Shown here: positions 1 to 64,000 of the stretch, piece by piece
Position numbering within the stretch: position 1 is the stretch's first letter
Layout of the letters: the number at the start of each line of letters is the position of its first letter
Assembly (NCBI GenBank): GCA_965218435.1
Contig: CBDCKW010000009.1
Coordinates: forward strand, 128,001 to 192,000
Source of the DNA: Truepera sp.
GTDB taxonomy: Bacteria; Deinococcota; Deinococci; Deinococcales; Trueperaceae
Length of the DNA: 64,000 bases
Direction of reading: 5' to 3'
Made by a program: the position numbers and the translations under genes
Notes under the pieces: model-generated
Database searches by the model: none
What the model saw: the letters and a program-made list of their open reading frames with translations, nothing else
Told to the model about the DNA's origin: nothing

Positions 1-386
1 ACGCGCCCCTGCCAATGGTCAACCGGCTCGAGGTGGTAAAGCGGCCGTTCGGGTTTCAGCAAGCCCTGCTGTCGCCACAGCTCAACCACACTGCCCTCAA
101 AGACCACAAAGGTCTCGCTCCAAGGGTCTTGACCTATGGGGCCGTACACATGACTGATGTCAGGAAAAATGACGAGCAGGTCACCGGGCCGCAGCGAAGC
201 TGAGTAGCCCGTCTCGTCACGGAAGTACCCGCGTCCGCCGGTGACATACACCAAGGCGTAAAGACCGAACACCCGGGGCGACGCAACGCCACTGCTTTGC
301 TGCAGCACACCGGCCAGCTTGACCTGACCGAGCGGGCTGCTCGAGCCGGTGTCGAAAACGACGTACTTATCGGCTTCTGCTTTCAT
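1..386 (-). CDS. AraC-family regulator, N-terminal cupin domain (runs off window)
   Basis: Manual translation from ATG 386: MKAEADKYVVF...YALVYVTGGRGYF...LRPGDLLVIFPDISHVYGP...WSETFVVFEG, an AraC ligand-binding pattern; divergent from catabolic operon. Confidence 0.75.
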   Translation of the reverse strand, partial: MKAEADKYVVFDTGSSSPLGQVKLAGVLQQSSGVASPRVFGLYALVYVTGGRGYFRDETGYSASLRPGDLLVIFPDISHVYGPIGQDPWSETFVVFEGSVVELWRQQGLLKPERPLYHLEPVDHWQGR

Positions 387-536
387 CCCAAATCTTACAT
401 GAACATACCACTCTAGCCATTCTACGGGCGGGCTGTCCCCGCTATGATCGTCCAATCAACTACGAATAGGCGTCTGCACTATTGCCCGACACTCTACCAA
501 AACGGCGATACAGCGCCCTTCTTGAGGAGGTCAGCC

Positions 537-1457
537 ATGGTGACCGAACCGACACATTTGGAACGTCCGTTAACGAGTAACGGTACGCCGCTTGACCTGT
601 CGCCCAAACGCTTGGGGCAACTCGAGCCCAGCGACCCCGCGACGCCTATCTCGGAGCTGAGAGCGCAGTATGAAAGGCAAGGCTACCTCTGGCTCAAACG
701 GTTTTTCGAACCGCACGACATTAGGGCGTTTAGAGAGCGGTTTTTCTCCGCGTTTGCGGACTTGGAACTGCTGGCCGCCGGAACGCAGCCCGCTGAGGGT
801 ATCTATTCAGGCCGAGACATCAGCGCGAGCGTAACCAACAAAGTGTTAATGGAGTTTGTCCGTACCGCCGCTTACGAGTCGTTTTGCTTGCAGCCAAAAC
901 TGTGGCAGTTTTACGATGCTTTTTTATGGGGGCCGTCGTACCTACATAAACGTAAAATCATCCGCTACACCACACCTGCTACGCCCGAAACGGCCCGCTC
1001 GACCGGTGCGCATTACGACCTTATCTACCTGCGCTCGGGCACCGACCGGGTGTGCTCGAGCTGGATTCCACTCGGTGACGTTCCTGTAGCGATGGGCGGC
1101 CTGGTGTACCTCGAGGGTTCGGACGCGCTAGGCCGAAAGATGGAAGCCGACTCCAGCCGCCGCAACAAGGACTTGCCACGCGCTGAACAGATCAGCGCCT
1201 ACAACAAAAATATGGGCAAAGGCTGGCTTTCGAAAGACTTGCGCTCACTCGCCGAAAAAGCCGACGGGCGCTGGCTCATGGCCGACTACGAAGCGGGCGA
1301 TATGGTCGTTCACAGCGCCTATATGATTCACGCCGCGACCGACAACACCGACCCGGCGGGGCGGATGCGGCTGTCGACCGACATTCGTTACCAGAACGTC
1401 CGCGATGAGATTGACGCCCGCTGGGAAAACCATTGGACGTTAGGGGACATGTTGTAG
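537..1457 (+). CDS. Phytanoyl-CoA dioxygenase (PhyH)-family Fe(II)/2-oxoglutarate dioxygenase
   Basis: HxD (AHYD), distal His (MIHAA), RLSTDIRY; SD GAGGAGG before ATG 537. Confidence 0.85.
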   Translation: MVTEPTHLERPLTSNGTPLDLSPKRLGQLEPSDPATPISELRAQYERQGYLWLKRFFEPHDIRAFRERFFSAFADLELLAAGTQPAEGIYSGRDISASVTNKVLMEFVRTAAYESFCLQPKLWQFYDAFLWGPSYLHKRKIIRYTTPATPETARSTGAHYDLIYLRSGTDRVCSSWIPLGDVPVAMGGLVYLEGSDALGRKMEADSSRRNKDLPRAEQISAYNKNMGKGWLSKDLRSLAEKADGRWLMADYEAGDMVVHSAYMIHAATDNTDPAGRMRLSTDIRYQNVRDEIDARWENHWTLGDML

Positions 1458-1520
1458 CGAATTTGCTCAAGATAAGTGACCGCAAAGTTTTAGGTATCGC
1501 CCTTTAAAGGAGGAAACACC

Positions 1521-2906
1521 ATGACCAAAGACGCCGCAACAAAACCCTTTCTTCAGCACCTGGCTACGATCTCGAGTTCTACGATTTCGCGCCGCACCTT
1601 TTTGAAGCTGACCGGAGCGACGGGCGCAGCGGCGGCACTCGGGAGCCTGACCCCGGTCGGGTTTGCCCAGGAACCGGTGACACTGACCTATTGGCACGGT
1701 TGGACGGGCGAATGGGAGAAGATGGTGCAGTTCGTCGTCGATATGTTTCACGAACAGCAAGACCGGATTCGTGTCAATCCGGTGGTCGTCCCCCAAGATC
1801 AACTCTTGGCGAAGCTGAGCGCGGCGATTGCTGCGGGTAATCCGCCGGATATTACGACGCTGTTCGGTTCTACGGCAATTCCGACCCTTGCCCGTCAAGG
1901 TGCGATTATGGCGCTCGAGGACGTTGGCGGCGTTGATTTAGCGGCGGCGCAGGCGTGGTTCGACCCGGACATCTACAAGCTCGGTCAGTTTGAAAATAAA
2001 ACCTATGGCCTTTCGTATTGGGCCGGTGATTTTGCGCTGCTCTACAACAAGGCGCACTTTGAGGCGGCGGGGCTCGACCCGGACAAAGGCCCGACGACGA
2101 TCGCCGAACTCGACGCCTACGCCGAAAAACTGACTGTCAAAGACGGCGATAAAATCACTCGGCTGGGCTTCTTACCCAACGATTTATGGCTCTGGGGAAC
2201 CGTTTACGGGGGCAGCTTTTACAACGCCGAAACCGGGCAGGTCACGGCGAACGATCCGGGCGTTGTCGAGGCGCTCGCTTGGATTCGCTCATACCCTGAA
2301 AAGTACGGCGCGCGGGAAGTGGCGGCGTTTCAGTCAGGGCTCTCGAGCGAGCGAGCGCAAAACCTCGACCCGTTTATCGCAGGCAAATATTCGATGCAGA
2401 TTCAAGGCCCGTGGAAGCTCGGCGATATCCGCAACTTCGGTCAAGATGTGCAGTACGGGGTAGTTGCGCCGCCCGTTCCCGAAACCGGGATGCCCAAAGC
2501 CAACTGGACGTGGGGCGACATCCAGATCATCCCGACCGGCAGCAAAGACCCTGCCGCCGCCGCCGAGTTCGTGCTGTTTACCGGTGGTGTGAATGATCCC
2601 AAAGGCTACGTCAAGCGTGTGACCTGGGGTGACCGACCCATTAACGTACCCGTATCTAAAAAAGTCATCGAGAATCCGGCCTTTCAAAAGGTGGTCAGCG
2701 AATACCCTGGGTTTGATACCTTTGTCGAGGCACTCCTGAGCGCCGAGCGGGTGGGTTCGCCCCCGGTGATGGCGGCGGCTGCCTTTTACGCCGAGCGCAT
2801 GACGGCGATGCTCGAGCGCGTGATGCTCTTACAGCTCGAGCCCCAAGCCGCTTTAGACGGCCTGACCGACGAGGTTCAGCGTCAACTTCAGGCTATGGGC
2901 GGCTAG
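1521..2906 (+). CDS. Sugar ABC transporter substrate-binding protein (CUT1), Tat-exported
   Basis: Tat motif SRRTFLK, LTYWHGW, AGNPPD, LLYNK motifs; SD AGGAGG. Confidence 0.9.
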   Translation: MTKDAATKPFLQHLATISSSTISRRTFLKLTGATGAAAALGSLTPVGFAQEPVTLTYWHGWTGEWEKMVQFVVDMFHEQQDRIRVNPVVVPQDQLLAKLSAAIAAGNPPDITTLFGSTAIPTLARQGAIMALEDVGGVDLAAAQAWFDPDIYKLGQFENKTYGLSYWAGDFALLYNKAHFEAAGLDPDKGPTTIAELDAYAEKLTVKDGDKITRLGFLPNDLWLWGTVYGGSFYNAETGQVTANDPGVVEALAWIRSYPEKYGAREVAAFQSGLSSERAQNLDPFIAGKYSMQIQGPWKLGDIRNFGQDVQYGVVAPPVPETGMPKANWTWGDIQIIPTGSKDPAAAAEFVLFTGGVNDPKGYVKRVTWGDRPINVPVSKKVIENPAFQKVVSEYPGFDTFVEALLSAERVGSPPVMAAAAFYAERMTAMLERVMLLQLEPQAALDGLTDEVQRQLQAMGG

Positions 2907-2918
2907 GCAAAAGGCTTC

Positions 2919-3812
2919 ATGGCCCTTTCCGATTACCGTTCAGCACAGCGTTCAAACCGGGTGGCGGGTCGCCGGGAAGCGCGGACCCGCCGCGCCGTCC
3001 GCCGCCTGTTTCGTCACCTGTTTCTTATCGCACTCAGCTTATTGTTTCTCGCACCGTTCGTGTGGATGGTCTCGACTTCGTTCAAGACGAACGCGCAAGT
3101 GGTCGAGTGGCCCCCACGGTGGCTGCCGAACCCACTGCACCCGGCAAATTATCCTGGCGTGTTCGCGTCAATTCCGCTCTTGACCTACGCGAAAAACACG
3201 CTGATCGTCACCTCGCTCAGCGTCATCGGCGCGGTCGTCTCGAATTCAGTGATCGCTTACGGCTTTGCGCGTATCCGCTGGCCCGGACGAGACGTACTTT
3301 TTATCATCACCTTAGGCACCTTGATGCTCCCCTTTCAGGTGACGATGATCCCGCTGTTCATCATGTTTTCAAAGATGGGCTGGGTCAACACGTTTCTGCC
3401 GCTGATCGTCCCGGCGTTTCTGGGCAACGCCTTCTACATCTTTTTACTCCGGCAGGTCTACTTGGGGATTTCGGAGGAGTTCTCCGAAGCGGCGCGGATC
3501 GAGGGCGCGTCGGATTTGCATATCCTCTGGCACATCATCGTGCCGCTGGCGCGTCCGGCCCTTTTAAGCGTCGCGCTCTTTCAGTACCTTGCGTCGTGGA
3601 ACGACTTTTTAGGGCCGCTCTTATACCTTAACGACGCCTCGAAGTTCACCCTGGCGCTGGGACTCGCCAACATGCAGTCGGCGCTCGGATTATCCGACTT
3701 CGGGCAGATTATGGCCGCTGCAACGATGATCGTGCTGCCGGTCATTGGGGTCTTTATGTTTACGCAGCGGTACTTTCTCGAGGGCATCGCCGCGTCGGGG
3801 CTTAAAGGCTAA
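2919..3812 (+). CDS. Carbohydrate ABC permease (MalG-like)
   Basis: EAA loop EAARIEGAS, WNDFLGPL, transmembrane segments. Confidence 0.9.
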   Translation: MALSDYRSAQRSNRVAGRREARTRRAVRRLFRHLFLIALSLLFLAPFVWMVSTSFKTNAQVVEWPPRWLPNPLHPANYPGVFASIPLLTYAKNTLIVTSLSVIGAVVSNSVIAYGFARIRWPGRDVLFIITLGTLMLPFQVTMIPLFIMFSKMGWVNTFLPLIVPAFLGNAFYIFLLRQVYLGISEEFSEAARIEGASDLHILWHIIVPLARPALLSVALFQYLASWNDFLGPLLYLNDASKFTLALGLANMQSALGLSDFGQIMAAATMIVLPVIGVFMFTQRYFLEGIAASGLKG

Positions 3813-4717
3813 TGGCAATCGTCACCAAAAAACGCACCTCACGGGCGCAGCGATGGGCCTTGATTCGTGGCCTTGCCTTTGTCAGCCCCTGGCTTGTTGG
3901 GCTCTGCTGGTTTTATATCTATCCCTTTTTCGCCTCGCTCTACTACAGCTTTCGCAACACCACCCCGTTTTCTGCCGGAACGTTTTTAGGGCTCGAGAAT
4001 TACCGCTTACTCGTCAGCGATCCGCTTTTTTGGCGCTCGCTGCTTAACACCTTTTACTTTACGGGCGTTTCCGTCATTTTAGGCAACTTGTTTGCCCTAG
4101 CCCTGGCGCTGCTCTTAAGTCAGCGGCTGCGCGGGATGACCTTTTACCGCACCATCTTTTACCTGCCGAGCATCGTGCCGTTTGTAGCGGTCTCGGTCGT
4201 CTGGATTTGGATTTTGCATCCGCAGTACGGGATTGTCAATTACGCGCTCGAGCGGCTCGGTTTGCCCGCTTTAGGTTGGTTTAGCGATCCCAACTGGGCG
4301 ATGCCCGGTCTTATCTTGGTAAGTCTATGGAGCACCGGCAACATGATGGTCATCTATCTGGCGGGGCTGCTCGACGTACCTAGAGAATTACACGAGGCGG
4401 CGACGATTGACGGCGCGTCGGCGTGGCAACGGACGCTCCGAATTACCATTCCGCTGCTGACGCCGATCATTCTTTTCAACGTCATTATCGGGCTGATCGG
4501 CGGCTTTCAGTATTTTATTCAGCCCTACATCATCACCCAAGGTGGTCCGGCGGATTCGACCTTGGTTTACGCGCTTTACCTCTATCAGAACGCGTTTTCT
4601 TACTTTCGGATGGGTTACGCCTCGGCGATGGCCTGGGTGCTCTTCGTCGTGATCATGATCGTGACGCTGCTGGTGTTTCGCTCGTCGGGGCGTTGGGTTT
4701 TTTACCGGAACCGCTGA
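3812..4717 (+). CDS. Carbohydrate ABC permease (MalF-like)
   Basis: FLGLENY, EAATIDGAS, MGYASAMAW; TAATG overlap with previous gene. Confidence 0.9.
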   Translation: MAIVTKKRTSRAQRWALIRGLAFVSPWLVGLCWFYIYPFFASLYYSFRNTTPFSAGTFLGLENYRLLVSDPLFWRSLLNTFYFTGVSVILGNLFALALALLLSQRLRGMTFYRTIFYLPSIVPFVAVSVVWIWILHPQYGIVNYALERLGLPALGWFSDPNWAMPGLILVSLWSTGNMMVIYLAGLLDVPRELHEAATIDGASAWQRTLRITIPLLTPIILFNVIIGLIGGFQYFIQPYIITQGGPADSTLVYALYLYQNAFSYFRMGYASAMAWVLFVVIMIVTLLVFRSSGRWVFYRNR

Positions 4718-4954
4718 CTTTATATCAGGTTTTTGTCACCGATTTGGTTTTGCCATTGTTAAGACCGGACTAGAAGCGTCGAAGCTTACCCGATGCCCTT
4801 ATACTCTGATTGTATAGCTGATTACGCTACCCTCACTAAAGGTTTCAAAATGGCTGTTAGTAAACCTGGCTGCTGGACTCGAGCCCCTAAAAGGTAGTTT
4901 GCCCGCATTGGCTCACGCCGCAACTTTACGGGAGGACTGACTTGATACCTAAGA

Positions 4955-4982
4955 CAAGAACGCTCACGTGTGAGCGTTCTTG
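4955..4982. terminator. Hairpin between convergent genes (possible bidirectional terminator)
   Basis: CAAGAACGCTCA-cgtg-TGAGCGTTCTTG, 12-bp perfect stem. Confidence 0.6.
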
Positions 4983-5009
4983 AAACTTGTGGCTGATTTT
5001 GAGCGTTCT

Positions 5010-6350
5010 CTACCGAACGACTTTTAGAAACGCTTCGATGTCAAGTCCACCTTTGCCGATCCCGTTTTTGTAAGCTTTGTTTTGACCGTTGCCGTAAAGG
5101 TCGTCTGTTTGTTCCATCAGTACGTCAGCGAGCCTGCTGCGGTCTACGTTGAGGGACTCGCCGAGAGCAAGCGCCAGCGCCCCTGAAGCCATCGGTGCGG
5201 CCTGCGAGGTGCCCGTCCAGGCGGCTAAACTCAGTTCCGGTGCCGGACCGAAGACGCGTTCGCCCGGGGCGGCGAGTTCGACCTCTTTGCCGTAGGTGGC
5301 AAAGTCCGACTTCGCGCCCGCCAGCGTGATACTCGTAACGCTGGTGCGCAGACGTCCGGCCTTACCATTGGCTTTTGAAGCGGGGAAGGTCACCTCTTTG
5401 TTGCCGGTGTTGCCGCTCGAGGCAACCACAAACACTCCCTGCTTATTGGCCCACTTGATGGCTTCGTCGACGGCTTTGATATCTTTGTCGCTGCCGAGTG
5501 AAAGGTTGATGATGTCAGCACCTTGGTCTGTCGCCCACTGGATGGCCGCAGTGAGGTGCGCCACGTCGCCCGAACCGTCAGGACGGAGCACCCGGATAGG
5601 CAAGATCGTCGCGCGCGGCGCAACTTGGCGGATGATGCCCGCGACGTTGGTGCCGTGCCCATAACCGTCGGCGCTTAGGTTTCCCTCTTCTCGAGGCAAA
5701 TTGTCGTTGTCTACAAAATCCTTCCATTCCGCAGCCGGTGCAAGCGCCTCTGCCAGCGCCGGGTGCGCCAGGTCAATCCCGGTGTCGATCACCGCGACCT
5801 TGACGTTATAGCCCAGGTTTTTGGCGAGCGTCTGGCCTTGCTCGAGGTGCACCCGTTGCCAAATCGCCGTGTTTTCCGGCATCCAGAGATACTGACCGTT
5901 CGACCACAGCTCAGCTCCGCCTCCTGCCCAAGTGCGCGACCTGCCACCGGCCCAGGTACGCGACCTGCCGCCAGCCCAAGTGCGTGAGCGCCCGTCCATC
6001 CAGGCGACCTCGCCCCCCGCTAAAAAGGCGTTGCGGCTCTCCTCGAGGGTCAGGTTCGCCCATTCGTCACTCGTGGCGTCGGCTTGGACGCTCAAGGCGC
6101 TGTCAAGCCCGACCACGGCGTAGACACCTGGCTGCCAGACGACGATCTCGCCGCCGTAACGCCTTTCGATGTTGGCGCGCGTGTCGCTCGGCTTAAGCGT
6201 CACGGTCAGCACGTAGTCGGGCCGCGCTGTAGCCGTGCGCGTCGCGGCCGGTGCCGAGGTCTGACAACCGGTCATGAACAGTAAGAGTGTGGCCGCAAGC
6301 AGATAATAGTTCCTCCGGCCGTAACGAAGACGTAATAGATGAAGTTTCAC
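5010..6350 (-). CDS. S8 subtilisin-like serine peptidase, lipoprotein, with octapeptide repeats
   Basis: Triad motifs VIDTG, HGTNVAG, GTSQAAP; oxyanion SGN; lipobox MTG-C; SD TAAGGAG before GTG. Confidence 0.9.
   Translation of the reverse strand: MKLHLLRLRYGRRNYYLLAATLLLFMTGCQTSAPAATRTATARPDYVLTVTLKPSDTRANIERRYGGEIVVWQPGVYAVVGLDSALSVQADATSDEWANLTLEESRNAFLAGGEVAWMDGRSRTWAGGRSRTWAGGRSRTWAGGGAELWSNGQYLWMPENTAIWQRVHLEQGQTLAKNLGYNVKVAVIDTGIDLAHPALAEALAPAAEWKDFVDNDNLPREEGNLSADGYGHGTNVAGIIRQVAPRATILPIRVLRPDGSGDVAHLTAAIQWATDQGADIINLSLGSDKDIKAVDEAIKWANKQGVFVVASSGNTGNKEVTFPASKANGKAGRLRTSVTSITLAGAKSDFATYGKEVELAAPGERVFGPAPELSLAAWTGTSQAAPMASGALALALGESLNVDRSRLADVLMEQTDDLYGNGQNKAYKNGIGKGGLDIEAFLKVVR
5922..5993 (-). 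repeat. 3 x 24-bp coding tandem repeat (GRSRTWAG)3
   Basis: ggg cgc tca cgc act tgg gct ggc / ggc agg tcg cgt acc tgg gcc ggt / ggc agg tcg cgc act tgg gca gga; differences are synonymous only. Confidence 0.95.
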
Positions 6351-6406
6351 TTCTCACTCCTTAGGTGTTACTAACGGGTAAGCCTGTCCCCCCGTAGCAC
6401 ACCGAA

Positions 6407-6450
6407 AGTCTAAAGTGAAAAGCCTGACGAAATTCTTACTTTCTGCTGAC
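6407..6450 (-). promoter_or_regulatory. Peptidase promoter with three 11-bp-phased boxes and -10
   Basis: + strand CTGAC 6424, CTTAC 6435, CTGAC 6446; -10 TAGACT (6412-6407) 11 nt beyond the proximal box. Confidence 0.7.
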
Positions 6451-6566
6451 CGGCGTAAAGCTCTAAACGAAGCTGGCTGCGACGCCGTTTAGGTCAGCGT
6501 GCCCCTTTACGTTCCGGGCTCCTTTATAAAGATCGTTGCCCTTCTTCGAACCCGAGCTGCTGAGTT

Positions 6567-6599
6567 GTAAGAGTTTTGTCAGTCGGTGTTGTTTAGCGT
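6567..6599 (+). promoter_or_regulatory. TPR-HD-GYP-GGDEF promoter with tandem boxes and -10
   Basis: GTAAG 6567, GTCAG 6578, 11-nt gap, TAGCGT 6594-6599. Confidence 0.7.
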
Positions 6600-6708
6600 A
6601 GGGTGCGGCTCACGTTTTGAACCGCAAAACTTACCGACCTGGGGATTCTGATGTGGCAGCGCGGCAGTCTAGACCAAAAATGTATCCGGGGCTCCGTCAG
6701 GGGCGATT

Positions 6709-9147
6709 ATGTCTTATGAACCGCTCGGTTTAGTGCCTACAACCGTTGCCGACAAGTCGGCGTCGGTGGCGCACGAGGCGGCACAACTGCTTAGGGCAGC
6801 TTTGGCGGCAGGCCGAACATGCCGTGAGCTCGGCGACTTTGAAAGCGCCGCGGCGCAGTTTTCTACGGCGCTTGCCTTAGCCAAACAGCTGGACGACGCC
6901 GGAGCCGAGTCTGACACCCTTAACCTGCAAGCTGGCCTGTGGAGTACGATGGGCGACACGCCGCGGGCGCTGGAAGCTCTGGAGCGTGCGCTCGAGCTGG
7001 TTCAAGCCCCGCAGTTCAGGGACCGTCAAGCCAACATCTTAAACAACATGGGCACGTTACATACAGTGCTCGGCAATTATCCGCAAGCCCTGGAACACCT
7101 TAAACACGCCCACGACCTTTTGCGCACGGTCGCCCCAACGTCCCGGAGTTCGGCTAGCAACCTGACCAATCTAGGGAGTTTATATCAGGAGCTAGGTGAC
7201 CCGGCTGAAGCCAAGAGGTTTTTTACCCAAGCTGCCGAGGTCGCGCAAGAGGCCGCTGAACCTCTGATGGCTGCAGCCGCTCTGAATAACCTGGCTTACA
7301 CCCACGCCGACGCCGGGGAGTGGCCGCTAGCCAAGGGTTATTTTCAAAAGGCGCTGACGATCAGTCAGGAGGCGGGGGCGAAAGAGTACGAAATCGATAA
7401 CCTCGACGGCCTGGGACAGGTCTACGCCGCTTTAGGCGAGGCTGACCAAGCTAAAAAGACCCATGAGGCTGTTTTAAGAAAAGCCAGGGACATCGGTTAC
7501 CTAGAAGGTGACGCGCTGCTCAACTTGGGGCGAAACTATCTGGCTCGGCAGCCTTTAGCGGCGCTCGAGTTTTTACATCAGGGTCTTCGGGTTGCTCAGC
7601 AGCTGGGGCGCTCCGTCGCCGTGTACGAAGCGCACGACCTCCTGGCCAAAGCGTATGAAGGCACAGGCGACTTTGCCAGCGCCCTCTTTCATCAGCGGGC
7701 CTATCAAACAGCGGAAAAAGCCGTTTACAACGAAGAGAACGAACGTCAAGCGCGCAGGCTCACCACTCAGTTCGACCTCGAGCGGGCGCGCCGCGAAGCC
7801 GAAGAGTACCGCCTCCGCAACGAGATCACCCAGCAAGCCCGGGACGACGCCGAGGCGACGGTGCGTGAGCGCACACGTGAGCTTGAAGAGGCGCAGCTCG
7901 AGATCGTCACGCGCCTCGCCGTCGCTGCCGAATACCGCGACGACAACACCGGCGAACACACCCGGCGGGTCGGCCGCAACGCCGCTGCGATTGCCCACGC
8001 CCTCGGCTGGCCGGAAGACGAGGTGCAGCTTCTTTTTACCGCTGCCAGACTTCACGACGTCGGCAAGATTGCGATCAGCGACCTTATTTTGCACAAACCG
8101 GGAAAGCTTACACCCGAAGAGCTCGCCCTGATGAAAACCCACGCCATGATCGGGGCGCGTATCTTGTCCGGTGGCCGCTCACCGCTTTTGCAGCTGGCTG
8201 AAGAGATCGCGCTGGCCCACCACGAACGCTGGGACGGTAAGGGCTACCCGCTGGGACTTTCGGGTGACGCCATTCCGCTGGCTGCCCGGATCGTAGCTGT
8301 TGCCGATGTGCTCGACGCCCTGACGCACGAGCGCCCCTACAAACGGCCGTGGCCGGTCGAGGAAGCGTTAGCTGAGATCGGTCGGCAGAGCGGCCATCAC
8401 TTCGAACCGCACGTCGTAAAGGCGTGCTTCGCGGCTTTCGGTCCGGGTCGCGCACTTTCTCCCACCGACGACCCGGCAGCTTGGCGCGGCACCGTTCAGT
8501 TCTCGGCCGGACCGTCTGCCCCGGCTGCGCCCTATCAAGCTTTGGAAACTGTGAGCTCGGTTGAGCGACTGAAAAAACTCCTGGCCAAAGCGGTTCAAGA
8601 CCTCGAGCTCAGTCGCCACGAGGCGCGAGCCGTGTCCCGGCAGATGCACGAGATGGCGTTCTCCGATCCCTTGACAGGGCTGTATAACCGCCGCGCGTTC
8701 AGGGCCGACCTCGAGGCCGAGACGTCGCGCGCCCTGCATCAGGGCGACACTTTAAGCGTGCTTAACTTAGACCTCGACTTGCTCAAGCAGGTCAACGATA
8801 CCGAGGGGCACGAGCGTGGTGACGCGCTGCTGCGCAGCTTTGCCGAGGCGGCGAGCAAACAGCTGCAGCCGTGGGGCAGGCTCTACCGTGTCGGGGGCGA
8901 CGAGTTCGCGGCGATTCTCTCCCATACCAGCACGCAGCACTTCGGCGCGGTTCGCGCGCAGCTGGAGAGGGCGGTAGCCGAGGTTCGTGCGGACGGCTTT
9001 GCCGGCGCGGGGGTCAGCTTAGGGATCGTGGCGTTTCCCGAAGAGGTCGCGACCACCGGGGATTTGGTCCGTCTCAGCGACCAACGCATGTATGAAGACA
9101 AGCTTAAACGGCGAAAAATGCGGCAGGGGTTACAGCCTGCTGAATAA
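6709..9147 (+). CDS. TPR + HD-GYP + GGDEF c-di-GMP signalling protein
   Basis: N-terminal TPRs (ILNNMG, LTNLG, ALNNLA, LLNLG); LHDVGK and HHERWDGKGYP; DPLTGLYNRR...RVGGDEF; no transmembrane segment. Confidence 0.92.
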   Translation: MSYEPLGLVPTTVADKSASVAHEAAQLLRAALAAGRTCRELGDFESAAAQFSTALALAKQLDDAGAESDTLNLQAGLWSTMGDTPRALEALERALELVQAPQFRDRQANILNNMGTLHTVLGNYPQALEHLKHAHDLLRTVAPTSRSSASNLTNLGSLYQELGDPAEAKRFFTQAAEVAQEAAEPLMAAAALNNLAYTHADAGEWPLAKGYFQKALTISQEAGAKEYEIDNLDGLGQVYAALGEADQAKKTHEAVLRKARDIGYLEGDALLNLGRNYLARQPLAALEFLHQGLRVAQQLGRSVAVYEAHDLLAKAYEGTGDFASALFHQRAYQTAEKAVYNEENERQARRLTTQFDLERARREAEEYRLRNEITQQARDDAEATVRERTRELEEAQLEIVTRLAVAAEYRDDNTGEHTRRVGRNAAAIAHALGWPEDEVQLLFTAARLHDVGKIAISDLILHKPGKLTPEELALMKTHAMIGARILSGGRSPLLQLAEEIALAHHERWDGKGYPLGLSGDAIPLAARIVAVADVLDALTHERPYKRPWPVEEALAEIGRQSGHHFEPHVVKACFAAFGPGRALSPTDDPAAWRGTVQFSAGPSAPAAPYQALETVSSVERLKKLLAKAVQDLELSRHEARAVSRQMHEMAFSDPLTGLYNRRAFRADLEAETSRALHQGDTLSVLNLDLDLLKQVNDTEGHERGDALLRSFAEAASKQLQPWGRLYRVGGDEFAAILSHTSTQHFGAVRAQLERAVAEVRADGFAGAGVSLGIVAFPEEVATTGDLVRLSDQRMYEDKLKRRKMRQGLQPAE

Positions 9148-9166
9148 CGTTAAGATTAACGAAAAC

Positions 9167-10069
9167 TCAGCTTGGTTGGCTCGAGGTGTAGCGATACCCT
9201 TCGCTGGGGCGCAGCTCGAGCACCCCCCCGGCACCCGCAAACGTCCGCAGAACCGCTAAAACCCGTTCGGGTACCGTCTCGGCGGTACTGATGGCCGCCA
9301 GCGTCGGTCCCGCCCCGGATAAAAACGCGGCGCTCGCTCCTGCGTCCAAAAGCGCCTTACGGCAACTTGCCAGCCCCGGAATCAGCGGTTCGCGGTACGG
9401 TTCGTGCAGCCGGTCTTGCGACGCGGCGCACAGTAGTTCGGGTTTGTCGAGCGCGACGGCAGTGGTCCAAAGGGCGCAGCGGCTCGAGTTAAAGATCGCG
9501 TCGGCGCGGCTGTACGTCTGCGGCAGGACGGCCCGCGCCTCACGGGTTAAGAGTTTGGTTTCCGGTACCGCAAAAAGGAGATGCCAGCGAGTCGGCAGCG
9601 GTAAGGCTTGGCAGAGGTAGCCGGTCTCGGTTTTGGCCGACACGGTAAACCCGCCGTAAACCGCCGGGGCCACGTTGTCGGGGTGACCCTCGAGCCCCGC
9701 TGCTAACTGAAACACCCCGTTACGCCCCAACGCACCGCCCAAAAAAGCATCGGCCAGTGCTGCCCCGGCGACGAGCGCCGCCGATGACGACCCGAGCCCA
9801 CGGGCGAGCGGAATCGTGTTGTGCGCCGTAACGCACACTTTCGGCGCAACCTGACCCACCGCTGCAAACGCCGCCCGAAAGCCCTGATACGTCAGGTTAT
9901 CCGGCGTGTCCGCCACCTCACCTGTGCCGCTGTAGCTCAGGCTGTCGCGCTCTGAAAGCGCGGCAGAAACAGTTAAATACTGCGTTACCGCGAGCCCTAA
10001 ACAGTCAAACCCCGGTCCCAAATTGGCGCTCGTGGCCGGGACCCGTACACTCGCCTTCATTACGCCCAT
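9167..10069 (-). CDS. thrB: Homoserine kinase
   Basis: VPATSANLGPGFD, IPLARGLGSS, EGHPDNVAPA, LSGAGPT; start may be ATG 10060. Confidence 0.95.
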   Translation of the reverse strand: MGVMKASVRVPATSANLGPGFDCLGLAVTQYLTVSAALSERDSLSYSGTGEVADTPDNLTYQGFRAAFAAVGQVAPKVCVTAHNTIPLARGLGSSSAALVAGAALADAFLGGALGRNGVFQLAAGLEGHPDNVAPAVYGGFTVSAKTETGYLCQALPLPTRWHLLFAVPETKLLTREARAVLPQTYSRADAIFNSSRCALWTTAVALDKPELLCAASQDRLHEPYREPLIPGLASCRKALLDAGASAAFLSGAGPTLAAISTAETVPERVLAVLRTFAGAGGVLELRPSEGYRYTSSQPS

Positions 10070-10070
10070 G

Positions 10071-10119
10071 TCAAGCTCACATTAAGCTCCACAGTTAAGA
10101 CAACAGTTAAGACCACAGT
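10071..10119. repeat. Degenerate ~12-bp tandem repeat in nnr-thrB spacer
   Basis: ttaagctccacag / ttaagacaacag / ttaagaccacag. Confidence 0.6.
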
Positions 10120-10122
10120 GCC

Positions 10123-11607
10123 CTAGTCGGTTTCAGCACACGCTTGCCAAGCTCTCGGGATATTCTCGATCACGTCCGAGGCGATCAGCCCGTCGCCGTA
10201 ACGCTCCGCCGCGAGCTGTCCCGCTCGAGCGTGCGTCCAGACCGCCGCGCCGGTCCTTTCAAAAAGCGTGTCCGTGTCGGCGCACCACGCGCCTAAAAAA
10301 CCAGCTAACACGTCGCCGGTACCGCCGGTCGCCATCCCCGGATGACCGCCGCTGTTAACCAACACGCGCCCGTCGGGTGCCGCAATCACGGTGGTCGAGC
10401 CTTTAACGAGCGCCACCGCGCCTGCTCGCTCTGCAAGTGCTTTCGCCGCTGCAAGCGGGTCTTTTTTAACCTCTGCCGTAGACATGCCCAAGAGCTTCGC
10501 CGCCTCACCGGTATGCGGCGTCAGGACGCAGTGGCCGTGAGCGCGAACCGCCTTGAACCACGCGTCACCGCCTGTCAGTGCGCCCGCATCGAGCACCGTC
10601 GGGACATCTTTTTGACTAATCAGCTCGGACAGGAGCGCGTCGGCTCTTTTATCCAACCCCGGCCCGATCACCCGCACCTGCGCCCGGTTATCGCCGACAG
10701 CAGCGATCATCTCTAAAGGATTTTTGTCCCACTCGAGCTTTTCGTGAATTAGCTCCGGCCAGGTGCCCGGAAAGCTCCCTTCAGCCGCCAAAGTCACAAG
10801 CCCCGCGCCTCCCCGCAATGCAGCGCGGCAGGCCATCTCCGCCGCGCCCAGATACTGCGCGGAACCGGCGATAACCAGCACGGTTCCGACGGCGTACTTT
10901 TGGGTGTCTTCAGCGCGCGTCGGCAGGTGCGGGCGCACCGTTTCAGGCGTGAGCAGCGTGACGTTCGACTGCTCGTCCAAAATAGCCGCCGGAATCCCGA
11001 CGTCGGCGGTTTCAAGCTCACCGAACGCAGTTCTGGCAGGGTAGAAATAGCTGGCAATTTTGGCCCCGGCAAGTTGCACCGTCCGCGTCGCCTGAACGTG
11101 CGGCCCTAAAATGTCGCCGGTATCAGCTGCAAGTCCCGAGGGAAGATCAATGCTTAAAATGTCTGCGCCGCTGCTGTTAAGCGTTGTTACCATTTCAGCC
11201 AGCTCACCGGCGAGTGCCCGAGACAAGCCGCTGCCGAACAGCGCGTCAATGACAAGCGGGCGTTGCCCTAAAGCGCCCGCCAAAGTTTGCTGAGTGAGGG
11301 GCTGTGGGGTGACCCCGTGCGCCAAAAGTGCGCCGCGCATCGTCTGTGCGTCGTCCCCACTAGGCGTGTCGGAGAGTTCCAGGACGCTCACACGGTAATG
11401 GTCTGCTAGATAGCGAGCTGCCACGTAGCCGTCGCCGCCGTTATTGCCTTTGCCGCAGAGGATTAAGACAGTTTGGGGCGTAAAGTAGCGCAGCGCAGCC
11501 TTGGCGACGGCGCGTCCGGCCCCTTCCATCAGCAAAAGGAGCGGAATCCCGGCGTCGGCTGCCGCTTGGTCGGCGGCGCGCATCTGCTCGGCAGAAAAGA
11601 GTTTCAT
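10123..11607 (-). CDS. nnr: Bifunctional NAD(P)H-hydrate epimerase/dehydratase
   Basis: LMEGAG, GKGNNGGDG, DLPSG, LTPHTGEA, MATGGTGDVLAG. Confidence 0.95.
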   Translation of the reverse strand: MKLFSAEQMRAADQAAADAGIPLLLLMEGAGRAVAKAALRYFTPQTVLILCGKGNNGGDGYVAARYLADHYRVSVLELSDTPSGDDAQTMRGALLAHGVTPQPLTQQTLAGALGQRPLVIDALFGSGLSRALAGELAEMVTTLNSSGADILSIDLPSGLAADTGDILGPHVQATRTVQLAGAKIASYFYPARTAFGELETADVGIPAAILDEQSNVTLLTPETVRPHLPTRAEDTQKYAVGTVLVIAGSAQYLGAAEMACRAALRGGAGLVTLAAEGSFPGTWPELIHEKLEWDKNPLEMIAAVGDNRAQVRVIGPGLDKRADALLSELISQKDVPTVLDAGALTGGDAWFKAVRAHGHCVLTPHTGEAAKLLGMSTAEVKKDPLAAAKALAERAGAVALVKGSTTVIAAPDGRVLVNSGGHPGMATGGTGDVLAGFLGAWCADTDTLFERTGAAVWTHARAGQLAAERYGDGLIASDVIENIPRAWQACAETD

Positions 11608-11736
11608 GCCCTTAGTTTACGGGTTCCGGCGGCCCGCTCACCTGTCTCAAAAGCTCTGTTAAAAGTGCCGGTATTCCCGCCCCGACTTTGGCGGACACGC
11701 TAAACTACAACCGCTATGTCACAATGAAGACGAGGT

Positions 11737-12048
11737 ATGGAAACCTTACCGCTGACCTTCGCTTTAGCTTTGGGAGGCTGCGTCACTGCGTGGCTGTTCG
11801 CGTCGCGGCGGCTCGAGCCTCCCCCGTTTTCAAAAACGCGCCTTTACGTCGGTCTGCTCTTTATCTGCGTCAGCTATCTGCTCTGGGTATCGGACTATCC
11901 GGCGGCGTGGCGCGTCCCTGAACTGGTCGAATATTTCGCCACAATCACCTTTTCAGCGTTTCGCATTTTGTGCGTCGCGGCGACCGGCACCGTGCTTTTC
12001 GGCAGTATGGTCGCGCTCCTTTACTTCACTCGGCCTAAACGCCGTTAG
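11737..12048 (+). CDS. Small hypothetical membrane protein
   Basis: 103 aa with about three hydrophobic segments; GAGG SD. Confidence 0.6.
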   Translation: METLPLTFALALGGCVTAWLFASRRLEPPPFSKTRLYVGLLFICVSYLLWVSDYPAAWRVPELVEYFATITFSAFRILCVAATGTVLFGSMVALLYFTRPKRR

Positions 12049-12222
12049 GTTCTGTTGACCTTCTCAGTTAGAGGCTGTTCCAGCGTGCGGCGTAGCAGAA
12101 GTAAGCATCCAGCATAAAGTCAGCAGTTCGTAAGTCGAGATAGTAGCTTTTGTGTGCTCGAGACGCGCTGGCAGCAAAGGTCATACGGCCCAAGTTGTCA
12201 TTACTTTCGGTAGACTGCTCTA

Positions 12223-12846
12223 GTGGGCAGAAGCCGGATTAGTAAACGTCGAGGGACGAACCAAAGCGGTAAGACGCCGTCCCCCAAGGGCCGCTCGAGC
12301 CTCGGCTCGGACAAAACGCACCAGACTGCTGTCGTGATCGTTCCGCCTAAAGCTGTTTGGGAACCTATTCAAGAGATTCGCAGCGTACATGACAAGCAGT
12401 TTCGGCGCTGGCTGCCGCACCTCACGCTGCTCTATCCGTTCGCGCCCAAAGAAGACTTTACCCGCCTACTGCCCGACCTCGCACAGGCGGCGTGGGCAGA
12501 GAGGCCGTTTGAGCTGACGCTGGCGCACTTCAGCTCGTTTCGGCACGGGCGAGACTATACGGTGTGGTTGGAACCGACCCCTGCCGCGCCCCTCCAAAAA
12601 CTGCACCGAACACTGACGAAAGCCTTACCGCACTTTGGCGACACCGGTTCGTTTCAGGGCGGCTTTACGCCGCACCTCAGCGTCGGGCAAGTCGAGGGCG
12701 CAGGCAACCTTAAGAAGCTCTTGGCTGAATTAAGTGAGGGCTGGGAACCGCTCCGCTTTACGGTGGGCGAAGTCTCGCTGATTTCGCGCAAAAGCCCACC
12801 GAACGACATCTTTCAGATTGACCGGCAGATTACGTTGGGGGGCTAG
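12223..12846 (+). CDS. 2H phosphoesterase (2'-5' RNA ligase family)
   Basis: Two HxT/S motifs PHLTL and PHLSV; leaderless -10 TAGACT 6 nt before GTG. Confidence 0.85.
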   Translation: MGRSRISKRRGTNQSGKTPSPKGRSSLGSDKTHQTAVVIVPPKAVWEPIQEIRSVHDKQFRRWLPHLTLLYPFAPKEDFTRLLPDLAQAAWAERPFELTLAHFSSFRHGRDYTVWLEPTPAAPLQKLHRTLTKALPHFGDTGSFQGGFTPHLSVGQVEGAGNLKKLLAELSEGWEPLRFTVGEVSLISRKSPPNDIFQIDRQITLGG

Positions 12847-12977
12847 AACATCGGCTTGGATTTTACTGCCTGAGTCTTGCGTTGTGCTGGCGATTAATAA
12901 GAAGTAAGCAGACCGCAAGTTGACCGTGCGTCTCTGACGGGCTCGAGCCCAAGCAAAAGCTAACCCAGGCAGCAGCT

Positions 12978-13799
12978 TTACTCGCTGCTCATAGGCGGGT
13001 ACGGGTACACATCGCTCAGGATTTTTTCTACCTCGCTAAAGCCCGCCGCGCCAGGGCTGATAAACTCGTGCGTTCCGCTCGTCTCAGAAAAGGTCACCGG
13101 GCCACCTAGCCGCTTAACCAACCGGCGCGTGTCGGCTGGGGAGACGGTCGTGTCGGCTTTACCTTGTAACACGAGTGTTGGGGTGGTAATCCTCGGCGCG
13201 GCCCGGGATGCGGCGCGGCCAACTTGTTGTAACTGAACTAAAGACGACGTAGGCAAGACGACCTTTTCCCGCAGCTCGCGCTGCACCTCGGGGTCGTCTA
13301 GGTTGAGGGTGGGCTCGAGCCGCCGGAACTGTGACCGGACGACCTCTTGGGTAAAGTCGGCGTTTTGAAACGGTTTAAGCTGCGGCAAGACGTACTGTAC
13401 GACGGGTAACACTTTGGCGCGGGGGTCGGCCAGTCGAGAAAAGGGGGCGAGCAGCACGAGCCGGTCGGGGTCAGCCGCCAGCTTGAGCGCGACCGCGCCG
13501 CCCATCGAAAACCCTAGTAACAGGGTCTCTTCCGCGCCTTCTTGCATCTCTGTCCAAGCCCGCTGCGCCGCCCGCACCCAGTCTTGCCAGTGCGTCTGAC
13601 CCAAATTTTCGATGTCCATGCCAAAACCCGGTAACAGCGGGCCGTGAACCTCGAGCCCCCCCTTGACTAGAATCTCGGCAAGCGGCAACATCTCGGCGGG
13701 GGTACCGGGAAAGCCGTGCAACACCAGTGCCCGCCGTTTGCTCCGGCCCAGCACAAAACTTTTGTGACGCGGGCCGCCGTAGAGGTTGGAAACGTCCAT
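12978..13799 (-). CDS. Alpha/beta hydrolase (carboxylesterase-like)
   Basis: LHGFPG, GFSMGG nucleophile elbow, QGKADTTV, distal His; start moved to ATG 13799 to avoid lepA overlap. Confidence 0.85.
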   Translation of the reverse strand: MDVSNLYGGPRHKSFVLGRSKRRALVLHGFPGTPAEMLPLAEILVKGGLEVHGPLLPGFGMDIENLGQTHWQDWVRAAQRAWTEMQEGAEETLLLGFSMGGAVALKLAADPDRLVLLAPFSRLADPRAKVLPVVQYVLPQLKPFQNADFTQEVVRSQFRRLEPTLNLDDPEVQRELREKVVLPTSSLVQLQQVGRAASRAAPRITTPTLVLQGKADTTVSPADTRRLVKRLGGPVTFSETSGTHEFISPGAAGFSEVEKILSDVYPYPPMSSE

Positions 13800-13940
13800 A
13801 GCTTTGATCGTGACATAGGCGCAGCGAAAAGAAAGTGGTGAGCGGGCCAGGCGTAAGAAGCAGGCAGTTAAGAAGCCGAAACGTCGTTCTGCCTCTCCCC
13901 CCGTACCTACCGGGCTACCCACGCGGGCTACAATAAACGG

Positions 13941-15728
13941 GTGGAAATCCGTAACTTTTCGATTATCGCGCATGTGGATCACGGCAAATCAACGCTCGCC
14001 GACCGCATCTTAGAGCTGACGCAGGCTGTCTCGGAGCGGGGCCGCCGCGACCAGATGTTAGACACACTGGAGCTCGAGCGTGAGCGCGGCATCACTATCA
14101 AAGCGACCCCGATGCGCCTGACGTATACTGCTAAAAACGGCACACCGTACATGTTTAACCTGATTGACACCCCCGGACACGTGGACTTTAACTACGAGGT
14201 GTCGCGCTCCCTGCGGGCGTGTGAAGGCGTCTTGCTCGTCATTGACGCGTCACAAGGGGTCGAGGCGCAGACGATTCAAAATGCGTATTTAGCAACCGAC
14301 AACGGCCTCGAGGTCTTGCCGGTCGTCAACAAAATCGATTTGCCCAACGCGGACCCGGCGGGTGCAATCGAAGAGTTGGAAGAAGTCGTCGGCATCCCCG
14401 GTGACTTTGCGGTCGCAGTCTCAGCCAAGACCGGCGAAAATGTCGAGGCGATCCTAGAAGGTATCGTCGAGCACCTGCCGCCGCCCGAGGGTGACGCGGA
14501 CGCCCCGCTCTCATGCCTGATTTTTGACGCCGTGTTCGACTCGTATCAGGGCGTGATCTCGTTTATTCGCGTGTTTGACGGCTCGGTCAAATCAGGTGAC
14601 CCGATCAAAATTGTGAGTACCGGCAAAACCTTTACGGTGGATAAAGTCGGCTTTTTTTCACCTGCGCCGACGGTTTCTGATCTCCTCGGTCCCGGTGAAG
14701 TGGGCTGGTTGACCGCCGCCATCAAAGATATTTCAGATACCCAAATTGGCGATACCATTACCGGCGCGACGCGCCCGACCCAGAACATCATCCCCGGTTT
14801 TAAGCCCGCGCAGCCGGTCGTGTTCTCTGGTCTCTACCCGACCGATTCCGAAGATTACCCCAAACTCCGCGAGGCGTTAGAAAAACTCTCCTTAAATGAC
14901 GCGGCGTTTACCTTTGAACCTGAAACGTCAGAAGCGTTAGGCTTCGGCTTTCGCTGCGGTTTTTTGGGACTCTTACACGCGGATATCGTCCAGGCGAGGC
15001 TCGAGCGCGAATTTGACCTCGGCCTGATTGCCACCGCCCCTGCGGTCATCTACGAAGTCGAACGTACCGACGGCTCGAAAGAACGCATTCAAAACCCTGC
15101 CGACCTGCCCGACCCCGGCAAGATTGTGCGGATTTTAGAGCCCTATGTCAAACTCAATATCTACGTCCCCGAAGAGTACGTCGGCAACATCATGGGACTC
15201 TTGCAAGAGCGCCGCGGCGAGATGAAAAATATGGTCTATCACGGGCGGCGCGTCGAGCTGCGTTACGAAATCCCGTTCGGTGAAATCTTGTACGACTTTC
15301 ACGACCGCCTTAAATCTTTGACACGCGGCTACGCCAGCATGGACTACGAGCCTTTAGAGTACCGCGAGGGCCACCTCGTCAAAGTAGACATCATGGTCAA
15401 CGATGAACAAGTAGACGCTCTAGCCGTGATCGTCCACCGCGACAAGGCGTACAACTTGGGCCGCAAAATTGTAGACAAAATGGCCGAGGTCATCCCCCGG
15501 CAGATGTTCGCCGTGCCGATTCAAGCGGCCATCGGCAGCAAGATTTTGGCTCGCGCCACGGTCCGCGCTTTCCGTAAAGACGTGACCGCGAAATGCTACG
15601 GCGGTGACATCACGCGTAAACGCAAGCTTTTAGAAAAGCAGAAAAAGGGGAAAGAGCGGATGAAGCAGCTTGGCACCGTCGAGGTGCCGCAAGAGGCGTT
15701 TTTGGCGGTCTTGTCGAGCGGGGAATGA
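13941..15728 (+). CDS. lepA: Elongation factor 4
   Basis: [45 protein letters not shown]; leaderless TACAAT-N6-GTG. Confidence 0.99.
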
Positions 15729-15858
15729 TGTAAAAAACTTCAAATTGTGAGAGTGACCGGCACTGTTAGACTCGGCGTGATGAAGCGTCTTGTCTGTCTT
15801 AAAGTCTCTACCTTGCCAAGGCTGCACAAGCGGGCGACGTTTCCTGTTTACTTTAAGT

Positions 15859-15891
15859 GTAAGAAGTTTGTAAGAGCTCGAGCACTACACT
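15859..15891 (+). promoter_or_regulatory. Minor-pilin operon promoter with tandem boxes and -10
   Basis: GTAAG 15859, GTAAG 15870, 11-nt gap, TACACT 15886-15891, ATG 7 nt later. Confidence 0.7.
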
Positions 15892-15898
15892 CGTGTCT

Positions 15899-16390
15899 AT
15901 GACGAGGGTTCGTGCCGGGTTTACGCTTTTAGAAATGCTCATTGTTATGAGCATTATGGGCATCCTTATGGCTATAGGTATTCCTATGCTGCGCCCCCCG
16001 TCTTCATATCTTTTCGCTAACGACCTTAAAGCGATGATTTTGCAAGCGCGTTATGAAGCGATTAAACGTAATACGCCCGTCGCGGTTGTTTGGAGTAGTA
16101 CGAACCGTACCTACACCACGCGGCTCGACGCGACCAATACCACCTTTGCCAATACTAATAGTGCCTGCACAAGTAGCACAATTATCAGTACCAAGCAGCT
16201 CAGCGACTACCGAAACGTTGACATCTCAACCAATATGCCGGGAAACGGCATTGTTTGGTTACCTACAGGTTTGGCAAGAAGTTGCAGTACAGGTGTCGGA
16301 AACAGCACCACAACAATCGGTGACGGTAGGCAGACCTATAAGGTCATCACCTCAGCAGGTGGCCGAATTAGGCTCGAGAAAGCATCGTGA
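15899..16390 (+). CDS. Type IV minor pilin, FimT/GspH-like
   Basis: Prepilin site G|FTLLEMLIV; QARYEAIKRN; C-terminal GRIR. Confidence 0.85.
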   Translation: MTRVRAGFTLLEMLIVMSIMGILMAIGIPMLRPPSSYLFANDLKAMILQARYEAIKRNTPVAVVWSSTNRTYTTRLDATNTTFANTNSACTSSTIISTKQLSDYRNVDISTNMPGNGIVWLPTGLARSCSTGVGNSTTTIGDGRQTYKVITSAGGRIRLEKAS

Positions 16391-16773
16391 AGTCGTCCGC
16401 AGGCTTGACGCTGCTCGAGGTCATCGTTGCGCTGGTCGTACTGGTTGTTGGCGTTTTACTCGCCGCCACGATGCAGACGAGCGCCCTACGTGCGAGCAGT
16501 GAAGCCGCCGCTACGCAGGGCGTCACTAAATTTGCGGAGGCGGAGATCGAGCTGCGGCGGCAGCTTGACCTAAGCACGGCTGCCAGCAAAGCTGCGACCT
16601 GTATAACTTCGGTCACGTCGGGTTACACCTGTCAGGTGCAAGTGCGCGCTTGTCAGCTTTCCGGTTCTTCGCTAAGTTGTACGGGTACCGGGAGCGACGC
16701 CGATCAGGTCAAAGTTACAGTGGGTGGCCCGCGTCAGAAAACCGTCACGCTTACCACGGTTAAAGCAAGATGA
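16387..16773 (+). CDS. Type IV minor pilin, PilV-like
   Basis: G|LTLLEVIVAL; four Cys; 4-nt overlap with upstream gene. Confidence 0.8.
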   Translation: MKSSAGLTLLEVIVALVVLVVGVLLAATMQTSALRASSEAAATQGVTKFAEAEIELRRQLDLSTAASKAATCITSVTSGYTCQVQVRACQLSGSSLSCTGTGSDADQVKVTVGGPRQKTVTLTTVKAR

Positions 16774-17414
16774 AACACGCACGAAGCGCCGGTTTTACGC
16801 TGGTGGAGTTGCTTGTCGCAGGGACAATTATGCTGCTTATCCTCGGAGCTTTAGGAAACCTTTTTGTCAGCTCGAGCCGCGCTTACCGGGTCAACAACGA
16901 AGCTTCAGACCGTCAACAGACTGCTGAGGCCGCTACCCAAATGCTGACCTACGAGATTGGTCTAGCGGGCTACCGCGGGTCTGATCAAGGTGCAAGCTCC
17001 AGGGAATTTAAGACAACAGCGGTACTAGGCGTAGTTTCAGTTCCGGAAAGTACACTCATTATCACCAAGGGCGCGACCGCTACCAGCCCCGACACGGTTA
17101 CGGTTCGCTACTACGAAGACCGCTTTATTAGCTCAACCGCAAAACGTACGGCTGCTTTTACTGCCGCTAAGGATAGTGATAATGCTTATAACCTCTACCG
17201 CGCTCAAGACGGTGATAACAAGCCCGCTATCTTAGGTGTCAAAAACCTCAAAGTCGTGAAATATATTAAAAGAGACGGTACCGAAGCGACCAGCGCCACC
17301 AAAGACACCCTCGCCGCCCTTAAGCTCGAGCTCACTTTTATTGACGGACTTAAGCAGCAACTCGTTATCAGCATTCCCAACCTGCAGCAACTTCCCGTTC
17401 TTCCGACTCTTTAA
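16770..17414 (+). CDS. Type IV minor pilin, PilW-like
   Basis: G|FTLVELLVA; EIGLAGY motif. Confidence 0.85.
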   Translation: MKHARSAGFTLVELLVAGTIMLLILGALGNLFVSSSRAYRVNNEASDRQQTAEAATQMLTYEIGLAGYRGSDQGASSREFKTTAVLGVVSVPESTLIITKGATATSPDTVTVRYYEDRFISSTAKRTAAFTAAKDSDNAYNLYRAQDGDNKPAILGVKNLKVVKYIKRDGTEATSATKDTLAALKLELTFIDGLKQQLVISIPNLQQLPVLPTL

Positions 17415-17441
17415 CCCTTTACGTCGTCTCGAGAGGTCACT

Positions 17442-18896
17442 ATGAAAAAGCAAGACGGTATCGCTCTAATTGCAACACTCCTTATTATGGCCGCTATCAT
17501 GGCGCTCGGTGTGGGTACACTCTTTTTAGCCAACATGAACTTGCATATTGCTGAAAACAGCCGCACGCACGCCGTTGCTCGTTACAACGCCGAGGCGGGT
17601 TTGGAAGCGGCACTTGTCAAGTTAAAAAAAGATTATGAAGCGAGCACACCTAAGCAGTTTCCTACAACGCTGACGATGCCGAGTTCGCCAGATAGCGCCG
17701 TGACCTATCAGAACGCTGGCTACACGCCCTACACGACAGCCGGTATAAGAACGCAGGCTCGAGTCGTTATTGTCGGTACCGGCCCGAACAGCGCACGCTA
17801 CCAAACTGAGGCGCTTTTGGGGGCGGCAGCGCCTACTTCGAGCACGCCGCCGAGCTGGATGGGTCTGGTCAGTGAAAATGTTGTAGATGCGAACGGTGGC
17901 CCCACACTTACCGACGCACAGCTACACGGCAACGGCGGTTATGAGATTGCTGGTAATACAACGTTTCAGACGTGTAAAGGGGCAAAGTGCGAAGAGTTCA
18001 AAGTCTCGGACAGCCCGGTAACCGCAGCGCCCGGAATGTCTTCTTACGAATGCAAGTCCAACGGGGGTAAGAGCGAACTCTGTTTTGGAGGAAAACCCGC
18101 CAAATATTCAGATAAGCCTGTTTCTATTGGAGACATCAACCAAAAGTATCTGGACTTGCGGAACGGCACGGGAACGAGTCCGAGTAAGTTCGGCGTCAGA
18201 AGCACCGACACGCTTACAAGCAGCGCGGCGCTTACTGGCTGTACTTACAGCTTGAGTGCTACAACGACGACTAAGGGCAAAAAGACGGAAACGACGCCTG
18301 CCCAACTAGCTACGAGCTATCCCAGCGGCTCGACCGTTTGTGTCAACGGCGACGCAAACGTACCTTCTGGTGCAACCTATTCGGATGTCAAGATCATTGT
18401 CAAGGGTAGCGCGGCTATAAACGGTACCGCTACGTTTAATAACGCAAATCTTCTAAGCATGAACGTACTCGACCTTGGCGGCGACATAACGATGGCTAAC
18501 GGCAGCCGCTTGTTCGGCGATTCCCAAGTAAATTTTGCTGGCTCTGTTGCCTATAGCGGTACGGCGACGATTGCTTCAGGGGGGACAATGAACTTCACGT
18601 CAAAAGCCAAAGAAATCTATAACACCCAGTCCAACGAGGTCGGTTTAGCCGTTATCTCTGTTGGCAATTTTGACGCCCAGGGAGGATTAAAAGGCAAAAG
18701 TGAAGAGTTTGTAAACGCTGCAATCCAAGTAGGCGGCGTAGCTAATGTCAACGGGGGCGCTAAAGTTCGGGGTGGGATTAGTTCAAAAGGCAGGCTGACT
18801 ATTAAGGGGCATAGCGAGATATACGGCGACGCCGTGCTGACCAACACTGACCTCTCGAGCGCCGACCTAACTGTAGCCGCCTTAAGCCGCCGTTAG
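17442..18896 (+). CDS. PilX-like pilus tip protein with large C-terminal domain (ComZ-like position)
   Basis: G|IALIATLL lacking Glu5; ARYNAEAGLE motif; Gly/Ser/Thr-rich C-terminus. Confidence 0.75.
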   Translation: MKKQDGIALIATLLIMAAIMALGVGTLFLANMNLHIAENSRTHAVARYNAEAGLEAALVKLKKDYEASTPKQFPTTLTMPSSPDSAVTYQNAGYTPYTTAGIRTQARVVIVGTGPNSARYQTEALLGAAAPTSSTPPSWMGLVSENVVDANGGPTLTDAQLHGNGGYEIAGNTTFQTCKGAKCEEFKVSDSPVTAAPGMSSYECKSNGGKSELCFGGKPAKYSDKPVSIGDINQKYLDLRNGTGTSPSKFGVRSTDTLTSSAALTGCTYSLSATTTTKGKKTETTPAQLATSYPSGSTVCVNGDANVPSGATYSDVKIIVKGSAAINGTATFNNANLLSMNVLDLGGDITMANGSRLFGDSQVNFAGSVAYSGTATIASGGTMNFTSKAKEIYNTQSNEVGLAVISVGNFDAQGGLKGKSEEFVNAAIQVGGVANVNGGAKVRGGISSKGRLTIKGHSEIYGDAVLTNTDLSSADLTVAALSRR

Positions 18897-18989
18897 TATT
18901 TTTAGTAAAAGTAGACTGTAGACCCCTCGAGCCCCATCATCTTTATAAACGCTTAGCATGGGTTAAGCTTTCATGGTATAAACTTACTT

Positions 18990-19460
18990 ATGAGCATCGT
19001 CTGGAAACTCCGCGAGGTCTTAAAACAGCACAACATCACTGTGTACAAGCTCTCGAGCGTTTCCGGTATCCCTAAAAACACGCTTTACAACCTCGTCAAC
19101 AAAGAACCGTCACGGATTGATTTGGGCACACTTTCGGCTGTGCTGGGTGCGCTCGACGCTTTAACAGGTAGGCGTGTAAAAATAAATGACGTTTTAGAGC
19201 GTGACTCGGAATACGAGTTTGGTGACGACGAACCGGTACCTGACAATGTTATGGAGCGCATCAAATTTGAGGCTGGTAACGTCAAACTCATCCCCTGGAA
19301 GCAGGTCAAAGCAGAGCAAGACGCAAAGCGTGTAGCGGCGCTCCGTCCGATAGGTTTAGACCGCCAAGAGGTGAGTGAAGCGTTTTTGGCGGAGAGCCTG
19401 CGCCCGTTAGACGAAGATGAAATTGAGGCGTTCTACCGGCCCGAACTGCTCAATGACTGA
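18990..19460 (+). CDS. XRE/Cro HTH protein, probable antitoxin
   Basis: WKLREVLKQHNITVYKLS...GIPKNTLY HTH; acidic tail; overlaps PIN toxin start. Confidence 0.75.
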   Translation: MSIVWKLREVLKQHNITVYKLSSVSGIPKNTLYNLVNKEPSRIDLGTLSAVLGALDALTGRRVKINDVLERDSEYEFGDDEPVPDNVMERIKFEAGNVKLIPWKQVKAEQDAKRVAALRPIGLDRQEVSEAFLAESLRPLDEDEIEAFYRPELLND

Positions 19461-19860
19461 AAAAATAACTGACGCCGCCCTGTTAGATACCCACACCCTC
19501 ATCTGGTACAGCGTGTCACCGGAGAAGCTGAGCCGCACAGCCTCGGACTTTATCCGTGAGCGCGAGCACCGCATCTACGTTTCAGCTATTACAGCTTGGG
19601 AAATTGCGATTAAAGTACGGCTTGGAAAACTTGAAGAAGCCCGCTATTTACATGAACACTATCACCAGCGGTTAGCCCAGTACGGTTTTTTAGAGCTTCC
19701 GTTTACAGCCGTTCATGCACTCGTTGCGGGTGGCCTGAACTCGTCCCACAAAGACCCTTTTGACCGCGCCCTAAGTGCCCAAGCCACCAGCGAGCAAGTT
19801 CCTGTTATCACCCAAGACGACGCTTTAGCAGGGCTGCCCGGTACACGCGTTTTGTGGTAG
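19453..19860 (+). CDS. vapC: PIN-domain (VapC) toxin
   Basis: LLDTHTLIW, SAITAWEIAIK, HKDPFDR, ITQD. Confidence 0.9.
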   Translation: MTEKITDAALLDTHTLIWYSVSPEKLSRTASDFIREREHRIYVSAITAWEIAIKVRLGKLEEARYLHEHYHQRLAQYGFLELPFTAVHALVAGGLNSSHKDPFDRALSAQATSEQVPVITQDDALAGLPGTRVLW

Positions 19861-19921
19861 CGGTCTCCACAAACGTTTTATCGCAGTTATATCGTCTATA
19901 GCCCCGTGCTAAAATCTGTGC

Positions 19922-20146
19922 ATGACACGTCAAGATACGCTGCAAACGATCAGCGAACTGCTGCCACAGCAACCGCAAGAAAAGCTCGAGGCACTGCTTA
20001 GCTGGCTCGAGCAAGACGAAGACGCTTTTGAGAAACAGCTACGCGCCGATGTAGAGGCGGGAAAGCTTGACAGTCTCATCGCCGAGGTCGTTGCTGAATA
20101 TGAAGCGGGAGAGACGATAGACCTCGATCTCGCATGTAAACCCTGA
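19922..20146 (+). CDS. Putative antitoxin
   Basis: 74-aa acidic ORF with DVEAGKLDSL; leaderless TAAAAT-N6-ATG; directly upstream of toxin. Confidence 0.75.
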   Translation: MTRQDTLQTISELLPQQPQEKLEALLSWLEQDEDAFEKQLRADVEAGKLDSLIAEVVAEYEAGETIDLDLACKP

Positions 20147-20159
20147 AGCCGTGTAGCTT

Positions 20160-20420
20160 TTGAAGCACCATGCAACCAAAGCTTTTTGGAAACGGTATAA
20201 CCAGCTCCCCCTTAATGTACAGCGTCTGGCACGCAAGCAGTACGGCTTGCTCAAGCAAAACCCACAGCATCCTTCTCTACATTTCAAACCTGTTGCCAAG
20301 CTGTGGTCTGCAAGAATTAACGACGACTACCGAGCTTTAGCGATTAGATATGATGATGCTTATGTGTGGTTTTATATCGGAGTACACGCCGAGTATGACA
20401 AAATCATTGCTCAACGTTAG
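20160..20420 (+). CDS. RelE/ParE-superfamily toxin
   Basis: FWKRYNQLP, NPQHPSLHFK, WSARINDDYRAL, WFYIGVHAEYD. Confidence 0.85.
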   Translation: MKHHATKAFWKRYNQLPLNVQRLARKQYGLLKQNPQHPSLHFKPVAKLWSARINDDYRALAIRYDDAYVWFYIGVHAEYDKIIAQR

Positions 20421-20451
20421 GCGCACCACCCACACCACAAAAAACCAGGCC

Positions 20452-20484
20452 AAAAAAATAGTCCGTGGTATCTTCACACGGACT
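20452..20484 (-). terminator. Intrinsic terminator, minus strand
   Basis: Stem AGTCCGTG/CACGGACT with adjacent A7 on + strand. Confidence 0.6.
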
Positions 20485-20681
20485 GGGGTGGCCTCCCCTT
20501 TGTTGCGCACGCCCCGGCATTTGCTTTGGCGTGCCCTTATCATGCTCACCCAAGCTTAAGGGAAGCTTAAGATTTCGTAAAATTATATTTATATAAATAG
20601 ATCAGGCTACGCTGGCTTCTTGTTGGCCTTCTTCGGCTCCGGTAAATCCAAATACGGCTGCGCTGTGTATCTTCCTAATGT

Positions 20682-20717
20682 CCCGCACGGTCACCCCCGG
20701 CTCTGTGCGGGTTTTTT
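20682..20717 (+). terminator. Intrinsic terminator, plus strand
   Basis: CCCGCACGG...CTGTGCGGG followed by T6. Confidence 0.6.
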
Positions 20718-20733
20718 ATGGCTGCTCGCTCTG

Positions 20734-20934
20734 CTAAGCAGCGCCGAGTACAGCGGTGATTTCCTCCGCCTCGAGGTACGGGTAATCTTCTAAAATCTCG
20801 CTCACGCTGGCTCCGGCGGCGAGCAACCAGGGCACATCTTTTACTCGAATTCTTAAATCACGGATGCAAGGTCGGCCCCCACACTGTTCAGCGTTTACGG
20901 TGATGCGGTGCCCTTTGCTCATAACGTGGCTCAT
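20734..20934 (-). CDS. DUF433 protein (antitoxin-like, no adjacent partner)
   Basis: RITVNAEQCGGRPCIRDLRIRV...EILEDYPYL. Confidence 0.8.
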   Translation of the reverse strand: MSHVMSKGHRITVNAEQCGGRPCIRDLRIRVKDVPWLLAAGASVSEILEDYPYLEAEEITAVLGAA

Positions 20935-20952
20935 AAGGTCAAGTGTAGCTGT

Positions 20953-21240
20953 TTACGGCGTCTGGAGTTCTTCTAACCGCCCCAAAATCCGCGCCAGCGC
21001 CCCGAACACCGCCCAACCTGCTGCGCCCAGCACGATAAAACCCGCCGCTTGCGGGATGAAGTAAAAAGGGTCGCCGTTTACGGCGCGGAAGCCGTTGGCG
21101 AGGGCGTAGGTGCCCCAGAACACCCCGAGGATGCTCGAGGCGAGAGAAAAGATGCTCAAAACTATTTTCATAAAGTCGGTTTTCGTCTGTACTACTGGAA
21201 TTTGCGTGACGGTTACAGTTTCTGAGCTGTTGTGGTCCAT
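20953..21240 (-). CDS. Small hypothetical membrane protein
   Basis: 95 aa, two hydrophobic segments, GGAG SD. Confidence 0.6.
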   Translation of the reverse strand: MDHNSSETVTVTQIPVVQTKTDFMKIVLSIFSLASSILGVFWGTYALANGFRAVNGDPFYFIPQAAGFIVLGAAGWAVFGALARILGRLEELQTP

Positions 21241-21270
21241 GTACTATCTCCAAGTGTGTACTGAAAAAGT

Positions 21271-21298
21271 AAAAAAGGCGAGCGGTTAGGCTCGCCTT
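21271..21298 (-). terminator. pilA intrinsic terminator
   Basis: AAGGCGAGC/GCTCGCCTT stem with A-run on + strand just after pilin stop. Confidence 0.8.
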
Positions 21299-21321
21299 GA
21301 CGTTGCGGTTAAGCGTTCGGA

Positions 21322-21708
21322 TTAGGGTTTGCTGATGGATTTGCCATCGTAATTAAACACTGTGCCTTGAGCTGAAGTAGCCGTAATGGTGTACTTGTCT
21401 GCTGCAGCGTCGTAGGTGACAGTGCCAGGAGCAGTAGCTAGAACGGAAGCAGGTATAGGTTTGTCAGTCAGTGTGGCACAGCTTGTTTCAGTCGGAAGTG
21501 CTTGAGAAACAGAATCGCGCTTGGTTTCAACAGCTGTGATACATTCACGAATCCAAGCTTGCGTGGCAGTCTCGTTAGCGCGGGTACGGGCGGCTAAAAG
21601 GTTCGGGATAAGAACCGCGGCTAAGATGCCAATGATGGCGATGACGATGAGAAGTTCGATGAGGGTAAAGCCTTGGTTGGCCTTACGGGTACGGAGGGTG
21701 TTGCGCAT
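21322..21708 (-). CDS. pilA: Major type IV pilin
   Basis: NQG|FTLIELLIVIAIIGILAAVLIP; two Cys; strong SD AAGGAG; own terminator. Confidence 0.88.
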   Translation of the reverse strand: MRNTLRTRKANQGFTLIELLIVIAIIGILAAVLIPNLLAARTRANETATQAWIRECITAVETKRDSVSQALPTETSCATLTDKPIPASVLATAPGTVTYDAAADKYTITATSAQGTVFNYDGKSISKP

Positions 21709-21805
21709 GGTGTTGCTCCTTTTGTGAGCGCCCGGATAATGGGATTTAGGAATGGCCGGTTGCTCTTGTTAGTTCTTGGCGAACGTTTCTTCGTTCGCTG
21801 GATTT

Positions 21806-21838
21806 AAGATACTCACTAGGCTCTTACAAAAAACTTAC
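21806..21838 (-). promoter_or_regulatory. pilA promoter with tandem boxes and -10
   Basis: + strand CTTAC 21823 and 21834; -10 TATCTT (21811-21806) after an 11-nt gap. Confidence 0.7.
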
Positions 21839-22027
21839 AAAAAAGCGTGTGCAGCACGTGTTAAAAAAGTAACAGGGAGTTGGGAGCAGGAGGCGAGAAG
21901 TGAGGTGCGGAGCTGACCGCGTGTAAAAGGAAGGGTAAATGTAGCAGGGAGAAGGTAAGAGGCGTTAGCTGCATTCTCAATTCTGTATTTCTACTTCTCA
22001 CTTCTACTTTTCGTCTATGCTGTTCTT

Positions 22028-22279
22028 ATGACTGTTGAACTTACCAAGGAACAGGAAATGCTTATCGAGGAGCAACTTGCAAGCGGGCGTTACGGGTCTC
22101 GGGATGAGGTTATCGCTGAAGCATTGGCGCTGCTTAGTGATTATGCTCAGCTTGAACAGCTAAAGCTGGAGCGGTTGCGCGCTGAGATTCAAAAAGGTTT
22201 AGACAGTGGTAAAAGTACCCCGCTAGACATGCGGGCGCTTAAAGAGGAAGCGAGACGGCGTAACGAATATACTCGCTGA
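22028..22279 (+). CDS. parD: ParD-like ribbon-helix-helix antitoxin
   Basis: LASGRYGSRDEVIAEALALL...LRAEIQKGLDSG. Confidence 0.85.
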   Translation: MTVELTKEQEMLIEEQLASGRYGSRDEVIAEALALLSDYAQLEQLKLERLRAEIQKGLDSGKSTPLDMRALKEEARRRNEYTR

Positions 22280-22298
22280 TGCACCCTGTCGCCTAAAA

Positions 22299-22690
22299 CC
22301 TGTACTCAAACGGCCCGAGGCTGAAGCAGATTTATTCCTACAGGTTTATCTTTTATGTGGGAGCGTGTCAGTTTGGACAGCCCTGACGCCGCTGACCGCG
22401 CACTCGACCGGCTTGCAGAAAGTTTTGACCTTTTGGCAGCTCAGCCCTTAATGAGACGAGCACGGCCTGAGCTTGCGCCACAGCTTCGCAGCTTTGTACC
22501 GGGTCGCTACGTCATCTTTTATGTACCTTATGGAAACGGCATTGATGTTGTAAGGGTGTTGGGCGGCAAAAAAGTGCCCCAAACGCAGTGGCAGGGTACG
22601 TTCGGAGTGAGCTTGAGCGGTAGCAGACGCTGCCTTCCATTTTCAGTTCTCCCTTCTCAATTCTGTATTTTTGCTCCTCTACTCAGATAG
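22299..22690 (+). pseudogene. parE: ParE toxin pseudogene
   Basis: PVLKRPEAEADL is in a different frame from W...DSPDAADRALD...RARPEL...YVIFY and has no start codon; C-terminal LHG motif absent. Confidence 0.7.
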
Positions 22691-22724
22691 ATAACGATGT
22701 GTAAAAGCTGTGTTATGCTGATAG

Positions 22725-23306
22725 GTGTCCGCGCTTTCTATTTTAGATATTTCCGTAGATCATCCAGACATCCCGAACCTTCGGCGGCGGGCGCTGCTGT
22801 GTGCCGGGCTGCTCGGCGCAGGTAGGCCGCTTTTACCCCGTGAACTCGAGACGTTGCTGGGGCTTACTGCCCAAACCGAGGTCGAGGAAGCTGTAAGAGA
22901 CCTGCGCGAAGGGTTGCGGGAGGCCGGGTTGGGATTGGTGTTAGAAGAGGTGGCAGGGGGTTACCGGCTGATTGTAGACCCGGTGCTGACGCCCGACCTC
23001 GAGGCTTTGTTGTCGCCGCCGCCCCTGCCGCAACTTTCTGCGGCGGCTTTAGAGACGTTGGCGCTGGTGGCGTATCAGCAACCGATTACGCGGGGGGAGC
23101 TCGAGGCCGCTCGCGGCAGTTCATGCGCCTCGACGCTCGAGACGCTGCAAGAACGCGAACTCATCAAGGTGGTGGGGCGTAGAGATGTGATCGGCAGGCC
23201 GCTGCTATACGGGACGACGGGCAGGTTTCTTTTAGAGTTCGGGCTCAAGTCGCTTGACGATTTGCCGCCCTTAGAGGATGCGCCGACGGACTTTTTGCGG
23301 GGGTAG
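22725..23306 (+). CDS. scpB: SMC-Scp complex subunit ScpB
   Basis: EVAGGYRL, LSAAALETLALVAYQQPITR, GRPLLYGTT, FGLKSLDDLP. Confidence 0.93.
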   Translation: MSALSILDISVDHPDIPNLRRRALLCAGLLGAGRPLLPRELETLLGLTAQTEVEEAVRDLREGLREAGLGLVLEEVAGGYRLIVDPVLTPDLEALLSPPPLPQLSAAALETLALVAYQQPITRGELEAARGSSCASTLETLQERELIKVVGRRDVIGRPLLYGTTGRFLLEFGLKSLDDLPPLEDAPTDFLRG

Positions 23307-23391
23307 GTTTGCGTACGACCTTTACGAAAGCGTTTTGCTCTTTGCTGTCAAGCTCGAGTAACCCCCCCCTTAGACCTGTTAGCCTGAACCT

Positions 23392-24276
23392 ATGGCTCAA
23401 CCTTTTGCCGAACGACTTTTTGACCGCATCAACAACACCAACTCCCGTGTGTGTCTAGGGATTGACCCACGCCCCGGCGCACATCCGCTGACGCACCCGG
23501 CACGGTTTGAAGGCGACCCGGCGCAGATTGCCAGAGCCGTCGTTCACTACTTTCAGGCCATCATCCAGGCGACGCAGGGGAGCGTGGCGTGTTACAAACT
23601 GCAGTCGGGGTTTTTTGAGGCGCTCGGCGTACCGGGGCTGATCGCCTTGGCGCAACTGATTGCGGACGTGCGGGCACGGGGGATTCCAGTTATCTTAGAC
23701 GCCAAACGCGGGGACATCGGGGCGACGGCGGCGGCTTACGCGCAGAGCTATCTGGGTAACGGGGTCTTTGCCTCGGACGCGCTGACCGTAAACCCGTATC
23801 TGGGTGAGGACGGTCTCGAGCCCTTCGTCACGCAGTCCGTTAGCGCCGACCGGGGCATGTTCGTGCTGGTTAAAACCTCAAACCCCGGCAGCGTAGACCT
23901 CCAAGACGCTCGTTTAGAGGGGGGCGAGCGGGTGTTTGAACGTGTTGCGTCGCTGGTGACCCGTCTTGCTGAGCCGCACCGGGGCGCGTCCGGCTACGCA
24001 CCGGTCGGGGCCGTGGTCGGCGCAACCTATCCGGCAGAACTCGGGGCGCTGCGGGCACGTTTGCCGTACAGCGTGCTGCTCGTTCCCGGTTACGGCGCAC
24101 AGGGCGGCAGTGCCGATGACGTGGCGGCAGCGTTTGATCAAGACGGCCTCGGCGCGGTAGTCAGCTCGAGCCGCGCCCTCACCTACTTGACCCAAGAGGC
24201 GGACTTTGCCGAACGCTCGCGGACAGCGGTTGCCGAGATGAACGCGGCGTTAAACGGTGCCCTCGGTCTCGCTTAG
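23392..24276 (+). CDS. pyrF: Orotidine-5'-phosphate decarboxylase
   Basis: LGIDP, DAKRGDIGAT, TVNPYLG, KTSNPGS, VPGYGAQGG. Confidence 0.96.
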   Translation: MAQPFAERLFDRINNTNSRVCLGIDPRPGAHPLTHPARFEGDPAQIARAVVHYFQAIIQATQGSVACYKLQSGFFEALGVPGLIALAQLIADVRARGIPVILDAKRGDIGATAAAYAQSYLGNGVFASDALTVNPYLGEDGLEPFVTQSVSADRGMFVLVKTSNPGSVDLQDARLEGGERVFERVASLVTRLAEPHRGASGYAPVGAVVGATYPAELGALRARLPYSVLLVPGYGAQGGSADDVAAAFDQDGLGAVVSSSRALTYLTQEADFAERSRTAVAEMNAALNGALGLA

Positions 24277-24447
24277 TACCCTTGCAGTTAGCCGGAGCTA
24301 AGTGGTGCCGACTTGTGCTTTTGTCGTTGCGTCTCGCTTACGCCTGAAACGCTCTGATGCTTACCAAGCCGGCAGCTACTGACTTCTGTATGCTTAATTC
24401 TGTGTTCTCAATACCGACTTCTCCGGCAGGCTACGCTACAACCAACT

Positions 24448-25371
24448 CTAGCCCCCAACGAACTTGAGAATAGCCTGCGGGCTCATATTGGTACGGAGCT
24501 GCGGAATCAGCCGGAGTATGGTCATAAATCCTACGTTCGGCCCTAAAAAGAGCGCGGTGTAGCGTTTTTTATCAGCAACCTCGGGCGCAGCAAACGATAA
24601 ATAGGCGGTTTCGTCACCGGGCGGCGTCTCGAGAATCTCCTGCGGTAAGGGCGGCTCGGCGGCTAAGATCACTAACCGTGATTCGTTGGTGGCGATAAAG
24701 AGCCGCTCGGCAGTGTCGGCGGGCGCGTAGACGTAGTTTTGGATGCTCACCACGCAGTCGCTCAGCCGCGCCATCGCCCCCGCGACATCTTCTTGGACGT
24801 TGACGGGTTCGGCGGGTGGACGGACGACGATGAGGCGCGGATAGACGCCGTTTCGGAGCGTGGCCCAAAACGAGATGTGGGTAGGGTCAGCCGGGTCAAA
24901 GGCGAACACCGCCACCGGGTCGAGATAGGCCCCGGCAGACTCGAAGATGGGCTCGAGACTTGCTAAAAGGTCGCTCCCGCTCGGGGTTCGGTCGGTTAAG
25001 GTCGGGGCGGGCAGCTCGTACCAACTTGCCAGTTTGCTGAGCGCCGCTGCCCACGCGTCAAACGAAAAGGTTCCGGCGCTCCAGCTCGGGCTCAGGAGGT
25101 CGCGGTCGGCCAGGTAAGCAAACAGCGCCCGGTCGGGGTCATCTGCGGCAACCGGCAGGTCGGTCACCCGCTGCAAAGGTGGAAGGGAAGGCTCGAGCAG
25201 TTCTACAGCTCGTTTGAGCAGCTCGGCGGCGCGGCGGCCGTCGGCAGGTTGGGCCAGCTCGTTGGCGCTCAACCCGGCGCGTAACTCTGTACTGCACCGC
25301 TGCGCGTAGGTCAGTCCTAACAAGCAGGCGAGACTCAAAACTAACAGATATTTGGGCGTGTGGTTCAACAT
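24448..25371 (-). CDS. Hypothetical exported protein
   Basis: Signal peptide ending TYA|Q; 307-aa ORF with no recognised motif. Confidence 0.7.
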   Translation of the reverse strand: MLNHTPKYLLVLSLACLLGLTYAQRCSTELRAGLSANELAQPADGRRAAELLKRAVELLEPSLPPLQRVTDLPVAADDPDRALFAYLADRDLLSPSWSAGTFSFDAWAAALSKLASWYELPAPTLTDRTPSGSDLLASLEPIFESAGAYLDPVAVFAFDPADPTHISFWATLRNGVYPRLIVVRPPAEPVNVQEDVAGAMARLSDCVVSIQNYVYAPADTAERLFIATNESRLVILAAEPPLPQEILETPPGDETAYLSFAAPEVADKKRYTALFLGPNVGFMTILRLIPQLRTNMSPQAILKFVGG

Positions 25372-25570
25372 AAAATGAGTCTAGCGTATGAAACTTGGGC
25401 CGGTATGAGCGCCGCTATAAGGCGCTATAAGGTCCGTAAAGCCGGTTATATCGGTGCCGGAAGGTGTCCCATTGACTTGGGGTGCTGTTTTCTACGGCTT
25501 GCCGGAGAAACACAATATGTTAAACACAACCTGCTTTCAGCGTGAACCTCTTTCTGCTACGCTTTAAGCG

Positions 25571-25870
25571 ATGCCTAGCACCCTGAACGTGCCTCCTGAT
25601 GTGCTCGAGTCCTTTTGTCGCCGTCATCACATCCGTAAGCTGTCTACCTTCGGTTCGGCGTTACGGAGCGACTTCAGCTCGGAGAGTGATGTAGACGTTT
25701 TAGTAGAGTTCGAGCCGGGACACACGCCGGGGTTGGCCTTTTTTGGTTTACAGGACGAGCTTTCAGAGCTTTTTGGACGCAAGGTAGACCTGAATACGCC
25801 TGCTTTTTTAAGTCGTTATTTCCGTCAAGATGTTTTGAGGGAGGCTCGAGTTGAGTACAAACACGAGTAA
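25571..25870 (+). CDS. Minimal nucleotidyltransferase (MNT/MntA-type antitoxin), orphan
   Basis: FGSALR...SDVDVLVEF, GRKVDL; no HEPN gene follows. Confidence 0.88.
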   Translation: MPSTLNVPPDVLESFCRRHHIRKLSTFGSALRSDFSSESDVDVLVEFEPGHTPGLAFFGLQDELSELFGRKVDLNTPAFLSRYFRQDVLREARVEYKHE

Positions 25871-25893
25871 GGTTCGTTAAAAATAACCTTTGC

Positions 25894-26514
25894 TTAGCCT
25901 ATAAGCCATTTCGCCATTTCTTTTGTCGTTGTCACCAACCCGCTATAGGCGTTGAGAAACATCAGTGCTTGATCCTCGTGCTCAGCGCAGAGGTCGCGTA
26001 GAACGAACACAAGGTAGCTCTCGCTGCTCGCACGTTCGGCGGCGCGGCGCACGCAGATTTCCGTACGGACGCCGCTCAGCAGCACATATTTGATGCTGTG
26101 AGCGTCCAAAAGCTGCTTTAAGTTGGTGCTGGTAAAGGCGTCGCCGCAGCGTTTCTCGAGGGTAACGGCGTCTTCGGGGATAGTTAGCCCGTAAAAATCG
26201 TAATCACTGTGATTGGGGTTTGCGGGAAAACTGATCCCTTTAACCTTGTCGAGCCACTTCATATTTTGAGGCCGACTCGCTTCGTCGGCAACGGCGCGAA
26301 TATAAACAGATAAGCCGCCCGCTTTTTGGAAAGTTTCGGCAAAGGCGTTGATTTTGGCTGGTAACGCCTGCATCCGGGTATTGGCGTGCTTGCGCCCGGT
26401 GACGCCTGTCGGGGAACAGAACATATTCTGAACGTCAACGATAAGCAGGGCGCACTTATGTGGGTCAAGGTTGGGCTCGAGCCCGGAAGTGTAGTCCTGC
26501 CAGTGCGTCGTCAC
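25894..26514 (-). CDS. Cysteine hydrolase (isochorismatase family)
   Basis: ALLIVDVQN, EK, GVRTEICV Asp-Lys-Cys triad. Confidence 0.88.
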   Translation of the reverse strand: MTTHWQDYTSGLEPNLDPHKCALLIVDVQNMFCSPTGVTGRKHANTRMQALPAKINAFAETFQKAGGLSVYIRAVADEASRPQNMKWLDKVKGISFPANPNHSDYDFYGLTIPEDAVTLEKRCGDAFTSTNLKQLLDAHSIKYVLLSGVRTEICVRRAAERASSESYLVFVLRDLCAEHEDQALMFLNAYSGLVTTTKEMAKWLIG

Positions 26515-26651
26515 GCCCAGTGTTTGTTACTGAGTTGAGCCGTAGTCACAGGACGATTATAGGCCGAGGAAAAGACTTGGAACGATTCCTGTCCTCAGGC
26601 TGAGCGAGAGTTTAAGACTACTGCCCAATCACTCGGTTGACTTAGCTCAAG

Positions 26652-26665
26652 AGCTTAGCTAAGCT
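26652..26665. promoter_or_regulatory. TA autorepression operator overlapping -10
   Basis: Perfect palindrome AGCTTAGCTAAGCT containing TAAGCT 6 nt before ATG. Confidence 0.6.
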
Positions 26666-26671
26666 ATCCTT

Positions 26672-26902
26672 ATGACCCGTGTCACTATTCATGAAGCTAA
26701 AACTCAACTTTCCAAGCTCATCAAACAGGCGCTGGAAGGCGAAGAAATTATTATTTCTCGGGGTAAAGAACCATTAGTCAAACTCGTCCCGTTACCGGAA
26801 CAGCGCAAAGCACGCCGAATCGGTGGGGCAAGAGGACTTATCGAATACATGGTTGAGGATTTTGACGGGCCTTTAGAGGTGTTCAAGGACTATCAACCGT
26901 GA
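26672..26902 (+). CDS. Phd/YefM-family antitoxin
   Basis: VTIHEAKTQLSKLI...GEEIII...PLVKLVP. Confidence 0.92.
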   Translation: MTRVTIHEAKTQLSKLIKQALEGEEIIISRGKEPLVKLVPLPEQRKARRIGGARGLIEYMVEDFDGPLEVFKDYQP

Positions 26903-27285
26903 AGGTGTTGCTCGATACCCACGCGTTTTTATGGCTTATCCAGGGGGATAAACGTGTGAGTAGGGAGGCCGAAGCTATCTTTTTAGAGCGCGACAACGAG
27001 CTGTTTTTTAGTGCGGCGAGCTACTGGGAAATCTGTATCAAGCAGAGCTTGGGCAAGTTAGGGTTGACATTCGGCTGGCAGGAAATCCTGGACACCGAGC
27101 TGGCAGTCAACAGCATCAACTGGCTTGACATCAAAAAGGCGCACTATCAGGGCCTTTTGCACCTCCCGCAGCATCACGGTGATCCCTTTGACAGACTTCT
27201 GATTTCGCAAGCCGTAGCTGAAAATATGGTGCTGCTGAGTGCGGACGCCAACATCGGGAAGTACAGCGTAAAGACAGTTTGGTGA
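26899..27285 (+). CDS. vapC: PIN-domain (VapC) toxin
   Basis: LLDTHAFLW, SAASYWEI, HHGDPFDRLL. Confidence 0.92.
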   Translation: MKVLLDTHAFLWLIQGDKRVSREAEAIFLERDNELFFSAASYWEICIKQSLGKLGLTFGWQEILDTELAVNSINWLDIKKAHYQGLLHLPQHHGDPFDRLLISQAVAENMVLLSADANIGKYSVKTVW

Positions 27286-27449
27286 TTTTAGAGTAACCTG
27301 AAGAATCTGCGGCGTGTAAGCTCGAGTCCTTTTGCCGCCATCGTTACATCCGCGAGTTTTCGGTTGCTACTGAATAAACAACAACTACATTAAAGCTGTA
27401 AAAATTGTCTCGCTAGCACCCCAGTTCAGGGGTGCTTCATTATGCTGAT

Positions 27450-28067
27450 TTAAGAGCTTTCTAGTCGGGAAAACCCCGTTGGTTTTTCCAGCATAACGAG
27501 CGGAGAACCTATAAAGTTTATTCCTATTGCTTTCAGGTCTTGTTTAGTTTCACTGATTGGCTTAATAAGGCAACGAACTTCTAGCGCAAACTCGCTCCTT
27601 ATGCTGGAAAACTGATCTAGGATTGATGCGTAGTTATAAGAGAAATAACTTGATGAGGCTAGGAGAACAAAGCTTACAGAACTTCCTTTTAGAGAAAAAT
27701 ACTTCCCAATCTCTTGTCCTGTGATCTCATTGCCTCTTCGACTAGTGCTCCTGATTGTGCGAGCTTCAAGGCGACCATCTAACCAAAACAGTTGCGAGTT
27801 ATCTGCTGGACGTTGTTCGAGAGCGGGATATTGCTCGAGTTGATGCTGCAAATCTCTATACATAGCCCTTGTTGTCAATTTATATTGTCTTGTTTCTGTA
27901 GCTTGGATACCCGCATTAACGAAGCCAATATTGACACCTCCGCCGCTACCCTGAGTTTTCGAGATGGTTGTTGGCACGCCTAAATCGCCTGTTGTATCGT
28001 ACAGGTCAGCGATAAACTCGATGTCAAGATAGATAAGCTCATACTCACTTGAGCGTCTTTCAAGCAT
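27450..28067 (-). CDS. Hypothetical protein, low GC
   Basis: 205-aa ORF with AAGGA SD; AT-rich relative to flanks. Confidence 0.7.
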   Translation of the reverse strand: MLERRSSEYELIYLDIEFIADLYDTTGDLGVPTTISKTQGSGGGVNIGFVNAGIQATETRQYKLTTRAMYRDLQHQLEQYPALEQRPADNSQLFWLDGRLEARTIRSTSRRGNEITGQEIGKYFSLKGSSVSFVLLASSSYFSYNYASILDQFSSIRSEFALEVRCLIKPISETKQDLKAIGINFIGSPLVMLEKPTGFSRLESS

Positions 28068-28106
28068 ATAAGTCCTTTCAAATCATAAGCATTTTTTTGC
28101 TTGAAA

Positions 28107-30980
28107 TTATGCAGCGACCTCTTCTCTCAAGGGCGTCACCACCTTCCGCAAAAACCGCCCCGTATGACTCCCGGCCACCGCCGCAACCTCTTCCGGTGTC
28201 CCCTGCGCCACCAAGAGCCCGCCGCCGTCGCCCCCTTCCGGCCCGAGGTCAATTAGATAATCCGCCGTTTTGATTACGTCGAGGTTGTGCTCGATGACGA
28301 CGACGGTATTGCCCTGGTCAACGAGGCGGTGCAAGACTTCCAGGAGTTTCTGAATATCGGCAAAGTGCAGCCCGGTCGTGGGTTCGTCCAGGATGTAAAC
28401 GGTTTTACCGGTCGCACGTTTGGAGAGTTCTTTAGCCAACTTGATACGTTGCGCCTCACCGCCGGAGAAGGTCAGCGCGGACTGGCCGAGTTTGATGTAC
28501 TCGAGCCCCACGTCAAAAAGCGTCTGGAGTACCCGGTTGATCTTCGGGTGCGCTTCAAAAAACGTCAAAGCTTCCTGCACGTCCATATCTAAAACATCGG
28601 CAATCGTCTTACCTTTGTATTTCACCTGCAGCGTCTCACGGTTGTAGCGTTTGCCGCCGCAATCTTTGCAGGTGACCCACACGTCGGCTAAAAAGTGCAT
28701 CTCGATCTGAATTGAGCCGTGCCCACCGCACGTTTCGCAGCGGCCCCCCTTGACGTTAAACGAAAACCGCCCCTTGGGGTAGCCGCGTTTTTTGGCTTCG
28801 GGCAACAGCGCAAACACGTCGCGGATGTTGTCGAAAACGCCTGCGTAGGTCGCGGGGTTGCTGCGCGGGGTGCGGCCGATGGGGTCTTGGGTGATGTGGA
28901 TGATTTTGTCGAGGTCGTCCAGGCCGTCCAGTTTTTTGTACGGCCCTGGTGTCACGACCGCGCCGTTTAAGAGTCGTGCCAGCGCCGGGTAGAGTGTCCC
29001 CGTGACGAGGCTTGATTTGCCTGAACCGGACACGCCGGTCACGCACGTCAGGGTGCCGAGCGGCAAACGTGTGCTGACGTTCCGCAAATTGTTGAGGGCT
29101 GCGCCGGAAAGCTCGAGCCACCCCTTGCCCCGCCGTCTTTCAGGGTGCGGCGGTTGGATCACTAAGTCACCACTTAAATATTGTCCTGTTAAACTTTTTT
29201 TATTCTTGGCAAGCTGCTTCGGCGTTCCGGCTGCAACTAGCGCACCGCCTTTGACCCCGGCCCCCGGCCCCAAATCGAGGATGTAGTCGGCCCGCGCCAT
29301 CGTCTCCTCATCGTGTTCGACGACCAACACGGTGTTGCCCATATCGCGGAGGCGCTCCAAGGTTTGAATCAAAGCTTCGTTGTCGCGGGCGTGCAGGCCA
29401 ATCGAGGGTTCGTCCAAGATGTACAACACGCCCATCAGCCCCGAGCCGATCTGTGACGCTAAGCGGATACGCTGCCCTTCACCGCCTGACAGCGTTCCGG
29501 CTCTGCGTGCCAGCGTTAGGTAGTGCAACCCGACGTTGAGCATAAACCCGAGCCGTTCCCGAATCTCTTTGATGACCTCTTCGGCGACTTCGTTTTGGTG
29601 CGCGTCTAAGATTTCCGGCAACCGCGTAATCCACGCGTGCGCTTCGCCGATGCTGAGGGCGCTCAGGTCAGGCAGCGAGGTACCGCCGACCGTGACGCTT
29701 CGCCCTACCGGGGCCAGCCGCGCCCCACCGCAACTCTCGCACGGCAGCTCGCGCATGAACTGCTCGTACCATTCGCGGGTATCTTCACTTTGCGTTTCCT
29801 GGTACTGCTTTTTGACGTTGTACACGACGCCGTAGAGCGGGCGACGGCTCCGGCGCGTGTAGCCCTTAGCGGTGCGGTGCGTAAACTCGAGAGGTTTGCC
29901 CTTTGAACCGTGCAGCAGCGCGTTCCGGGCTGTTTCCGGGAGGTCTCGCCACGGCGTATCTAAGCTGAAGTCGTAGTGCCTTGCGATAGATTCAACTGTG
30001 GAAACCGTCCAGCCCTCTTTTTTCTTGAGTTCGCCGTAGTAGCGGAGCGCGCCGTCATTTAAGCTCAGCGTTTCGTCGGCCACGAGCAGCGCCGGGTCAA
30101 CGTCCATGCTTGAGCCCAATCCGTGACACGTCTCGCACATCCCGAGCGGCGAGTTAAACGAGAACATCTGCGTGCTCAGTTCGGGGAATGAGATGTCGCA
30201 GTGCGGGCAGGCGTTGTGTTCGCTCATCAGCTGGTCGGTGCCTTCGTAATTGGCCAACAGGAGGCCGTCGGCCGTTTTGAGCGTCGTTTCAACCGAATCG
30301 GTCAGGCGCGACAAAAAACCCTCGTCACTCAGTGCGTTCTCAGGGATAACGAGGCGGTCTACGACGATTTCGATGGTGTGTTTGTTCTTTTTCTCGAGCT
30401 TCAGCTCTTCATTCAAACTGACCGTATCGCCGTTGATTCGCGCACGGGCAAAGCCACTCGTCCGGGCATCGGCTAAAACCTCAACGTGCGTCCCTTTGCG
30501 GTTTCTAACGACCGGTGCGAGGAGCTGTAACTTCGTCCCGACCGGCAACCCTGCCAGTTGCTGCGCAATCTGTTCGGCACTTTGAGCAAAGACTTCGCGC
30601 CCGCAGTTTGGACAGTGTGGCGTCCCGATATTGGCGTACAAGACACGCAGGTAGTCCATCACTTCGGTGACAGTTGCCACCGTTGAACGCGGATTTTTAC
30701 TTACCGTTTTTTGTTCGATGGCAATGGCAGGGGAGAGGCCGCCGATATAATCTACTTTAGGTTTTTCCATCTGGCCTAAGAACTGCCGCGCATAGGCCGA
30801 CAAACTTTCGACGTAACGGCGCTGTCCCTCGGCGTAAATCGTGTCAAACGCCAGTGACGATTTGCCCGAACCCGACACGCCGGTAATCACCACGAGCTTG
30901 TCCCGAGGAATTGTCACATCAATGTTTTTAAGGTTGTGGTGCTTGGCACCCTTGACGGTTATGCGCGTTTCGGCCATCAT
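28107..30980 (-). CDS. uvrA: Excinuclease ABC subunit A
   Basis: Two GVSGSGKSS Walker A motifs, LSGGE signature, CxxC zinc fingers, FSFN motifs. Confidence 0.98.
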
Positions 30981-31062
30981 TCACCCTCCGGGGCACAGAA
31001 TCACGAAAATCCTACAACAAACTCGTGGCAGTATACCTTAATAACTAAGGGTTGCGGGTAGA

Positions 31063-31596
31063 TTAAACGGAAGTGTTTGCGGCGGCTCGAGCCAACACCT
31101 TGTCAGCCTCCTCCGGCGCGTAAAGCCGGTAGAGCGTCAGGTGAGGCGGCGCGTGAGCGAAAAGGATTTCGTACCGACGGCGCTGCCGCCAATGCGTCTT
31201 AAAAAAGAACAAAAAGATCGAGTTGCGGCTGAAAAACGCTTTTTGAAATGTTTCGGTGTTGTTACTCCAAAGCGTCTCACGCCTAAATGTGCGGCGACAG
31301 GTGCGCCCAAAGAGCTGCCAGAGTTTCGTGCCGAAACTGTAGTCGAGCCAGATCACCGTATCAGCTTGATGAAGTATCCGAGACTGTACTCGGTTGTTGT
31401 AATTACCGTCTACCACCCAGCGTTCAGCCTGCAGAGCTTTTTCAACCCGCGCTACAAAATCAGCAGCGGGCGTCCAATTAGCTTTCCAGTAAAGTGCGTC
31501 GAGTTCAATAAAAGCTGCGTCGAGTTTTGCGGCGAGTGCCTTACCTAACGTCGTTTTACCCGCGCCGGTGGTACCGATAATAACGACTCGCTGCAT
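31063..31596 (-). CDS. P-loop kinase (adenylate kinase/FlaR-like)
   Basis: GTTGAGKTT, LDALYW, WVVDGNY, ADTVIWLD. Confidence 0.82.
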   Translation of the reverse strand: MQRVVIIGTTGAGKTTLGKALAAKLDAAFIELDALYWKANWTPAADFVARVEKALQAERWVVDGNYNNRVQSRILHQADTVIWLDYSFGTKLWQLFGRTCRRTFRRETLWSNNTETFQKAFFSRNSIFLFFFKTHWRQRRRYEILFAHAPPHLTLYRLYAPEEADKVLARAAANTSV

Positions 31597-31615
31597 CAGA
31601 CTTTATAAAACACGG

Positions 31616-32515
31616 TTATAAAACGTAGATACCGGGCTCGAGCCCTACTCTCGCGTCCTCGGTTTCTCCGTCCCTCTTGGTATCCGTCTTCCAGGCATAG
31701 GCCATATGACGGCTGTTAAACCCGAAGCCTATTTTCCCGTCATGCGTCACGCAAATCAGGCCGCCGCTACCGTTAAAGTGTATAACTTCAGCCAAAGCGT
31801 CTTTAAGGACTTTTTCCAGGTCACCCCCGGTGCGGAGACGTTCCGCCACGCTTTTAGCCGTCACCGCCCGCATAAACGCCTCGCCTTTACCTGTACAAGA
31901 GACCGCGACGAAGCGGTCGGCGTAGGTGCCGATTCCGGGTAGCGGACTGTCCCCGACGCGTCCCGGCCACTTGCCGAGCATCCCGCCGGTACTCGTTACG
32001 GCGGCAAGTCGGCCTTCGCCGTCTAAGACAACTGCGCCCACCGTAGCGGAGTTGGAGGGTTCACCTATGTCCCGCTGCCACGCCGTAAAAGCGGCTTTGG
32101 TTCGGGGCGTGAGTAGAGAAGCGTTGTCAACCGGCTCTTGGACAAAGGCGTCCGCTCCGGCCCCGACGAGCAAGACATGAGGGGTTTCTTTCCTCACCCG
32201 GTCCGCGAGCAAACTGGGATTTTTCGCCCGCGTCACCGCGCCGACGGCTCCGGCCGACCCGTCCCAACCGGACATCACGGCGGCGTCACACTCGACCACG
32301 CCTTCGCTGTTGGGTGAGCCGCCCGTTCCGGCGTTAAAGGCTCCCTGGTTGTCTTCCATCAGCGAGACGGCGGCGAGGGCTGCGCTCACCGCGTCGGCCC
32401 CTTTTGCAAGCGCCGTAAAGCCTGCGTCTCTCGCCGCGCGGAGGCCCGCTTCGTAGGCTTCTTTGTCGTCCTCTTGAATTGTTCCTGCACCGCCGTGAAT
32501 AAGGATGGTTGCCAT
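31616..32515 (-). CDS. iaaA: Isoaspartyl peptidase/L-asparaginase (Ntn hydrolase)
   Basis: IHGGAG, FNAGTG, TVGAV, TSTGG, GRVGDSP, TGKGE. Confidence 0.92.
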   Translation of the reverse strand: MATILIHGGAGTIQEDDKEAYEAGLRAARDAGFTALAKGADAVSAALAAVSLMEDNQGAFNAGTGGSPNSEGVVECDAAVMSGWDGSAGAVGAVTRAKNPSLLADRVRKETPHVLLVGAGADAFVQEPVDNASLLTPRTKAAFTAWQRDIGEPSNSATVGAVVLDGEGRLAAVTSTGGMLGKWPGRVGDSPLPGIGTYADRFVAVSCTGKGEAFMRAVTAKSVAERLRTGGDLEKVLKDALAEVIHFNGSGGLICVTHDGKIGFGFNSRHMAYAWKTDTKRDGETEDARVGLEPGIYVL

Positions 32516-32652
32516 AAACTATCTAACCATGCGCTCGAGCGCACCTAAACGGGGCGTCGTGGGTCTACCCTGGCGGTGTACCCTGTTGCTGTGTCTGGTT
32601 TGCTGTTATCCGGGTTGCTGTAGCTGGCCGGTACAGGCGTGAAAGGATAGGG

Positions 32653-33759
32653 ATGACAAGGCTTAGAATCGGCATTATCGGTTGCGGTGAGGTCGCGCAG
32701 ATCAACCATCTGCCCAGCTTGAGTTTTTTGCAAGACCTGTTTGAGGTGACCGCCATTGCCGATGTAAGTGAGGCGGTACTGGGCGGTGTCGGCACTCGGC
32801 ACGACATCGAAATTGAAAAACGCTTTCTCGACTACCGCGACCTGGTAAAAGCCGCCGAGGTGGACGCGGTTTTGATCACCACGCCGCACGTCTACCACAC
32901 CGAGCAAACGTTGGCAGCCCTAGCTCACGGCAAACATGTCCTGGTTGAAAAACCCATGGCGATGACCCTTACAGACGCCGACCGGATTGTCGCCGCGCAG
33001 AAGCAAACCGGTTTGACGGTGCAAGTCGGTTATATCCGCCGTTACGCTACGGCATTTGAACAAGCGGTGGCCCTAGTAAAGCAAATGGACGGTGTAAGGC
33101 TGGCCCGTGTCCACGACGTCATCGGTCGAAATGCGATGATGATCACGCCGACGTCTCGGGTTATCCGTGGCCGTGACCCCGAGCAGATGACCGCCGAGGG
33201 CCGGCAGTTGACCGGGCAAAAGCTCCGGGAGGCTACCGGAGACGCCTCTTCGGAGGTGAAGGCCGCCTATAACCTCCTGCTAGGGTTGAGCACTCACGAC
33301 GTCTCCGCCATGCGCGAACTTTTAGGGATGCCCAAGGGCGTACTCTACGCCGCGCCGCGTTCGGGCGGCCTGTATTTGACTGCGGCGTTTGATTATGGCG
33401 ACTTCATCTGTCACTTTGAAACGGGTACCGACGACATCGCCCGCTTTGACTGCTACCTCGAGGTCTACAGCAGCGTGCAGACCCTCCGGGTGGACTACCA
33501 CACCCCGTACGTGCGTCACCTCGCTACTAAACTGAGCGTGACTACCGCGACACCTGAGAGCGGTCTCCGTAGCGAGACCTTGCAGCCCGCCTTTGAGGAC
33601 AACTTTACCCGCGAGTGGCGCGCCTTTTACTACAATGTCACGACCGGCAGCACGCCGAAAACCGATCCGGCGGACTATCGGCGTGACCTCGAGCTTTTTA
33701 GGCAAATCATTCAGAAAATCCGGGATCAAGCGGCGGGCAAGTCAGCCACAGCAGATTGA
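32653..33759 (+). CDS. Gfo/Idh/MocA oxidoreductase
   Basis: IGCGEVA, GKHVLVEKP, VGYIRRY. Confidence 0.9.
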   Translation: MTRLRIGIIGCGEVAQINHLPSLSFLQDLFEVTAIADVSEAVLGGVGTRHDIEIEKRFLDYRDLVKAAEVDAVLITTPHVYHTEQTLAALAHGKHVLVEKPMAMTLTDADRIVAAQKQTGLTVQVGYIRRYATAFEQAVALVKQMDGVRLARVHDVIGRNAMMITPTSRVIRGRDPEQMTAEGRQLTGQKLREATGDASSEVKAAYNLLLGLSTHDVSAMRELLGMPKGVLYAAPRSGGLYLTAAFDYGDFICHFETGTDDIARFDCYLEVYSSVQTLRVDYHTPYVRHLATKLSVTTATPESGLRSETLQPAFEDNFTREWRAFYYNVTTGSTPKTDPADYRRDLELFRQIIQKIRDQAAGKSATAD

Positions 33760-33783
33760 CGGCAGATTGAGGGCAGATTGAGG
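33751..33783 (+). repeat. 3 x 11-bp tandem repeat
   Basis: GCAGATTGACG GCAGATTGAGG GCAGATTGAGG. Confidence 0.85.
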
Positions 33784-33818
33784 TTGGGCAGGGGCTTAAG
33801 CGGGTAGACTGGGCTGTA

Positions 33819-33887
33819 ATGACTACAGATACGGTTGCGGCGACGCTTACAGAAACTATGACAGTGACTACAGGGACGACACGATGA
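33819..33887 (+). CDS. Candidate Thr-rich leader peptide (uORF) of minC
   Basis: MTTDTVAATLTETMTVTTGTTR*, 11 of 22 Thr; ATGA overlap with minC; TAGACT -10 8 nt upstream. Confidence 0.4.
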   Translation: MTTDTVAATLTETMTVTTGTTR

Positions 33888-34435
33888 AAACACGCGGAAC
33901 GCGGAGCGGCATCTTGCTGAGTTTAGACGCGAAAGACACGGCTGAAAGTGTTCGGCACGGCTTGCAAAAAGATCTGCTGTCCGGCAAGGTGTTTGTCGAG
34001 TTGGCCGAGCGTACCCTGTGGGAGACGCTGAAGGCGCTCGAGTCCCTCATTGCTGAAGCGGGTGGGACACTGGCCGAGGTGCGGCCGCCGGGCGCAGTCG
34101 TGCAGGCGCGGGGCGAAACGCAGATCGTCGCCCGGACGGTGCGGAGCGGGGGCCGCGTCGAATCGCGTGGTTCGGCCATCGTCATAGGAGACGTGAACGC
34201 CGGGGCCGAAGTGATTGCTGAAGACGACATCATCGTGCTCGGCACGCTCCGGGGCGTTGCTCACGCGGGCGCAGGCGGCAACGAAAACGCCTTTATCTGG
34301 GCGCAGCAGGTCAAGTCTAAACAGCTCCGCATCGCCGGGGCGTTGGCGCAAGCGGGGGGCGATAGCAAAACCGTCTCGGGGCCGGAGGTCGCGCAGCTGC
34401 ATAATGGGCAGATTATCTTGCGGCCGTGGGATTAG
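33884..34435 (+). CDS. minC: Septum site-determining protein MinC
   Basis: RTVRSG, IGDVNAGAEVIA, LGTLRGVAHAGAGG, QLRIA, PEVA. Confidence 0.92.
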   Translation: MKTRGTRSGILLSLDAKDTAESVRHGLQKDLLSGKVFVELAERTLWETLKALESLIAEAGGTLAEVRPPGAVVQARGETQIVARTVRSGGRVESRGSAIVIGDVNAGAEVIAEDDIIVLGTLRGVAHAGAGGNENAFIWAQQVKSKQLRIAGALAQAGGDSKTVSGPEVAQLHNGQIILRPWD

Positions 34436-34465
34436 GTCGCTACCGCAAGGCCGTGCCGGTTACGG

Positions 34466-34650
34466 TTTAGGATGCAGGACGATCTTGCCGGTGACGTTCG
34501 CGTTTTGGAGTAATTCATGTGCCTTCTTGACCTCGCTCAGCAACAGCACCTGCGCGATTTGCGGTTTGATTTTTCCCTCTTTAAGTTAAGTCTAAAAGTG
34601 CTATCACATTCTGGCGAAACCTTTCAGGATGCTTTCTCTTGGCCTGGTAT
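34466..34650 (-). pseudogene. 3' remnant of MDR dehydrogenase (paralog of 39256-40260)
   Basis: GKIKPQIAQVLLLSEVKKAHELLQNANVTGKIVLHP matches the MDR C-terminus; frameshifted upstream. Confidence 0.85.
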
Positions 34651-34740
34651 CTCCTAATATGTCTGCTTGATCAGTTAAGTACGGTGAGCTTACCTGCAGC
34701 CCTACAGCAACCGATCAGCCAAGGCGGTACGCTAAAAGCT

Positions 34741-35556
34741 ATGGACGCCCCTTTCTATATTGAACGGCTTTATGTGCCTGCGGGTGAGGGTCATGGCACG
34801 GTCGGAGATGACACCTACTTTTTCTCGATGTCTGAGGGTCCAGCGACGTTTATCGAGTGGAGTGCGGGTGGAGGCTACAAGCGCCGACGGAAACGCGTTT
34901 TTGCCGGGGACCTCTGGGTCTGGCCGGCAGGACAAACATGGTGGACACGTACCGAAGCTGCGAAGACCTGTATATCTTTATTCCTGTCCTCGAGGTGGCT
35001 TCAGGGGGTAACCCACACAGCTTTTAAGTTGGTTCCGCAGGTACAACTGCAAGACGAATTGCTGACGCAGACGCTTAGAGCACTCGCCCAAGCCCTTGAC
35101 CTGTCGCAAAATCCTACGACGAAGCTCTATCAAGAAAGCCTAGTGACCACCTTGGCACTTCACCTTGAAGCTCACTACGCCCGGGAACGTCAAAAAACTC
35201 AGGAAGGTAGACCCTTCTCTTCGGTTCAGCTGCAGAGAGTCTCGAGCTACATCGCTGAGCACCTCTCTGAAACGCTTTCCCTTAGCGACTTGGCGCAGCT
35301 TACCGGGCTCAGCATATCCCAGTTTTCGCTGCGCTTCCGCAACACTACCGGGCAAACACCGCATCGGTTCGTCACAGCCATGCGCGTCGAGCGGGCTCGA
35401 GACCTCCTCGTGACCGGTCGGTATCCTATCGCCGAGATCGCCGTACGAACGGGTTTCGCCGACCAATCCCACTTGACGCGCCATGTTCGCCGCGCCTTAG
35501 GCGTCACACCCAGTGTGCTCAAAAAGCAAACGGGCGGCGTTTCACTGGCATCATAA
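34741..35556 (+). CDS. AraC-family transcriptional regulator
   Basis: LSDLAQLTGLS...FRNTTGQTP...GFADQSHLTR; leaderless TACGCT before ATG 34741. Confidence 0.9.
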   Translation: MDAPFYIERLYVPAGEGHGTVGDDTYFFSMSEGPATFIEWSAGGGYKRRRKRVFAGDLWVWPAGQTWWTRTEAAKTCISLFLSSRWLQGVTHTAFKLVPQVQLQDELLTQTLRALAQALDLSQNPTTKLYQESLVTTLALHLEAHYARERQKTQEGRPFSSVQLQRVSSYIAEHLSETLSLSDLAQLTGLSISQFSLRFRNTTGQTPHRFVTAMRVERARDLLVTGRYPIAEIAVRTGFADQSHLTRHVRRALGVTPSVLKKQTGGVSLAS

Positions 35557-35641
35557 GATCGTTATAAAACCGGCAAATCGTTCAAGATTCTCCCACCTGT
35601 GCAGTGCTACTTTGGCAACAGTGACAAGATGAGGAGAGCAA

Positions 35642-36412
35642 ATGGTTGATTTTGACGGCAAAGTTGTTTTAGTTACCGGAGCAACGTCCGGCATAGGACG
35701 CAGCACCGCGCTTGCGTTTGCAGCGGCGGGGGCTTCCGTCGCGCTCGTCGGCAGGCGAGAAGCCGAAGGTACCGCTGCGGTCGAAGCTATCGAGACTTCA
35801 GGCGGTAAAGCTGTCTTTTTGCAAGCTGACTTGGCGGGGGGTGAAGCGGTTATAGCTGACGTCATCGCCCGCACGGTGGACGCTTATGGGCGTCTAGACG
35901 TAGCCTTTAATAACGCGGGGATGCAGCACCAGGGGCCGATTACAGAGGCGACCGAAAACGACTGGGACGAGGTGATGGACCTCAATCTGAAGAGCGTCTG
36001 GCTTGCGTGCAAGTACGAGTTTTTGCAGTTTCAAAAGCAAGGTGGTGGCGGTGTTATCGTCAATACGTCGTCGTTTTTAGCCCATAGTCCGGTGGCTGGC
36101 TCGAGCATCTACTCGGCTAGTAAAGCCGGTTTAGACGCCCTGACCCGCGCTTTGGCACTCGAGGGTGGACCAGCAGGCATCCGCATCAACAACGTTAATC
36201 CCGGTGTTGTTGTGACTGAAATGTTTCGCCGCTCGACCGAACCAGATTCAGACACCGAAACGTTTATCAAAAACGCCGTACCGCTGCGTCACCGTTTAGG
36301 AACCGGGGACGATATTGCCGGGGCAGTCTTGTGGCTCTGCTCAGACGCGGCCGCTTATATGACCGGGCAAACGATCACCGTTGATGGCGGCATGACGGTC
36401 TCCGCGTTCTAA
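35642..36412 (+). CDS. SDR oxidoreductase
   Basis: TGATSGIG, NNAG, YSASK. Confidence 0.92.
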   Translation: MVDFDGKVVLVTGATSGIGRSTALAFAAAGASVALVGRREAEGTAAVEAIETSGGKAVFLQADLAGGEAVIADVIARTVDAYGRLDVAFNNAGMQHQGPITEATENDWDEVMDLNLKSVWLACKYEFLQFQKQGGGGVIVNTSSFLAHSPVAGSSIYSASKAGLDALTRALALEGGPAGIRINNVNPGVVVTEMFRRSTEPDSDTETFIKNAVPLRHRLGTGDDIAGAVLWLCSDAAAYMTGQTITVDGGMTVSAF

Positions 36413-36600
36413 GTGCTCACGACTCCCTAAAGGAGACCCTAATGACCCTTACCGATTTTCGCACCCTTGGACGCTCCGGTCTTATCGTCAGCCCGCTTGC
36501 TCTAGGCACGATGACCTTTGGGACGCAGCGCTGGGGTTCGTCCGACGAAACCTCGGCGGCCATCTTTAACACCTATGTCGAGGCGGGCGGCAATTTCATT

Positions 36601-37523
36601 AGACCTCCGGCGAAAGTAGCTCGAAGATGACAACATGTAAAGATGCGCGAACAAACAGCACGGAGTCTAAAGTTGTCACCTGAGAAGTTCAAACGCAAAC
36701 TTGGGGTCAAGCCCACCACTTTCAGAACGATGCTGGAGTTACTTAAAGCGAGAGAGGGGCGGAAGAAGAAACGCGGACGAACTCCCGCGCTGTGTCTTGA
36801 AGACCAACTTGTACTGACCCTATCGTTTTTACGAGAATACCGAACCCACTTTCACTTGTCAGAAGATTGGGGCGTAGACGAGAGCACCGTGCGGCGCACC
36901 ATAGAACGCGTCGAAGACGCCCTCATCAGCTCGGGTAAGTTCACACTGCCGGGACGCAAAGCGTTGCGTGACGACCAGACGCTAGAAGTTGTGGTAGTGG
37001 ATATTGCCGAGTCGCCGGTTGAACGTCCCAAAAAAACAAAGTGCCCCAAGCGCAGCGGCAGGGTAGCGGCGTTACTACTCGGGTAAGAAGAAACGACACA
37101 CGCAAAAGAGCCAAGTATTTGTTGCACAAAACAGTCAGCGCATCCTATGTACGGCTTATGGCAAAGGCCGAGCACACGACTTCAAGTTATTGACACAAAG
37201 CCGCTGCGCTACGGTGCTCGCGCCAAACACCGAACTTCTTTCTGATAGCGGCTTTCAGGGCGTGGCTAAGCTTCATCCCAAAAGCCGTACCCCGCATAAA
37301 CGTTGGAAGGGTAACGTACTTACCCCAGAGCAACAGCTACATAACCGCATCCTAGCTAAAGAACGCATCCTCGCTGAACACGTCATTCGTAAGCTTAAGG
37401 TCTGGCGTATCCTCAAAGAAACCTATCGTCATCGGCGCAGGCGCTTTGGACTTCGGCTTAATCTCATTGCTGCTCTCTACAACCATGATCTACAAGCCAT
37501 TGTGTGACTTTCGCCGGAGGTCT
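36601..37523 (+). mobile_element. IS5-family (ISL2-group-like) insertion sequence, 923 bp
   Basis: Perfect 17-bp TIR AGACCTCCGGCGAAAGT; 3-bp TSD ATT; transposase motifs YYSGKKKRHT, DSGFQG, EHVIRKLK. Confidence 0.93.
36643..37507 (+). pseudogene. Split transposase, probably defective
   Basis: Two frames meeting near A7 run 37030-37036; TAG at 37064 in the catalytic frame. Confidence 0.7.
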
Positions 37524-38609
37524 ATTGATACTGCCGACACCTACGCCAAAGGTCGGAGTGAGGAACTGGTAGGTAGGCTTACTGCTGAACGAGGCCTGCG
37601 TGACCAGATGGTGCTGGCAACCAAGTTTACCTGGAACGCCGTACCGGGCGTCCCGGTGACTAGCGGTAACGGCCGTAAGAACATCTACCGGGCGCTTTAC
37701 GGCTCGCTCGCGCGGCTTCAGACCGACTACCTCGACCTCTACTGGCTCCACCATTGGGATTTAGTGACGCCGGTAGAGGAGGTGTTACAAACGCTCGGCG
37801 ACCTGGTGCGTGCAGGCCACATTCGCTACTTCGGCTTTTCAAACGTCCCTGCTTGGTACGTGGCTGAGGCGGCGACGCTGGCTCGTGTTCATGGTGTTCC
37901 CGGCCCGGTTGCACTGCAACTCGAGTACTCCCTGGTCGAGCGCGGCATCGAGCGCGAACACATAGGTGCCGCTCGTCAGTTTGGGCTGGGTATCACACCG
38001 TGGAGTCCTCTAGCGGCCGGGTTTCTAGCAGGGAAGTATCAGCGCCAAGCGCACGGCGTCGGCGGCGAGGGGCGGCTGAGCGGCGCAAATCCGTTTGGTG
38101 ATACGAAATTTACGGATCACAATTGGAAGGTGCTCGACGTGCTCAGGGCGGTCGCTGCCCAGCTCGAGCGTCCGGTAGCGCAGGTCGCGCTCGCTTGGAT
38201 CTCAGCGCAAGCTGGCGTCACCGCACCTATTCTAGGAGCCAGCAAGCTGGCACAACTGCAAGACAATTTAGACTCGCTCGAGATCAAGTTTACCGCTGAG
38301 CAGCTGCAGATACTGGCTGAGGCCAGTGCCCTAAGTCCCTCTACACCCTCAGCTATTCTTGCACCCGGCGTTAAGCGGATGATTTTTGGCGGTGTGAACG
38401 TCCAAGGTTGGGACGAGCTGCCTACCTCAGAAGCTTGAAACTCGCCTTGATCAGTTGTGTCGCGGCAAGTGCGGCAACGCCGACAAAGTCTTCGGCCAGC
38501 TCAGCGGCGCTAAAGACTAACTGAGCGCCGTTTGCGTAACCCGCAGCAAACATCCCTGGGTGTCAATCCCCTAAGCGTCGCGAGAGTGGGCAATTAGGCT
38601 CTGTCTCTT

Positions 38610-39192
38610 TCTCGTTAAGTTCTCAGCAGGTGGAGCGGGGCAAGCAGTCCGCTTTACCGACCGCAACGTGTCACAAAACTTCGTCAACAGCGTCGTTAAG
38701 TTTTACAACGAATGGGGCGGCTTTGACGGCCTGGATTTTAACACCTTCGAGGCCGACGCCGACCCCAACACGCCTGAAATGATCTGGGTAGCCAGAGAAC
38801 TCAAGCGCCGTTATCCCGGCTTTATAATCACCGCGCCGCCCGCACCGTGGAACGGGCGCGACCAAACGTTTTGTCAAGCTATGCTGGACGCCGGTGCGCT
38901 CGACTACTGCGCGCCGCAGTATTACGACGGCCCCGACTTGAGCGACCCCGCCTACCTTTTAGAAAATATCAAGCTCTGGATGGACCTACTGGGGCCGGAA
39001 AACGTGGTGGTCGGTTTTGGGGTCAATAGCGAGCTGAATAACTACTGGAAGCTTGACGCGGTGGTTAGCACCTTTCAGCAGCTCGAGGCTCGCTACCCGC
39101 AGGTCAAAGGGGTGTTCGACTGGCGGCTCGACTGGGACGCCCAAGGCGGCTATCCGTTTGCTAAACAGCTCGGCCCGCTGGTGACGGACTAG
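38610..39192 (+). pseudogene. N-terminally truncated GH18 chitinase-like fragment
   Basis: SAGGAG, FDGLDFNTFE, PQYY, GVFDW motifs; no signal peptide or N-terminal barrel part. Confidence 0.7.
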
Positions 39193-39255
39193 TGCTGTTA
39201 GGACGCAGTTCAAATTACGGGGACCAGTTCTCGTCTCGGCAACCGCTTTTACGGC

Positions 39256-40260
39256 TTAGGGATGCAAGACGATCTTACCGGTGACTTTCGCGTCTTGGAG
39301 CAACTCATGGGCCTTTTTGACTTCGTTCAGCAACAGCACCTGCGCGATTTGCGGTTTAATTTTTCCCTCCTCGAGTAATGCTAAAAGTGCTGTCACATCC
39401 TGGCGAAATCTTTCAGGATGTTTCTTCTTAGCCGCTTCTATCAGGTAGGTCTCGGCGTGTCGGGTATCAGGTCGAAGCTTGAGCCAGAACAACCGAGCAA
39501 CCGACGCTACCAGCGCCAGGGTCGGATTCCTTCCCTGGGACGCTGCGGCCACGTTAAACATCACCAGCGTTCCCTTTTTGGCCAGCACCTTGTACGACCG
39601 TGACAGCTGCGCGCCGCCGATAGGGTCAAAAACTGCTTGTACTCCGTCTGGCTCTAACGCTAGGAGTTCCTTAACGAAGTCTGTACGCTGGTAGTCAAGA
39701 GGCACACCGCCTAACTGCTCGACCAGTTCCAGTTTGCCGGTGCTCGCTGTGCCGTACATGTTGATGCCCATAAGCTGGGCGAGTTGCAGCATTGCCGTCC
39801 CGACGCCACCAGCCGCGCCGTGAATCAGCGCCTTGTCGCCTGCTTTTAGGTGGGCCACCCTTGTCAAGAGTTGGTACGCCGTTGTGTAGTTGAGGATGAC
39901 GCTGACCACTTCGTCCGGCTCGAGGCCCTGCGGAACCGGTATCAGCTCGTGCTCGGGCAGACAGATAAACTGTTGGTAGCCGTCTTTGCCGGGGAGACCG
40001 GCAACTCGGTCGCCGACGTTGTACTTTGTGGCACCCGGCCCTACGGCTTCGACCACGCCGACCACATCGTAGCCCGGTGTCAGCGGATAAGCCGAGGCAG
40101 GGGTACCGATACCCAGACGCAGCATAATGTCGCCGAAGGCGACGCCGCTGGCGAGAATCCGCACTTTGACCTCACCCTGGTTAGGGATAGGTTCTTCCTC
40201 TTGAATGAGCTGAAGGACAGCTACACCACCTGGTTTATTAACAACAACCTTTTTGTTTAT
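39256..40260 (-). CDS. MDR (quinone oxidoreductase-like) dehydrogenase with ATA at the start position
   Basis: PGYDVVG, HGAAGGVG, GKIVL; frame extends to ATA 40260 located 8 nt after GGAG. Confidence 0.82.
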   Translation of the reverse strand: MNKKVVVNKPGGVAVLQLIQEEEPIPNQGEVKVRILASGVAFGDIMLRLGIGTPASAYPLTPGYDVVGVVEAVGPGATKYNVGDRVAGLPGKDGYQQFICLPEHELIPVPQGLEPDEVVSVILNYTTAYQLLTRVAHLKAGDKALIHGAAGGVGTAMLQLAQLMGINMYGTASTGKLELVEQLGGVPLDYQRTDFVKELLALEPDGVQAVFDPIGGAQLSRSYKVLAKKGTLVMFNVAAASQGRNPTLALVASVARLFWLKLRPDTRHAETYLIEAAKKKHPERFRQDVTALLALLEEGKIKPQIAQVLLLNEVKKAHELLQDAKVTGKIVLHP

Positions 40261-40326
40261 GCTCGGTTCTCCAGTTTGCGCAAGCGGTGAGAAAAACTGA
40301 GCTGGGTAACGCTCAGGTGGAAGGCT

Positions 40327-41235
40327 TTACGCGGCGTAAGCACTGCTTAGAGCCGCCTCGTCCGCAGGTAGACCAAGCTGCTGTAAGCTGACCTGCCAGA
40401 GCCGTTCTTGCAGCGCCTCATCGTGAGTCACGGGTTTGGTCGTAACGAATTTGTTTTTGTCAAAGAACTTTCCGCTTATCCCCTTGACTTCGGGCGAGGT
40501 CGCCATGTAAACGGACGGAAACGACCCCTGTTCGGGAGTTTTTTGGAGCGGGGTGATCAGCAGGTTGACGAGTTTCTCGACGCCTCTAGTTTCGCGCGCC
40601 AAACCCGTCTTGATTACTCCCGGATTAACGGCGTTGACCGTGACGCCGGTACCGACCAGCCGACGAGCGAGTGCGTAGGTAAAAAGGTGGTTGGCCAGCT
40701 TGGAACGCAGGTAAGCGCCGCCCATGTTGTAGCGCCGCTCGCCCTGCAAGTTAGCGAACTCGAGCGTGCGGGCGTACAGCCCCGAGGCGACGTTGACAAT
40801 GCGGGCCGGTGCGCTCGCTTTGAGTAGGGGTAGTAAAGCTAGAGTCAATCCCATATAAGCCAAGTGGTTCAGCGCCCAGGTGCGTTCAAAGCCGTCTGCG
40901 GTGAGCTTGTGCTCGGAGAAGGTGCCGCCCGCGTTGTTGACGAGAACGTCTAGGCCTTCATGCTGTGCTAAAAACGCTTGGGCTAATGCCCGCACTTCAG
41001 TGGGTCGAAAGAAGTCGGCTAGAAGGTAAGAGACGCTATGGTTGCTGCTCTCTTGCTGCACAAATGAAACTGCCGCCTGAGCCCGCGCCTCGTCGCGCCC
41101 GGTGAGGATCACAGTGAGACCTTGGCGAGCGAGTTCCAAGGCAGTAGCGCGGCCGATACCAAAGGTTCCGCCCGTAACGAGAGCAGTGCGGCTGGGGGCG
41201 TGAGGTAAAGGTGTACTGCGACTAAAGTCTTCCAT
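40327..41235 (-). CDS. SDR (retinol dehydrogenase-like)
   Basis: TGGTFGIG, NNAG, YLRSKLAN, RLWQVS. Confidence 0.9.
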   Translation of the reverse strand: MEDFSRSTPLPHAPSRTALVTGGTFGIGRATALELARQGLTVILTGRDEARAQAAVSFVQQESSNHSVSYLLADFFRPTEVRALAQAFLAQHEGLDVLVNNAGGTFSEHKLTADGFERTWALNHLAYMGLTLALLPLLKASAPARIVNVASGLYARTLEFANLQGERRYNMGGAYLRSKLANHLFTYALARRLVGTGVTVNAVNPGVIKTGLARETRGVEKLVNLLITPLQKTPEQGSFPSVYMATSPEVKGISGKFFDKNKFVTTKPVTHDEALQERLWQVSLQQLGLPADEAALSSAYAA

Positions 41236-41265
41236 TTGTTACTCCTTGGTCTTCTCTTTAGAAGT

Positions 41266-41351
41266 AAACGGATGTTTTATCCGCTGGGAAAGCTTAACAC
41301 CAAACGGATACTAAATCCGGTTTTATAGAAGACAAACGGATTAGGTGTCCG
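41266..41351. promoter_or_regulatory. Three putative TetR operators
   Basis: AAACGGA-N7-TCCG at 41266, 41302 and 41334 between divergent SDR and TetR genes. Confidence 0.75.
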
Positions 41352-41368
41352 CTTGATAAGCTGGACAG

Positions 41369-41944
41369 GTGGAGCAGCAAGCCCTTCCTTCCGATGATCT
41401 GCGTGTAGACGCGGCTCGCAACCGCGCCCGAGTCCTCGAGGTGGCCCGTGAGCTACTCGAGACCGGGGATGACACCCTGCCGATGAACACCATCGCCAAG
41501 CGTGCAGGCGTTGGCGTCGGGACGGTTTATCGGCACTTCCCTAATCGGCAGGTGCTGCTCGAATCGTTGGCACTGGAAAGTTTTGAAAAGCTCCTCGCCG
41601 AGGCGCAAGCCGCGGCGGACGAAGATTCCGCTATAGGCTTGAAGCGTCTTCTTCACGCTGCGCTGACCTATCAGCTCGAGGACGCTGGCCTTGCCGCTGT
41701 GCTGCGCTCGCCTAAAAACGCCTGCGTCGAGACTTTAGAGCTAAAAAAGGCGACCCTCGTGGCTCTAAACCGGTTGCTCGAGAATGCCCGTCAAGCTGGA
41801 GTTATCCGACCCGACATTGACGCCGACGATTTGCGGCGACTCCTCTGCGGCTTTGAAGTCGCCGTCCGTTTAGGTGAGGCTGACCCTGCTGAAGTTGAGC
41901 GTTACGTCGGTATTTTGCTGGGTGGGTTGCAGCCTCCTCCTTAA
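41369..41944 (+). CDS. TetR-family regulator
   Basis: DAARNRARVL, IAKRAGVGVGTVYRHFP. Confidence 0.92.
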   Translation: MEQQALPSDDLRVDAARNRARVLEVARELLETGDDTLPMNTIAKRAGVGVGTVYRHFPNRQVLLESLALESFEKLLAEAQAAADEDSAIGLKRLLHAALTYQLEDAGLAAVLRSPKNACVETLELKKATLVALNRLLENARQAGVIRPDIDADDLRRLLCGFEVAVRLGEADPAEVERYVGILLGGLQPPP

Positions 41945-41984
41945 AACTCATTTAGCGCCCTAGTGAGTGACCTAAGCCACACCC

Positions 41985-43028
41985 CTAGCGCCAGCCTGTG
42001 ACCTCGTGGCCGCCAAAAACCATGCGTTTAAGGTCATCAGAAAAGAAAATGCCTTCGGGTCTGCTCGCTTCATTCAGTTTCTGTAACTGTTCGCCGGTCA
42101 GATCAACCGTAAGCGACGCCAGATTATCCTGAAGCTGCGCCACTTTACTGGCTCCGATAATCGGCGCTGTAATCCCAGGTTGTGCCGACGCCCACGCTAA
42201 GGCGACCTGCGCGGGTGGGCGCTCGAGTTCTCCTGCCACCTCTTTAAGCGCGTCCAGTATCTTCCAGTTCCGCTCGGTAAATTTGCTAAACGGCCCTTGA
42301 AACGGATTGCCCTTGCTGAGTCTGCCCTCGCCGCTCGCGCCTTCGTCTTGGCGCTCGTACTTACCGGCTAAAAAGCCACCGGCAAGGGGGCTCCAGGGTG
42401 TGATGCCGAGACCCGATTCTTTGGCAGCAGGGATATGCTCGCGTTCAGGGCCACGTTCGACCAGGGAATACTCGAGCTGCATCCCAACCGGGCCGGGGAT
42501 GGTGTGCGCCTGTGCCAAGGTCGCGGCTTTGGTGGCGTACCACGCGGGCATATCCGAAAAGCCGAAGTAGCGAATATGACCGGCGCGTACAAGGTCGCCG
42601 AGGGTTTGCAGAACCTCTTCAACCGGCGTCACCATATCCCAGACGTGCAGCCAGTAGAGGTCAAGATAGTCGGTTTTGAGGCGTTTGAGAGAGCCTTCAA
42701 GTGCCGCGTAGATATGTTTGCGCCCGTTGCCGCCTGCGTGCGGGTTGCCCTTCTGGGCGTTAAAGCCGAACTTGGTAGCGAGGACAATCTCATCACGGAG
42801 GTTGCCTTCGGCGATAAAGTCGCCCAATAATTCTTCGCTGCGTCCGCCGGAATAGACATCGGCGGTGTCAATGAAGTTGCCGCCCGTCTCGACGTAGGTG
42901 TTGAAAATATCTTTGGAAACGTCATCAGCTGAACCCCAGCTGGCGTTGCCAAAGGTCATGGTGCCGAGTGCGAGCGGGCTGACGACAAGACCGGAGTGGC
43001 CGAGGGTACGGAAGTCGGTAAGGGTCAT
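41985..43028 (-). CDS. Aldo/keto reductase
   Basis: LGTMTFG, DTADVY, LATK, PWSPLAGG; AGGAG SD before ATG 43028. Confidence 0.92.
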   Translation of the reverse strand: MTLTDFRTLGHSGLVVSPLALGTMTFGNASWGSADDVSKDIFNTYVETGGNFIDTADVYSGGRSEELLGDFIAEGNLRDEIVLATKFGFNAQKGNPHAGGNGRKHIYAALEGSLKRLKTDYLDLYWLHVWDMVTPVEEVLQTLGDLVRAGHIRYFGFSDMPAWYATKAATLAQAHTIPGPVGMQLEYSLVERGPEREHIPAAKESGLGITPWSPLAGGFLAGKYERQDEGASGEGRLSKGNPFQGPFSKFTERNWKILDALKEVAGELERPPAQVALAWASAQPGITAPIIGASKVAQLQDNLASLTVDLTGEQLQKLNEASRPEGIFFSDDLKRMVFGGHEVTGWR

Positions 43029-43180
43029 AAGGTTCTCCTGAGGATGAAATACTCTGACCTTACCTGAATATGGCAGGTCATATGTTGGTGCTATCCCAAA
43101 AAACTGCTTGCTTTTTGCAACCAGCCAGTGTAGCCTAGCAAAACCGGTGCAGTAGTGCAAGCGGTGAGAGGGAGTTAATC

Positions 43181-43954
43181 ATGCAAACAGCCGTAGAAAA
43201 GAAGTTACAAGGCCAGACTGCGCTCGTCACAGGTTCAACAAGTGGTATCGGGCGCGGCATTGCCTTGGCGCTGGCCGCCGAAGGGGTTCACGTCGTTGTC
43301 AACGGCCGTGACGAGGCGCGCGGGGCCAAAACGGTAGAAGCTATTCGCAGCGCGGGCGGACACGCTGATTTTGTCCGGGCCGATATCGGCAGTTCAGCAG
43401 CGGCGGCGCGTGGACTGGCGGCGGCGGCGACCGAAGTGCTCGGGGGACACCTTGACATTTTGGTCAACAACGCGGGCGTCTATCCCGTTGGACCGACCGC
43501 CGACGTGAGCGACGAGACGCTTGAGACGATGCTCGCTGTTAACGTCCGCACGCCGCACGTACTGGTTGCCGCCATTGCGCCCGCGATGGCCGCGCGGGGC
43601 AGCGGCAAGATTATCAACATCGGCTCGTGGATGGGCTCGCTCGGCATCGGCTACAGCGCCCTTTACGGGGCAACTAAAGCCGCCCTCGAGCAGCTGTCCC
43701 GCTCGTGGGCCGCTGAGTACGGCCATATGGGGGTGCGCGTAAACGCTATCGCCCCTGGCGCGACCCTTACGGGCGGCAACGAAAGTTCGAAAGACGTGCT
43801 CGAGCAGATGACGGCCCCTACGCCCGCCGGTCGCATCGGCACCCCGGCTGACATCGGTAAGGCGGTGGTCTTTTTAGCCAGCGACGACGCTTCGTTTATC
43901 TACGCGGCCACGCTCGCGGTTGACGGCGGCATTGCTGATACGTTACCGAGCTGA
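43181..43954 (+). CDS. SDR oxidoreductase
   Basis: TGSTSGIG, NNAG, YGATK. Confidence 0.92.
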   Translation: MQTAVEKKLQGQTALVTGSTSGIGRGIALALAAEGVHVVVNGRDEARGAKTVEAIRSAGGHADFVRADIGSSAAAARGLAAAATEVLGGHLDILVNNAGVYPVGPTADVSDETLETMLAVNVRTPHVLVAAIAPAMAARGSGKIINIGSWMGSLGIGYSALYGATKAALEQLSRSWAAEYGHMGVRVNAIAPGATLTGGNESSKDVLEQMTAPTPAGRIGTPADIGKAVVFLASDDASFIYAATLAVDGGIADTLPS

Positions 43955-44275
43955 GGCTACCAAGATATGAGATTACCAAGATAGTTGAGGGGTGTGCATA
44001 TCAAAGTAAGGTATATCAACCTTTTCAGCTCTGTTCGCTTACGAAGCGAAAACCATCACCCACGATAGAACAAAACAAATGAAGACCTATTAAGGTAAAT
44101 CCAGGTTTAGAACGATATTAGGGGGAAAACGTGACGAGTCGTTATAAAAATGAATCATAGTGTGAATTTATCCCGACTTTGCGAATGATTATGCGCACAC
44201 CCCTCAGATAGTTCTAGTCTGACCGGGCTCAAAGTAGTGCCCGTCAACAACCAAGTATGCAAAAACGTAAACCAA

Positions 44276-44307
44276 CGCCGTGCAGCGTTTTTTTGCGCTG
44301 CACGGCG
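44276..44307. repeat. GC-rich 12-bp stem-loop
   Basis: CGCCGTGCAGCG-N8-CGCTGCACGGCG. Confidence 0.6.
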
Positions 44308-44411
44308 AGCATTCGGGGGCAGTAGGTCACTAAGACGCCCCCGGTATTTTGCCTAAACTTGTGGCCTGAAGTCTCTGGTATCATCATGCAAGTAGTTTAG
44401 AGGGGACCCTT

Positions 44412-44783
44412 ATGAGTGACAAAACCAGGTCGGGCTGTCCGGTCAGTCTCGGTCTCGACATCTTCGGCGATAAGTGGACGCTGCTGATTGTCCGTGACCT
44501 GATGTTCCGGGGCAAGCGGCATTTTCGGGAGATACTGGCTTCTGATGAACATATCTCTTCAAACATCCTGACTGACCGCCTCAAGCTGCTTTTAGCCGAG
44601 GGCATCATCGCCAAAACTGAAGACCTCAGTCACAAGCAAAAAGTGGTTTACAGCCTCACTGAAAAAGGGATTGACCTGCTGCCTATCTTGGTGCAAATTA
44701 GCAACTGGAGTTACAAACACCGTCCGGTTGCTGAAAAGTATTTGGGTGACCCCTCGGCGGGTGAGCAGACCGAACCCCAGTAG
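44412..44783 (+). CDS. HxlR-family regulator (possible premature stop)
   Basis: SGCPV, GDKWTLLIVRDL, YSLTEKG; frame continues WDDIAEQLHKTHL after TAG to 44849. Confidence 0.85.
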   Translation: MSDKTRSGCPVSLGLDIFGDKWTLLIVRDLMFRGKRHFREILASDEHISSNILTDRLKLLLAEGIIAKTEDLSHKQKVVYSLTEKGIDLLPILVQISNWSYKHRPVAEKYLGDPSAGEQTEPQ

Positions 44784-44978
44784 TGGGACGATATAGCCGA
44801 GCAACTGCATAAGACGCACCTGACAGATGATGAACAAGCAGCGTCATGACCTTATTTTGATTTTGGTCACTACGCTGCCTATGTATATAGACGAAGTAAA
44901 CGGTTTGAGTTTACGGCACCGGAGCGTCCCTAGCTGCTTGACGCGTCACCTTTCGGCGTGTCGCAGTTTACTTTACGC

Positions 44979-45869
44979 CTACGCTTCTACCAGGGCATCC
45001 TCCACCGGCTTCAGCCATGTTGAGAGTAGTGTCTCGGACAGTTTCCACAACCGTTCTTGCGCCTCTTCGTCGTAAGCGACGCGGTTGGCTCGCGCTACCT
45101 TTTTGTTGGCGAAGTACTGCCCGGTTACACCCGCAACCTGCGGCGAGGTGGCGAGGTAGAGGCTGGTCTGTGCGCCTTGCGTTGGGGTGAGCGAAGCAGG
45201 TTTGAGGACGTTGTGCAGGAGTCTGTTAAAGCCAGTCGTATTGCTGTTGAAGCCCGAATCAACCAAGCCCGGATGCACCGAGTTGCTGGTCATGCCCGAC
45301 CCCTTCAGACGGCGCGCGAGCGCGTTGGCAAACAGCACGTTCATCAATTTGCTTTGAAAGTAGGCAGGCCAGCCGGAGTAGCGCTTTTCGAACTGAGGGT
45401 CATTCCAGTGCACCGTGCCTAAGCGATTCCCGGACGAGGATACGCTCACCACCCGGGCATTTTCGGCAGCCTCCAAGCTGGGGAGGAGCAGATTCGTCAG
45501 CAAAAAGTACGTCAGATGATTAAACGCAAAGGTCATTTCAAAGCCGTCCACGGTGGTCTGACGCTCATCGAACAAACCACCGGCATTGTTGACCAAGACC
45601 TCGAGTTTTGAGTACTTGGTGCTAACTTCTAACGCGACGCGGCGCACGTCGTCCATACGCGACAAATCGCCGAGAAACAGCTCGAGCGCGTCGTTCTTAG
45701 TCTCTGCCCTTATTTCCTCTAAAACTCGTTGACCTTTCGCCGCATCTCTCGAGGTGAGCAGCACGCGGTAGCCCGCTTTAGCCAGCTCGAGGGCAGTCAC
45801 TTTACCGATGCCGTTGGTTGCGCCCGTGACCAACGCAGTTTTTTGTATTGGAGAACTTGTGAGACTCAC
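44979..45869 (-). CDS. SDR (retinol dehydrogenase-like)
   Basis: TGATNGIG, NNAG, YFQSK, RLWKLSE. Confidence 0.9.
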   Translation of the reverse strand: MSLTSSPIQKTALVTGATNGIGKVTALELAKAGYRVLLTSRDAAKGQRVLEEIRAETKNDALELFLGDLSRMDDVRRVALEVSTKYSKLEVLVNNAGGLFDERQTTVDGFEMTFAFNHLTYFLLTNLLLPSLEAAENARVVSVSSSGNRLGTVHWNDPQFEKRYSGWPAYFQSKLMNVLFANALARRLKGSGMTSNSVHPGLVDSGFNSNTTGFNRLLHNVLKPASLTPTQGAQTSLYLATSPQVAGVTGQYFANKKVARANRVAYDEEAQERLWKLSETLLSTWLKPVEDALVEA

Positions 45870-45953
45870 GTTGAACTCCTTTGAACCCTGGCATGAGACC
45901 CGCTTACTAACCCTGTTTTGTTTTTATGGCTAATCATACCTCTCACCTCAACG

Positions 45954-46006
45954 AATACTTGCGCCCGCAAGCATCTTACTACTTGTTGCTTGCGGGCGCA
46001 AGTATT
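45954..46006. promoter_or_regulatory. Paired putative MarR operators
   Basis: Perfect 20-bp inverted repeat AATACTTGCGCCCGCAAGCA / TGCTTGCGGGCGCAAGTATT; each arm is CTTGCG-N2-CGCAAG; abuts -10 TAGACT. Confidence 0.78.
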
Positions 46007-46017
46007 AGACTGACTAG

Positions 46018-46515
46018 ATGTCGCTTCCCCCTTTTCCTTCTTCAGATGGTGCGTTTTTGTATGGTAAAGACGGTAAAACCGCCTGGTTTGGACTGATCTA
46101 TGTTCAGGGACAGCTGATTAAAAGGGTAGACAAGGCCATTCGTGCGGAGCATGACCTGCCTCTTTCGTGGTTCGAGGTCATCTTGCGCCTCGCGGGAGAG
46201 GACAATTTCGTGTCAATTTCAAGCATTGTCGAAACCGTCAGCCTGAGTTCGAGCCGGGTGTCACGGGTGGTCGAGGGTCTCGAGCGGCATGGCCTCATCA
46301 AACGCAGGCAAGGAGAATACGACGCTCGCGTCAGCGAAATCGCCTTAAGCGAAGCGGGTATCGCCTTTTACAAGGCTGCTGACGCGACCCATCGCCGCGT
46401 CGTTAATGAGTACTTCCTTGCTAAGCTCTCGGCAGCAGAGGCCGAGGTCATTGCCCAGGTCTGGCGGCGGCTGCTGGGTGAGCCGGGTGTAGGCAAACCA
46501 GGTACTGAAAGTTAG
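46018..46515 (+). CDS. MarR-family regulator
   Basis: LPLSWFEVILRL, SRVSRVVEGLERHGLIKR, DAR. Confidence 0.88.
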   Translation: MSLPPFPSSDGAFLYGKDGKTAWFGLIYVQGQLIKRVDKAIRAEHDLPLSWFEVILRLAGEDNFVSISSIVETVSLSSSRVSRVVEGLERHGLIKRRQGEYDARVSEIALSEAGIAFYKAADATHRRVVNEYFLAKLSAAEAEVIAQVWRRLLGEPGVGKPGTES

Positions 46516-46562
46516 CAAGCTACATCACCTCGAGGCTGTTCTGAGCGCACAGTTTGAAACAG

Positions 46563-47537
46563 TTAGGGCACTGGTGCGCCCCTAGCCGCTTCCATCAAGG
46601 CAAACCATTCGGCGCGGTCTAAAGTCACGTCGTCGGCTTTAACCGAATCGGCGATACGCGAGGCTTTGTGCGTCCCTAAAATCGGCTGAATCCCCGCCGG
46701 ATGCCGTAACAGCCAGCCGAGTGCAACCGCCTCTTTAGTCGTGTTTTTCTGCTCGGCCAGTTCTGCAATCAGCTGGGCGACAGCCCGAACGTTTTCAGGC
46801 TCGTCGGGGCCGGGATCAAAGAGGCGTCCGCCCGCGACCGGCGACCACGCCTGCACGGTGATGTCGTGCAGGCGGCAGTACTCTAAGACGCTCTGCGTGT
46901 TGGCAAACGTCGCAGTGGGCAAGTTGACCAAGACGCCGTTACTAATCATGTACGAATGTAAAAGGTTAAGCTCGAGCTGATTGACGACCAGCGGCAAATC
47001 CAAAGATTTTTTGAGCAGTTCGATCTGCATGGGGCTGTGGTTACTTACGCCAAAGTAGCGCACCATGCCGTTTTTATGCAGGTGTTGCGCCGCCTTCGCC
47101 ACTTCTTCAGGTTCGACCAGCGGATCAGGTCGGTGAAACGCGAGCAGGTCCACGTAATCCGTGCCAAGCCGCTTCAAGCTGCCTTCAACGACTTTAATCA
47201 GATGCTCGGAAGAAAAATCGTAACGTCCCGGTGGGCCGTAGTCAGGGTCGGAACCGATGATGATTCCGGCTTTTTCTTGCAGCACGAGCTTTTCACGCAG
47301 GCCGGGATTTTGCTTTAAGGCGTACCCGATCACCTCATCGGATTTGCCCAGCGTATAGATGTCGGCTAAGTCAATATGGTTGATGCCGTGTTCATACGCC
47401 GCCGTTAGGAGCGTATTGGCGCGGTCTTTAAGGTCTTGACTGACCGGGGTTTTGTCCCAGCTGCCGCCGATATGCCAGGTACCAAAGGCGATCCGGCTGA
47501 CCTCGAGGTCGGTTTGAGCAATTTTATAAGTCTTCAT
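46563..47537 (-). CDS. Aldo/keto reductase (YdhF-like)
   Basis: DLADIY, HRPDPL, GVSNH, QAWSP, WLLRHPA; start at ATG 47537. Confidence 0.9.
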   Translation of the reverse strand: MKTYKIAQTDLEVSRIAFGTWHIGGSWDKTPVSQDLKDRANTLLTAAYEHGINHIDLADIYTLGKSDEVIGYALKQNPGLREKLVLQEKAGIIIGSDPDYGPPGRYDFSSEHLIKVVEGSLKRLGTDYVDLLAFHRPDPLVEPEEVAKAAQHLHKNGMVRYFGVSNHSPMQIELLKKSLDLPLVVNQLELNLLHSYMISNGVLVNLPTATFANTQSVLEYCRLHDITVQAWSPVAGGRLFDPGPDEPENVRAVAQLIAELAEQKNTTKEAVALGWLLRHPAGIQPILGTHKASRIADSVKADDVTLDRAEWFALMEAARGAPVP

Positions 47538-47972
47538 CTGTGCTCCAGTCTCGCTCCACCAAGCCCACAATCTTTACCGGTGAAGCAGTTTTGGAGGAGT
47601 ATACCGCTGCTGAGAATATACAGACCGCGTTAAGTATGGCTGAGCAAGCACAGATACAAAATTGTTTTGAGGAGACAAAAAAAATCGCGCTCATCTCGAA
47701 CGCTTTGATTCCTTTAGCTTACACCCGTATGCGTTATCTGTCAAGATTATGCACCGTTAACCAAATAAAAGTCTGAATACCTTTTAGAACTTCTGAAGAA
47801 CATCGCCCTAACCCCGCTTTGACGGCCCTAAACCTGACAAAACGAGTCTTTGACAGGATTTATTAAGACCTTACCTGAACTCGGCCCTAGCTAACGCAAT
47901 TTGGGAGAACGGTTTCTAACTCCTCTATACGTTACACTGGTCTAATAATTAGCTCTAACCCAGGAGGAGTTT

Positions 47973-49553
47973 ATGCTGAGCCTCGCGTCGTTTGTGGCCG
48001 AACACGCCCGCGTTACCCCTGAGCGCACCGCTGTGCGTTTGGGCGACACCACCTATAGTTACGCTCAGCTGGACACGATGGCCTGCGCCGTGGCGAACTA
48101 CCTCACCGCGCAGGGTCTGCAAGCGGGCGACAAGGTGGCGCTGAGCTGCCCTAACTTACCTTTTTTTCCGGCGGTGTACTACGGCATCTTACGTGCCGGG
48201 ATGGTGGTGGTGCCGCTCAATGTGCTCTTAAAAGCGCCCGAGGTCAGCTATCACCTTAAAGATTCGGACGCGAAAGCTTACTTCGTCTTTGAAGGAACCG
48301 CCGATTTACCCCTGGCGCAGACTGCGGCGGCGGGGTTTGAGAATGCGCCCGAATGCGAACACCTCGTGGTGATGACGGCGGATATGGCCGCGCCGAGCCC
48401 GGTAGACGGTGCCGCGACGTTCAGCCAACTGCTGAACGACTACGCGGTACCTTTTGAACTCGTCCCTCGTGAGGCGGAGGATACCGCCGTCATCCTCTAC
48501 ACCTCGGGGACGACCGGCCAACCCAAAGGCGCTGAACTCACCCACCTCAATCTGGTGATGAACGCGGTCGTCAGCTCGAACTTAGTCCATATCGAGGGCT
48601 TAGAGGGCAAAGATCAGATTTTCTTGGCGGCGCTGCCACTTTTTCACGTCTTCGGCCAAACGTGCGTGATGAACGCGATGTTTTACCTCGGGGCGCAGAT
48701 TGTGCTGCTCCCACGTTTTACGCCCGAAGCGGCGCTGAGCACCATGAAATATGCCGAGGTCACGACGTTCGCCGGGGTTCCGACGATGTACTGGGGACTG
48801 TTAAACGGGGCGAAGTCGTTTCCTGAGGCTGATTTTACGTCCTTAAAAGCGCAGCTCAAAGCGTGCTTGAGCGGCGGCTCGGCGATGCCCGTCGAGATTT
48901 TGCGGCGTTTTGAAGAGGTTTTTGAAGTCGGGATTTTGGAGGGTTATGGGCTCTCAGAAACGAGTCCGGTGGCATGTTTTAACCACTTTGACCGTGAGCG
49001 CAAAGTCGGTACCATCGGCCAGTCGGTGTTTGGCGTCGAGGTCAAAATCGTCGGGGATGACGATGAAGCGGTCTCTACGGGTGAAGCCGGGGAGATTGTG
49101 CTGCGCGGGCACAACGTCATGAAAGGGTATTACGGTCGTCCTGAAGCGACGTTGGAGGCCATGCGCGGCGGCTGGTTTCATACCGGGGACATCGGGACGA
49201 TGGACGACGAGGGCTACGTCACGGTGGTAGACCGGCTGAAAGACATGATTATCCGGGGCGGCTTTAACGTCTATCCGCGCGAGGTCGAAGAGGTGCTGAT
49301 GACGCACCCCGAGGTGTCTTTGGCCGCAGTCGTCGGGGTGCCCGATGAGCAGTACGGTGAGGAGATTCGGGCGTTTGTGGTTTTGGCTGAGGGCGCGAGT
49401 CTCACCCCTGAAACGCTCCGTGAGTGGAGCAAAACGCAGCTCGCGTCGTACAAGTATCCGCGCCAGTTAGAGCTGGTTGAGAGCTTGCCGATGAACGCGA
49501 CGGGTAAGATTTTGCGCCGCGAACTCCGGTCGGCGGCGCAAGCTCCAGTCTAA
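47973..49553 (+). CDS. Long-chain fatty-acid-CoA ligase
   Basis: YTSGTTGQPKG, EGYGLSET, GWFHTGD, GKILRR; SD AGGAGG. Confidence 0.92.
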   Translation: MLSLASFVAEHARVTPERTAVRLGDTTYSYAQLDTMACAVANYLTAQGLQAGDKVALSCPNLPFFPAVYYGILRAGMVVVPLNVLLKAPEVSYHLKDSDAKAYFVFEGTADLPLAQTAAAGFENAPECEHLVVMTADMAAPSPVDGAATFSQLLNDYAVPFELVPREAEDTAVILYTSGTTGQPKGAELTHLNLVMNAVVSSNLVHIEGLEGKDQIFLAALPLFHVFGQTCVMNAMFYLGAQIVLLPRFTPEAALSTMKYAEVTTFAGVPTMYWGLLNGAKSFPEADFTSLKAQLKACLSGGSAMPVEILRRFEEVFEVGILEGYGLSETSPVACFNHFDRERKVGTIGQSVFGVEVKIVGDDDEAVSTGEAGEIVLRGHNVMKGYYGRPEATLEAMRGGWFHTGDIGTMDDEGYVTVVDRLKDMIIRGGFNVYPREVEEVLMTHPEVSLAAVVGVPDEQYGEEIRAFVVLAEGASLTPETLREWSKTQLASYKYPRQLELVESLPMNATGKILRRELRSAAQAPV

Positions 49554-49563
49554 AGCCGTTCAG

Positions 49564-50361
49564 TTATACTTCACGCCAGTCGTTGCTGGTGATGTGTGAA
49601 CCGGCGTGCGGTCCCATCTGGTTCATCCCGCCGTCAACGACCCACGACGCGCCGGTCACGTAGCTCGAGGCGGGCGACGCTAAAAAGGCGATCACGGCGG
49701 CGATCTCGCGGGCGTCGCCGGGGCGTCCGAGCGGGACACCGGGCCGTTTGGCCCCGTGCGGGTCTTGGTCGGTCTGATCGGTCATCGGCGTGGCAATTTC
49801 GCCTGGGGCGACGGTGTTCGCGGTGATGCCGTAGCGCCCAAGCTCGAGCGCCGCCGTTTTGATCAGGCCACCCAACCCATGCTTGGCCGCGTCATAAGCC
49901 GACGACCCGACCCTGGGCTGATGCTCGTGCACGCTCGTTACTGCAATGATGCGGCCCCCGTTATTCGCCGCGACCATCCGCTTCGCGGCCCGCTGAATAC
50001 AGACGAACGCCCCGTCAAGGTCGGTCATCATCGTGTGCCGCCAGGCGTCGTAGCTCATATCAACTAAAGGCGCACTGTTGCCGGTTCCGGCGTTGTTGAC
50101 CAAAACGTCTACGCCGCCAAGTTCGTCGGCTAAAGCGTCAATCACGTCGCCGCAAGCGGGCACGTCGGTCGTGTCGAGGTGTTTGACGATAGCCTTGCGA
50201 CCGAGCGAGCGGACCTCTTCAGCGGTTTCTTGTGCGCCCTGTTCGTCTTCGTGCCAGGTGACGCCGACGTCCATCCCGGCTTGTGCAAGTGCTACCGCAG
50301 TCGCTTTGCCAATGCCCGAGTCCGACGCGGTTACAATCGCCGTACATGGATCAAATGCCAT
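49564..50361 (-). CDS. SDR oxidoreductase (YohF-like)
   Basis: TASDSGIG, NNAG, YDAAK, PGEIAT. Confidence 0.88.
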   Translation of the reverse strand: MAFDPCTAIVTASDSGIGKATAVALAQAGMDVGVTWHEDEQGAQETAEEVRSLGRKAIVKHLDTTDVPACGDVIDALADELGGVDVLVNNAGTGNSAPLVDMSYDAWRHTMMTDLDGAFVCIQRAAKRMVAANNGGRIIAVTSVHEHQPRVGSSAYDAAKHGLGGLIKTAALELGRYGITANTVAPGEIATPMTDQTDQDPHGAKRPGVPLGRPGDAREIAAVIAFLASPASSYVTGASWVVDGGMNQMGPHAGSHITSNDWREV

Positions 50362-50629
50362 ACTGCCCCCATTTCGTAGTCGCCCCGGTTATGTGTTGTA
50401 TAAAAATCGCCGTGGCGCTGACCTAAGGGTGTCTGACTACGGCCTATTTATCTATTGAGCGCCGTACAATTTAACACTTGCTAGGCTCAGTTAGTCCAAA
50501 AACGTCTTGAAATGCACTACTAGACGAAAACCCGCACGTTTTTTGTGAGAAGATGATGCAGGGTCCTCGAGCAACACAGCTCACTATTACGCTGATTGAC
50601 ACCCGCCAACCTGTGCCGTAAGCTCTAGC

Positions 50630-50735
50630 TAAGCGCCCCGGTCGGGGAAGTCCGGTGAAAGTCCGGCGCTGTCCCGCAACGGTAACGTCTCGCTCGTAAC
50701 AGTTTACGGCGTAGACGAAGCCCGATTACCGACCC
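50630..50735 (+). promoter_or_regulatory. Cobalamin riboswitch
   Basis: GGGAAGTCCGGTGAAAGTCCGGCGCTGTCCCGCAACGGTAA...AAGCCCGA; closing helix GGTCGG/CCGACC; upstream of BtuC-like permease. Confidence 0.9.
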
Positions 50736-50850
50736 TGAGCGTTCCCTAACCCCCGCGCGGACGGAGTGAGGGCGCAGCTCGTCTGAACCGGTACTGCGCC
50801 TCCCGCCTGATTCGCCAAGGCTCGAGGAGGCCGCTTGAACGCTACTATTT

Positions 50851-51933
50851 ATGTTTGTATTTATGTCTGGTCCTATGGCGACGCGGCGCACGTTTTCTAA
50901 ACCTGCTCCCAAAGCTGCGCCGGTACAAAGGTGCCGCTGGACGCCGTTTATCTGGTCGCTCCCTATCCTGCTGGCGGTGCTGACGCTGGCGGCGGGCGTC
51001 GGGACGGTGGCGCTCAGTCCTGCCGAGGTTGCGCGGGCGGTGCTGCACGGTCTGACCGGTCAGCTCTCGGGAACGAGCGACGTGATCGTCTGGCAGATTC
51101 GTTTACCCCGTGTGCTTTTAGCCGCCCTTGTCGGGGGCTCGCTGGCGCTTTCCGGCGCTGCGTATCAGGGCGTGTTTCGTAACCCTCTGGCCGATCCGTA
51201 CCTCTTAGGGGTCGCCAGTGGCGCGGGGCTCGGCGCGACGGTGGCGCTCGTGTTCGGTAGGCGTTTACCGTGGTTTAGCAGCGTCCCGGTGATGAGTTTT
51301 GTTTTTGCACTGCTGGCCGTGGGTTTGACGCTGATTTTGGCGCGGCGGCGGGGCACCTCCTCATCACTTTCTGGGCCGCTCGTCTCGTTGATTTTGGCCG
51401 GGGTGGTGTTGGGCTCGAGCGCCACCGCCCTGACCTCGCTCTTGATGCTCTCGCAACGTGACGACGCCGCGCGCGTCTTGGCGTGGCTCTTGGGCAGTTT
51501 CGGACTCTCGAGCTGGGCGCAGCTCGCGTCGGTGTTGCCCTTTGCGCTGCTGGCGGGCGTTGTGACCTTGGCTTCGGCGCAGGGCCTCAACGTCTTAGGG
51601 TTGGGCGAGGAGAGCGCCGCCGGGCTCGGACTCCGGGTCGAGCGGTTTCGCGCGCTGCTCATCGTTGCCGCGACCCTTTTGGCGGCGGCGGCGGTCAGCG
51701 CAGCGGGGATTATCGGCTTTGCCGGACTGATCGTGCCGCACACGCTGCGGCTGGCGTTCGGCCCGGGTCACCGCACGCTTCTGCCGCTCACCCTCGTTTA
51801 CGGCGCAGTCTTTATGGTGCTCGCCGACCTCGCCGCGCGCACGGTGATTGCGCCCGCCGAGGTACCAATCGGCGTCGTCACGGCGCTGATCGGCGGCCCG
51901 TTTTTTCTCTGGCTCATGCGCCGTAAACTCTGA
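50851..51933 (+). CDS. FecCD/BtuC-family ABC permease (likely cobalamin uptake)
   Basis: IRLPRVLLA, FRNPLADPYLLGV, GIIGFAGLIVPH, PIGVVTALIGGPFF; start uncertain. Confidence 0.9.
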   Translation: MFVFMSGPMATRRTFSKPAPKAAPVQRCRWTPFIWSLPILLAVLTLAAGVGTVALSPAEVARAVLHGLTGQLSGTSDVIVWQIRLPRVLLAALVGGSLALSGAAYQGVFRNPLADPYLLGVASGAGLGATVALVFGRRLPWFSSVPVMSFVFALLAVGLTLILARRRGTSSSLSGPLVSLILAGVVLGSSATALTSLLMLSQRDDAARVLAWLLGSFGLSSWAQLASVLPFALLAGVVTLASAQGLNVLGLGEESAAGLGLRVERFRALLIVAATLLAAAAVSAAGIIGFAGLIVPHTLRLAFGPGHRTLLPLTLVYGAVFMVLADLAARTVIAPAEVPIGVVTALIGGPFFLWLMRRKL

Positions 51934-52101
51934 ATGAAGGGTGGATTTACGCGCTTCAGCCGCTTCGCCCAGTTTTTGAGCCCGTGAGACGCCGTAAACG
52001 CAGTTCTGGTAAGCTTGTCAACTTCTAACTTCTCCGTCCTCTTTTCTGTAACCCGCTAAAAACGCCTCGAGCCGACGGTCATAAAAGCTCAACAGAACCT
52101 A

Positions 52102-52262
52102 GGTTCTGTTGACGTTTTAAGATGTCCACTGCGATTTTTACTGCCGAACACGGGATTAGTCAGAATTCAGTAGCAAGTAGTCAGAAACTCGCAAACCGTT
52201 TTCACTTGTAACGTCCCTCACGAGATCATCTAAGTTTCTCAAGAACAAATGTCAACACAACC
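52102..52262. mobile_element. Candidate MITE or IS remnant
   Basis: Ends GGTTCTGTTGACGTTT / AAATGTCAACACAACC (two mismatches), flanked by TA; no ORF. Confidence 0.55.
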
Positions 52263-52274
52263 TAATACACCAAC

Positions 52275-53060
52275 CTAGTACACCGCCCGTCCGCCCGTCA
52301 GGTCGAAGACAAACCCCGTGTTAAAACTTGCCTCAGGCGATAAAATCCAGAGGGCCAGCGACGCCGTTTCTACAACCGTCCCCAGCCGTTTCATCGGGAT
52401 TTTTGCGGTCATGTACTCGAGCTGTGCCGGGTCTGTGTTCAGGTTGAGGGGGGTGCTGATCACTGCCGGGGCGAGGCCGTTAACGGTAATCCCTGTTTCG
52501 GCAAACTCTTTGCCGACCCCTTTGACGAGGCCGATCACCGCCGCTTTCGTCGAGGTGTAACCGACCATGCCGGGGTTGCCGTCTTTACCCGCAATAGACG
52601 CCATCAGTAAGATGCGGCCGTAGTTGCGCTTTTGCATCTGCACGAGCGCGTATTTGGTCATTAAAAAGCTGCCGAGCTGATTGACCCGCACCACCCGCAT
52701 GTACGTGTTCGTATCGTAGTCCGTGATGTTGGTCGCGGTGGCCCCGGCGATACCGGCACTGTTAAACATGACGTCAAGCCGACCGTGCGTTTGGGTGAGG
52801 GCCTCGAGTTCCGTTTTGACCTGCGCTTCGTCGGTGATGTCTAGGGGTAAGCTCGAGACCGAGCCGTGGCCCTCTAGTTCTGTCAAGGTAGCTGTAAGCG
52901 CGCCTTGGTCACGGTCGGCAATCACGACGTGCGCGCCTTCACGCGCTAAACGTGACGCCACCGCCTTGCCGATGCCGCTTGCGCCGCCGGTCACAACCGC
53001 CACTTGGCCGCTGAACCGCCCTGCAAAGATGCCTGTCGTCGCTGTCTCTGTATCTGTCAT
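52275..53060 (-). CDS. SDR oxidoreductase
   Basis: TGGASGIG, NSAG, YTSTK, FDLTGGRAVY. Confidence 0.9.
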   Translation of the reverse strand: MTDTETATTGIFAGRFSGQVAVVTGGASGIGKAVASRLAREGAHVVIADRDQGALTATLTELEGHGSVSSLPLDITDEAQVKTELEALTQTHGRLDVMFNSAGIAGATATNITDYDTNTYMRVVRVNQLGSFLMTKYALVQMQKRNYGRILLMASIAGKDGNPGMVGYTSTKAAVIGLVKGVGKEFAETGITVNGLAPAVISTPLNLNTDPAQLEYMTAKIPMKRLGTVVETASLALWILSPEASFNTGFVFDLTGGRAVY

Positions 53061-53064
53061 CTCT

Positions 53065-54180
53065 TCACCAATCCGTAACGGAACCGTCCGCGAGGCGAAA
53101 CTGCGGCGTTTCCCACGAGCCGTCGTAGAGCTTGTCCTCGAGCGCGTCTTCGTCTAGTTCAATCCCCAAACCCGGTTTGTCAGACACCGCGATGTAGCCG
53201 TCAACGATCTCAAAAGGTTCTTTGAGGTAACCCTCGCCCAGCGTAAAGTGCTCTTGCGCTAAAAAGTTGGGGATGCAGGCGTCGAGTTGCAAGGACGCCG
53301 CCAGCGAAATCGGCCCGAGCGGGCAGTGCGGCGCGACGGCGGCGTAGTAGCACTCGGCCATCGCCGCAATTTTACGCAGCTCAAAGATGCCGCCCGCGTG
53401 CGAGATGTCGGGTTGCAAGATCGCCGCCGCCTGTTTCTCCAACACTTCCCGAAAGGCCCATTTAGTAAATAACCTCTCGCCGGTGGCGATAGGGATGCTT
53501 GTACTCCGGGCGACGCGGGCCAACTCGTCTACGTTTTCCGGGAGCACGGGCTCTTCGATAAATAAGGGGTGCGAGGGCTCGAGCGCCTGCGCCAGCCGAA
53601 TAGACATCGCGGGGCTGCAGCGTCCGTGAAAGTCAATCCCAATGTCAATGTCCGGCCCGAGCACCTCCCGTAATCCTGCAAAGTGCGCCGCGACCGTCTC
53701 GACCTTCGCGGGCGTATCAACGATGTTAAAGCCTTCTTTCAAGCCGACCTTGTACACCGTAAACCCACTCTCACGACTGACCTGCGCGAGCTCGATGTAG
53801 TCGCCGTAACTCTCGGCGCTGAGCCAGCCGTACATGCGGATTTTGTCGCGGACCGCGCCGCCTAAAAGTTTGTACACGGGTACGCCCAGCTCTTTGGCGG
53901 TGATGTCCCACAGGGCGTGTTCGATGCCGGACAAGGCGCTCGTCAAAATCGGGCCGCCCCGGTAAAACTGTCCCCGGTAGATGGCCTGCCAGTGGTGTTC
54001 GATGCGGCGCGGGTCTTGCCCGATCAGGTAACGTCCGATTTCGTGAACCGCCGCCGCGACCGTTTGCGCGCGCCCTTCGACGATAGGCTCACCCAACCCG
54101 ACGATGCCCGCGTCGGTATGAACCTTTAAGAAGAGCCAGCGGGGGCGGACGAAGATGGTCTCGAGTTGGGTGATTTTCAC
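53065..54180 (-). CDS. dgoD: Galactonate dehydratase (mandelate racemase subgroup)
   Basis: MKIT..PRWLFLKV, GEPIVEGRA, FYRGGPIL, DFHGR, FIEEP, ATGER, APHCPLGPI. Confidence 0.88.
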   Translation of the reverse strand: MKITQLETIFVRPRWLFLKVHTDAGIVGLGEPIVEGRAQTVAAAVHEIGRYLIGQDPRRIEHHWQAIYRGQFYRGGPILTSALSGIEHALWDITAKELGVPVYKLLGGAVRDKIRMYGWLSAESYGDYIELAQVSRESGFTVYKVGLKEGFNIVDTPAKVETVAAHFAGLREVLGPDIDIGIDFHGRCSPAMSIRLAQALEPSHPLFIEEPVLPENVDELARVARSTSIPIATGERLFTKWAFREVLEKQAAAILQPDISHAGGIFELRKIAAMAECYYAAVAPHCPLGPISLAASLQLDACIPNFLAQEHFTLGEGYLKEPFEIVDGYIAVSDKPGLGIELDEDALEDKLYDGSWETPQFRLADGSVTDW

Positions 54181-54222
54181 TTTGGACTCCTGGTAGTTCG
54201 TATGGTTTATATTTCATATGGC

Positions 54223-54996
54223 TCACTCGGCAAAGCGGGCGCTGGTGCCGCCGTCAATCACGATCTCTGTGCCGGTAAGATAGCGCGCCTCGTCACTCGC
54301 CAAAAATGCCACCAAGTTGCCGACGTCTTCAGGCTCACCGATACGGCCGACGGGGAGGCTCGAGCGCACCTTTTCCCGCGCCGCTTCGGGGTCTTTTGCG
54401 TCGGCAAACCCCTGCAACACCGCGTCGGATAAAATCCAACCGGGACTCACCGCTACTACCCGGATACCCTTGTTGCCCCAATCGAGCGCCAAGCTTTTCG
54501 TCAGCCCGACCAGCCCTGCTTTGGTCGCGCTGTAAGGGAACATGTTATAGGTCGTAAGCGTCGCGTGGACGCTGGCGATGTTGATGATGACGCCGCCGCC
54601 CCGAGAGACCATTTCAGGTAACGTGTATTTGCAGAGGAGCCACGCGCCCTTGAGGTCAACGGCCATCCCGCTGTCCCACTCTTCGCTCGTCATCTCGGCG
54701 GCGTTGTAGGCGAGGTTGCGCCCGGCGTTGTTGACCAAAATATCGAGCCCACCAAACTCTTTGGCAACTTGGACTGCCGCTGCAACTTCGGTTTCCTGAC
54801 TGACGTCGGTTTGTACAAAGACCGCGTTTGCTCCCGTAGCCTGCAGAGTTTGCGCGGCGGCTTCTCCCGCGTCGGCGTCAATCTCTGCCAGCACGACCGC
54901 CGCGCCTGCCTGGGCCAATCGCACGGCGATAGCCTTGCCAATCCCGCGCCCTGCCCCGGTCACTAACGCGACTCGTCCTGCTAACGACCGGCTCAC
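54223..54996 (-). CDS. SDR oxidoreductase
   Basis: TGAGRGIG, NNAG, YSATK. Confidence 0.9.
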   Translation of the reverse strand: MSRSLAGRVALVTGAGRGIGKAIAVRLAQAGAAVVLAEIDADAGEAAAQTLQATGANAVFVQTDVSQETEVAAAVQVAKEFGGLDILVNNAGRNLAYNAAEMTSEEWDSGMAVDLKGAWLLCKYTLPEMVSRGGGVIINIASVHATLTTYNMFPYSATKAGLVGLTKSLALDWGNKGIRVVAVSPGWILSDAVLQGFADAKDPEAAREKVRSSLPVGRIGEPEDVGNLVAFLASDEARYLTGTEIVIDGGTSARFAE

Positions 54997-56252
54997 AGTG
55001 ACCGCAGCGGCAACCCCGTCGCCGCTTCAATAGTAAGCAACCGGTTGTACTTGGCGAGGCGTTCGGACTGCTGGATTGACCCCACCTTGATGAAGTCGCC
55101 CTGCCAGCCCACCGCTAGGTCAGCGAGCCAGTCATCCTCGGTTTCGCCGCTGCGGGCACTGACGACGACCTGCCAACCGTGTGACCGGGCCAAAGTAAGC
55201 GCCTCGGCAGCTTCAGTCAGGGTGCCGATCTGATTGACCTTTAAGAGCAGCGCGTTGGCAGCTTCGGCGTCAACAGCTTGTTGAATACGCGCCGGATTGG
55301 TACAGAGCAGGTCGTCACCTAAAACGAGAACATCGTGACCTACAGCGGCCTGTAACGCTGTCCAGTGCGCCCAGTCTTCCTCGGCAAGTCCGTCCTCGAG
55401 ACTGACAACTGGGTAGTCACGGAGCCAGGTTTGCAGCTTTGAGACCATCTCCGCCCCGGTCAAGCTTTTGTTGCTCAGCCGGTACCAACCGTTTTCGTAA
55501 AAGTGGCTCGAGGCCACGTCGAGGGCGAGGGCCACATCTTCGCCGGGTCTGAGACCGGCTGCTTGAATTGCCGCTACCGCGTCTTCAATCATCGCTTCTT
55601 CGCTCCCGAAGTCGGGTGCGAGACCCCCCTCGTCAGCTTTAAGTGGCCGTGAGTGGTACTTGGTTCGGACGAGCTGAACCGCACTTTGCACCACGGCGTA
55701 GGTCATCTCTAACGACTCGGCGACGGTTCCAGCTGACTGCGGCACCAGCAAAACATCTTGAATCACGACCTGACCCCCCGCGTGTTTGCCGCCGCTAAAG
55801 AGGTTGACTGTAAGGCGTGGGAGAAAGTCGAGCCGCGTACCTGCCAGCTTAGCGAACTGCTCATAAAGCGGTTCTGACCGCTCTAGAGCTTGTGCCCGTG
55901 CGAACGCCAGCGAGACGCCGAGAATAGCGTTCGCCCCAAGCCGCGATTTGTGGGGTGTACCGTCGAGCTGAATAAGGTGACGGTCCAGGTCGGCCTGGGT
56001 CGCAAACGTTTTACGGCTGACGCTCCTGAATATCTCACCGTCAACGTTTTGAGCAGCTTTGCGGCACCCCAAGCCGCCGTAACGCCTGTCGCCGTCACGG
56101 AGTTCCAACGCTTCAGCGCGTCCGGTAGACGCACCCGACGGCACCGACGCAGTTGCAGAAATGCCGCTCGAGAGTTCACACGTCACCTGAACGGTCGGGC
56201 GTCCCCGGCTGTCTAAAATCTCTAACGCGTGTAGACTCGTAATCTCAAACAC
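54993..56252 (-). CDS. Enolase paralog with altered active-site motifs
   Basis: EILDSRGRPTV, VPSGASTG, LGANAILGVS, EDG, GDDL, KVNQIGT; deviant NLFSGGKHA, QDVL, SARSGET. Confidence 0.88.
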   Translation of the reverse strand: MFEITSLHALEILDSRGRPTVQVTCELSSGISATASVPSGASTGRAEALELRDGDRRYGGLGCRKAAQNVDGEIFRSVSRKTFATQADLDRHLIQLDGTPHKSRLGANAILGVSLAFARAQALERSEPLYEQFAKLAGTRLDFLPRLTVNLFSGGKHAGGQVVIQDVLLVPQSAGTVAESLEMTYAVVQSAVQLVRTKYHSRPLKADEGGLAPDFGSEEAMIEDAVAAIQAAGLRPGEDVALALDVASSHFYENGWYRLSNKSLTGAEMVSKLQTWLRDYPVVSLEDGLAEEDWAHWTALQAAVGHDVLVLGDDLLCTNPARIQQAVDAEAANALLLKVNQIGTLTEAAEALTLARSHGWQVVVSARSGETEDDWLADLAVGWQGDFIKVGSIQQSERLAKYNRLLTIEAATGLPLRSL

Positions 56253-57273
56253 GCGTCAGCCCTGCGGTAAAACGAGACACGAGTTGGGAAACAGTCCGTG
56301 GTTGATCGTTCATCAGCTCGACCACGACCTCCTTTTGGCGCTGTTTTTCCCCTTTGCTTAAATACTCGAGCGGCGAACGCCCCGCGACGCGGGCCAAGAG
56401 GCAGCCGAGCGTGTGCCTTACGGCGTAGGGCTCGAGCGCTCCGGCAAAGGGAACGTCACCCAGTGCATTTTGGTAGTGCGCCCAAAAATCCAGCGTTGCC
56501 TGCCCAAACGCAGTCCTCGAGTCCGGCAGATGATGCGCTTTACTCAGCAGATGCGTCATCCCGAAACCCAGATCGAAGGCGGGATCGCCGAAGTGAATCA
56601 CTTCGTGGTCTAACAAGATCAGCTTGTCCCGGTAAACCAGTACGTTTTTAGGGCTGTAGTCGCCGTGGACCAGGGTCAGTAACCGGTTGCGGGTGTCCTC
56701 AACGAGCACGTGTAAAAAGTCGGCGGCTTCAGGAACCTGTTCAGCGGCGTAAAGGTAGTAGGGCTCGAGCCGTAAATTCTTAAAATACTGCCTGTCGGCA
56801 AACATTGCGGCGACCTCTCCCGACCGCTCATTTTCCAAAAAAGCGTTGCGGTGAACGTGTCCCAAAAGGATGGCAAACTGCGCGACGTGCTCACCTTTTA
56901 CGTCGCCCTGTAAGAGCACCGTCTTCCAGTTTTCATGAGGTTGAGCCACGGCTTGCATCGCCAAAACATGCTCGGTTTCGTCTTCAAAGACGAGCGGTGT
57001 GATGCTGCCCGGCGGGGCGTAACGGGCCAAAGCTTGCATCCCCAGCGCCTCGTAGTGAATCCGCTCAGGGCTGCTAAACCAGTCTACGGCGACGCGCAGC
57101 TTTGCCAGAGCTTGCTTTAACACCCACGCTTCTCCCTCGGAACGCTCCAAGAGCACGGTCCGGTTCGATACGCCGCCTTTCAGTACCGTCATCGTCATTT
57201 TTACGCCCGACTTGGTAACGCCGCGCCCGAACAGATACTCGCGCAGCTCCTCGGGACGTTCGATGTCTATCAT
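56245..57273 (-). CDS. APH/methylthioribose-kinase-like phosphotransferase
   Basis: GGVSN, VLKQ, HGDYSPKN, LDHE, GDPAFD. Confidence 0.85.
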   Translation of the reverse strand: MIDIERPEELREYLFGRGVTKSGVKMTMTVLKGGVSNRTVLLERSEGEAWVLKQALAKLRVAVDWFSSPERIHYEALGMQALARYAPPGSITPLVFEDETEHVLAMQAVAQPHENWKTVLLQGDVKGEHVAQFAILLGHVHRNAFLENERSGEVAAMFADRQYFKNLRLEPYYLYAAEQVPEAADFLHVLVEDTRNRLLTLVHGDYSPKNVLVYRDKLILLDHEVIHFGDPAFDLGFGMTHLLSKAHHLPDSRTAFGQATLDFWAHYQNALGDVPFAGALEPYAVRHTLGCLLARVAGRSPLEYLSKGEKQRQKEVVVELMNDQPRTVSQLVSRFTAGLTRV

Positions 57274-57287
57274 CTGGTGCCTGTCAT

Positions 57288-58136
57288 CTACACCTCGGCT
57301 CGAAAGGTATTGGTCAGGCGGCCCAGCTTTTCAATCTCGACCGTGACCTCATCGCCCGCTTTAAGCCAGATTGCCGGGTCATCGCCGAAGATCACGCCTT
57401 CAGGGGTTCCGGTCAAGATCACGTCGCCGGGTTCCAGGGTCAGATAGCGGCTGATATAACTGACAAGTTGTTTTGTCGAAAAAACCATGTCGGCGGTGCT
57501 CGAGTCCTGCCGCAGCTCACCGTTTAACCAGCAGCGAATCCGCAAGGCGTCCGGGTCGCCTACTTCGTCGGCTGTTACCAGATACGGCCCCAGGGGTAAA
57601 AAGCCGTCCAAGGTTTTGCCGAGCAGCCACTGTCCGGTCAACATCTGCAGATCGCGCGCGCTCAGATCGTTGCCGTTACAGTAGCCGAACACGTAGTCGT
57701 GCGCCTCACCTTCGCTGACGTCTTTGGCACGCCTGCCGATGACGATAGCAAGTTCAGCTTCGTAATCCGCTTGCTTCGTAACTTCGGGAAGGGTGATGAC
57801 GTCTCCGTTTCCGGCGAGCGCGTTGGCATATTTGGAAAAGAGGATCGGGGTTTGAGGAACGGCCATCCCCGCTTCGGCGGCGTGGCGGCGGTAGTTGAGG
57901 CCGACGCAGACGATTTTGCCCGGATTGGGTACACAAGGAGCGAGGGTTAAGGTCGCCTCGTCTAAGAAGTCGGTTGCCCCAGCTACAAAGGTTTCTAACG
58001 CGGTTTGGGCTCTGCTCCCACCTTGCAGCAACGCCAGCACCGTTTGCGGCACCCCTTCAGGCGCGCTCACCGTTTCCACGACGCCGTTTTCCGTCTGCAC
58101 AGCTAGACTGTGATCTTGTAAACTCAGTAATTTCAT
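57288..58136 (-). CDS. Fumarylacetoacetate hydrolase family protein
   Basis: CVGLNY, DYEAEL, NDLSARD, GDVILTGTP. Confidence 0.92.
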   Translation of the reverse strand: MKLLSLQDHSLAVQTENGVVETVSAPEGVPQTVLALLQGGSRAQTALETFVAGATDFLDEATLTLAPCVPNPGKIVCVGLNYRRHAAEAGMAVPQTPILFSKYANALAGNGDVITLPEVTKQADYEAELAIVIGRRAKDVSEGEAHDYVFGYCNGNDLSARDLQMLTGQWLLGKTLDGFLPLGPYLVTADEVGDPDALRIRCWLNGELRQDSSTADMVFSTKQLVSYISRYLTLEPGDVILTGTPEGVIFGDDPAIWLKAGDEVTVEIEKLGRLTNTFRAEV

Positions 58137-58491
58137 CGTTTCTCCTTTGGAACAAGCCCTTTACGGCGAGCTAACGCTTTCTCGTGCAATGTATTTTGTG
58201 GGCACGCACCGCTCGAGCTTTTCGCAACATCTGCGGCTTCGACTTGAAGACGGTACGGCTGAGGAGTTGCTCTTGTACGCGGTTACCCAGCTGTTTGGCG
58301 TTATGGATGAGGGCTTGTTTGTCAACCTTTCAAAGCTTGTATTTAAGTGACACTGACTGTGGGGAAGTTAGACAAGACTGTCGGGTACCAGCGCCATAAG
58401 CTTTCGTAGCCAAATCAGATTGCAAGCCAGCTAAAATGCAGCCGCTTTCAGTGCGCGAGAATACCTCCGCTAATCGACCTTTGATGGCGGG

Positions 58492-58505
58492 TATCATATA
58501 TGATA
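58492..58505. promoter_or_regulatory. Putative GntR operator
   Basis: Perfect palindrome TATCATATATGATA just before regulator ATG. Confidence 0.6.
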
Positions 58506-58510
58506 TTTAG

Positions 58511-59245
58511 ATGAAACGTCAACCAAGCAGATGGCAAGATACTTACCCAGCCGAAAAGATAGGAGAAGTCAAGGGCACAAAAAGTAAAAATGTTTTGGTT
58601 TACGGCTATCTACATACCATGATCCTTAAAGGTAAGTTGGTACCGGGTTCGCGTGTAACGGCCGACCAGATTGCAGCGCAGCTCGGCGTTTCTCCTATTC
58701 CGGTGCGTGAAGCACTTTTGCGGCTCGAGGCCGAAGGGTTCGTGACCCTAGAGCCTTACGTCGGGGCAAAAGTCACCGAGCTGCGCGAGAGTGAAGTGCA
58801 AGAGGTGTTTGGCCTTTTAGGGTCGCTCGCGCTGATCTGTGGGCGTTCGGCGTGTTTACGGCTTAGCGACGCCGACCTAATCCGGATTGAAACACTTTTA
58901 GCAGATATGGAAAACTGTGCTTACGACCCTGAAGCGTGGTCTTTACGCAACAAAGAACTGCACCTTTTTATCGGCGAAAAGTCCGAGCACAAGTTGGCCC
59001 TGAGGATGCTGCGATTGGCGCTCGACCATTGGGACAGGTTGTGGCGGCATTTTTTAGAAGAGGTCTTTTCTCAGCGTATCCCCGCGGCTCACGCCGAGCA
59101 CGTGCAGATGTTGGCCGCCTTTAGGGCGCGCAGCCCCAAACGACTTGAAGAGGTCGTTCGCGTTCATAACGAAAAAGCCTTACACGCCTATCTAACTCAC
59201 CTCGCAACTAACTCAGCACAGACGCTGCAGCCTACCCCTGACTAA
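58511..59245 (+). CDS. GntR/FadR-family regulator
   Basis: LGVSPIPVREALLRLEAEG; FCD-type N..LH...EH. Confidence 0.9.
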   Translation: MKRQPSRWQDTYPAEKIGEVKGTKSKNVLVYGYLHTMILKGKLVPGSRVTADQIAAQLGVSPIPVREALLRLEAEGFVTLEPYVGAKVTELRESEVQEVFGLLGSLALICGRSACLRLSDADLIRIETLLADMENCAYDPEAWSLRNKELHLFIGEKSEHKLALRMLRLALDHWDRLWRHFLEEVFSQRIPAAHAEHVQMLAAFRARSPKRLEEVVRVHNEKALHAYLTHLATNSAQTLQPTPD

Positions 59246-59544
59246 AAACGTTGTAACTACGATCAAGTAGCAGGTATCATCTGGTCGGCACCGCTCTCCC
59301 GCCGATTTTTACCGATTAGCACGTACTTTCTGAGATGATGACTGTGGCAATCTCTTTTGGAAATGCTGAAGGAATCCCAGCAGCGACTTGTAGATGATCT
59401 TATACCGGTCTCGGCGACCGTAAAAAGAGGCGGATACGACCCTTAAAGACTGCTCGACTCGAGTCCGTAACCTCGGATTAACTAGGGAGTTTCTTGTACG
59501 GGGTAGCTGCCTCGGTAGCCGGATTATCCCGGTCGGTCGCGCGT

Positions 59545-60384
59545 CTAAACATATTTCAGGTAACGCGCTTTGACCAGCTCGAGCACCTCGGCCCCGGGCT
59601 TTTGCCACAGAGCTTCGTTAAAGATTTCGCACTCGATAGGGCCGGTGTAACCGGCGTCTTCGGCGGCTCCGCGCAGGGCGCGAAGCTCGATCCAACCGTC
59701 GCCCATCATGCCGCGGCCGTTAAGTACGTCGGGCAAAGGGGTAACCCAGTCGCAGATGTGAAACCCCAAGAGGTGGGGCTGCGCCTTGGCAATCTCGTGA
59801 TAGACCTCGGGGTCCCACCACACGTGAAACGTATCAACAATGACGCCGATGGGCACCGTCAGCTCGGGAAAGTCAGCATTAAGTTGTGTTGCGAGGGCGT
59901 TGGCCTGCGCGAGCGTGCAGATGACGTTACGGTCGGCGCAGTACAGCGGGTGCAGAGGTTCGATGTCTAGTTTGACCCCGAGCTCAGCCGCGTAGGGAAC
60001 GACCTCAGCAACGCCGTCATAAACCATCTGCCGCGCCGCCCCCAGGTCTCTGTCAGGCAAGCCGCCGCAGACCAGCACTAAAGTGTCCGTACCGAGAACC
60101 GCAGCTTCGTCAACTGCGCGAAAGTTGTCGTCAATCCGCCGCCGCCGTTCTCGGGAGGACTTTGCCGGAAACATGCCGCCGCGACACAGACTCGAGACCC
60201 GTAACCCCGCCGCTCGTACCAGTCTGGCACTCTGCTGCACGCCTTGCTCGTGTACCTTATCGCGCCACAAGCCGATCCAGCCGAGCCCCGCTGCGGCGCA
60301 GCCTTCCACAGCTTCTTTGAGCGTCCACGGTTTCGTGGTGTACTGGTTTAACGAGAGCCGTGACAAGTCTGGACGCTCACCCAT
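59545..60384 (-). CDS. Sugar-phosphate isomerase/epimerase family (xylose-isomerase-like TIM barrel)
   Basis: IEPLHP, DTFHVWWD, FHICDW, GDGWIEL, ECEIF. Confidence 0.85.
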   Translation of the reverse strand: MGERPDLSRLSLNQYTTKPWTLKEAVEGCAAAGLGWIGLWRDKVHEQGVQQSARLVRAAGLRVSSLCRGGMFPAKSSRERRRRIDDNFRAVDEAAVLGTDTLVLVCGGLPDRDLGAARQMVYDGVAEVVPYAAELGVKLDIEPLHPLYCADRNVICTLAQANALATQLNADFPELTVPIGVIVDTFHVWWDPEVYHEIAKAQPHLLGFHICDWVTPLPDVLNGRGMMGDGWIELRALRGAAEDAGYTGPIECEIFNEALWQKPGAEVLELVKARYLKYV

Positions 60385-61543
60385 GAGCCGCCCTTGTGCG
60401 CTGCAAGAAAGTGGTCATTCGCTCCGCCGCCAGCTCCGGGCGCGCCAGCACACCGGCTTGGTCGGCAAGCTTAAAGAGTTCGGCCAGGTGAGGCGTGGTG
60501 CGGACGGCCTCGAGGCCCCCCACCACCTTAAATTGGTCTTGGTAACCGTTCAGATAGGCGAGGAAGACGAGGCCCGTTTTGTAGTGATAGGTCGGCGCTT
60601 CAAAGATGTGCCGCGCCAGCGGTACGGTCCGCGCTAAGAGCGCGTCGTAACGCGCTACGTCGCCCGCGTCAAGCGCGTGTAGGGCCGCTGCCGCAACAGG
60701 AAAGATCGCGTCAAAGATACCCAGCAGTCCGTGGCTGTAGCCCTGCTCGTCCCCCTTGATCAGCACGTCGTAGTTAAAGTCGTCGCCGGTATAGAGCTTG
60801 ACGCCCGGCGGCAGCTTGCGCCGCAACGTCACCTCTTTGTCGGCGTCTAAAAGAGAAATTTTAATCCCGTCAACCTTGTCTCGGTGCCCTTCGATCAGGC
60901 TGAGGCAGGTCTCCATCGCTTCTTGCAAGTCGGGTGAGCCCCAGTAGCCCTCGAGGGCCGGGTCAAACATCGCCCCAAGCCAGTGGAGGATGACCGGTTG
61001 CGACACCTGTGAGAGGATACGGCTATAGACTGTTAGGTAATCGTCGGCGTGCTCCGCAGTCGCGGCTAAAGCGCGGCTCGCCATCAAGATAAGCTGTCCG
61101 CCTCTTGCCTCGATAAACTCACACTGTCTTTCATAGGCGGTAGCCACGTCGTCTAAGCTGAGGTTGTCATAGGTCTTCAGCTGGTCGGTTCCCGCACCGC
61201 AGGCGATACGCCCGCCGACGCTTCTGGCTTCTATCAGCGAGCGGCTGATGAGTTCTTGAGCCACCGGCCAGTTCAGCCCCATGCCGCGCTGCGCCGTGTC
61301 CATCGCCTCGGCGACCCCGAAACCGTAAGACCAGAGGTGGTGGCGGTACCTTAGAGTGGCGTTCCAGTCGAGAACGGCGGGCTTACCGGGGCCGTTATCA
61401 GCCTCTGGGTCGGCGACCACGTGCGCCGCAGCGAAGAGTATCCGGCTCCGAAACGGCTCCTCTACGGGTAGCGGTGCTGAGCTGCCTGAAAGCTGATAGC
61501 GTTCAGACGCACCACCCGGTTTAGGAAGCTGTACCGTCGTCAC
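60377..61543 (-). CDS. DUF993 family protein (DHDPS-like barrel)
   Basis: FAAAHVVADP, AEAMDTAQRGMGL, LHWLG, GIKISLL, YTGDDFNY; GTGA overlap start. Confidence 0.85.
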   Translation of the reverse strand: MTTVQLPKPGGASERYQLSGSSAPLPVEEPFRSRILFAAAHVVADPEADNGPGKPAVLDWNATLRYRHHLWSYGFGVAEAMDTAQRGMGLNWPVAQELISRSLIEARSVGGRIACGAGTDQLKTYDNLSLDDVATAYERQCEFIEARGGQLILMASRALAATAEHADDYLTVYSRILSQVSQPVILHWLGAMFDPALEGYWGSPDLQEAMETCLSLIEGHRDKVDGIKISLLDADKEVTLRRKLPPGVKLYTGDDFNYDVLIKGDEQGYSHGLLGIFDAIFPVAAAALHALDAGDVARYDALLARTVPLARHIFEAPTYHYKTGLVFLAYLNGYQDQFKVVGGLEAVRTTPHLAELFKLADQAGVLARPELAAERMTTFLQRTRAAHG

Positions 61544-62715
61544 GGTGCTCCCTCCGCAGACAAAGCCGCGGCTAATTCGGGAACCTCGAGCCAGCGCCGC
61601 TCTTTCCACGATCTAAGTCCGAGTTCGGCGAGCTGGACCCCTTTAGCCCCTTCTAGTAAGGTATGGTCAAAGGGCGTGTCGCAGACAACGTGGGTCAAAA
61701 ACAGCTCCCACTGCGTCTTAAACCCGTTGTCGAAGTTGGTGTTGTCAGGAACGACCTGCCAGTCGCCGTAAAAGTCAATCGCGTTGGGAACGTCCGGATT
61801 CCAGGTCGGTTTGGGGGTTACGCTGCGGTGCTGTACCCGGCATTCTCGCAGTCCGGCAACGGCGCTCCCTTCGGTGCCGTCAACTTGAAAGCTGACCAAC
61901 TCATCGCGGTAAACACGGGTACACCATGACGAGTTGATCTGCGCGACGATACCGCCCCCGAGTTCAAACATCGCGTAAGCGGCGTCGTCGGCGGTCGCGG
62001 CGTAAGGTTCGCCGGCCTCGTCGTAACGCTCACCGATATGGGTTGCCCCCAGGCACAGCACCGAACGTACCGGGCCGAAGAGGTGATCTAACACGTAGCG
62101 CCAGTGGCAGAGCATATCGACGATAATGCCGCCGCCCTCAGCTTTACGGTAGTTCCAGCTCGGGCGCTGCGCGGCTTGCCAGTCCCCTTCAAAAACCCAG
62201 TAACCGAACTCGCCGCGGACCGACAAAATACGTCCGAAAAAGCCGCTGTCAACTAGCCTCTTAAGTTTCAAAAGTCCTGGAAGAAAGCGCTTGTCTTGAA
62301 CTACCCCGTGTTTGATTCCGGCAGCGTCGGCGAGGCGGACCAGCTCGAGCGCGTCTGCGAGCGTCTCGGCAACCGGTTTTTCGGTGTAGACATGTTTCCC
62401 GGCAGCGATCGCCTGTTTGAGGTTGGCGGCGCGGTGCTGCGTTAAAACGGCGTCGAAGTAGACGCTGTTAGCAGGGTCCGCTAAACACGCGTCGAGGTCG
62501 GTACTCCAGCGCGTCACCCCGGTTTCAGCGGCGAGCTGCTCGAGTTTAGCCTCACTGCGTCCGACGAGTACCGGGTCGGGGAGCAGCTTATCTCCGTTTG
62601 GCAGCGCCAGCCCACCCTGATCTATCAGCGCCTTGACCGACCGGAGCAAGTGCTGATTTTTGCCCATCCTGCCGGTCACGCCGTTCATGACGATCCCGAT
62701 TCGCTCCTCAGCCAT
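61540..62715 (-). CDS. Gfo/Idh/MocA oxidoreductase
   Basis: MNGVTGRMG, GKHVYTEKP, EFGYWVFEG. Confidence 0.9.
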   Translation of the reverse strand: MAEERIGIVMNGVTGRMGKNQHLLRSVKALIDQGGLALPNGDKLLPDPVLVGRSEAKLEQLAAETGVTRWSTDLDACLADPANSVYFDAVLTQHRAANLKQAIAAGKHVYTEKPVAETLADALELVRLADAAGIKHGVVQDKRFLPGLLKLKRLVDSGFFGRILSVRGEFGYWVFEGDWQAAQRPSWNYRKAEGGGIIVDMLCHWRYVLDHLFGPVRSVLCLGATHIGERYDEAGEPYAATADDAAYAMFELGGGIVAQINSSWCTRVYRDELVSFQVDGTEGSAVAGLRECRVQHRSVTPKPTWNPDVPNAIDFYGDWQVVPDNTNFDNGFKTQWELFLTHVVCDTPFDHTLLEGAKGVQLAELGLRSWKERRWLEVPELAAALSAEGAP

Positions 62716-63787
62716 GAGTCCTCGTCCGGTCGGCCGCTCTCTGGGCCGTCAAAGCCAGTTCTGCCGCCTTAAACGTATGGGCCTGCGTCATCGCCTGTTC
62801 TGTGCGGTTAAGGCAGTCCAAGATAAGCTCACCGAAAAAGGGAAAGCCGACCTTTCCTGCGACCGGCACATGGTATTCGTCTTCCGACGTAACCAGATAA
62901 AGGTGGTCTTTACTTCCCTCACGGGCCACGTCGGTGTGTTTGCGCAGCTCGAGCGTCCCCTCGGTGCCGAGGACGAAAAGACGCCCGTCGCCCCACGTGC
63001 TTAAGCCCTGCGGCGTAAACCAGTCCACCCGGAAGTAGTTCGAGGTGCCGTTGTCGGCGACTAAGCTGGCTTCGCCGAAGTCCTCGAGCTCTAGATACTC
63101 AAGGTGCGCGAAGTTTTCGACTCGGGCGTTGGTTACAGCTGCGTCTTCTGCCCTACTGTAGAAAAGAAACTGTTCGATCTGATGACTGCCGATGTCGCAG
63201 AGAATTCCCCCATAGTGCTCTTTTTTATAAAACCAGTCCGGCCTGGGCGTCTGGCCTATTTTGTGAGGTCCCAAACCGAGCACCTGAAGCACGTGGCCGA
63301 TGACCCCCTCACCGATGAGCTGACCGGCAAACACTGCACTCTCGACGTGCAGGCGCTCGCTGTAATAGACCAGGTGCTTTTTGCCCGTCTCGGCAACCTT
63401 TTGCCGCGCCGCCTCGAGCTGCGCGAAGGTGGTAAAGGGCGCTTTGTCTACAAAATAATCTTTGCCCGCGTCCAGCACCCGGAGGTCGAGCGCGCCCCGT
63501 TGGTCGGGAATGATCGCGGACGTGACCAGCTTGAGCTCGGGATCGTCGAGAATAGTAGTTTCGTCCGCCGCAATGTCAACGTCGGGAAACCGTCCCTTAA
63601 ACGCCGTCGTTTTAGCGGGATCAGGGTCAAAAACAGTGCGAAGGGTTCCCCCGGCTTGGATCAACCCTTCGCACTGCCCGTAGATATGACCGTGGTCAAG
63701 GCCGATGGCTGCGAACGGAAACTCCCCGGGTTCGCATACGGGCTCAGGCGGTCCTAAAGGCTCGAGCGCCGAAGGCAGACAGCTCAT
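62708..63787 (-). CDS. Gfo/Idh/MocA oxidoreductase
   Basis: GLDHGHI, DKAP, GGILCDIGSHQ; ATGA overlap start. Confidence 0.88.
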   Translation of the reverse strand: MSCLPSALEPLGPPEPVCEPGEFPFAAIGLDHGHIYGQCEGLIQAGGTLRTVFDPDPAKTTAFKGRFPDVDIAADETTILDDPELKLVTSAIIPDQRGALDLRVLDAGKDYFVDKAPFTTFAQLEAARQKVAETGKKHLVYYSERLHVESAVFAGQLIGEGVIGHVLQVLGLGPHKIGQTPRPDWFYKKEHYGGILCDIGSHQIEQFLFYSRAEDAAVTNARVENFAHLEYLELEDFGEASLVADNGTSNYFRVDWFTPQGLSTWGDGRLFVLGTEGTLELRKHTDVAREGSKDHLYLVTSEDEYHVPVAGKVGFPFFGELILDCLNRTEQAMTQAHTFKAAELALTAQRAADRTRTHG

Positions 63788-64000
63788 ACGGCCATCCGAC
63801 CGTTCATCGCGCCGTAAAAAGGATCACCAACCCCGATAGAGCCGCGCGCGACCGTTCGTCCGGTTAACGCGGACTTGTAGAGGCTGGCGATAAACTCGAG
63901 CGTCTGCCTCGCGCCTTGACCACTGGTCAGCGGACGCGTTCCTTGTCTGAAACAAGCAACCATATAACTGACTTGAGCATGGTGAAGGGTCGGGGCTTCT
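63784..64000 (-). CDS. C-terminus of probable Gfo/Idh/MocA oxidoreductase (partial)
   Basis: Manual translation ...ARQTLEFIASLYKSALTGRTV...DPFYGAMNGRMAV*; stop overlaps next ATG. Confidence 0.65.
   Translation of the reverse strand, partial: EAPTLHHAQVSYMVACFRQGTRPLTSGQGARQTLEFIASLYKSALTGRTVARGSIGVGDPFYGAMNGRMAV

Follow-up and report, generated by a model that had tools for sequence, protein, structure and literature searches.

The protease and the TPR protein encoded side by side in the stretch of DNA analyzed here (the window, 64,000 nucleotides of a Truepera sp. contig) belong to a module found throughout the Deinococcota, which, judged by its sequences, looks like an undescribed peptide communication system of Deinococcus-group bacteria. 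The protease probably excises copies of a short peptide from itself. We favor, with some reserve, a reading in which it is a self-processing peptide precursor and its neighbor the intracellular receptor, an arrangement that would follow RRNPP-like logic outside the RRNPP family.

A lipoprotein protease carries tandem repeats at its probable maturation junction

The proposed precursor is a thermitase-like S8 protease of 446 aa on the reverse strand (5010–6350), with a PF00082 match (E = 3.7e-42, Pfam). Its lipoprotein signal peptide (6264–6350, reverse strand) ends in the lipobox MTG-C29 and is followed by a prodomain that is I9-like by fold (aa 30–112; 6015–6263, reverse strand) and ends at a conserved E-x-N-x3-F-x-x-G-G junction. 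Pfam gave no I9 match in the window protease; the ESM Atlas pointed to I9/S8 pro-regions only through leads below 0.9. The catalytic domain (5013–5882, reverse strand) has an intact triad in subtilisin order, D189, H232 and S382, which is invariant in 122 of 122 subfamily members, and the oxyanion residue N314, kept in 119 of the 122. Residues S311 and T321 align with subtilisin positions 152 and 166, which the available portion of PMC5118797 describes as part of the S1 pocket. A lipobox pattern is present in 129 of 131 family proteases (regular expression), and this sequence feature implies export as lipoproteins through SPII rather than SPI.

Three copies of GRSRTWAG, the predicted signal peptides, lie between prodomain and catalytic domain (aa 120–143; 5922–5993, reverse strand), just as the first-pass annotation had described, and are flanked on the same strand by the degenerate W-units GGEVAWMD (5994–6017) and GGAELWSN (5898–5921). 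The AF2 model of the protease is confident overall (pLDDT 91) and leaves the repeats unstructured (pLDDT 44–66 per 10-residue block). Copies 1 and 2 of the window array differ at six of seven degenerate codons and at no residue. Adjacent copies are identical in residues in 49 of 118 arrays across the family, 47 of which differ synonymously (mean pS 0.52), and over all arrays pS is 0.58 versus a pN of 0.16. By these sequence measures the repeat is under selection, its copies being held identical as protein and not as DNA. Among 116 protease–TPR pairs there are 102 types of W-repeat unit, and the type changes even between close relatives.

The position of the array raises a quite unlikely alternative, namely that the array serves as a spacer, structural or auto-inhibitory, which passes through the active site of the protease itself as it matures, the TPR enzyme being merely co-regulated within a biofilm or dispersal regulon. 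The autoprocessing junction is where such a spacer would sit, and the best fold match to the protease model is an unautoprocessed, IS1-inserted pro-subtilisin E (TM 0.67/0.77). Against a spacer speak the conservation of the copies in protein yet not in DNA and their varying number, between 1 and 6 across the paired set.

The neighboring protein joins an eight-TPR groove to c-di-GMP domains

The proposed receptor is a cytoplasmic protein of 812 aa (6709–9147, forward strand, as are all of its domains) with the order TPR(x8)–coiled coil–HD-GYP–GGDEF. Its TPR part of ~300 aa consists of eight LGN-type units (6763–7668; Pfam TPR_12), modeled as eight helical pairs with a pLDDT of 96, and its groove is lined by R36, N72, N109, N113, N154, N194, D233 and D268. 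The recurring TPR asparagines noted at first pass are real and conserved: N72 is kept in 107, N113 in 111, N154 in 77 and N194 in 98 of 115 relatives. The groove ends are likewise conserved (R/K36 in 89, D233 in 94 and D/E268 in 101 of the 115). A long helix or coiled-coil linker with an FDLERARREAE motif (7672–7893; the model reaches ~aa 384) leads to the enzymatic domains. The HD-GYP phosphodiesterase domain (7930–8415; Pfam, sequence) retains the metal motifs HDVGK and HHERWDGKGYP, and the diguanylate cyclase domain (8656–9117; Pfam, sequence) retains GGDEF at aa 729 and lacks the RxxD I-site; both activities are predicted from these motifs. Among the partners, both the HD and HHExxDGxGYP motifs are present in 82 of 97 HD-GYP domains, and the GG[D/E]EF site is intact in 45 of 61 proteins with a GGDEF domain.

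The first-pass annotation had the peptide switching this protein between c-di-GMP synthesis and degradation. That idea finds no support, because the outputs vary among the 119 receptors: 49 have HD-GYP alone, 13 have GGDEF alone, 48 combine the two domains and 9 lack both. Five 'TPR-only' partners were scanned, and downstream of the same TPR we found a histidine kinase in four and a CHAT protease in one.

The pair is a module of the Deinococcota

The S8 subfamily is found in 167 of 364 Deinococcota genomes. A TPR gene lies within 1.5 kb of 119 of 131 subfamily S8 open reading frames, as opposed to 2 of 20 other S8 open reading frames, in loci that are mostly the best-scoring matches and not a random sample; an independent metagenome scan found a TPR neighbor for six of seven subfamily proteases. 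The conserved adjacency of S8 and TPR-GGDEF/HD-GYP genes on which the first-pass annotation had staked its proposal is thus borne out across the phylum. The 12 proteases of the 131 that have no TPR neighbor are compatible with a spacer. A more distant S8 group bears 6-residue repeats at the junction, one member standing beside a TPR-CHAT protease, which suggests that the principle extends beyond the present subfamily. Near three related TPR(-GGDEF) genes of the window genome there is neither a protease nor a small open reading frame with W-repeats, and we found no convincing stand-alone small precursor beside these three orphan receptors or among open reading frames of at least 60 aa in the genome.

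The two genes of the window are divergent and 358 bp apart, as had been noted, but this layout is atypical, occurring in 4 of 131 family loci; 111 of the 131 proteases lie directly upstream of the TPR gene on the same strand. The mirror-image promoter boxes are also real. They share the motif GTAAG-N6-GTCAG, an 11-bp direct repeat, which read in gene direction lies at 6424–6439 (reverse strand) before the protease gene and at 6567–6582 (forward strand) before the receptor gene, and the two are 88% complementary to each other. However, the motif occurs genome-wide and is enriched before c-di-GMP genes, so it is not particular to this pair, and a regulon box common to both genes would also suit a spacer whose neighbor is simply co-regulated.

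Many protease–TPR operons have intergenic distances near zero, which would fit a very unlikely alternative in which the TPR domain binds the repeats of the uncut precursor in the cytoplasm before export, as an export-stress sensor or chaperone, and no free peptide exists. Such binding would need no importer, and the closest structures, the LGN/Pins TPRs, bind segments of larger proteins. The conserved basic (R/K36) and acidic (D233, D/E268) ends of the groove, on the other hand, suit free termini. As to import, the upstream ABC transporter (1521–4717) was rejected as a peptide importer, being of the sugar type (SBP_bac_1/8); the genome holds 16 genes for family-5 binding proteins (SBP_bac_5), none tied to the protease–receptor locus.

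Repeat sequence co-varies with the TPR domain and the S1 pocket

The first-pass annotation had proposed to test whether repeat sequence co-varies with the TPR, and it does. Peptide distance has a partial correlation of 0.36 with TPR distance, versus 0.005 with the protease's own catalytic domain and −0.02 with HD-GYP, and of 0.31 when set against the equally fast-evolving prodomain (0.04). When TPR subsets of matched length were drawn 200 times, they exceeded the prodomain 196 times; none of 300 label permutations reaches the observed TPR correlation, these Mantel permutations taking no account of relatedness. Where the repeat varies, it thus follows the TPR and not the protease, which argues against a spacer.

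At the level of sites, glycine at W+2 has as its best two of 594 columns the groove positions N109 and R36, and as its best two protease columns T321 and S311. In pooled sets that overlap, Ser152 accompanies this glycine in 248 of 257 cases and occurs in 66 of the 111 without it; in a separately fetched double-TPR set the counts are 13 of 13 and 2 of 23. For the combined state at 152 and 166, a post-hoc composite, independent pairs go the same way in 7.3 cases and the opposite way in 0.7 (median p = 0.039); a further post-hoc composite gave p = 0.031 on the S8 tree, and the HD tree yielded only three usable pairs for it. The Ser152 table gave p = 0.056 in a set of proteins clustered at 90%, and single-site tree tests were not significant (median p of 0.25 for R36, 0.125 for N109 and 0.125 for Ser152 alone). 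Co-variation at individual sites is therefore borderline once relatedness is allowed for.

The signal is spread across the whole TPR domain. Groove columns have a partial r of 0.12 versus 0.23 for the remaining, more numerous TPR columns, and 19 of 300 random column sets matched for variability equal them; groove positions make up 3 of the top 15 columns (enrichment p = 0.023, in a column-wise partial Mantel scan that is noisy). The strongest mutual-information pair, W−3 with D230, comes largely from one clade, and charge-complementarity scans at W−4, W−3 and W−2 gave no clean groove partner. A complex prediction from the TPR alignment and protease aa 114–147 (score 0.02, mark 0.32) was counted neither way.

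Co-variation of one repeat position with the S1 pocket and two groove residues predicts the release of GRSRTWAG, cut after WAG, which makes this octapeptide a likelier product than the RSRTWA(GG) first proposed. A single position that co-varies with both the S1 pocket and a basic TPR residue is what one would expect if cleavage creates a C-terminus that the TPR then reads, and it weighs against binding of an uncut precursor. The S1 component by itself requires no receptor and would also be consistent with a spacer.

Some double receptors are accompanied by two repeat types

Twelve of 40 loci with a TPR-HD-TPR-GGDEF receptor have two tandem S8 genes carrying different repeats, an arrangement seen with none of the 119 receptors of the first set; these 12 are close relatives and stand for few independent events. 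The other double-TPR loci have one S8 gene (17 of 40) or none (11 of 40). The second S8 protein has mostly lost its prodomain (86–114 aa from Cys to catalytic Asp, versus 151–198) and kept its repeats. Both the survival of the repeats after prodomain loss and the pairing of two repeat types with two TPR domains are at odds with a spacer. A clean division of the two TPR halves between the 7-mer and the 8-mer class did not emerge.

A proposed route from precursor to c-di-GMP

In our proposal, the protease would be exported, to judge from its lipobox, and held by its lipid anchor, and would mature at the prodomain–catalytic junction where the repeats lie. Because of the repeat position and the S1 co-variation, we infer that each unit is cut after W-x-[P1] (W-A-G|G in the window protease), which would yield up to three GRSRTWAG octapeptides. 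The peptide may re-enter through an Opp/Dpp-type importer and lie extended in the TPR groove, its C-terminus at R36/N109, as co-variation suggests, and its N-terminal glycine at the acidic D233/D268 end, as conservation alone suggests. By analogy, binding could reshape the TPR superhelix and act through the coiled coil on HD-GYP and/or GGDEF activity, and so on the level of c-di-GMP. Strain-specific peptides would then form private channels between cells.

The same chemistry could instead be cell-autonomous, the producer recapturing its own periplasmic peptide as a report on protease export, maturation or envelope state and not on density. We regard this as unlikely, though several observations agree with it: the precursor is lipid-anchored and not freely secreted, the Deinococcota are a phylum with an outer layer, protease and receptor mostly form one tight operon under a box common to other c-di-GMP genes, and every co-variation result fits equally well. 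The 102 repeat types in 116 loci, differing between close relatives, are more to be expected of specificity between cells, and amplification of the repeat, to ~15 copies in protease P0221, suits a signal that is diluted.

The proposal that the protease is both precursor and processing enzyme, and its neighbor the peptide receptor, thus gains genomic support from adjacency and repeat–TPR co-variation, and further support from S1-pocket co-variation and the two-protease, two-TPR loci. We give roughly even chances to the fuller picture of a peptide language of the Deinococcota, in which a pheromone array is stored in its own processing protease, an independently evolved TPR receptor acts on c-di-GMP or a kinase, precursor, S1 pocket and groove are in three-way co-evolution, and two channels converge in each double receptor. 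A RiPP reading, prompted by a HaaT match, was rejected: the match was far below cut-off and confined to the TPR, with no modifying enzyme among the neighbors scanned.

If the proposal is true, peptide signaling would exist in a two-membrane phylum, with a protease subfamily in 167 of 364 genomes; a peptide would be wired directly to c-di-GMP; and a precursor would be its own maturation enzyme. In the model organism D. radiodurans, DR_A0342 would acquire a candidate ligand, laboratory strains differing by an insertion sequence that separates sensor from enzyme would offer a ready natural experiment, and ~100 natural peptide–receptor pairs would be usable for orthogonal signaling.

Comparison with known systems

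A literature search short on subscription papers and confined to main texts found no published description of the module. No Deinococcus passage was found in PMC12700828 or bioRxiv 10.1101/2021.11.05.467447, and the matches in PMC8779699 were KEGG pathway ids. The available portions of PMC11343458 and PMC10075063 describe, for Bacillota, quorum sensing by peptides that are detected inside the cell. As far as the accessible text of such sources goes, Rap-Phr, NprR-NprX, PlcR-PapR and AimR-AimP likewise pair an exported precursor, as the module protease is predicted to be, with an adjacent cytoplasmic TPR receptor; their peptides are locus-specific, orphan receptors occur, the 7–8-residue unit of the module falls in their range of 5–10, and their receptors form a concave pocket from 5–9 TPRs (eight here). 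In Rap-Phr systems with tandemly duplicated pheromones, a precursor also holds more than one copy, either identical or with slight variation, according to portions of PMC11343458, PMC10075063 and PMC9765709.

An RRNPP(A) propeptide is a small protein of 10–100 aa in the accessible part of PMC10075063, whereas the module precursor is a lipoprotein protease of 380–630 aa (446 aa here) that apparently processes itself; propeptides are, in the text available, matured by extracellular proteases after Sec export, and the module protease would leave as a lipoprotein and mature at its repeat-bearing junction. RRNPP(A) receptors, in those same portions, have an N-terminal HTH or helix bundle and a C-terminal TPR domain, whereas the module has its TPR at the N-terminus and its enzyme (HD-GYP, GGDEF, histidine kinase or CHAT) at the C-terminus of a receptor of ~560–1250 aa (812 here) as against 250–500 aa. 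The length limits of the published detector (propeptide 10–100 aa, receptor 250–500 aa; PMC10075063, available portion) mean that it would miss the protease–TPR module. The module is also set apart by its home in the Deinococcota and by a TPR sequence that is LGN/TPR_12-like.

Asparagine-lined TPRs, taken at first pass as an RRNPP sign, are not specific to that family, and the best matches in both sequence and fold are LGN/Pins-type TPRs. Structure comparison gave Z scores of 31.9 for LGN, 25.3 for RapI, 22.8 for RapH, 20.4 for NprR and 19.2 for PlcR, amid many generic TPRs. The TPR profile matches 292 PDB sequences, and no RRNPP chain is among the best 60 of these; Pfam RNPP_C does not match P0002, results with which kinship is still compatible. 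The eight-TPR domain of LGN/Pins with its asparagine ladder (GPSM2; rmsd 3.4 Å over 314 residues, TM ~0.74) binds extended peptides in its groove, according to structure entry titles, but it is a eukaryotic scaffold for segments of large proteins, with neither enzyme output nor protease partner, and the shared fold demonstrates no shared function.

D. radiodurans DR_A0342 (HD-GYP and GGDEF) together with the S8 gene that precedes it, presumably DR_A0341, are a member of the module (locus L184); the protease carries the unit LGARPIWIW, twice repeated. In ATCC 13939 laboratory strains, IS2621 splits the DR_A0342 receptor between its TPR and enzyme domains. The accessible portion of PMC11219805 treats DR_A0342 purely as a c-di-GMP enzyme and makes no link to a protease or peptide.

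On the protease side, IS1-inserted pro-subtilisin E and pro-Tk-subtilisin have the same fold and an insert at the same propeptide–mature junction as the module repeats. That insert aids folding and is single, whereas the module has a locus-specific tandem array linked to a neighboring sensor.

A repeat-bearing protease beside a proposed TPR receptor

The first-pass annotation proposed that an S8 lipoprotein protease carries three GRSRTWAG repeats ahead of its catalytic domain and adjoins a TPR-HD-GYP-GGDEF protein, and both genes are borne out. The protease (446 residues; 5010–6350, minus strand) has an intact catalytic domain and bears (GRSRTWAG)x3 at residues 120–143 (5922–5993, minus strand), where prodomain and catalytic domain join; its nearest named relative, from an uncultured Trueperaceae, is 86% identical. 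The receptor (812 residues; 6709–9147, plus strand) contains every catalytic motif, and its TPR is modeled as eight units with a pLDDT of 96. In an AlphaFold model from a 122-row alignment, the prodomain and catalytic domain of the protease are folded confidently and the repeat is unstructured. Because the best fold match of this model is an unautoprocessed pro-subtilisin, we place the array at the maturation junction. Elsewhere in the window, a PhyH-family dioxygenase and an ABC transporter of sugar type whose binding protein has a TAT signal (444–4717) are unrelated to the module, and a cluster of genes with N-terminal methylation-type motifs downstream of lepA (15893–18896) is, from those motifs, presumably type IV pilin-like.

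The pairing is conserved across Deinococcota

The module's S8 subfamily is clearly separated from other S8 proteases by E-value (< 1e-48 versus > 1e-30). Of 364 Deinococcota genomes, 167 contain it; counting the 263 of good quality alone, 131 do. The genome search gave ~375 matches, of which 150 were listed; 120 regions were fetched as a non-random sample, chiefly best-scoring with some weaker matches included, and together with seven additional loci and the window they yielded 131 subfamily ORFs, 129 with a lipobox. The adjacency to TPR genes that the annotation proposed surveying proved conserved in this sample of mostly best-scoring loci: a TPR gene lies within 1.5 kb of 119 of the 131 ORFs (12 have none), directly downstream on the same strand in 111, divergently as in the window in 4 and in another layout in 4. 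As controls, 20 regions were used; 18 of them supplied 20 S8 ORFs outside the subfamily and two supplied none. Two of these ORFs had a TPR neighbor, in neither case with a c-di-GMP domain attached, and no ORF carried a repeat. An independent metagenome scan of 80 loci found seven subfamily loci, all with the repeat and six with a downstream TPR gene. Two protein searches yielded 119 and 137 parsable proteins, of which 116 and 126, respectively, have tryptophan arrays spaced 7–8 residues.

Of the 119 receptors, 49 carry HD-GYP, 48 HD-GYP plus GGDEF, 13 GGDEF and 9 neither; five of these nine were scanned and comprise four histidine kinases and one CHAT protease, and another, at locus L114, is a split HD-GYP gene. 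This variety of outputs (HD-GYP, GGDEF, histidine kinase, CHAT) suggests that the TPR is the constant sensor of the module and the output domain exchangeable.

Orphans occur on both sides. Repeat-bearing S8 genes (GWNSWVS) lack a TPR neighbor at locus L037, which has three S8 copies, and at L036, where the gene adjoins a type IV coupling protein gene and probably lies in a conjugative element. The window's genome (G000) holds three orphan TPR-GGDEF genes (contig C4:10808–12628; contig C9:2270979–2272753 and C9:3084632–3086497) that are closest to receptors of 7-residue repeats; the first C9 copy is apparently split into two ORFs. Distant secreted S8 proteases at loci L234, L238, L239, L243, L245, L283 and L297 carry two or three 6-residue repeats (GN[I/T]WSV, GQTWSV, GRSWAI) at the same junction, with a TPR-CHAT gene directly upstream in L239. 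A conserved metagenome cassette (loci L246, L249, L259, L264, L270, L271, L276, L291 and L292) comprises, in this order, TPR-CHAT, a 210–235-residue protein with a CxxC N-terminus that we take to be anti-sigma-like, an S8 protease without junction repeats and a short HD-GYP protein.

The repeat varies with the receptor TPR

Among the 116 pairs are 102 types of repeat unit with the pattern x-x-x-x-W-[A/S]-[G]-G, frequently unlike even between near-identical loci. Adjacent copies are residue-identical in 49 of 118 arrays, and 47 of those 49 contain synonymous differences (mean pS 0.52); in the window's array, the first two copies are unlike at 6 of 7 degenerate codons. Because identical protein copies have diverged synonymously, recent slippage alone is insufficient, and the pattern fits selection on the peptide, to which selection against DNA-level identity could add. 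Arrays at loci L076, L081, L083, L091, L096, L099 and others have an A-B-A form, with two identical units flanking one divergent.

The predicted co-variation of repeat and TPR was found, at a partial r of 0.31–0.36 in Mantel tests that disregard relatedness. Peptide and TPR distances correlated at 0.36 after removal of catalytic and HD-GYP distances (96 pairs), and the reverse partials of peptide distance were 0.005 for the catalytic domain and −0.02 for HD-GYP. The prodomain, as divergent as the TPR and adjoining the repeat in the same gene, gave 0.04 versus 0.31 for the TPR (95 pairs, one duplicate dropped); in 200 draws of 76 TPR columns, the subset outdid the prodomain 196 times, and the protease's own 76 fastest columns gave −0.08. 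As prodomain and fastest protease columns show almost no correlation, a faster clock does not account for the TPR result. Confinement of the signal to the TPR pocket did not hold: groove columns reached 0.12, a value equaled by 19 of 300 matched random column sets, and the remaining columns, which are greater in number, gave 0.23.

Predicted cleavage site and peptide placement

The second residue after the tryptophan (W+2) is Gly in about three quarters of repeats. Across 594 columns, association with this Gly is strongest at two positions of the TPR groove, N109 and R36; within the protease it is strongest at T321 and S311, which align to subtilisin 166 and 152. These two subtilisin positions form the S1 pocket's floor and wall (PMC5118797). 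Ser152 accompanies W+2 Gly in 92/93 versus 23/31 otherwise in the first set, 13/13 versus 2/23 in the separately fetched double-TPR set, and 86/87 versus 13/15 (p 0.056) and 57/64 versus 28/42 in two protein sets; the W+1 control showed no association. On a 350-row tree, the combined 152+166 state gave 7.3 independent pairs in the same direction versus 0.7 (median p 0.039), and Ser152 alone gave p 0.125. Single TPR sites were not significant against W+2 in the tree-aware test; a post hoc TPR composite (77/85 versus 5/29) reached a median p of 0.031 on the protease tree, the HD tree having too few pairs.

From the association of W+2 with both the S1 pocket and R36/N109, we infer that W+2 is P1, with a predicted cut at W-A-G↓G that would free GRSRTWAG; the peptide C-terminus is predicted to lie at R36/N109, tree-aware support being borderline for both. 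At the other end, the N-terminal Gly could be held by the conserved acidic residues D233/D268, and an N72/N113/N154/N194 ladder would lie between, as judged by conservation. Binding of the uncut precursor by the TPR strikes us as very improbable.

Double receptors with two proteases

A D. deserti plasmid carries, ahead of one TPR-HD-GYP-TPR-GGDEF protein, a tandem pair of proteases whose repeats differ (GYNAWSS x4 in one, GSFG[A/V]WA[S/T/A] x5 in the other). This double-TPR receptor has 45 matches, and among the 40 loci fetched (the query's own included) 12 have two proteases and two repeat types, 17 have one protease and 11 none, a few on short contigs; two proteases beside one receptor occur in 0 of 119 in the first receptor set. 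The two-protease loci are close kin and therefore represent a single event or a small number of events. Neither half of the double TPR could be matched to a peptide class. The repeats could be a structural spacer, with co-regulation added; however, the second proteases of these loci keep them although most of the prodomain is lost, unlike a mere prodomain linker, and we regard a spacer as unlikely.

The upstream box marks a candidate wider c-di-GMP regulon

The mirror-image promoter boxes described for the pair are present but not special to it, as the box also stands at other c-di-GMP genes. GTAAG-N6-GTCAG occurs 22 times in G000 versus 10–14 times at other spacings, and it stands ahead of 3 of the 18 c-di-GMP genes versus 3 of 2,544 others. 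Among 125 family proteases, 23 have a looser box in front of them in sense orientation; the counts for comparison are 6 on the antisense strand, 1 within coding sequence, and 2 and 0 at neighboring spacings. The box is an 11-bp direct repeat, a pattern of OmpR/SARP-type regulators, and several loci have winged-helix and BTAD regulators beside them. The box connects the pair with a broader c-di-GMP regulon; it is no evidence for peptide signaling.

Other sites of the box in G000 include C9:2850294, C9:3837892 and C9:140628 (the last being window 12613–12628, minus strand). Across these and others, the box is found ahead of an HD-GYP gene that stands alone and of a PAS-like GGDEF gene, and it recurs in places that look intergenic; together the sites form a candidate c-di-GMP regulon. 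Between a homoserine-kinase-like gene and its upstream gene, a 12-bp unit with a TTAAG core is repeated in a short tandem (10073–10119), possibly a variant of the 11–12-bp box. OmpR-type winged-helix plus GGDEF-like proteins (for example L204:2700–4919 and L222:8484–10307; domains from two scanned proteins) share an operon with double-TPR receptors at loci L203–L217, L219 and L221–L224; they are possible c-di-GMP-linked transcription factors and candidate box binders.

Proposed mechanism

The protease would be exported and lipidated and would process itself, freeing a peptide that could be re-imported through one of the 16 family-5 importers of G000, bind the receptor TPR and alter c-di-GMP turnover through the coiled coil, the peptide being used between cells. 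On balance we favor this whole chain as probably correct; the same chemistry serving as a cell-autonomous report is appreciably less probable. The module is real and widespread, with several independent genomic signs of a peptide–receptor relationship, and it yields a precise, testable prediction.

Comparison with known systems

A literature search of openly accessible main texts found no description of the module, which is apparently undescribed. PMC1978522 describes an expansion of subtilisins and of GGDEF proteins in Deinococcus, guessing at protein clean-up, and the passages of PMC6895123 that mention a TPR-GGDEF protein give no ligand. D. radiodurans has a module member, with receptor DR_A0342, which PMC11219805 describes as split by IS2621 in ATCC 13939 strains. 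In a D. radiodurans record (L184:7243–11117), an IS likewise separates the receptor's TPR and coiled coil from its HD-GYP-GGDEF part, and the split receptor could be a lab-selected signal-blind allele.

RRNPP signaling, the intracellular peptide quorum sensing of Bacillota, resembles the proposed working of the module, duplicated pheromones (PMC11343458) included, and the A-B-A arrays of module proteases resemble such diversifying duplicates. However, the module departs from two of the five RRNPP_detector criteria (PMC10075063), and RRNPP receptors have the opposite domain order. The closest match to the module TPR is LGN/Pins (Z 31.9), with RapI (Z 25.3) and NprR (Z 20.4) amid generic TPRs. 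The module should not be classed as RRNPP.

Follow-up and report, generated by a model that had tools for sequence, protein, structure and literature searches.

A kinase-coupled enolase paralog in a sugar-acid operon of Truepera and its possible route to phosphoenolpyruvate

The operon and the closest described systems

To our knowledge, enolase (EC 4.2.1.11) is commonly held to be an enzyme of a single reaction. Together with a glycerate 2-kinase, of class II (MOFRL) or class I (GlxK/GarK), it serves the lower serine cycle and the non-phosphorylative Entner-Doudoroff route, where a hydroxy acid is converted to a 2-phospho acid and then to phosphoenolpyruvate (PEP). The L-rhamnose (LRA1-6), L-fucose and pentose ("Watanabe") pathways share another set, an acid-sugar dehydratase, an SDR and an FAH hydrolase encoded in an operon; they end in lactate or glycolate and involve neither a kinase nor an enolase. 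According to excerpts of PMC12994016 and PMC13406643, such diketo-hydrolase routes give pyruvate and a short hydroxy acid; the former describes the conversion of pentoses by a dehydrogenase and a hydrolase to pyruvate and glycolate, and a reference title in the latter names a mammalian fucose route from L-galactose to lactate and glycerate.

In the window (the whole 64,000-nt stretch of Truepera DNA analyzed here), six closely spaced genes on the minus strand encode the dehydratase, SDR and hydrolase set together with a kinase and an enolase paralog, which is the single-strand gene content of the original prediction. The features of the locus are:

57288..58136, minus strand: FAH-family hydrolase (P0001, 282 aa), likely a 2,4-diketo-3-deoxy-acid hydrolase; PF01557 (FAA_hydrolase), 1.1e-76
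56245..57273, minus strand: APH/MtnK-fold small-molecule kinase (P0002, 342 aa); PF01636 (APH), 4.5e-12
54993..56252, minus strand: variant enolase (P0003, 419 aa); Enolase_N and Enolase_C
54223..54996, minus strand: SDR oxidoreductase (P0004, 257 aa); adh_short_C2, 8.8e-64
53065..54180, minus strand: DgoD-type acid-sugar dehydratase (P0005, 371 aa); MR_MLE; NF010624, 502 bits
52275..53060, minus strand: second SDR oxidoreductase (P0006, 261 aa); adh_short, 2.8e-50
58511..59245, plus strand: divergent GntR/FCD regulator; GntR 1.7e-14, FCD 7.8e-14
52089..52112, minus strand: terminator-like hairpin 3' of the last gene; 10-bp stem followed by a T-run

The kinase, enolase and SDR genes are translationally coupled. 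The predicted overlaps are borne out by the junctions as read from the sequence: the kinase stop and the GTG start of the enolase overlap by 8 nt (GTGTTTGA), and the enolase stop and the start of P0004 by 4 nt (GTGA); the gap between the FAH hydrolase and the kinase is 14 nt. Judging from its position, the divergent GntR/FCD gene is probably the regulator of the operon. The hairpin is a weak signal because, in a promoter and terminator scan of the region, such sites were no more numerous than in shuffles.

The assignments of the sugar-acid genes differ in precision. P0005 scores above the cut-off of the galactonate dehydratase family (NF010624, 502 bits vs 311, residues 2-371), with the "putative D-galactonate dehydratase" 3rr1 as its best solved relative (4.4e-113), and P0004 passes the cut-off of the NCBIfam glucose 1-dehydrogenase subfamily (243 vs 215). 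P0001 has a clear FAH domain (PF01557, 257.7 bits), and its top NCBIfam match, 2,4-didehydro-3-deoxy-L-rhamnonate hydrolase (NF053535), remains below the cut-off (212 bits vs 500). The parts of a diketo-hydrolase route in the operon are thus a dehydratase, two SDRs and a hydrolase below the equivalog cut-off; a domain search of the operon genes found no lactonase. In contrast to the known routes, the DgoD-type dehydratase would predict glycerate as the short acid.

The kinase matches APH-type families alone (PF01636, 46.7 bits), and a profile search of P0002 detected no classical glycerate kinase domain of class I (PF02595) or class II (MOFRL, PF05161). The HGDYSPKN motif of the catalytic loop and the metal-binding Asp of LLDHE are invariant in 22 kinase homologs (H203, G204, D205, N210 and D222 of P0002). 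By both sequence and fold, the nearest relative is the 5-methylthioribose kinase MtnK (PDB 2pyw, 2olc): in comparisons of the AlphaFold model (pLDDT 90.6), MTR kinases were the nearest folds (TM 0.80-0.82). The identity is, however, only 14-16%, the score against the S-methyl-5-thioribose kinase family (TIGR01767) is 34 bits vs a cut-off of 275, and no methionine-salvage genes were found near the kinase. P0002 has the APH/MtnK fold rather than a glycerate-kinase fold. A weaker fold match is the lanthipeptide kinase LxmK (PDB 9dk3), an APH-fold kinase that also works with a lyase-type partner. In LxmK-type systems the phosphate leaves, whereas here it would stay on O-2 and the group at C3 would leave, given that the phosphate site of the enolase is retained. 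The kinase family comprises 548 cluster representatives at E<=1e-30. The ESM Atlas offers only generic "phosphotransferase" names.

A clade of variant enolases

P0003 has the two-domain enolase fold (PF03952, 1.9e-44; PF00113, 1.1e-76) and scores 426 bits against TIGR01060, compared with 672 for the canonical enolase of the same genome. As this exceeds the NCBIfam cut-off of 300, databases name the paralog enolase, and its homologs carry the phosphopyruvate hydratase label in their source records. The scores nevertheless fall into two modes, 385-456 bits for paralogs and 626-705 for canonical enolases, and P0003 is only 47% identical to the canonical enolase of its own genome vs 65-70% to paralogs from other phyla. 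In a tree of 32 paralogs (every second row, 31 of 62, plus P0003) and 21 canonical enolases, the paralogs form a clade apart, split off by a single branch (SH-aLRT 100, ~1.8 changes per site).

When P0003 was aligned to the canonical enolase of the same genome, every one of the four motif changes claimed originally was found (VSARSGETED, IQDVL, FSGGKHAGG and QQSERL), and the metal ligands and the catalytic Lys are present as stated. In an alignment of 84 rows, paralogs and canonical enolases together, conservation is 97% or higher for the Mg ligands D245, E286 and D313, the Lys base K338, the Glu acid E208 and the phosphate/carboxylate binders R367, S368 and K389. The retention of these residues suggests that dehydration of a 2-phospho-3-hydroxy acid would be the natural chemistry of the paralog.

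The changes concern two other residues around the substrate. D166 of P0003 replaces a substrate-contacting Glu, which we take to be the position of Glu168 in the yeast enzyme, and A366 replaces the His of SHRSGET; in yeast, changes at both sites reportedly cripple 2-PGA turnover. In the structure of the C. aurantiacus enolase, as excerpted from PMC4450660, the residue in contact with 2-PGA/PEP is Glu165. In the alignment, the first site is Asp in 63/63 paralogs and Glu in 21/21 canonical enolases. At the second, His is found in none of the 62 kinase-adjacent paralogs (44 SARSGET, 16 SVRSGET and 2 SARSGDT), and SHRSGET is present in 20/21 canonical enolases compared with 0/120 top homologs. Given this uniformity (Asp 63/63, Ala/Val 62/62), the motif changes are not due to chance; the Glu and His replacements extend to a distant subfamily of the pair, described below. 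Altogether, 27 alignment positions are fixed differently in paralogs and canonical enolases; in several other substitutions the paralog residue is the smaller one (N->S, F->V, F->L), and new basic residues are conserved among the paralogs (R18, R146, H250).

Conservation and neighborhood of the pair

The kinase-enolase coupling proposed in the original prediction is widely conserved. The kinase-coupled clade occurs in more than 500 species-level genomes, and all 45 kinase-bearing genomes examined encode an enolase of the paralog type. The informative loci represent several phyla; in 64 of these 72, the kinase gene is followed by the paralog. Among 21 longer kinase homologs, 13 are fused forms, kinase-enolase fusions included. 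The predicted kinase-enolase complex scored 0.01, which was counted neither for nor against pairing. A literature search yielded no paper on the pair, in agreement with the claim that it had not been described; PMC12275187, which deals with L-2-phosphoglycerate as a CpgD test substrate, is irrelevant to it.

The paralog differs from the canonical enzyme in that it is invariably an additional copy and comes with a kinase. The Truepera genome has a canonical enolase too, and a MOFRL gene elsewhere in it encodes a class II glycerate kinase; a canonical enolase was identified in 42/45 pair-bearing genomes (counting G026, where it is frameshifted, and G035, where it is split across contigs); none was found in G005, G016 and G037, all of them metagenome assemblies. 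We thus reject a role of the paralog as a substitute for the housekeeping enolase. MOFRL (29/45) and class I (15/45) glycerate kinases are complementary in these genomes, G027 being the only one with neither, and in view of the classical glycerate kinase in 44/45 we likewise reject the idea that the pair fills in for a missing one.

Neighbor clustering across 80 loci revealed no third gene conserved beside the pair, after a 14-locus "cluster" was dropped as an antisense ORF over the kinase; this is consistent with an input shared by all loci and a product that, like PEP, belongs to central metabolism. A Wzy_C neighbor is limited to Bryobacterales, and a sulfatase gene lies ~13 kb upstream. FAH genes occur within 10 kb of the pair in only 3/80 loci, so that the sugar-acid set, contrary to the original prediction, is not its general partner.

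Sets of FAH, dehydratase and dehydrogenase genes do recur beside the pair in three lineages. A Dictyobacter locus (L003) encodes GntR-FCD, FAH, Zn-ADH, MR_MLE dehydratase, kinase and enolase, with the GntR/FCD gene preceding FAH in parallel to the probable regulator in the window. In the Deinococcota genome G124, a distant subfamily of the pair (kinase 34% and enolase 44% identical, gene order reversed) follows FAH and SDR genes and lies opposite an SDR, MR_MLE, DUF4432 and a metallo-beta-lactamase-fold protein, the latter a lactonase candidate. These two loci suggest that the sugar-acid logic was assembled beside the pair independently. The Deinococcota locus L026 carries homologs of P0004 (64% identical), located after the enolase, and of P0006 (75%). 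As with glycerate 2-kinases and enolase, the pair has hydroxypyruvate-reductase-like neighbors or fusion partners: D-2-hydroxyacid dehydrogenases of the glyoxylate/hydroxypyruvate reductase type account for 5 of 48 upstream neighbors scanned and for a 7-locus cluster among the 80 loci, and are fused to the kinase homolog in 3 of 21 long forms. Hydroxypyruvate would give D-glycerate by this route. One locus has a DUF1537 acid-sugar kinase beside the pair, and one has a LarA-like protein.

Possible reactions of the kinase and the enolase

We estimate at about one in two the probability that the sugar-acid route yields a C3 acid and that the pair turns this acid, probably glycerate, into PEP. We infer all substrates and products, the order of the steps and the glycerate enantiomer. 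The starting compound of this oxidative, non-phosphorylative route would be a hexose or hexonate, probably D-galactonate; the dehydratase would remove water from the hexonate, oxidation at C4 would follow, and the FAH hydrolase would cleave the C4-oxidized acid into pyruvate and glycerate. The APH-fold kinase would then place a phosphate on O-2 of glycerate, and the variant enolase would dehydrate the 2-phospho acid to PEP. Glycerate is favored by the presence of a DgoD-type dehydratase, two SDRs and an FAH hydrolase in one operon, a set that follows the same logic as the pentose route in the excerpt of PMC12994016, and the location of the pair directly after the hydrolase makes the C3 acid released by the latter the candidate substrate. 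The D enantiomer is tentatively the better candidate, and L-glycerate is unlikely. The context suggests galactose or galactonate as the growth substrate.

Several observations argue against this route. A plain conversion of D-glycerate via 2-PGA to PEP would be doubly redundant because a canonical enolase is accompanied by a class I or II glycerate kinase in 41/45 pair-bearing genomes, as it is in Truepera, and the 2-PGA-contacting Glu and the SHRSGET His are invariantly replaced in paralogs. The sugar-acid context itself is put in some doubt by the lack of a lactonase in the operon, the rarity of FAH near the pair and the FAH score under the cut-off.

It is conceivable, at less than even odds, that in the enolase subgroup, supposedly one of a single function, the kinase-coupled paralogs are the first branch to act on another substrate. 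This would be a hydroxy acid beyond the reach of normal glycolysis, be it L-glycerate, a 2-phospho-aldonate of greater length or, as a 3-substituted lactate, for example sulfolactate, and ATP-dependent 2-phosphorylation would lead from it to PEP. Somewhat more doubtful is the specific version in which the kinase makes a 2-phospho-3-hydroxy acid closed to the housekeeping enolase and the variant enolase is specialized for it. The acid might be a 2-phospho-aldonate or tetronate of longer chain or else a different 3-substituted acid, and the product PEP or a PEP analogue. The redundancy of both steps, the age and separateness of the clade with its long branch, the replacement of Glu by Asp and of His by Ala/Val even in the distant subfamily, and the further substitutions to smaller residues would all be accounted for in this way, and the DUF1537 and LarA-like neighbors are compatible with it, as are related D-2-hydroxyacid dehydrogenases, which, according to the excerpt of PMC12994016, also produce 2(R)-aldonates by reduction of 2-keto-aldonates. 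A PEP analogue, however, would require an extra enzyme, and none is conserved beside the pair; furthermore, hexonates are predicted to give a C3 acid in the FAH contexts, the DgoD-type and gluconate/galactonate-type dehydratases indicate D-series hexonates, and the general-acid Glu is retained. The contexts converge on D-glycerate: together with pyruvate, it would be the product of a DgoD-type dehydratase and an FAH hydrolase, and D-2-hydroxyacid dehydrogenases adjoin the pair or are fused to the kinase.

We consider it improbable that the pair is an upstream ATP-assisted aldonate dehydratase parallel to DgoD, which would convert a 2-phospho-aldonate via a phosphoenol-3-deoxy acid to a 2-keto-3-deoxy acid and so feed the SDR and FAH enzymes. 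The coupling to SDR and FAH, the 2-ketoaldonate-reductase-like neighbors and a putatively enlarged C3 pocket would thereby be explained, but enolase-superfamily dehydratases, one of which is encoded in this very operon, need no ATP, and no enzyme that would take off the enol phosphate is conserved beside the pair.

Slightly less probable still is a C3 leaving group other than hydroxyl. PEP would then be formed by expulsion of sulfite or sulfate from a phosphorylated substrate, for example, 3-sulfolactate, derived from a 6-sulfo sugar acid or from sulfopyruvate, or 3-O-sulfo-glycerate. The lost His and shortened Glu could accommodate a bulkier group, the new basic residues R18, R146 and H250 and the upstream sulfatase are in line with it, and an FAH route acting on a 6-substituted hexonate would yield a 3-substituted lactate. 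Against this, the general acid E208 is invariant, as befits a poor leaving group such as hydroxide, and neither a sulfite exporter nor a sulfite oxidase was present among the 76 immediate neighbors scanned or the recurrent clusters.

That the paralog is a decaying or non-catalytic copy, next to the kinase by coincidence, is very unlikely: two residues important in 2-PGA turnover are gone, but identity across phyla is 65-70%, the metal and acid/base residues are all invariant, and the kinase adjacency in 64/72 loci is accompanied by fusions.

The pair thus implies either a glycerate kinase of a new fold class that has a dedicated enolase or an undescribed entry to PEP for another hydroxy acid. 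Annotation pipelines label the kinase-coupled paralog phosphopyruvate hydratase and, should its substrate prove to be different, thousands of "enolase" labels in databases would name the wrong reaction.

A six-gene operon with an altered enolase copy

Six head-to-tail open reading frames on the minus strand span positions 52275-58136 of the window and are listed here with the two flanking features:

57288-58136, minus strand: P0001, FAH hydrolase (FAA_hydrolase)
56245-57273, minus strand: P0002, kinase (APH phosphotransferase)
54993-56252, minus strand: P0003, enolase (Enolase_N and Enolase_C; TIGR01060, 426 bits against a cut-off of 300)
54223-54996, minus strand: P0004, SDR above the glucose 1-dehydrogenase subfamily cut-off
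53065-54180, minus strand: P0005, MR_MLE protein (galactonate dehydratase model, 502 bits against a cut-off of 311)
52275-53060, minus strand: P0006, SDR
58511-59245, divergent from the operon: GntR/FCD regulator
52089-52112, 3' of the last gene: hairpin with a T-run, a type of site no more numerous than in shuffled sequences

At the junctions, the kinase stop overlaps the GTG start of the enolase by 8 nt, the enolase stop overlaps the GTG start of the SDR P0004 by 4 nt, and 14 nt separate the FAH gene from the kinase, bearing out the gene content and coupling described in the original prediction. The nearest solved relative of P0005 is a putative D-galactonate dehydratase.

P0003 is an extra, altered enolase copy in its genome (4.8 Mb, 9 contigs), which encodes a second TIGR01060 match (672 bits) adjoining pyruvate kinase, 47% identical to P0003 in the alignment. 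P0003 retains D245/E286/D313, K338, E208, K389 and R367/S368, and has IQDV for MQEF, SARSGET for SHRSGET, FSGGKHAGG for INGGKHADN and QQSER for SRSDR; the altered motifs claimed originally, with the metal ligands and the catalytic Lys kept, are thus present. The counterparts of the altered active-site positions in yeast enolase are, presumably, Glu168 and His373. In Chloroflexus aurantiacus enolase structures, Glu165, Glu206, Lys338, Arg367 and Ser368 hold both 2-PGA and PEP (PMC4450660); the counterpart of Glu165 is Asp in P0003.

These changes define a family. The best 120 homologs of P0003 (64-100% identity), from Deinococcota, Phycisphaerae, Verrucomicrobia, Anaerolineales, Chloroflexi and Spirochaetales, are labeled enolase wherever the source gives a name; 117 contain SARSGET and none SHRSGET. 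Among 62 long kinase-adjacent paralogs, 44 have SARSGET, 16 (Acidobacteriota) SVRSGET, and 2 SARSGDT. In the alignment, the Glu165-type position is Asp in 63 of 63 paralog rows and Glu in 21 of 21 rows for canonical enolases of those genomes, and 27 positions carry different fixed residues in the two groups. Changes fixed in the paralogs include N to S ahead of the GG loop, F to V, F to L, E to H at SSHF, another His to Ala, this one within the lid segment STGxHEA, and Arg gained at positions 18 and 146. In a tree of 32 paralogs (alternate paralog rows plus that of the window) and 21 canonical enolases, a single branch parts the two groups (SH-aLRT 100, ~1.8 changes per site).

The kinase-enolase pair and its genomic contexts

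The kinase family comprises 548 cluster representatives at E<=1e-30, with relatives in 513 of the 528 matched stretches of species genomes, and is conserved as strongly as the enolase paralog (55-64% identity between phyla). The closest folds to the predicted structure of P0002 (pLDDT 90.6) are MTR kinases (TM 0.80-0.82, 14-16% identity); PsiK and LxmK, a lanthipeptide kinase, come next. The sequence score of P0002 falls far under the MTR-kinase cut-off.

Sequence of at least 1300 nt is available 3' of the kinase in 72 of the best 80 loci, and in 64 of these a same-strand paralog follows (median gap ~20 nt; at most 100 nt in 53 of the 64). Five of the eight non-adjacent loci come from searched genomes, all of which carry a paralog-type enolase elsewhere. 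Such an enolase was found in all 45 searched kinase-bearing genomes, partial or split in four, so that the co-conservation on which the original prediction was staked holds for both loci and genomes. Fusions extend the tie: 13 of 21 longer kinase homologs contain an enolase domain, as in P0246, where kinase precedes enolase (52% identity to P0002 and 64% to P0003), and one consists of APH only, with no partner. The others (P0247, P0254-P0256, P0258, P0259 and P0262) are fused to a D-2-hydroxyacid dehydrogenase (3), a 3-hydroxyacyl-CoA-dehydrogenase-type domain (2), GH127 (1) or DUF4432 (1), which hints at steps supplying the kinase.

Sugar-acid genes are not general partners of the pair: FAH lies within 10 kb in only 3 of 80 loci (L003, L026 and L030), and no broadly conserved third gene was found beside the pair in these 80. 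The FAH/sugar-acid logic of the window is, nevertheless, repeated in three contexts. The Deinococcota metagenome loci L026 and L030 encode LacI, FAH, kinase, enolase and two SDRs, L030 additionally an ABC sugar transporter; L003, from Dictyobacter kobayashii, encodes GntR-FCD, FAH, Zn-ADH, a gluconate/galactonate-dehydratase-like MR_MLE protein, kinase and enolase. A Deinococcota genome of the same order as the source (G124) carries a distant subfamily of the pair (kinase 34% and enolase 44% identical), in which the enolase retains SARSGET and VQDF. Here, in region 4730-13717 of L107 (G124:C2:1-18000), the gene order is reversed, the enolase (5728-7023) preceding the kinase (4730-5731) with a 4-nt overlap; the pair lies downstream of FAH and SDR genes and opposite an SDR, an MR_MLE dehydratase, a metallo-beta-lactamase-fold protein, possibly a lactonase, and DUF4432.

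Also recurrent beside the pair is a D-2-hydroxyacid dehydrogenase similar to glyoxylate/hydroxypyruvate reductase (5 of 48 upstream and 1 of 28 downstream neighbors; 7 loci when neighbors are clustered). A KDPG-type aldolase, a LarA-like protein, a DUF1537 acid-sugar kinase, RhaT and Dak1/Dak2 each occur at one locus. In nine Bryobacterales loci (L007, L008, L014, L016, L031, L039, L047, L080 and L081), the kinase is preceded, in the same orientation and with a gap of ~5 nt, by the gene for a ~405-aa Wzy_C (O-antigen ligase) membrane protein, an arrangement that may reflect lineage synteny or a transporter-like partner.

Proposed route and alternatives

Dehydrogenase-plus-hydrolase routes convert 6-deoxyhexoses to lactate. 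Such routes also lead from pentoses to pyruvate and glycolate (PMC12994016), and the title of a reference within PMC13406643 indicates conversion of L-galactose to glycerate. By analogy, we propose, with a probability of about 0.5, that the operon converts a hexonate to pyruvate and glycerate (either enantiomer), and the latter, via a 2-phospho acid, to PEP; all these substrates are ones we infer. The DgoD-type dehydratase P0005, an SDR acting as a 4-dehydrogenase and the FAH hydrolase would take D-galactonate to pyruvate and D-glycerate, with the remaining SDR serving as an aldose dehydrogenase. The kinase would then phosphorylate O-2 of the C3 acid released by the hydrolase, and the variant enolase would dehydrate the 2-phospho acid to PEP. 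Conversion of a 2-phospho-3-hydroxy acid to PEP fits because the general-acid Glu and the phosphate and carboxylate binders are all kept, the pair has no conserved downstream gene, and its dehydrogenase partner is D-specific.

The main alternative, that of the original prediction, is that the intermediate passed from kinase to enolase is not 2-PGA. It draws on the invariant pocket changes in the paralogs and on redundancy with housekeeping enzymes. Canonical enolase was found in 42 of 45 pair-bearing genomes (626-705 bits, or broken pieces at equal bits per position); 29 encode a MOFRL glycerate kinase and 15 others a class I enzyme, with no overlap, so that G027 alone has neither. Both housekeeping steps occur together in 41 of the 45, and the source genome has canonical enolase and a MOFRL glycerate kinase, with no class I enzyme found. 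A plain glycerate kinase/enolase route would therefore be doubly redundant, which is hard to reconcile with deep conservation of a dedicated enolase. However, the gene contexts of the pair and the missing downstream enzyme speak against a different intermediate, which we consider possible but less probable than the route through glycerate. Less likely again are that kinase and enolase together form an ATP-assisted aldonate dehydratase and that the C3 leaving group is not a hydroxyl, both of which seem improbable; that P0003 is a dead enolase copy is hardly credible.

Origin and surroundings of the operon

Among 151 Deinococcota genomes, each at least 90% complete and including the source, the kinase was matched at E<=1e-40 only in the source genome and G124, with no match at this threshold in the only further genome of the genus or in any of the 12 family members searched. 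The tree places P0003 together with a Deinococcota metagenome sequence, amid sequences from Chloroflexota and Planctomycetota. Given this rarity and placement, the operon is probably an acquired accessory module. A literature search that covered few subscription journals found no study of the pair; new here are its FAH/DgoD context, recurring independently with a second subfamily, and the count of classical glycerate kinases and canonical enolases alongside it.

Upstream, on the same strand as the operon, a sugar island (59545-63787 and onward; L084, G000:C9:191000-209000) encodes a xylose-isomerase-like TIM barrel, DUF993, three Gfo/Idh/MocA oxidoreductases, a cupin, ABC permeases, a binding protein, a BNR-repeat protein, a sulfatase and a second TIM-barrel protein, and resembles a cluster for oxidoreductive glycoside or sulfated-glycan utilization. 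Positions 37446-50361 are rich in oxidoreductases (three aldo/keto reductases, four SDRs and a Zn-dependent dehydrogenase) and also encode an AMP-binding ligase. The AT skew of -0.40 at 51000-51999 (GC 0.66), across a FecCD-type permease gene (50851-51933), probably reflects the normal codon composition of a membrane protein.
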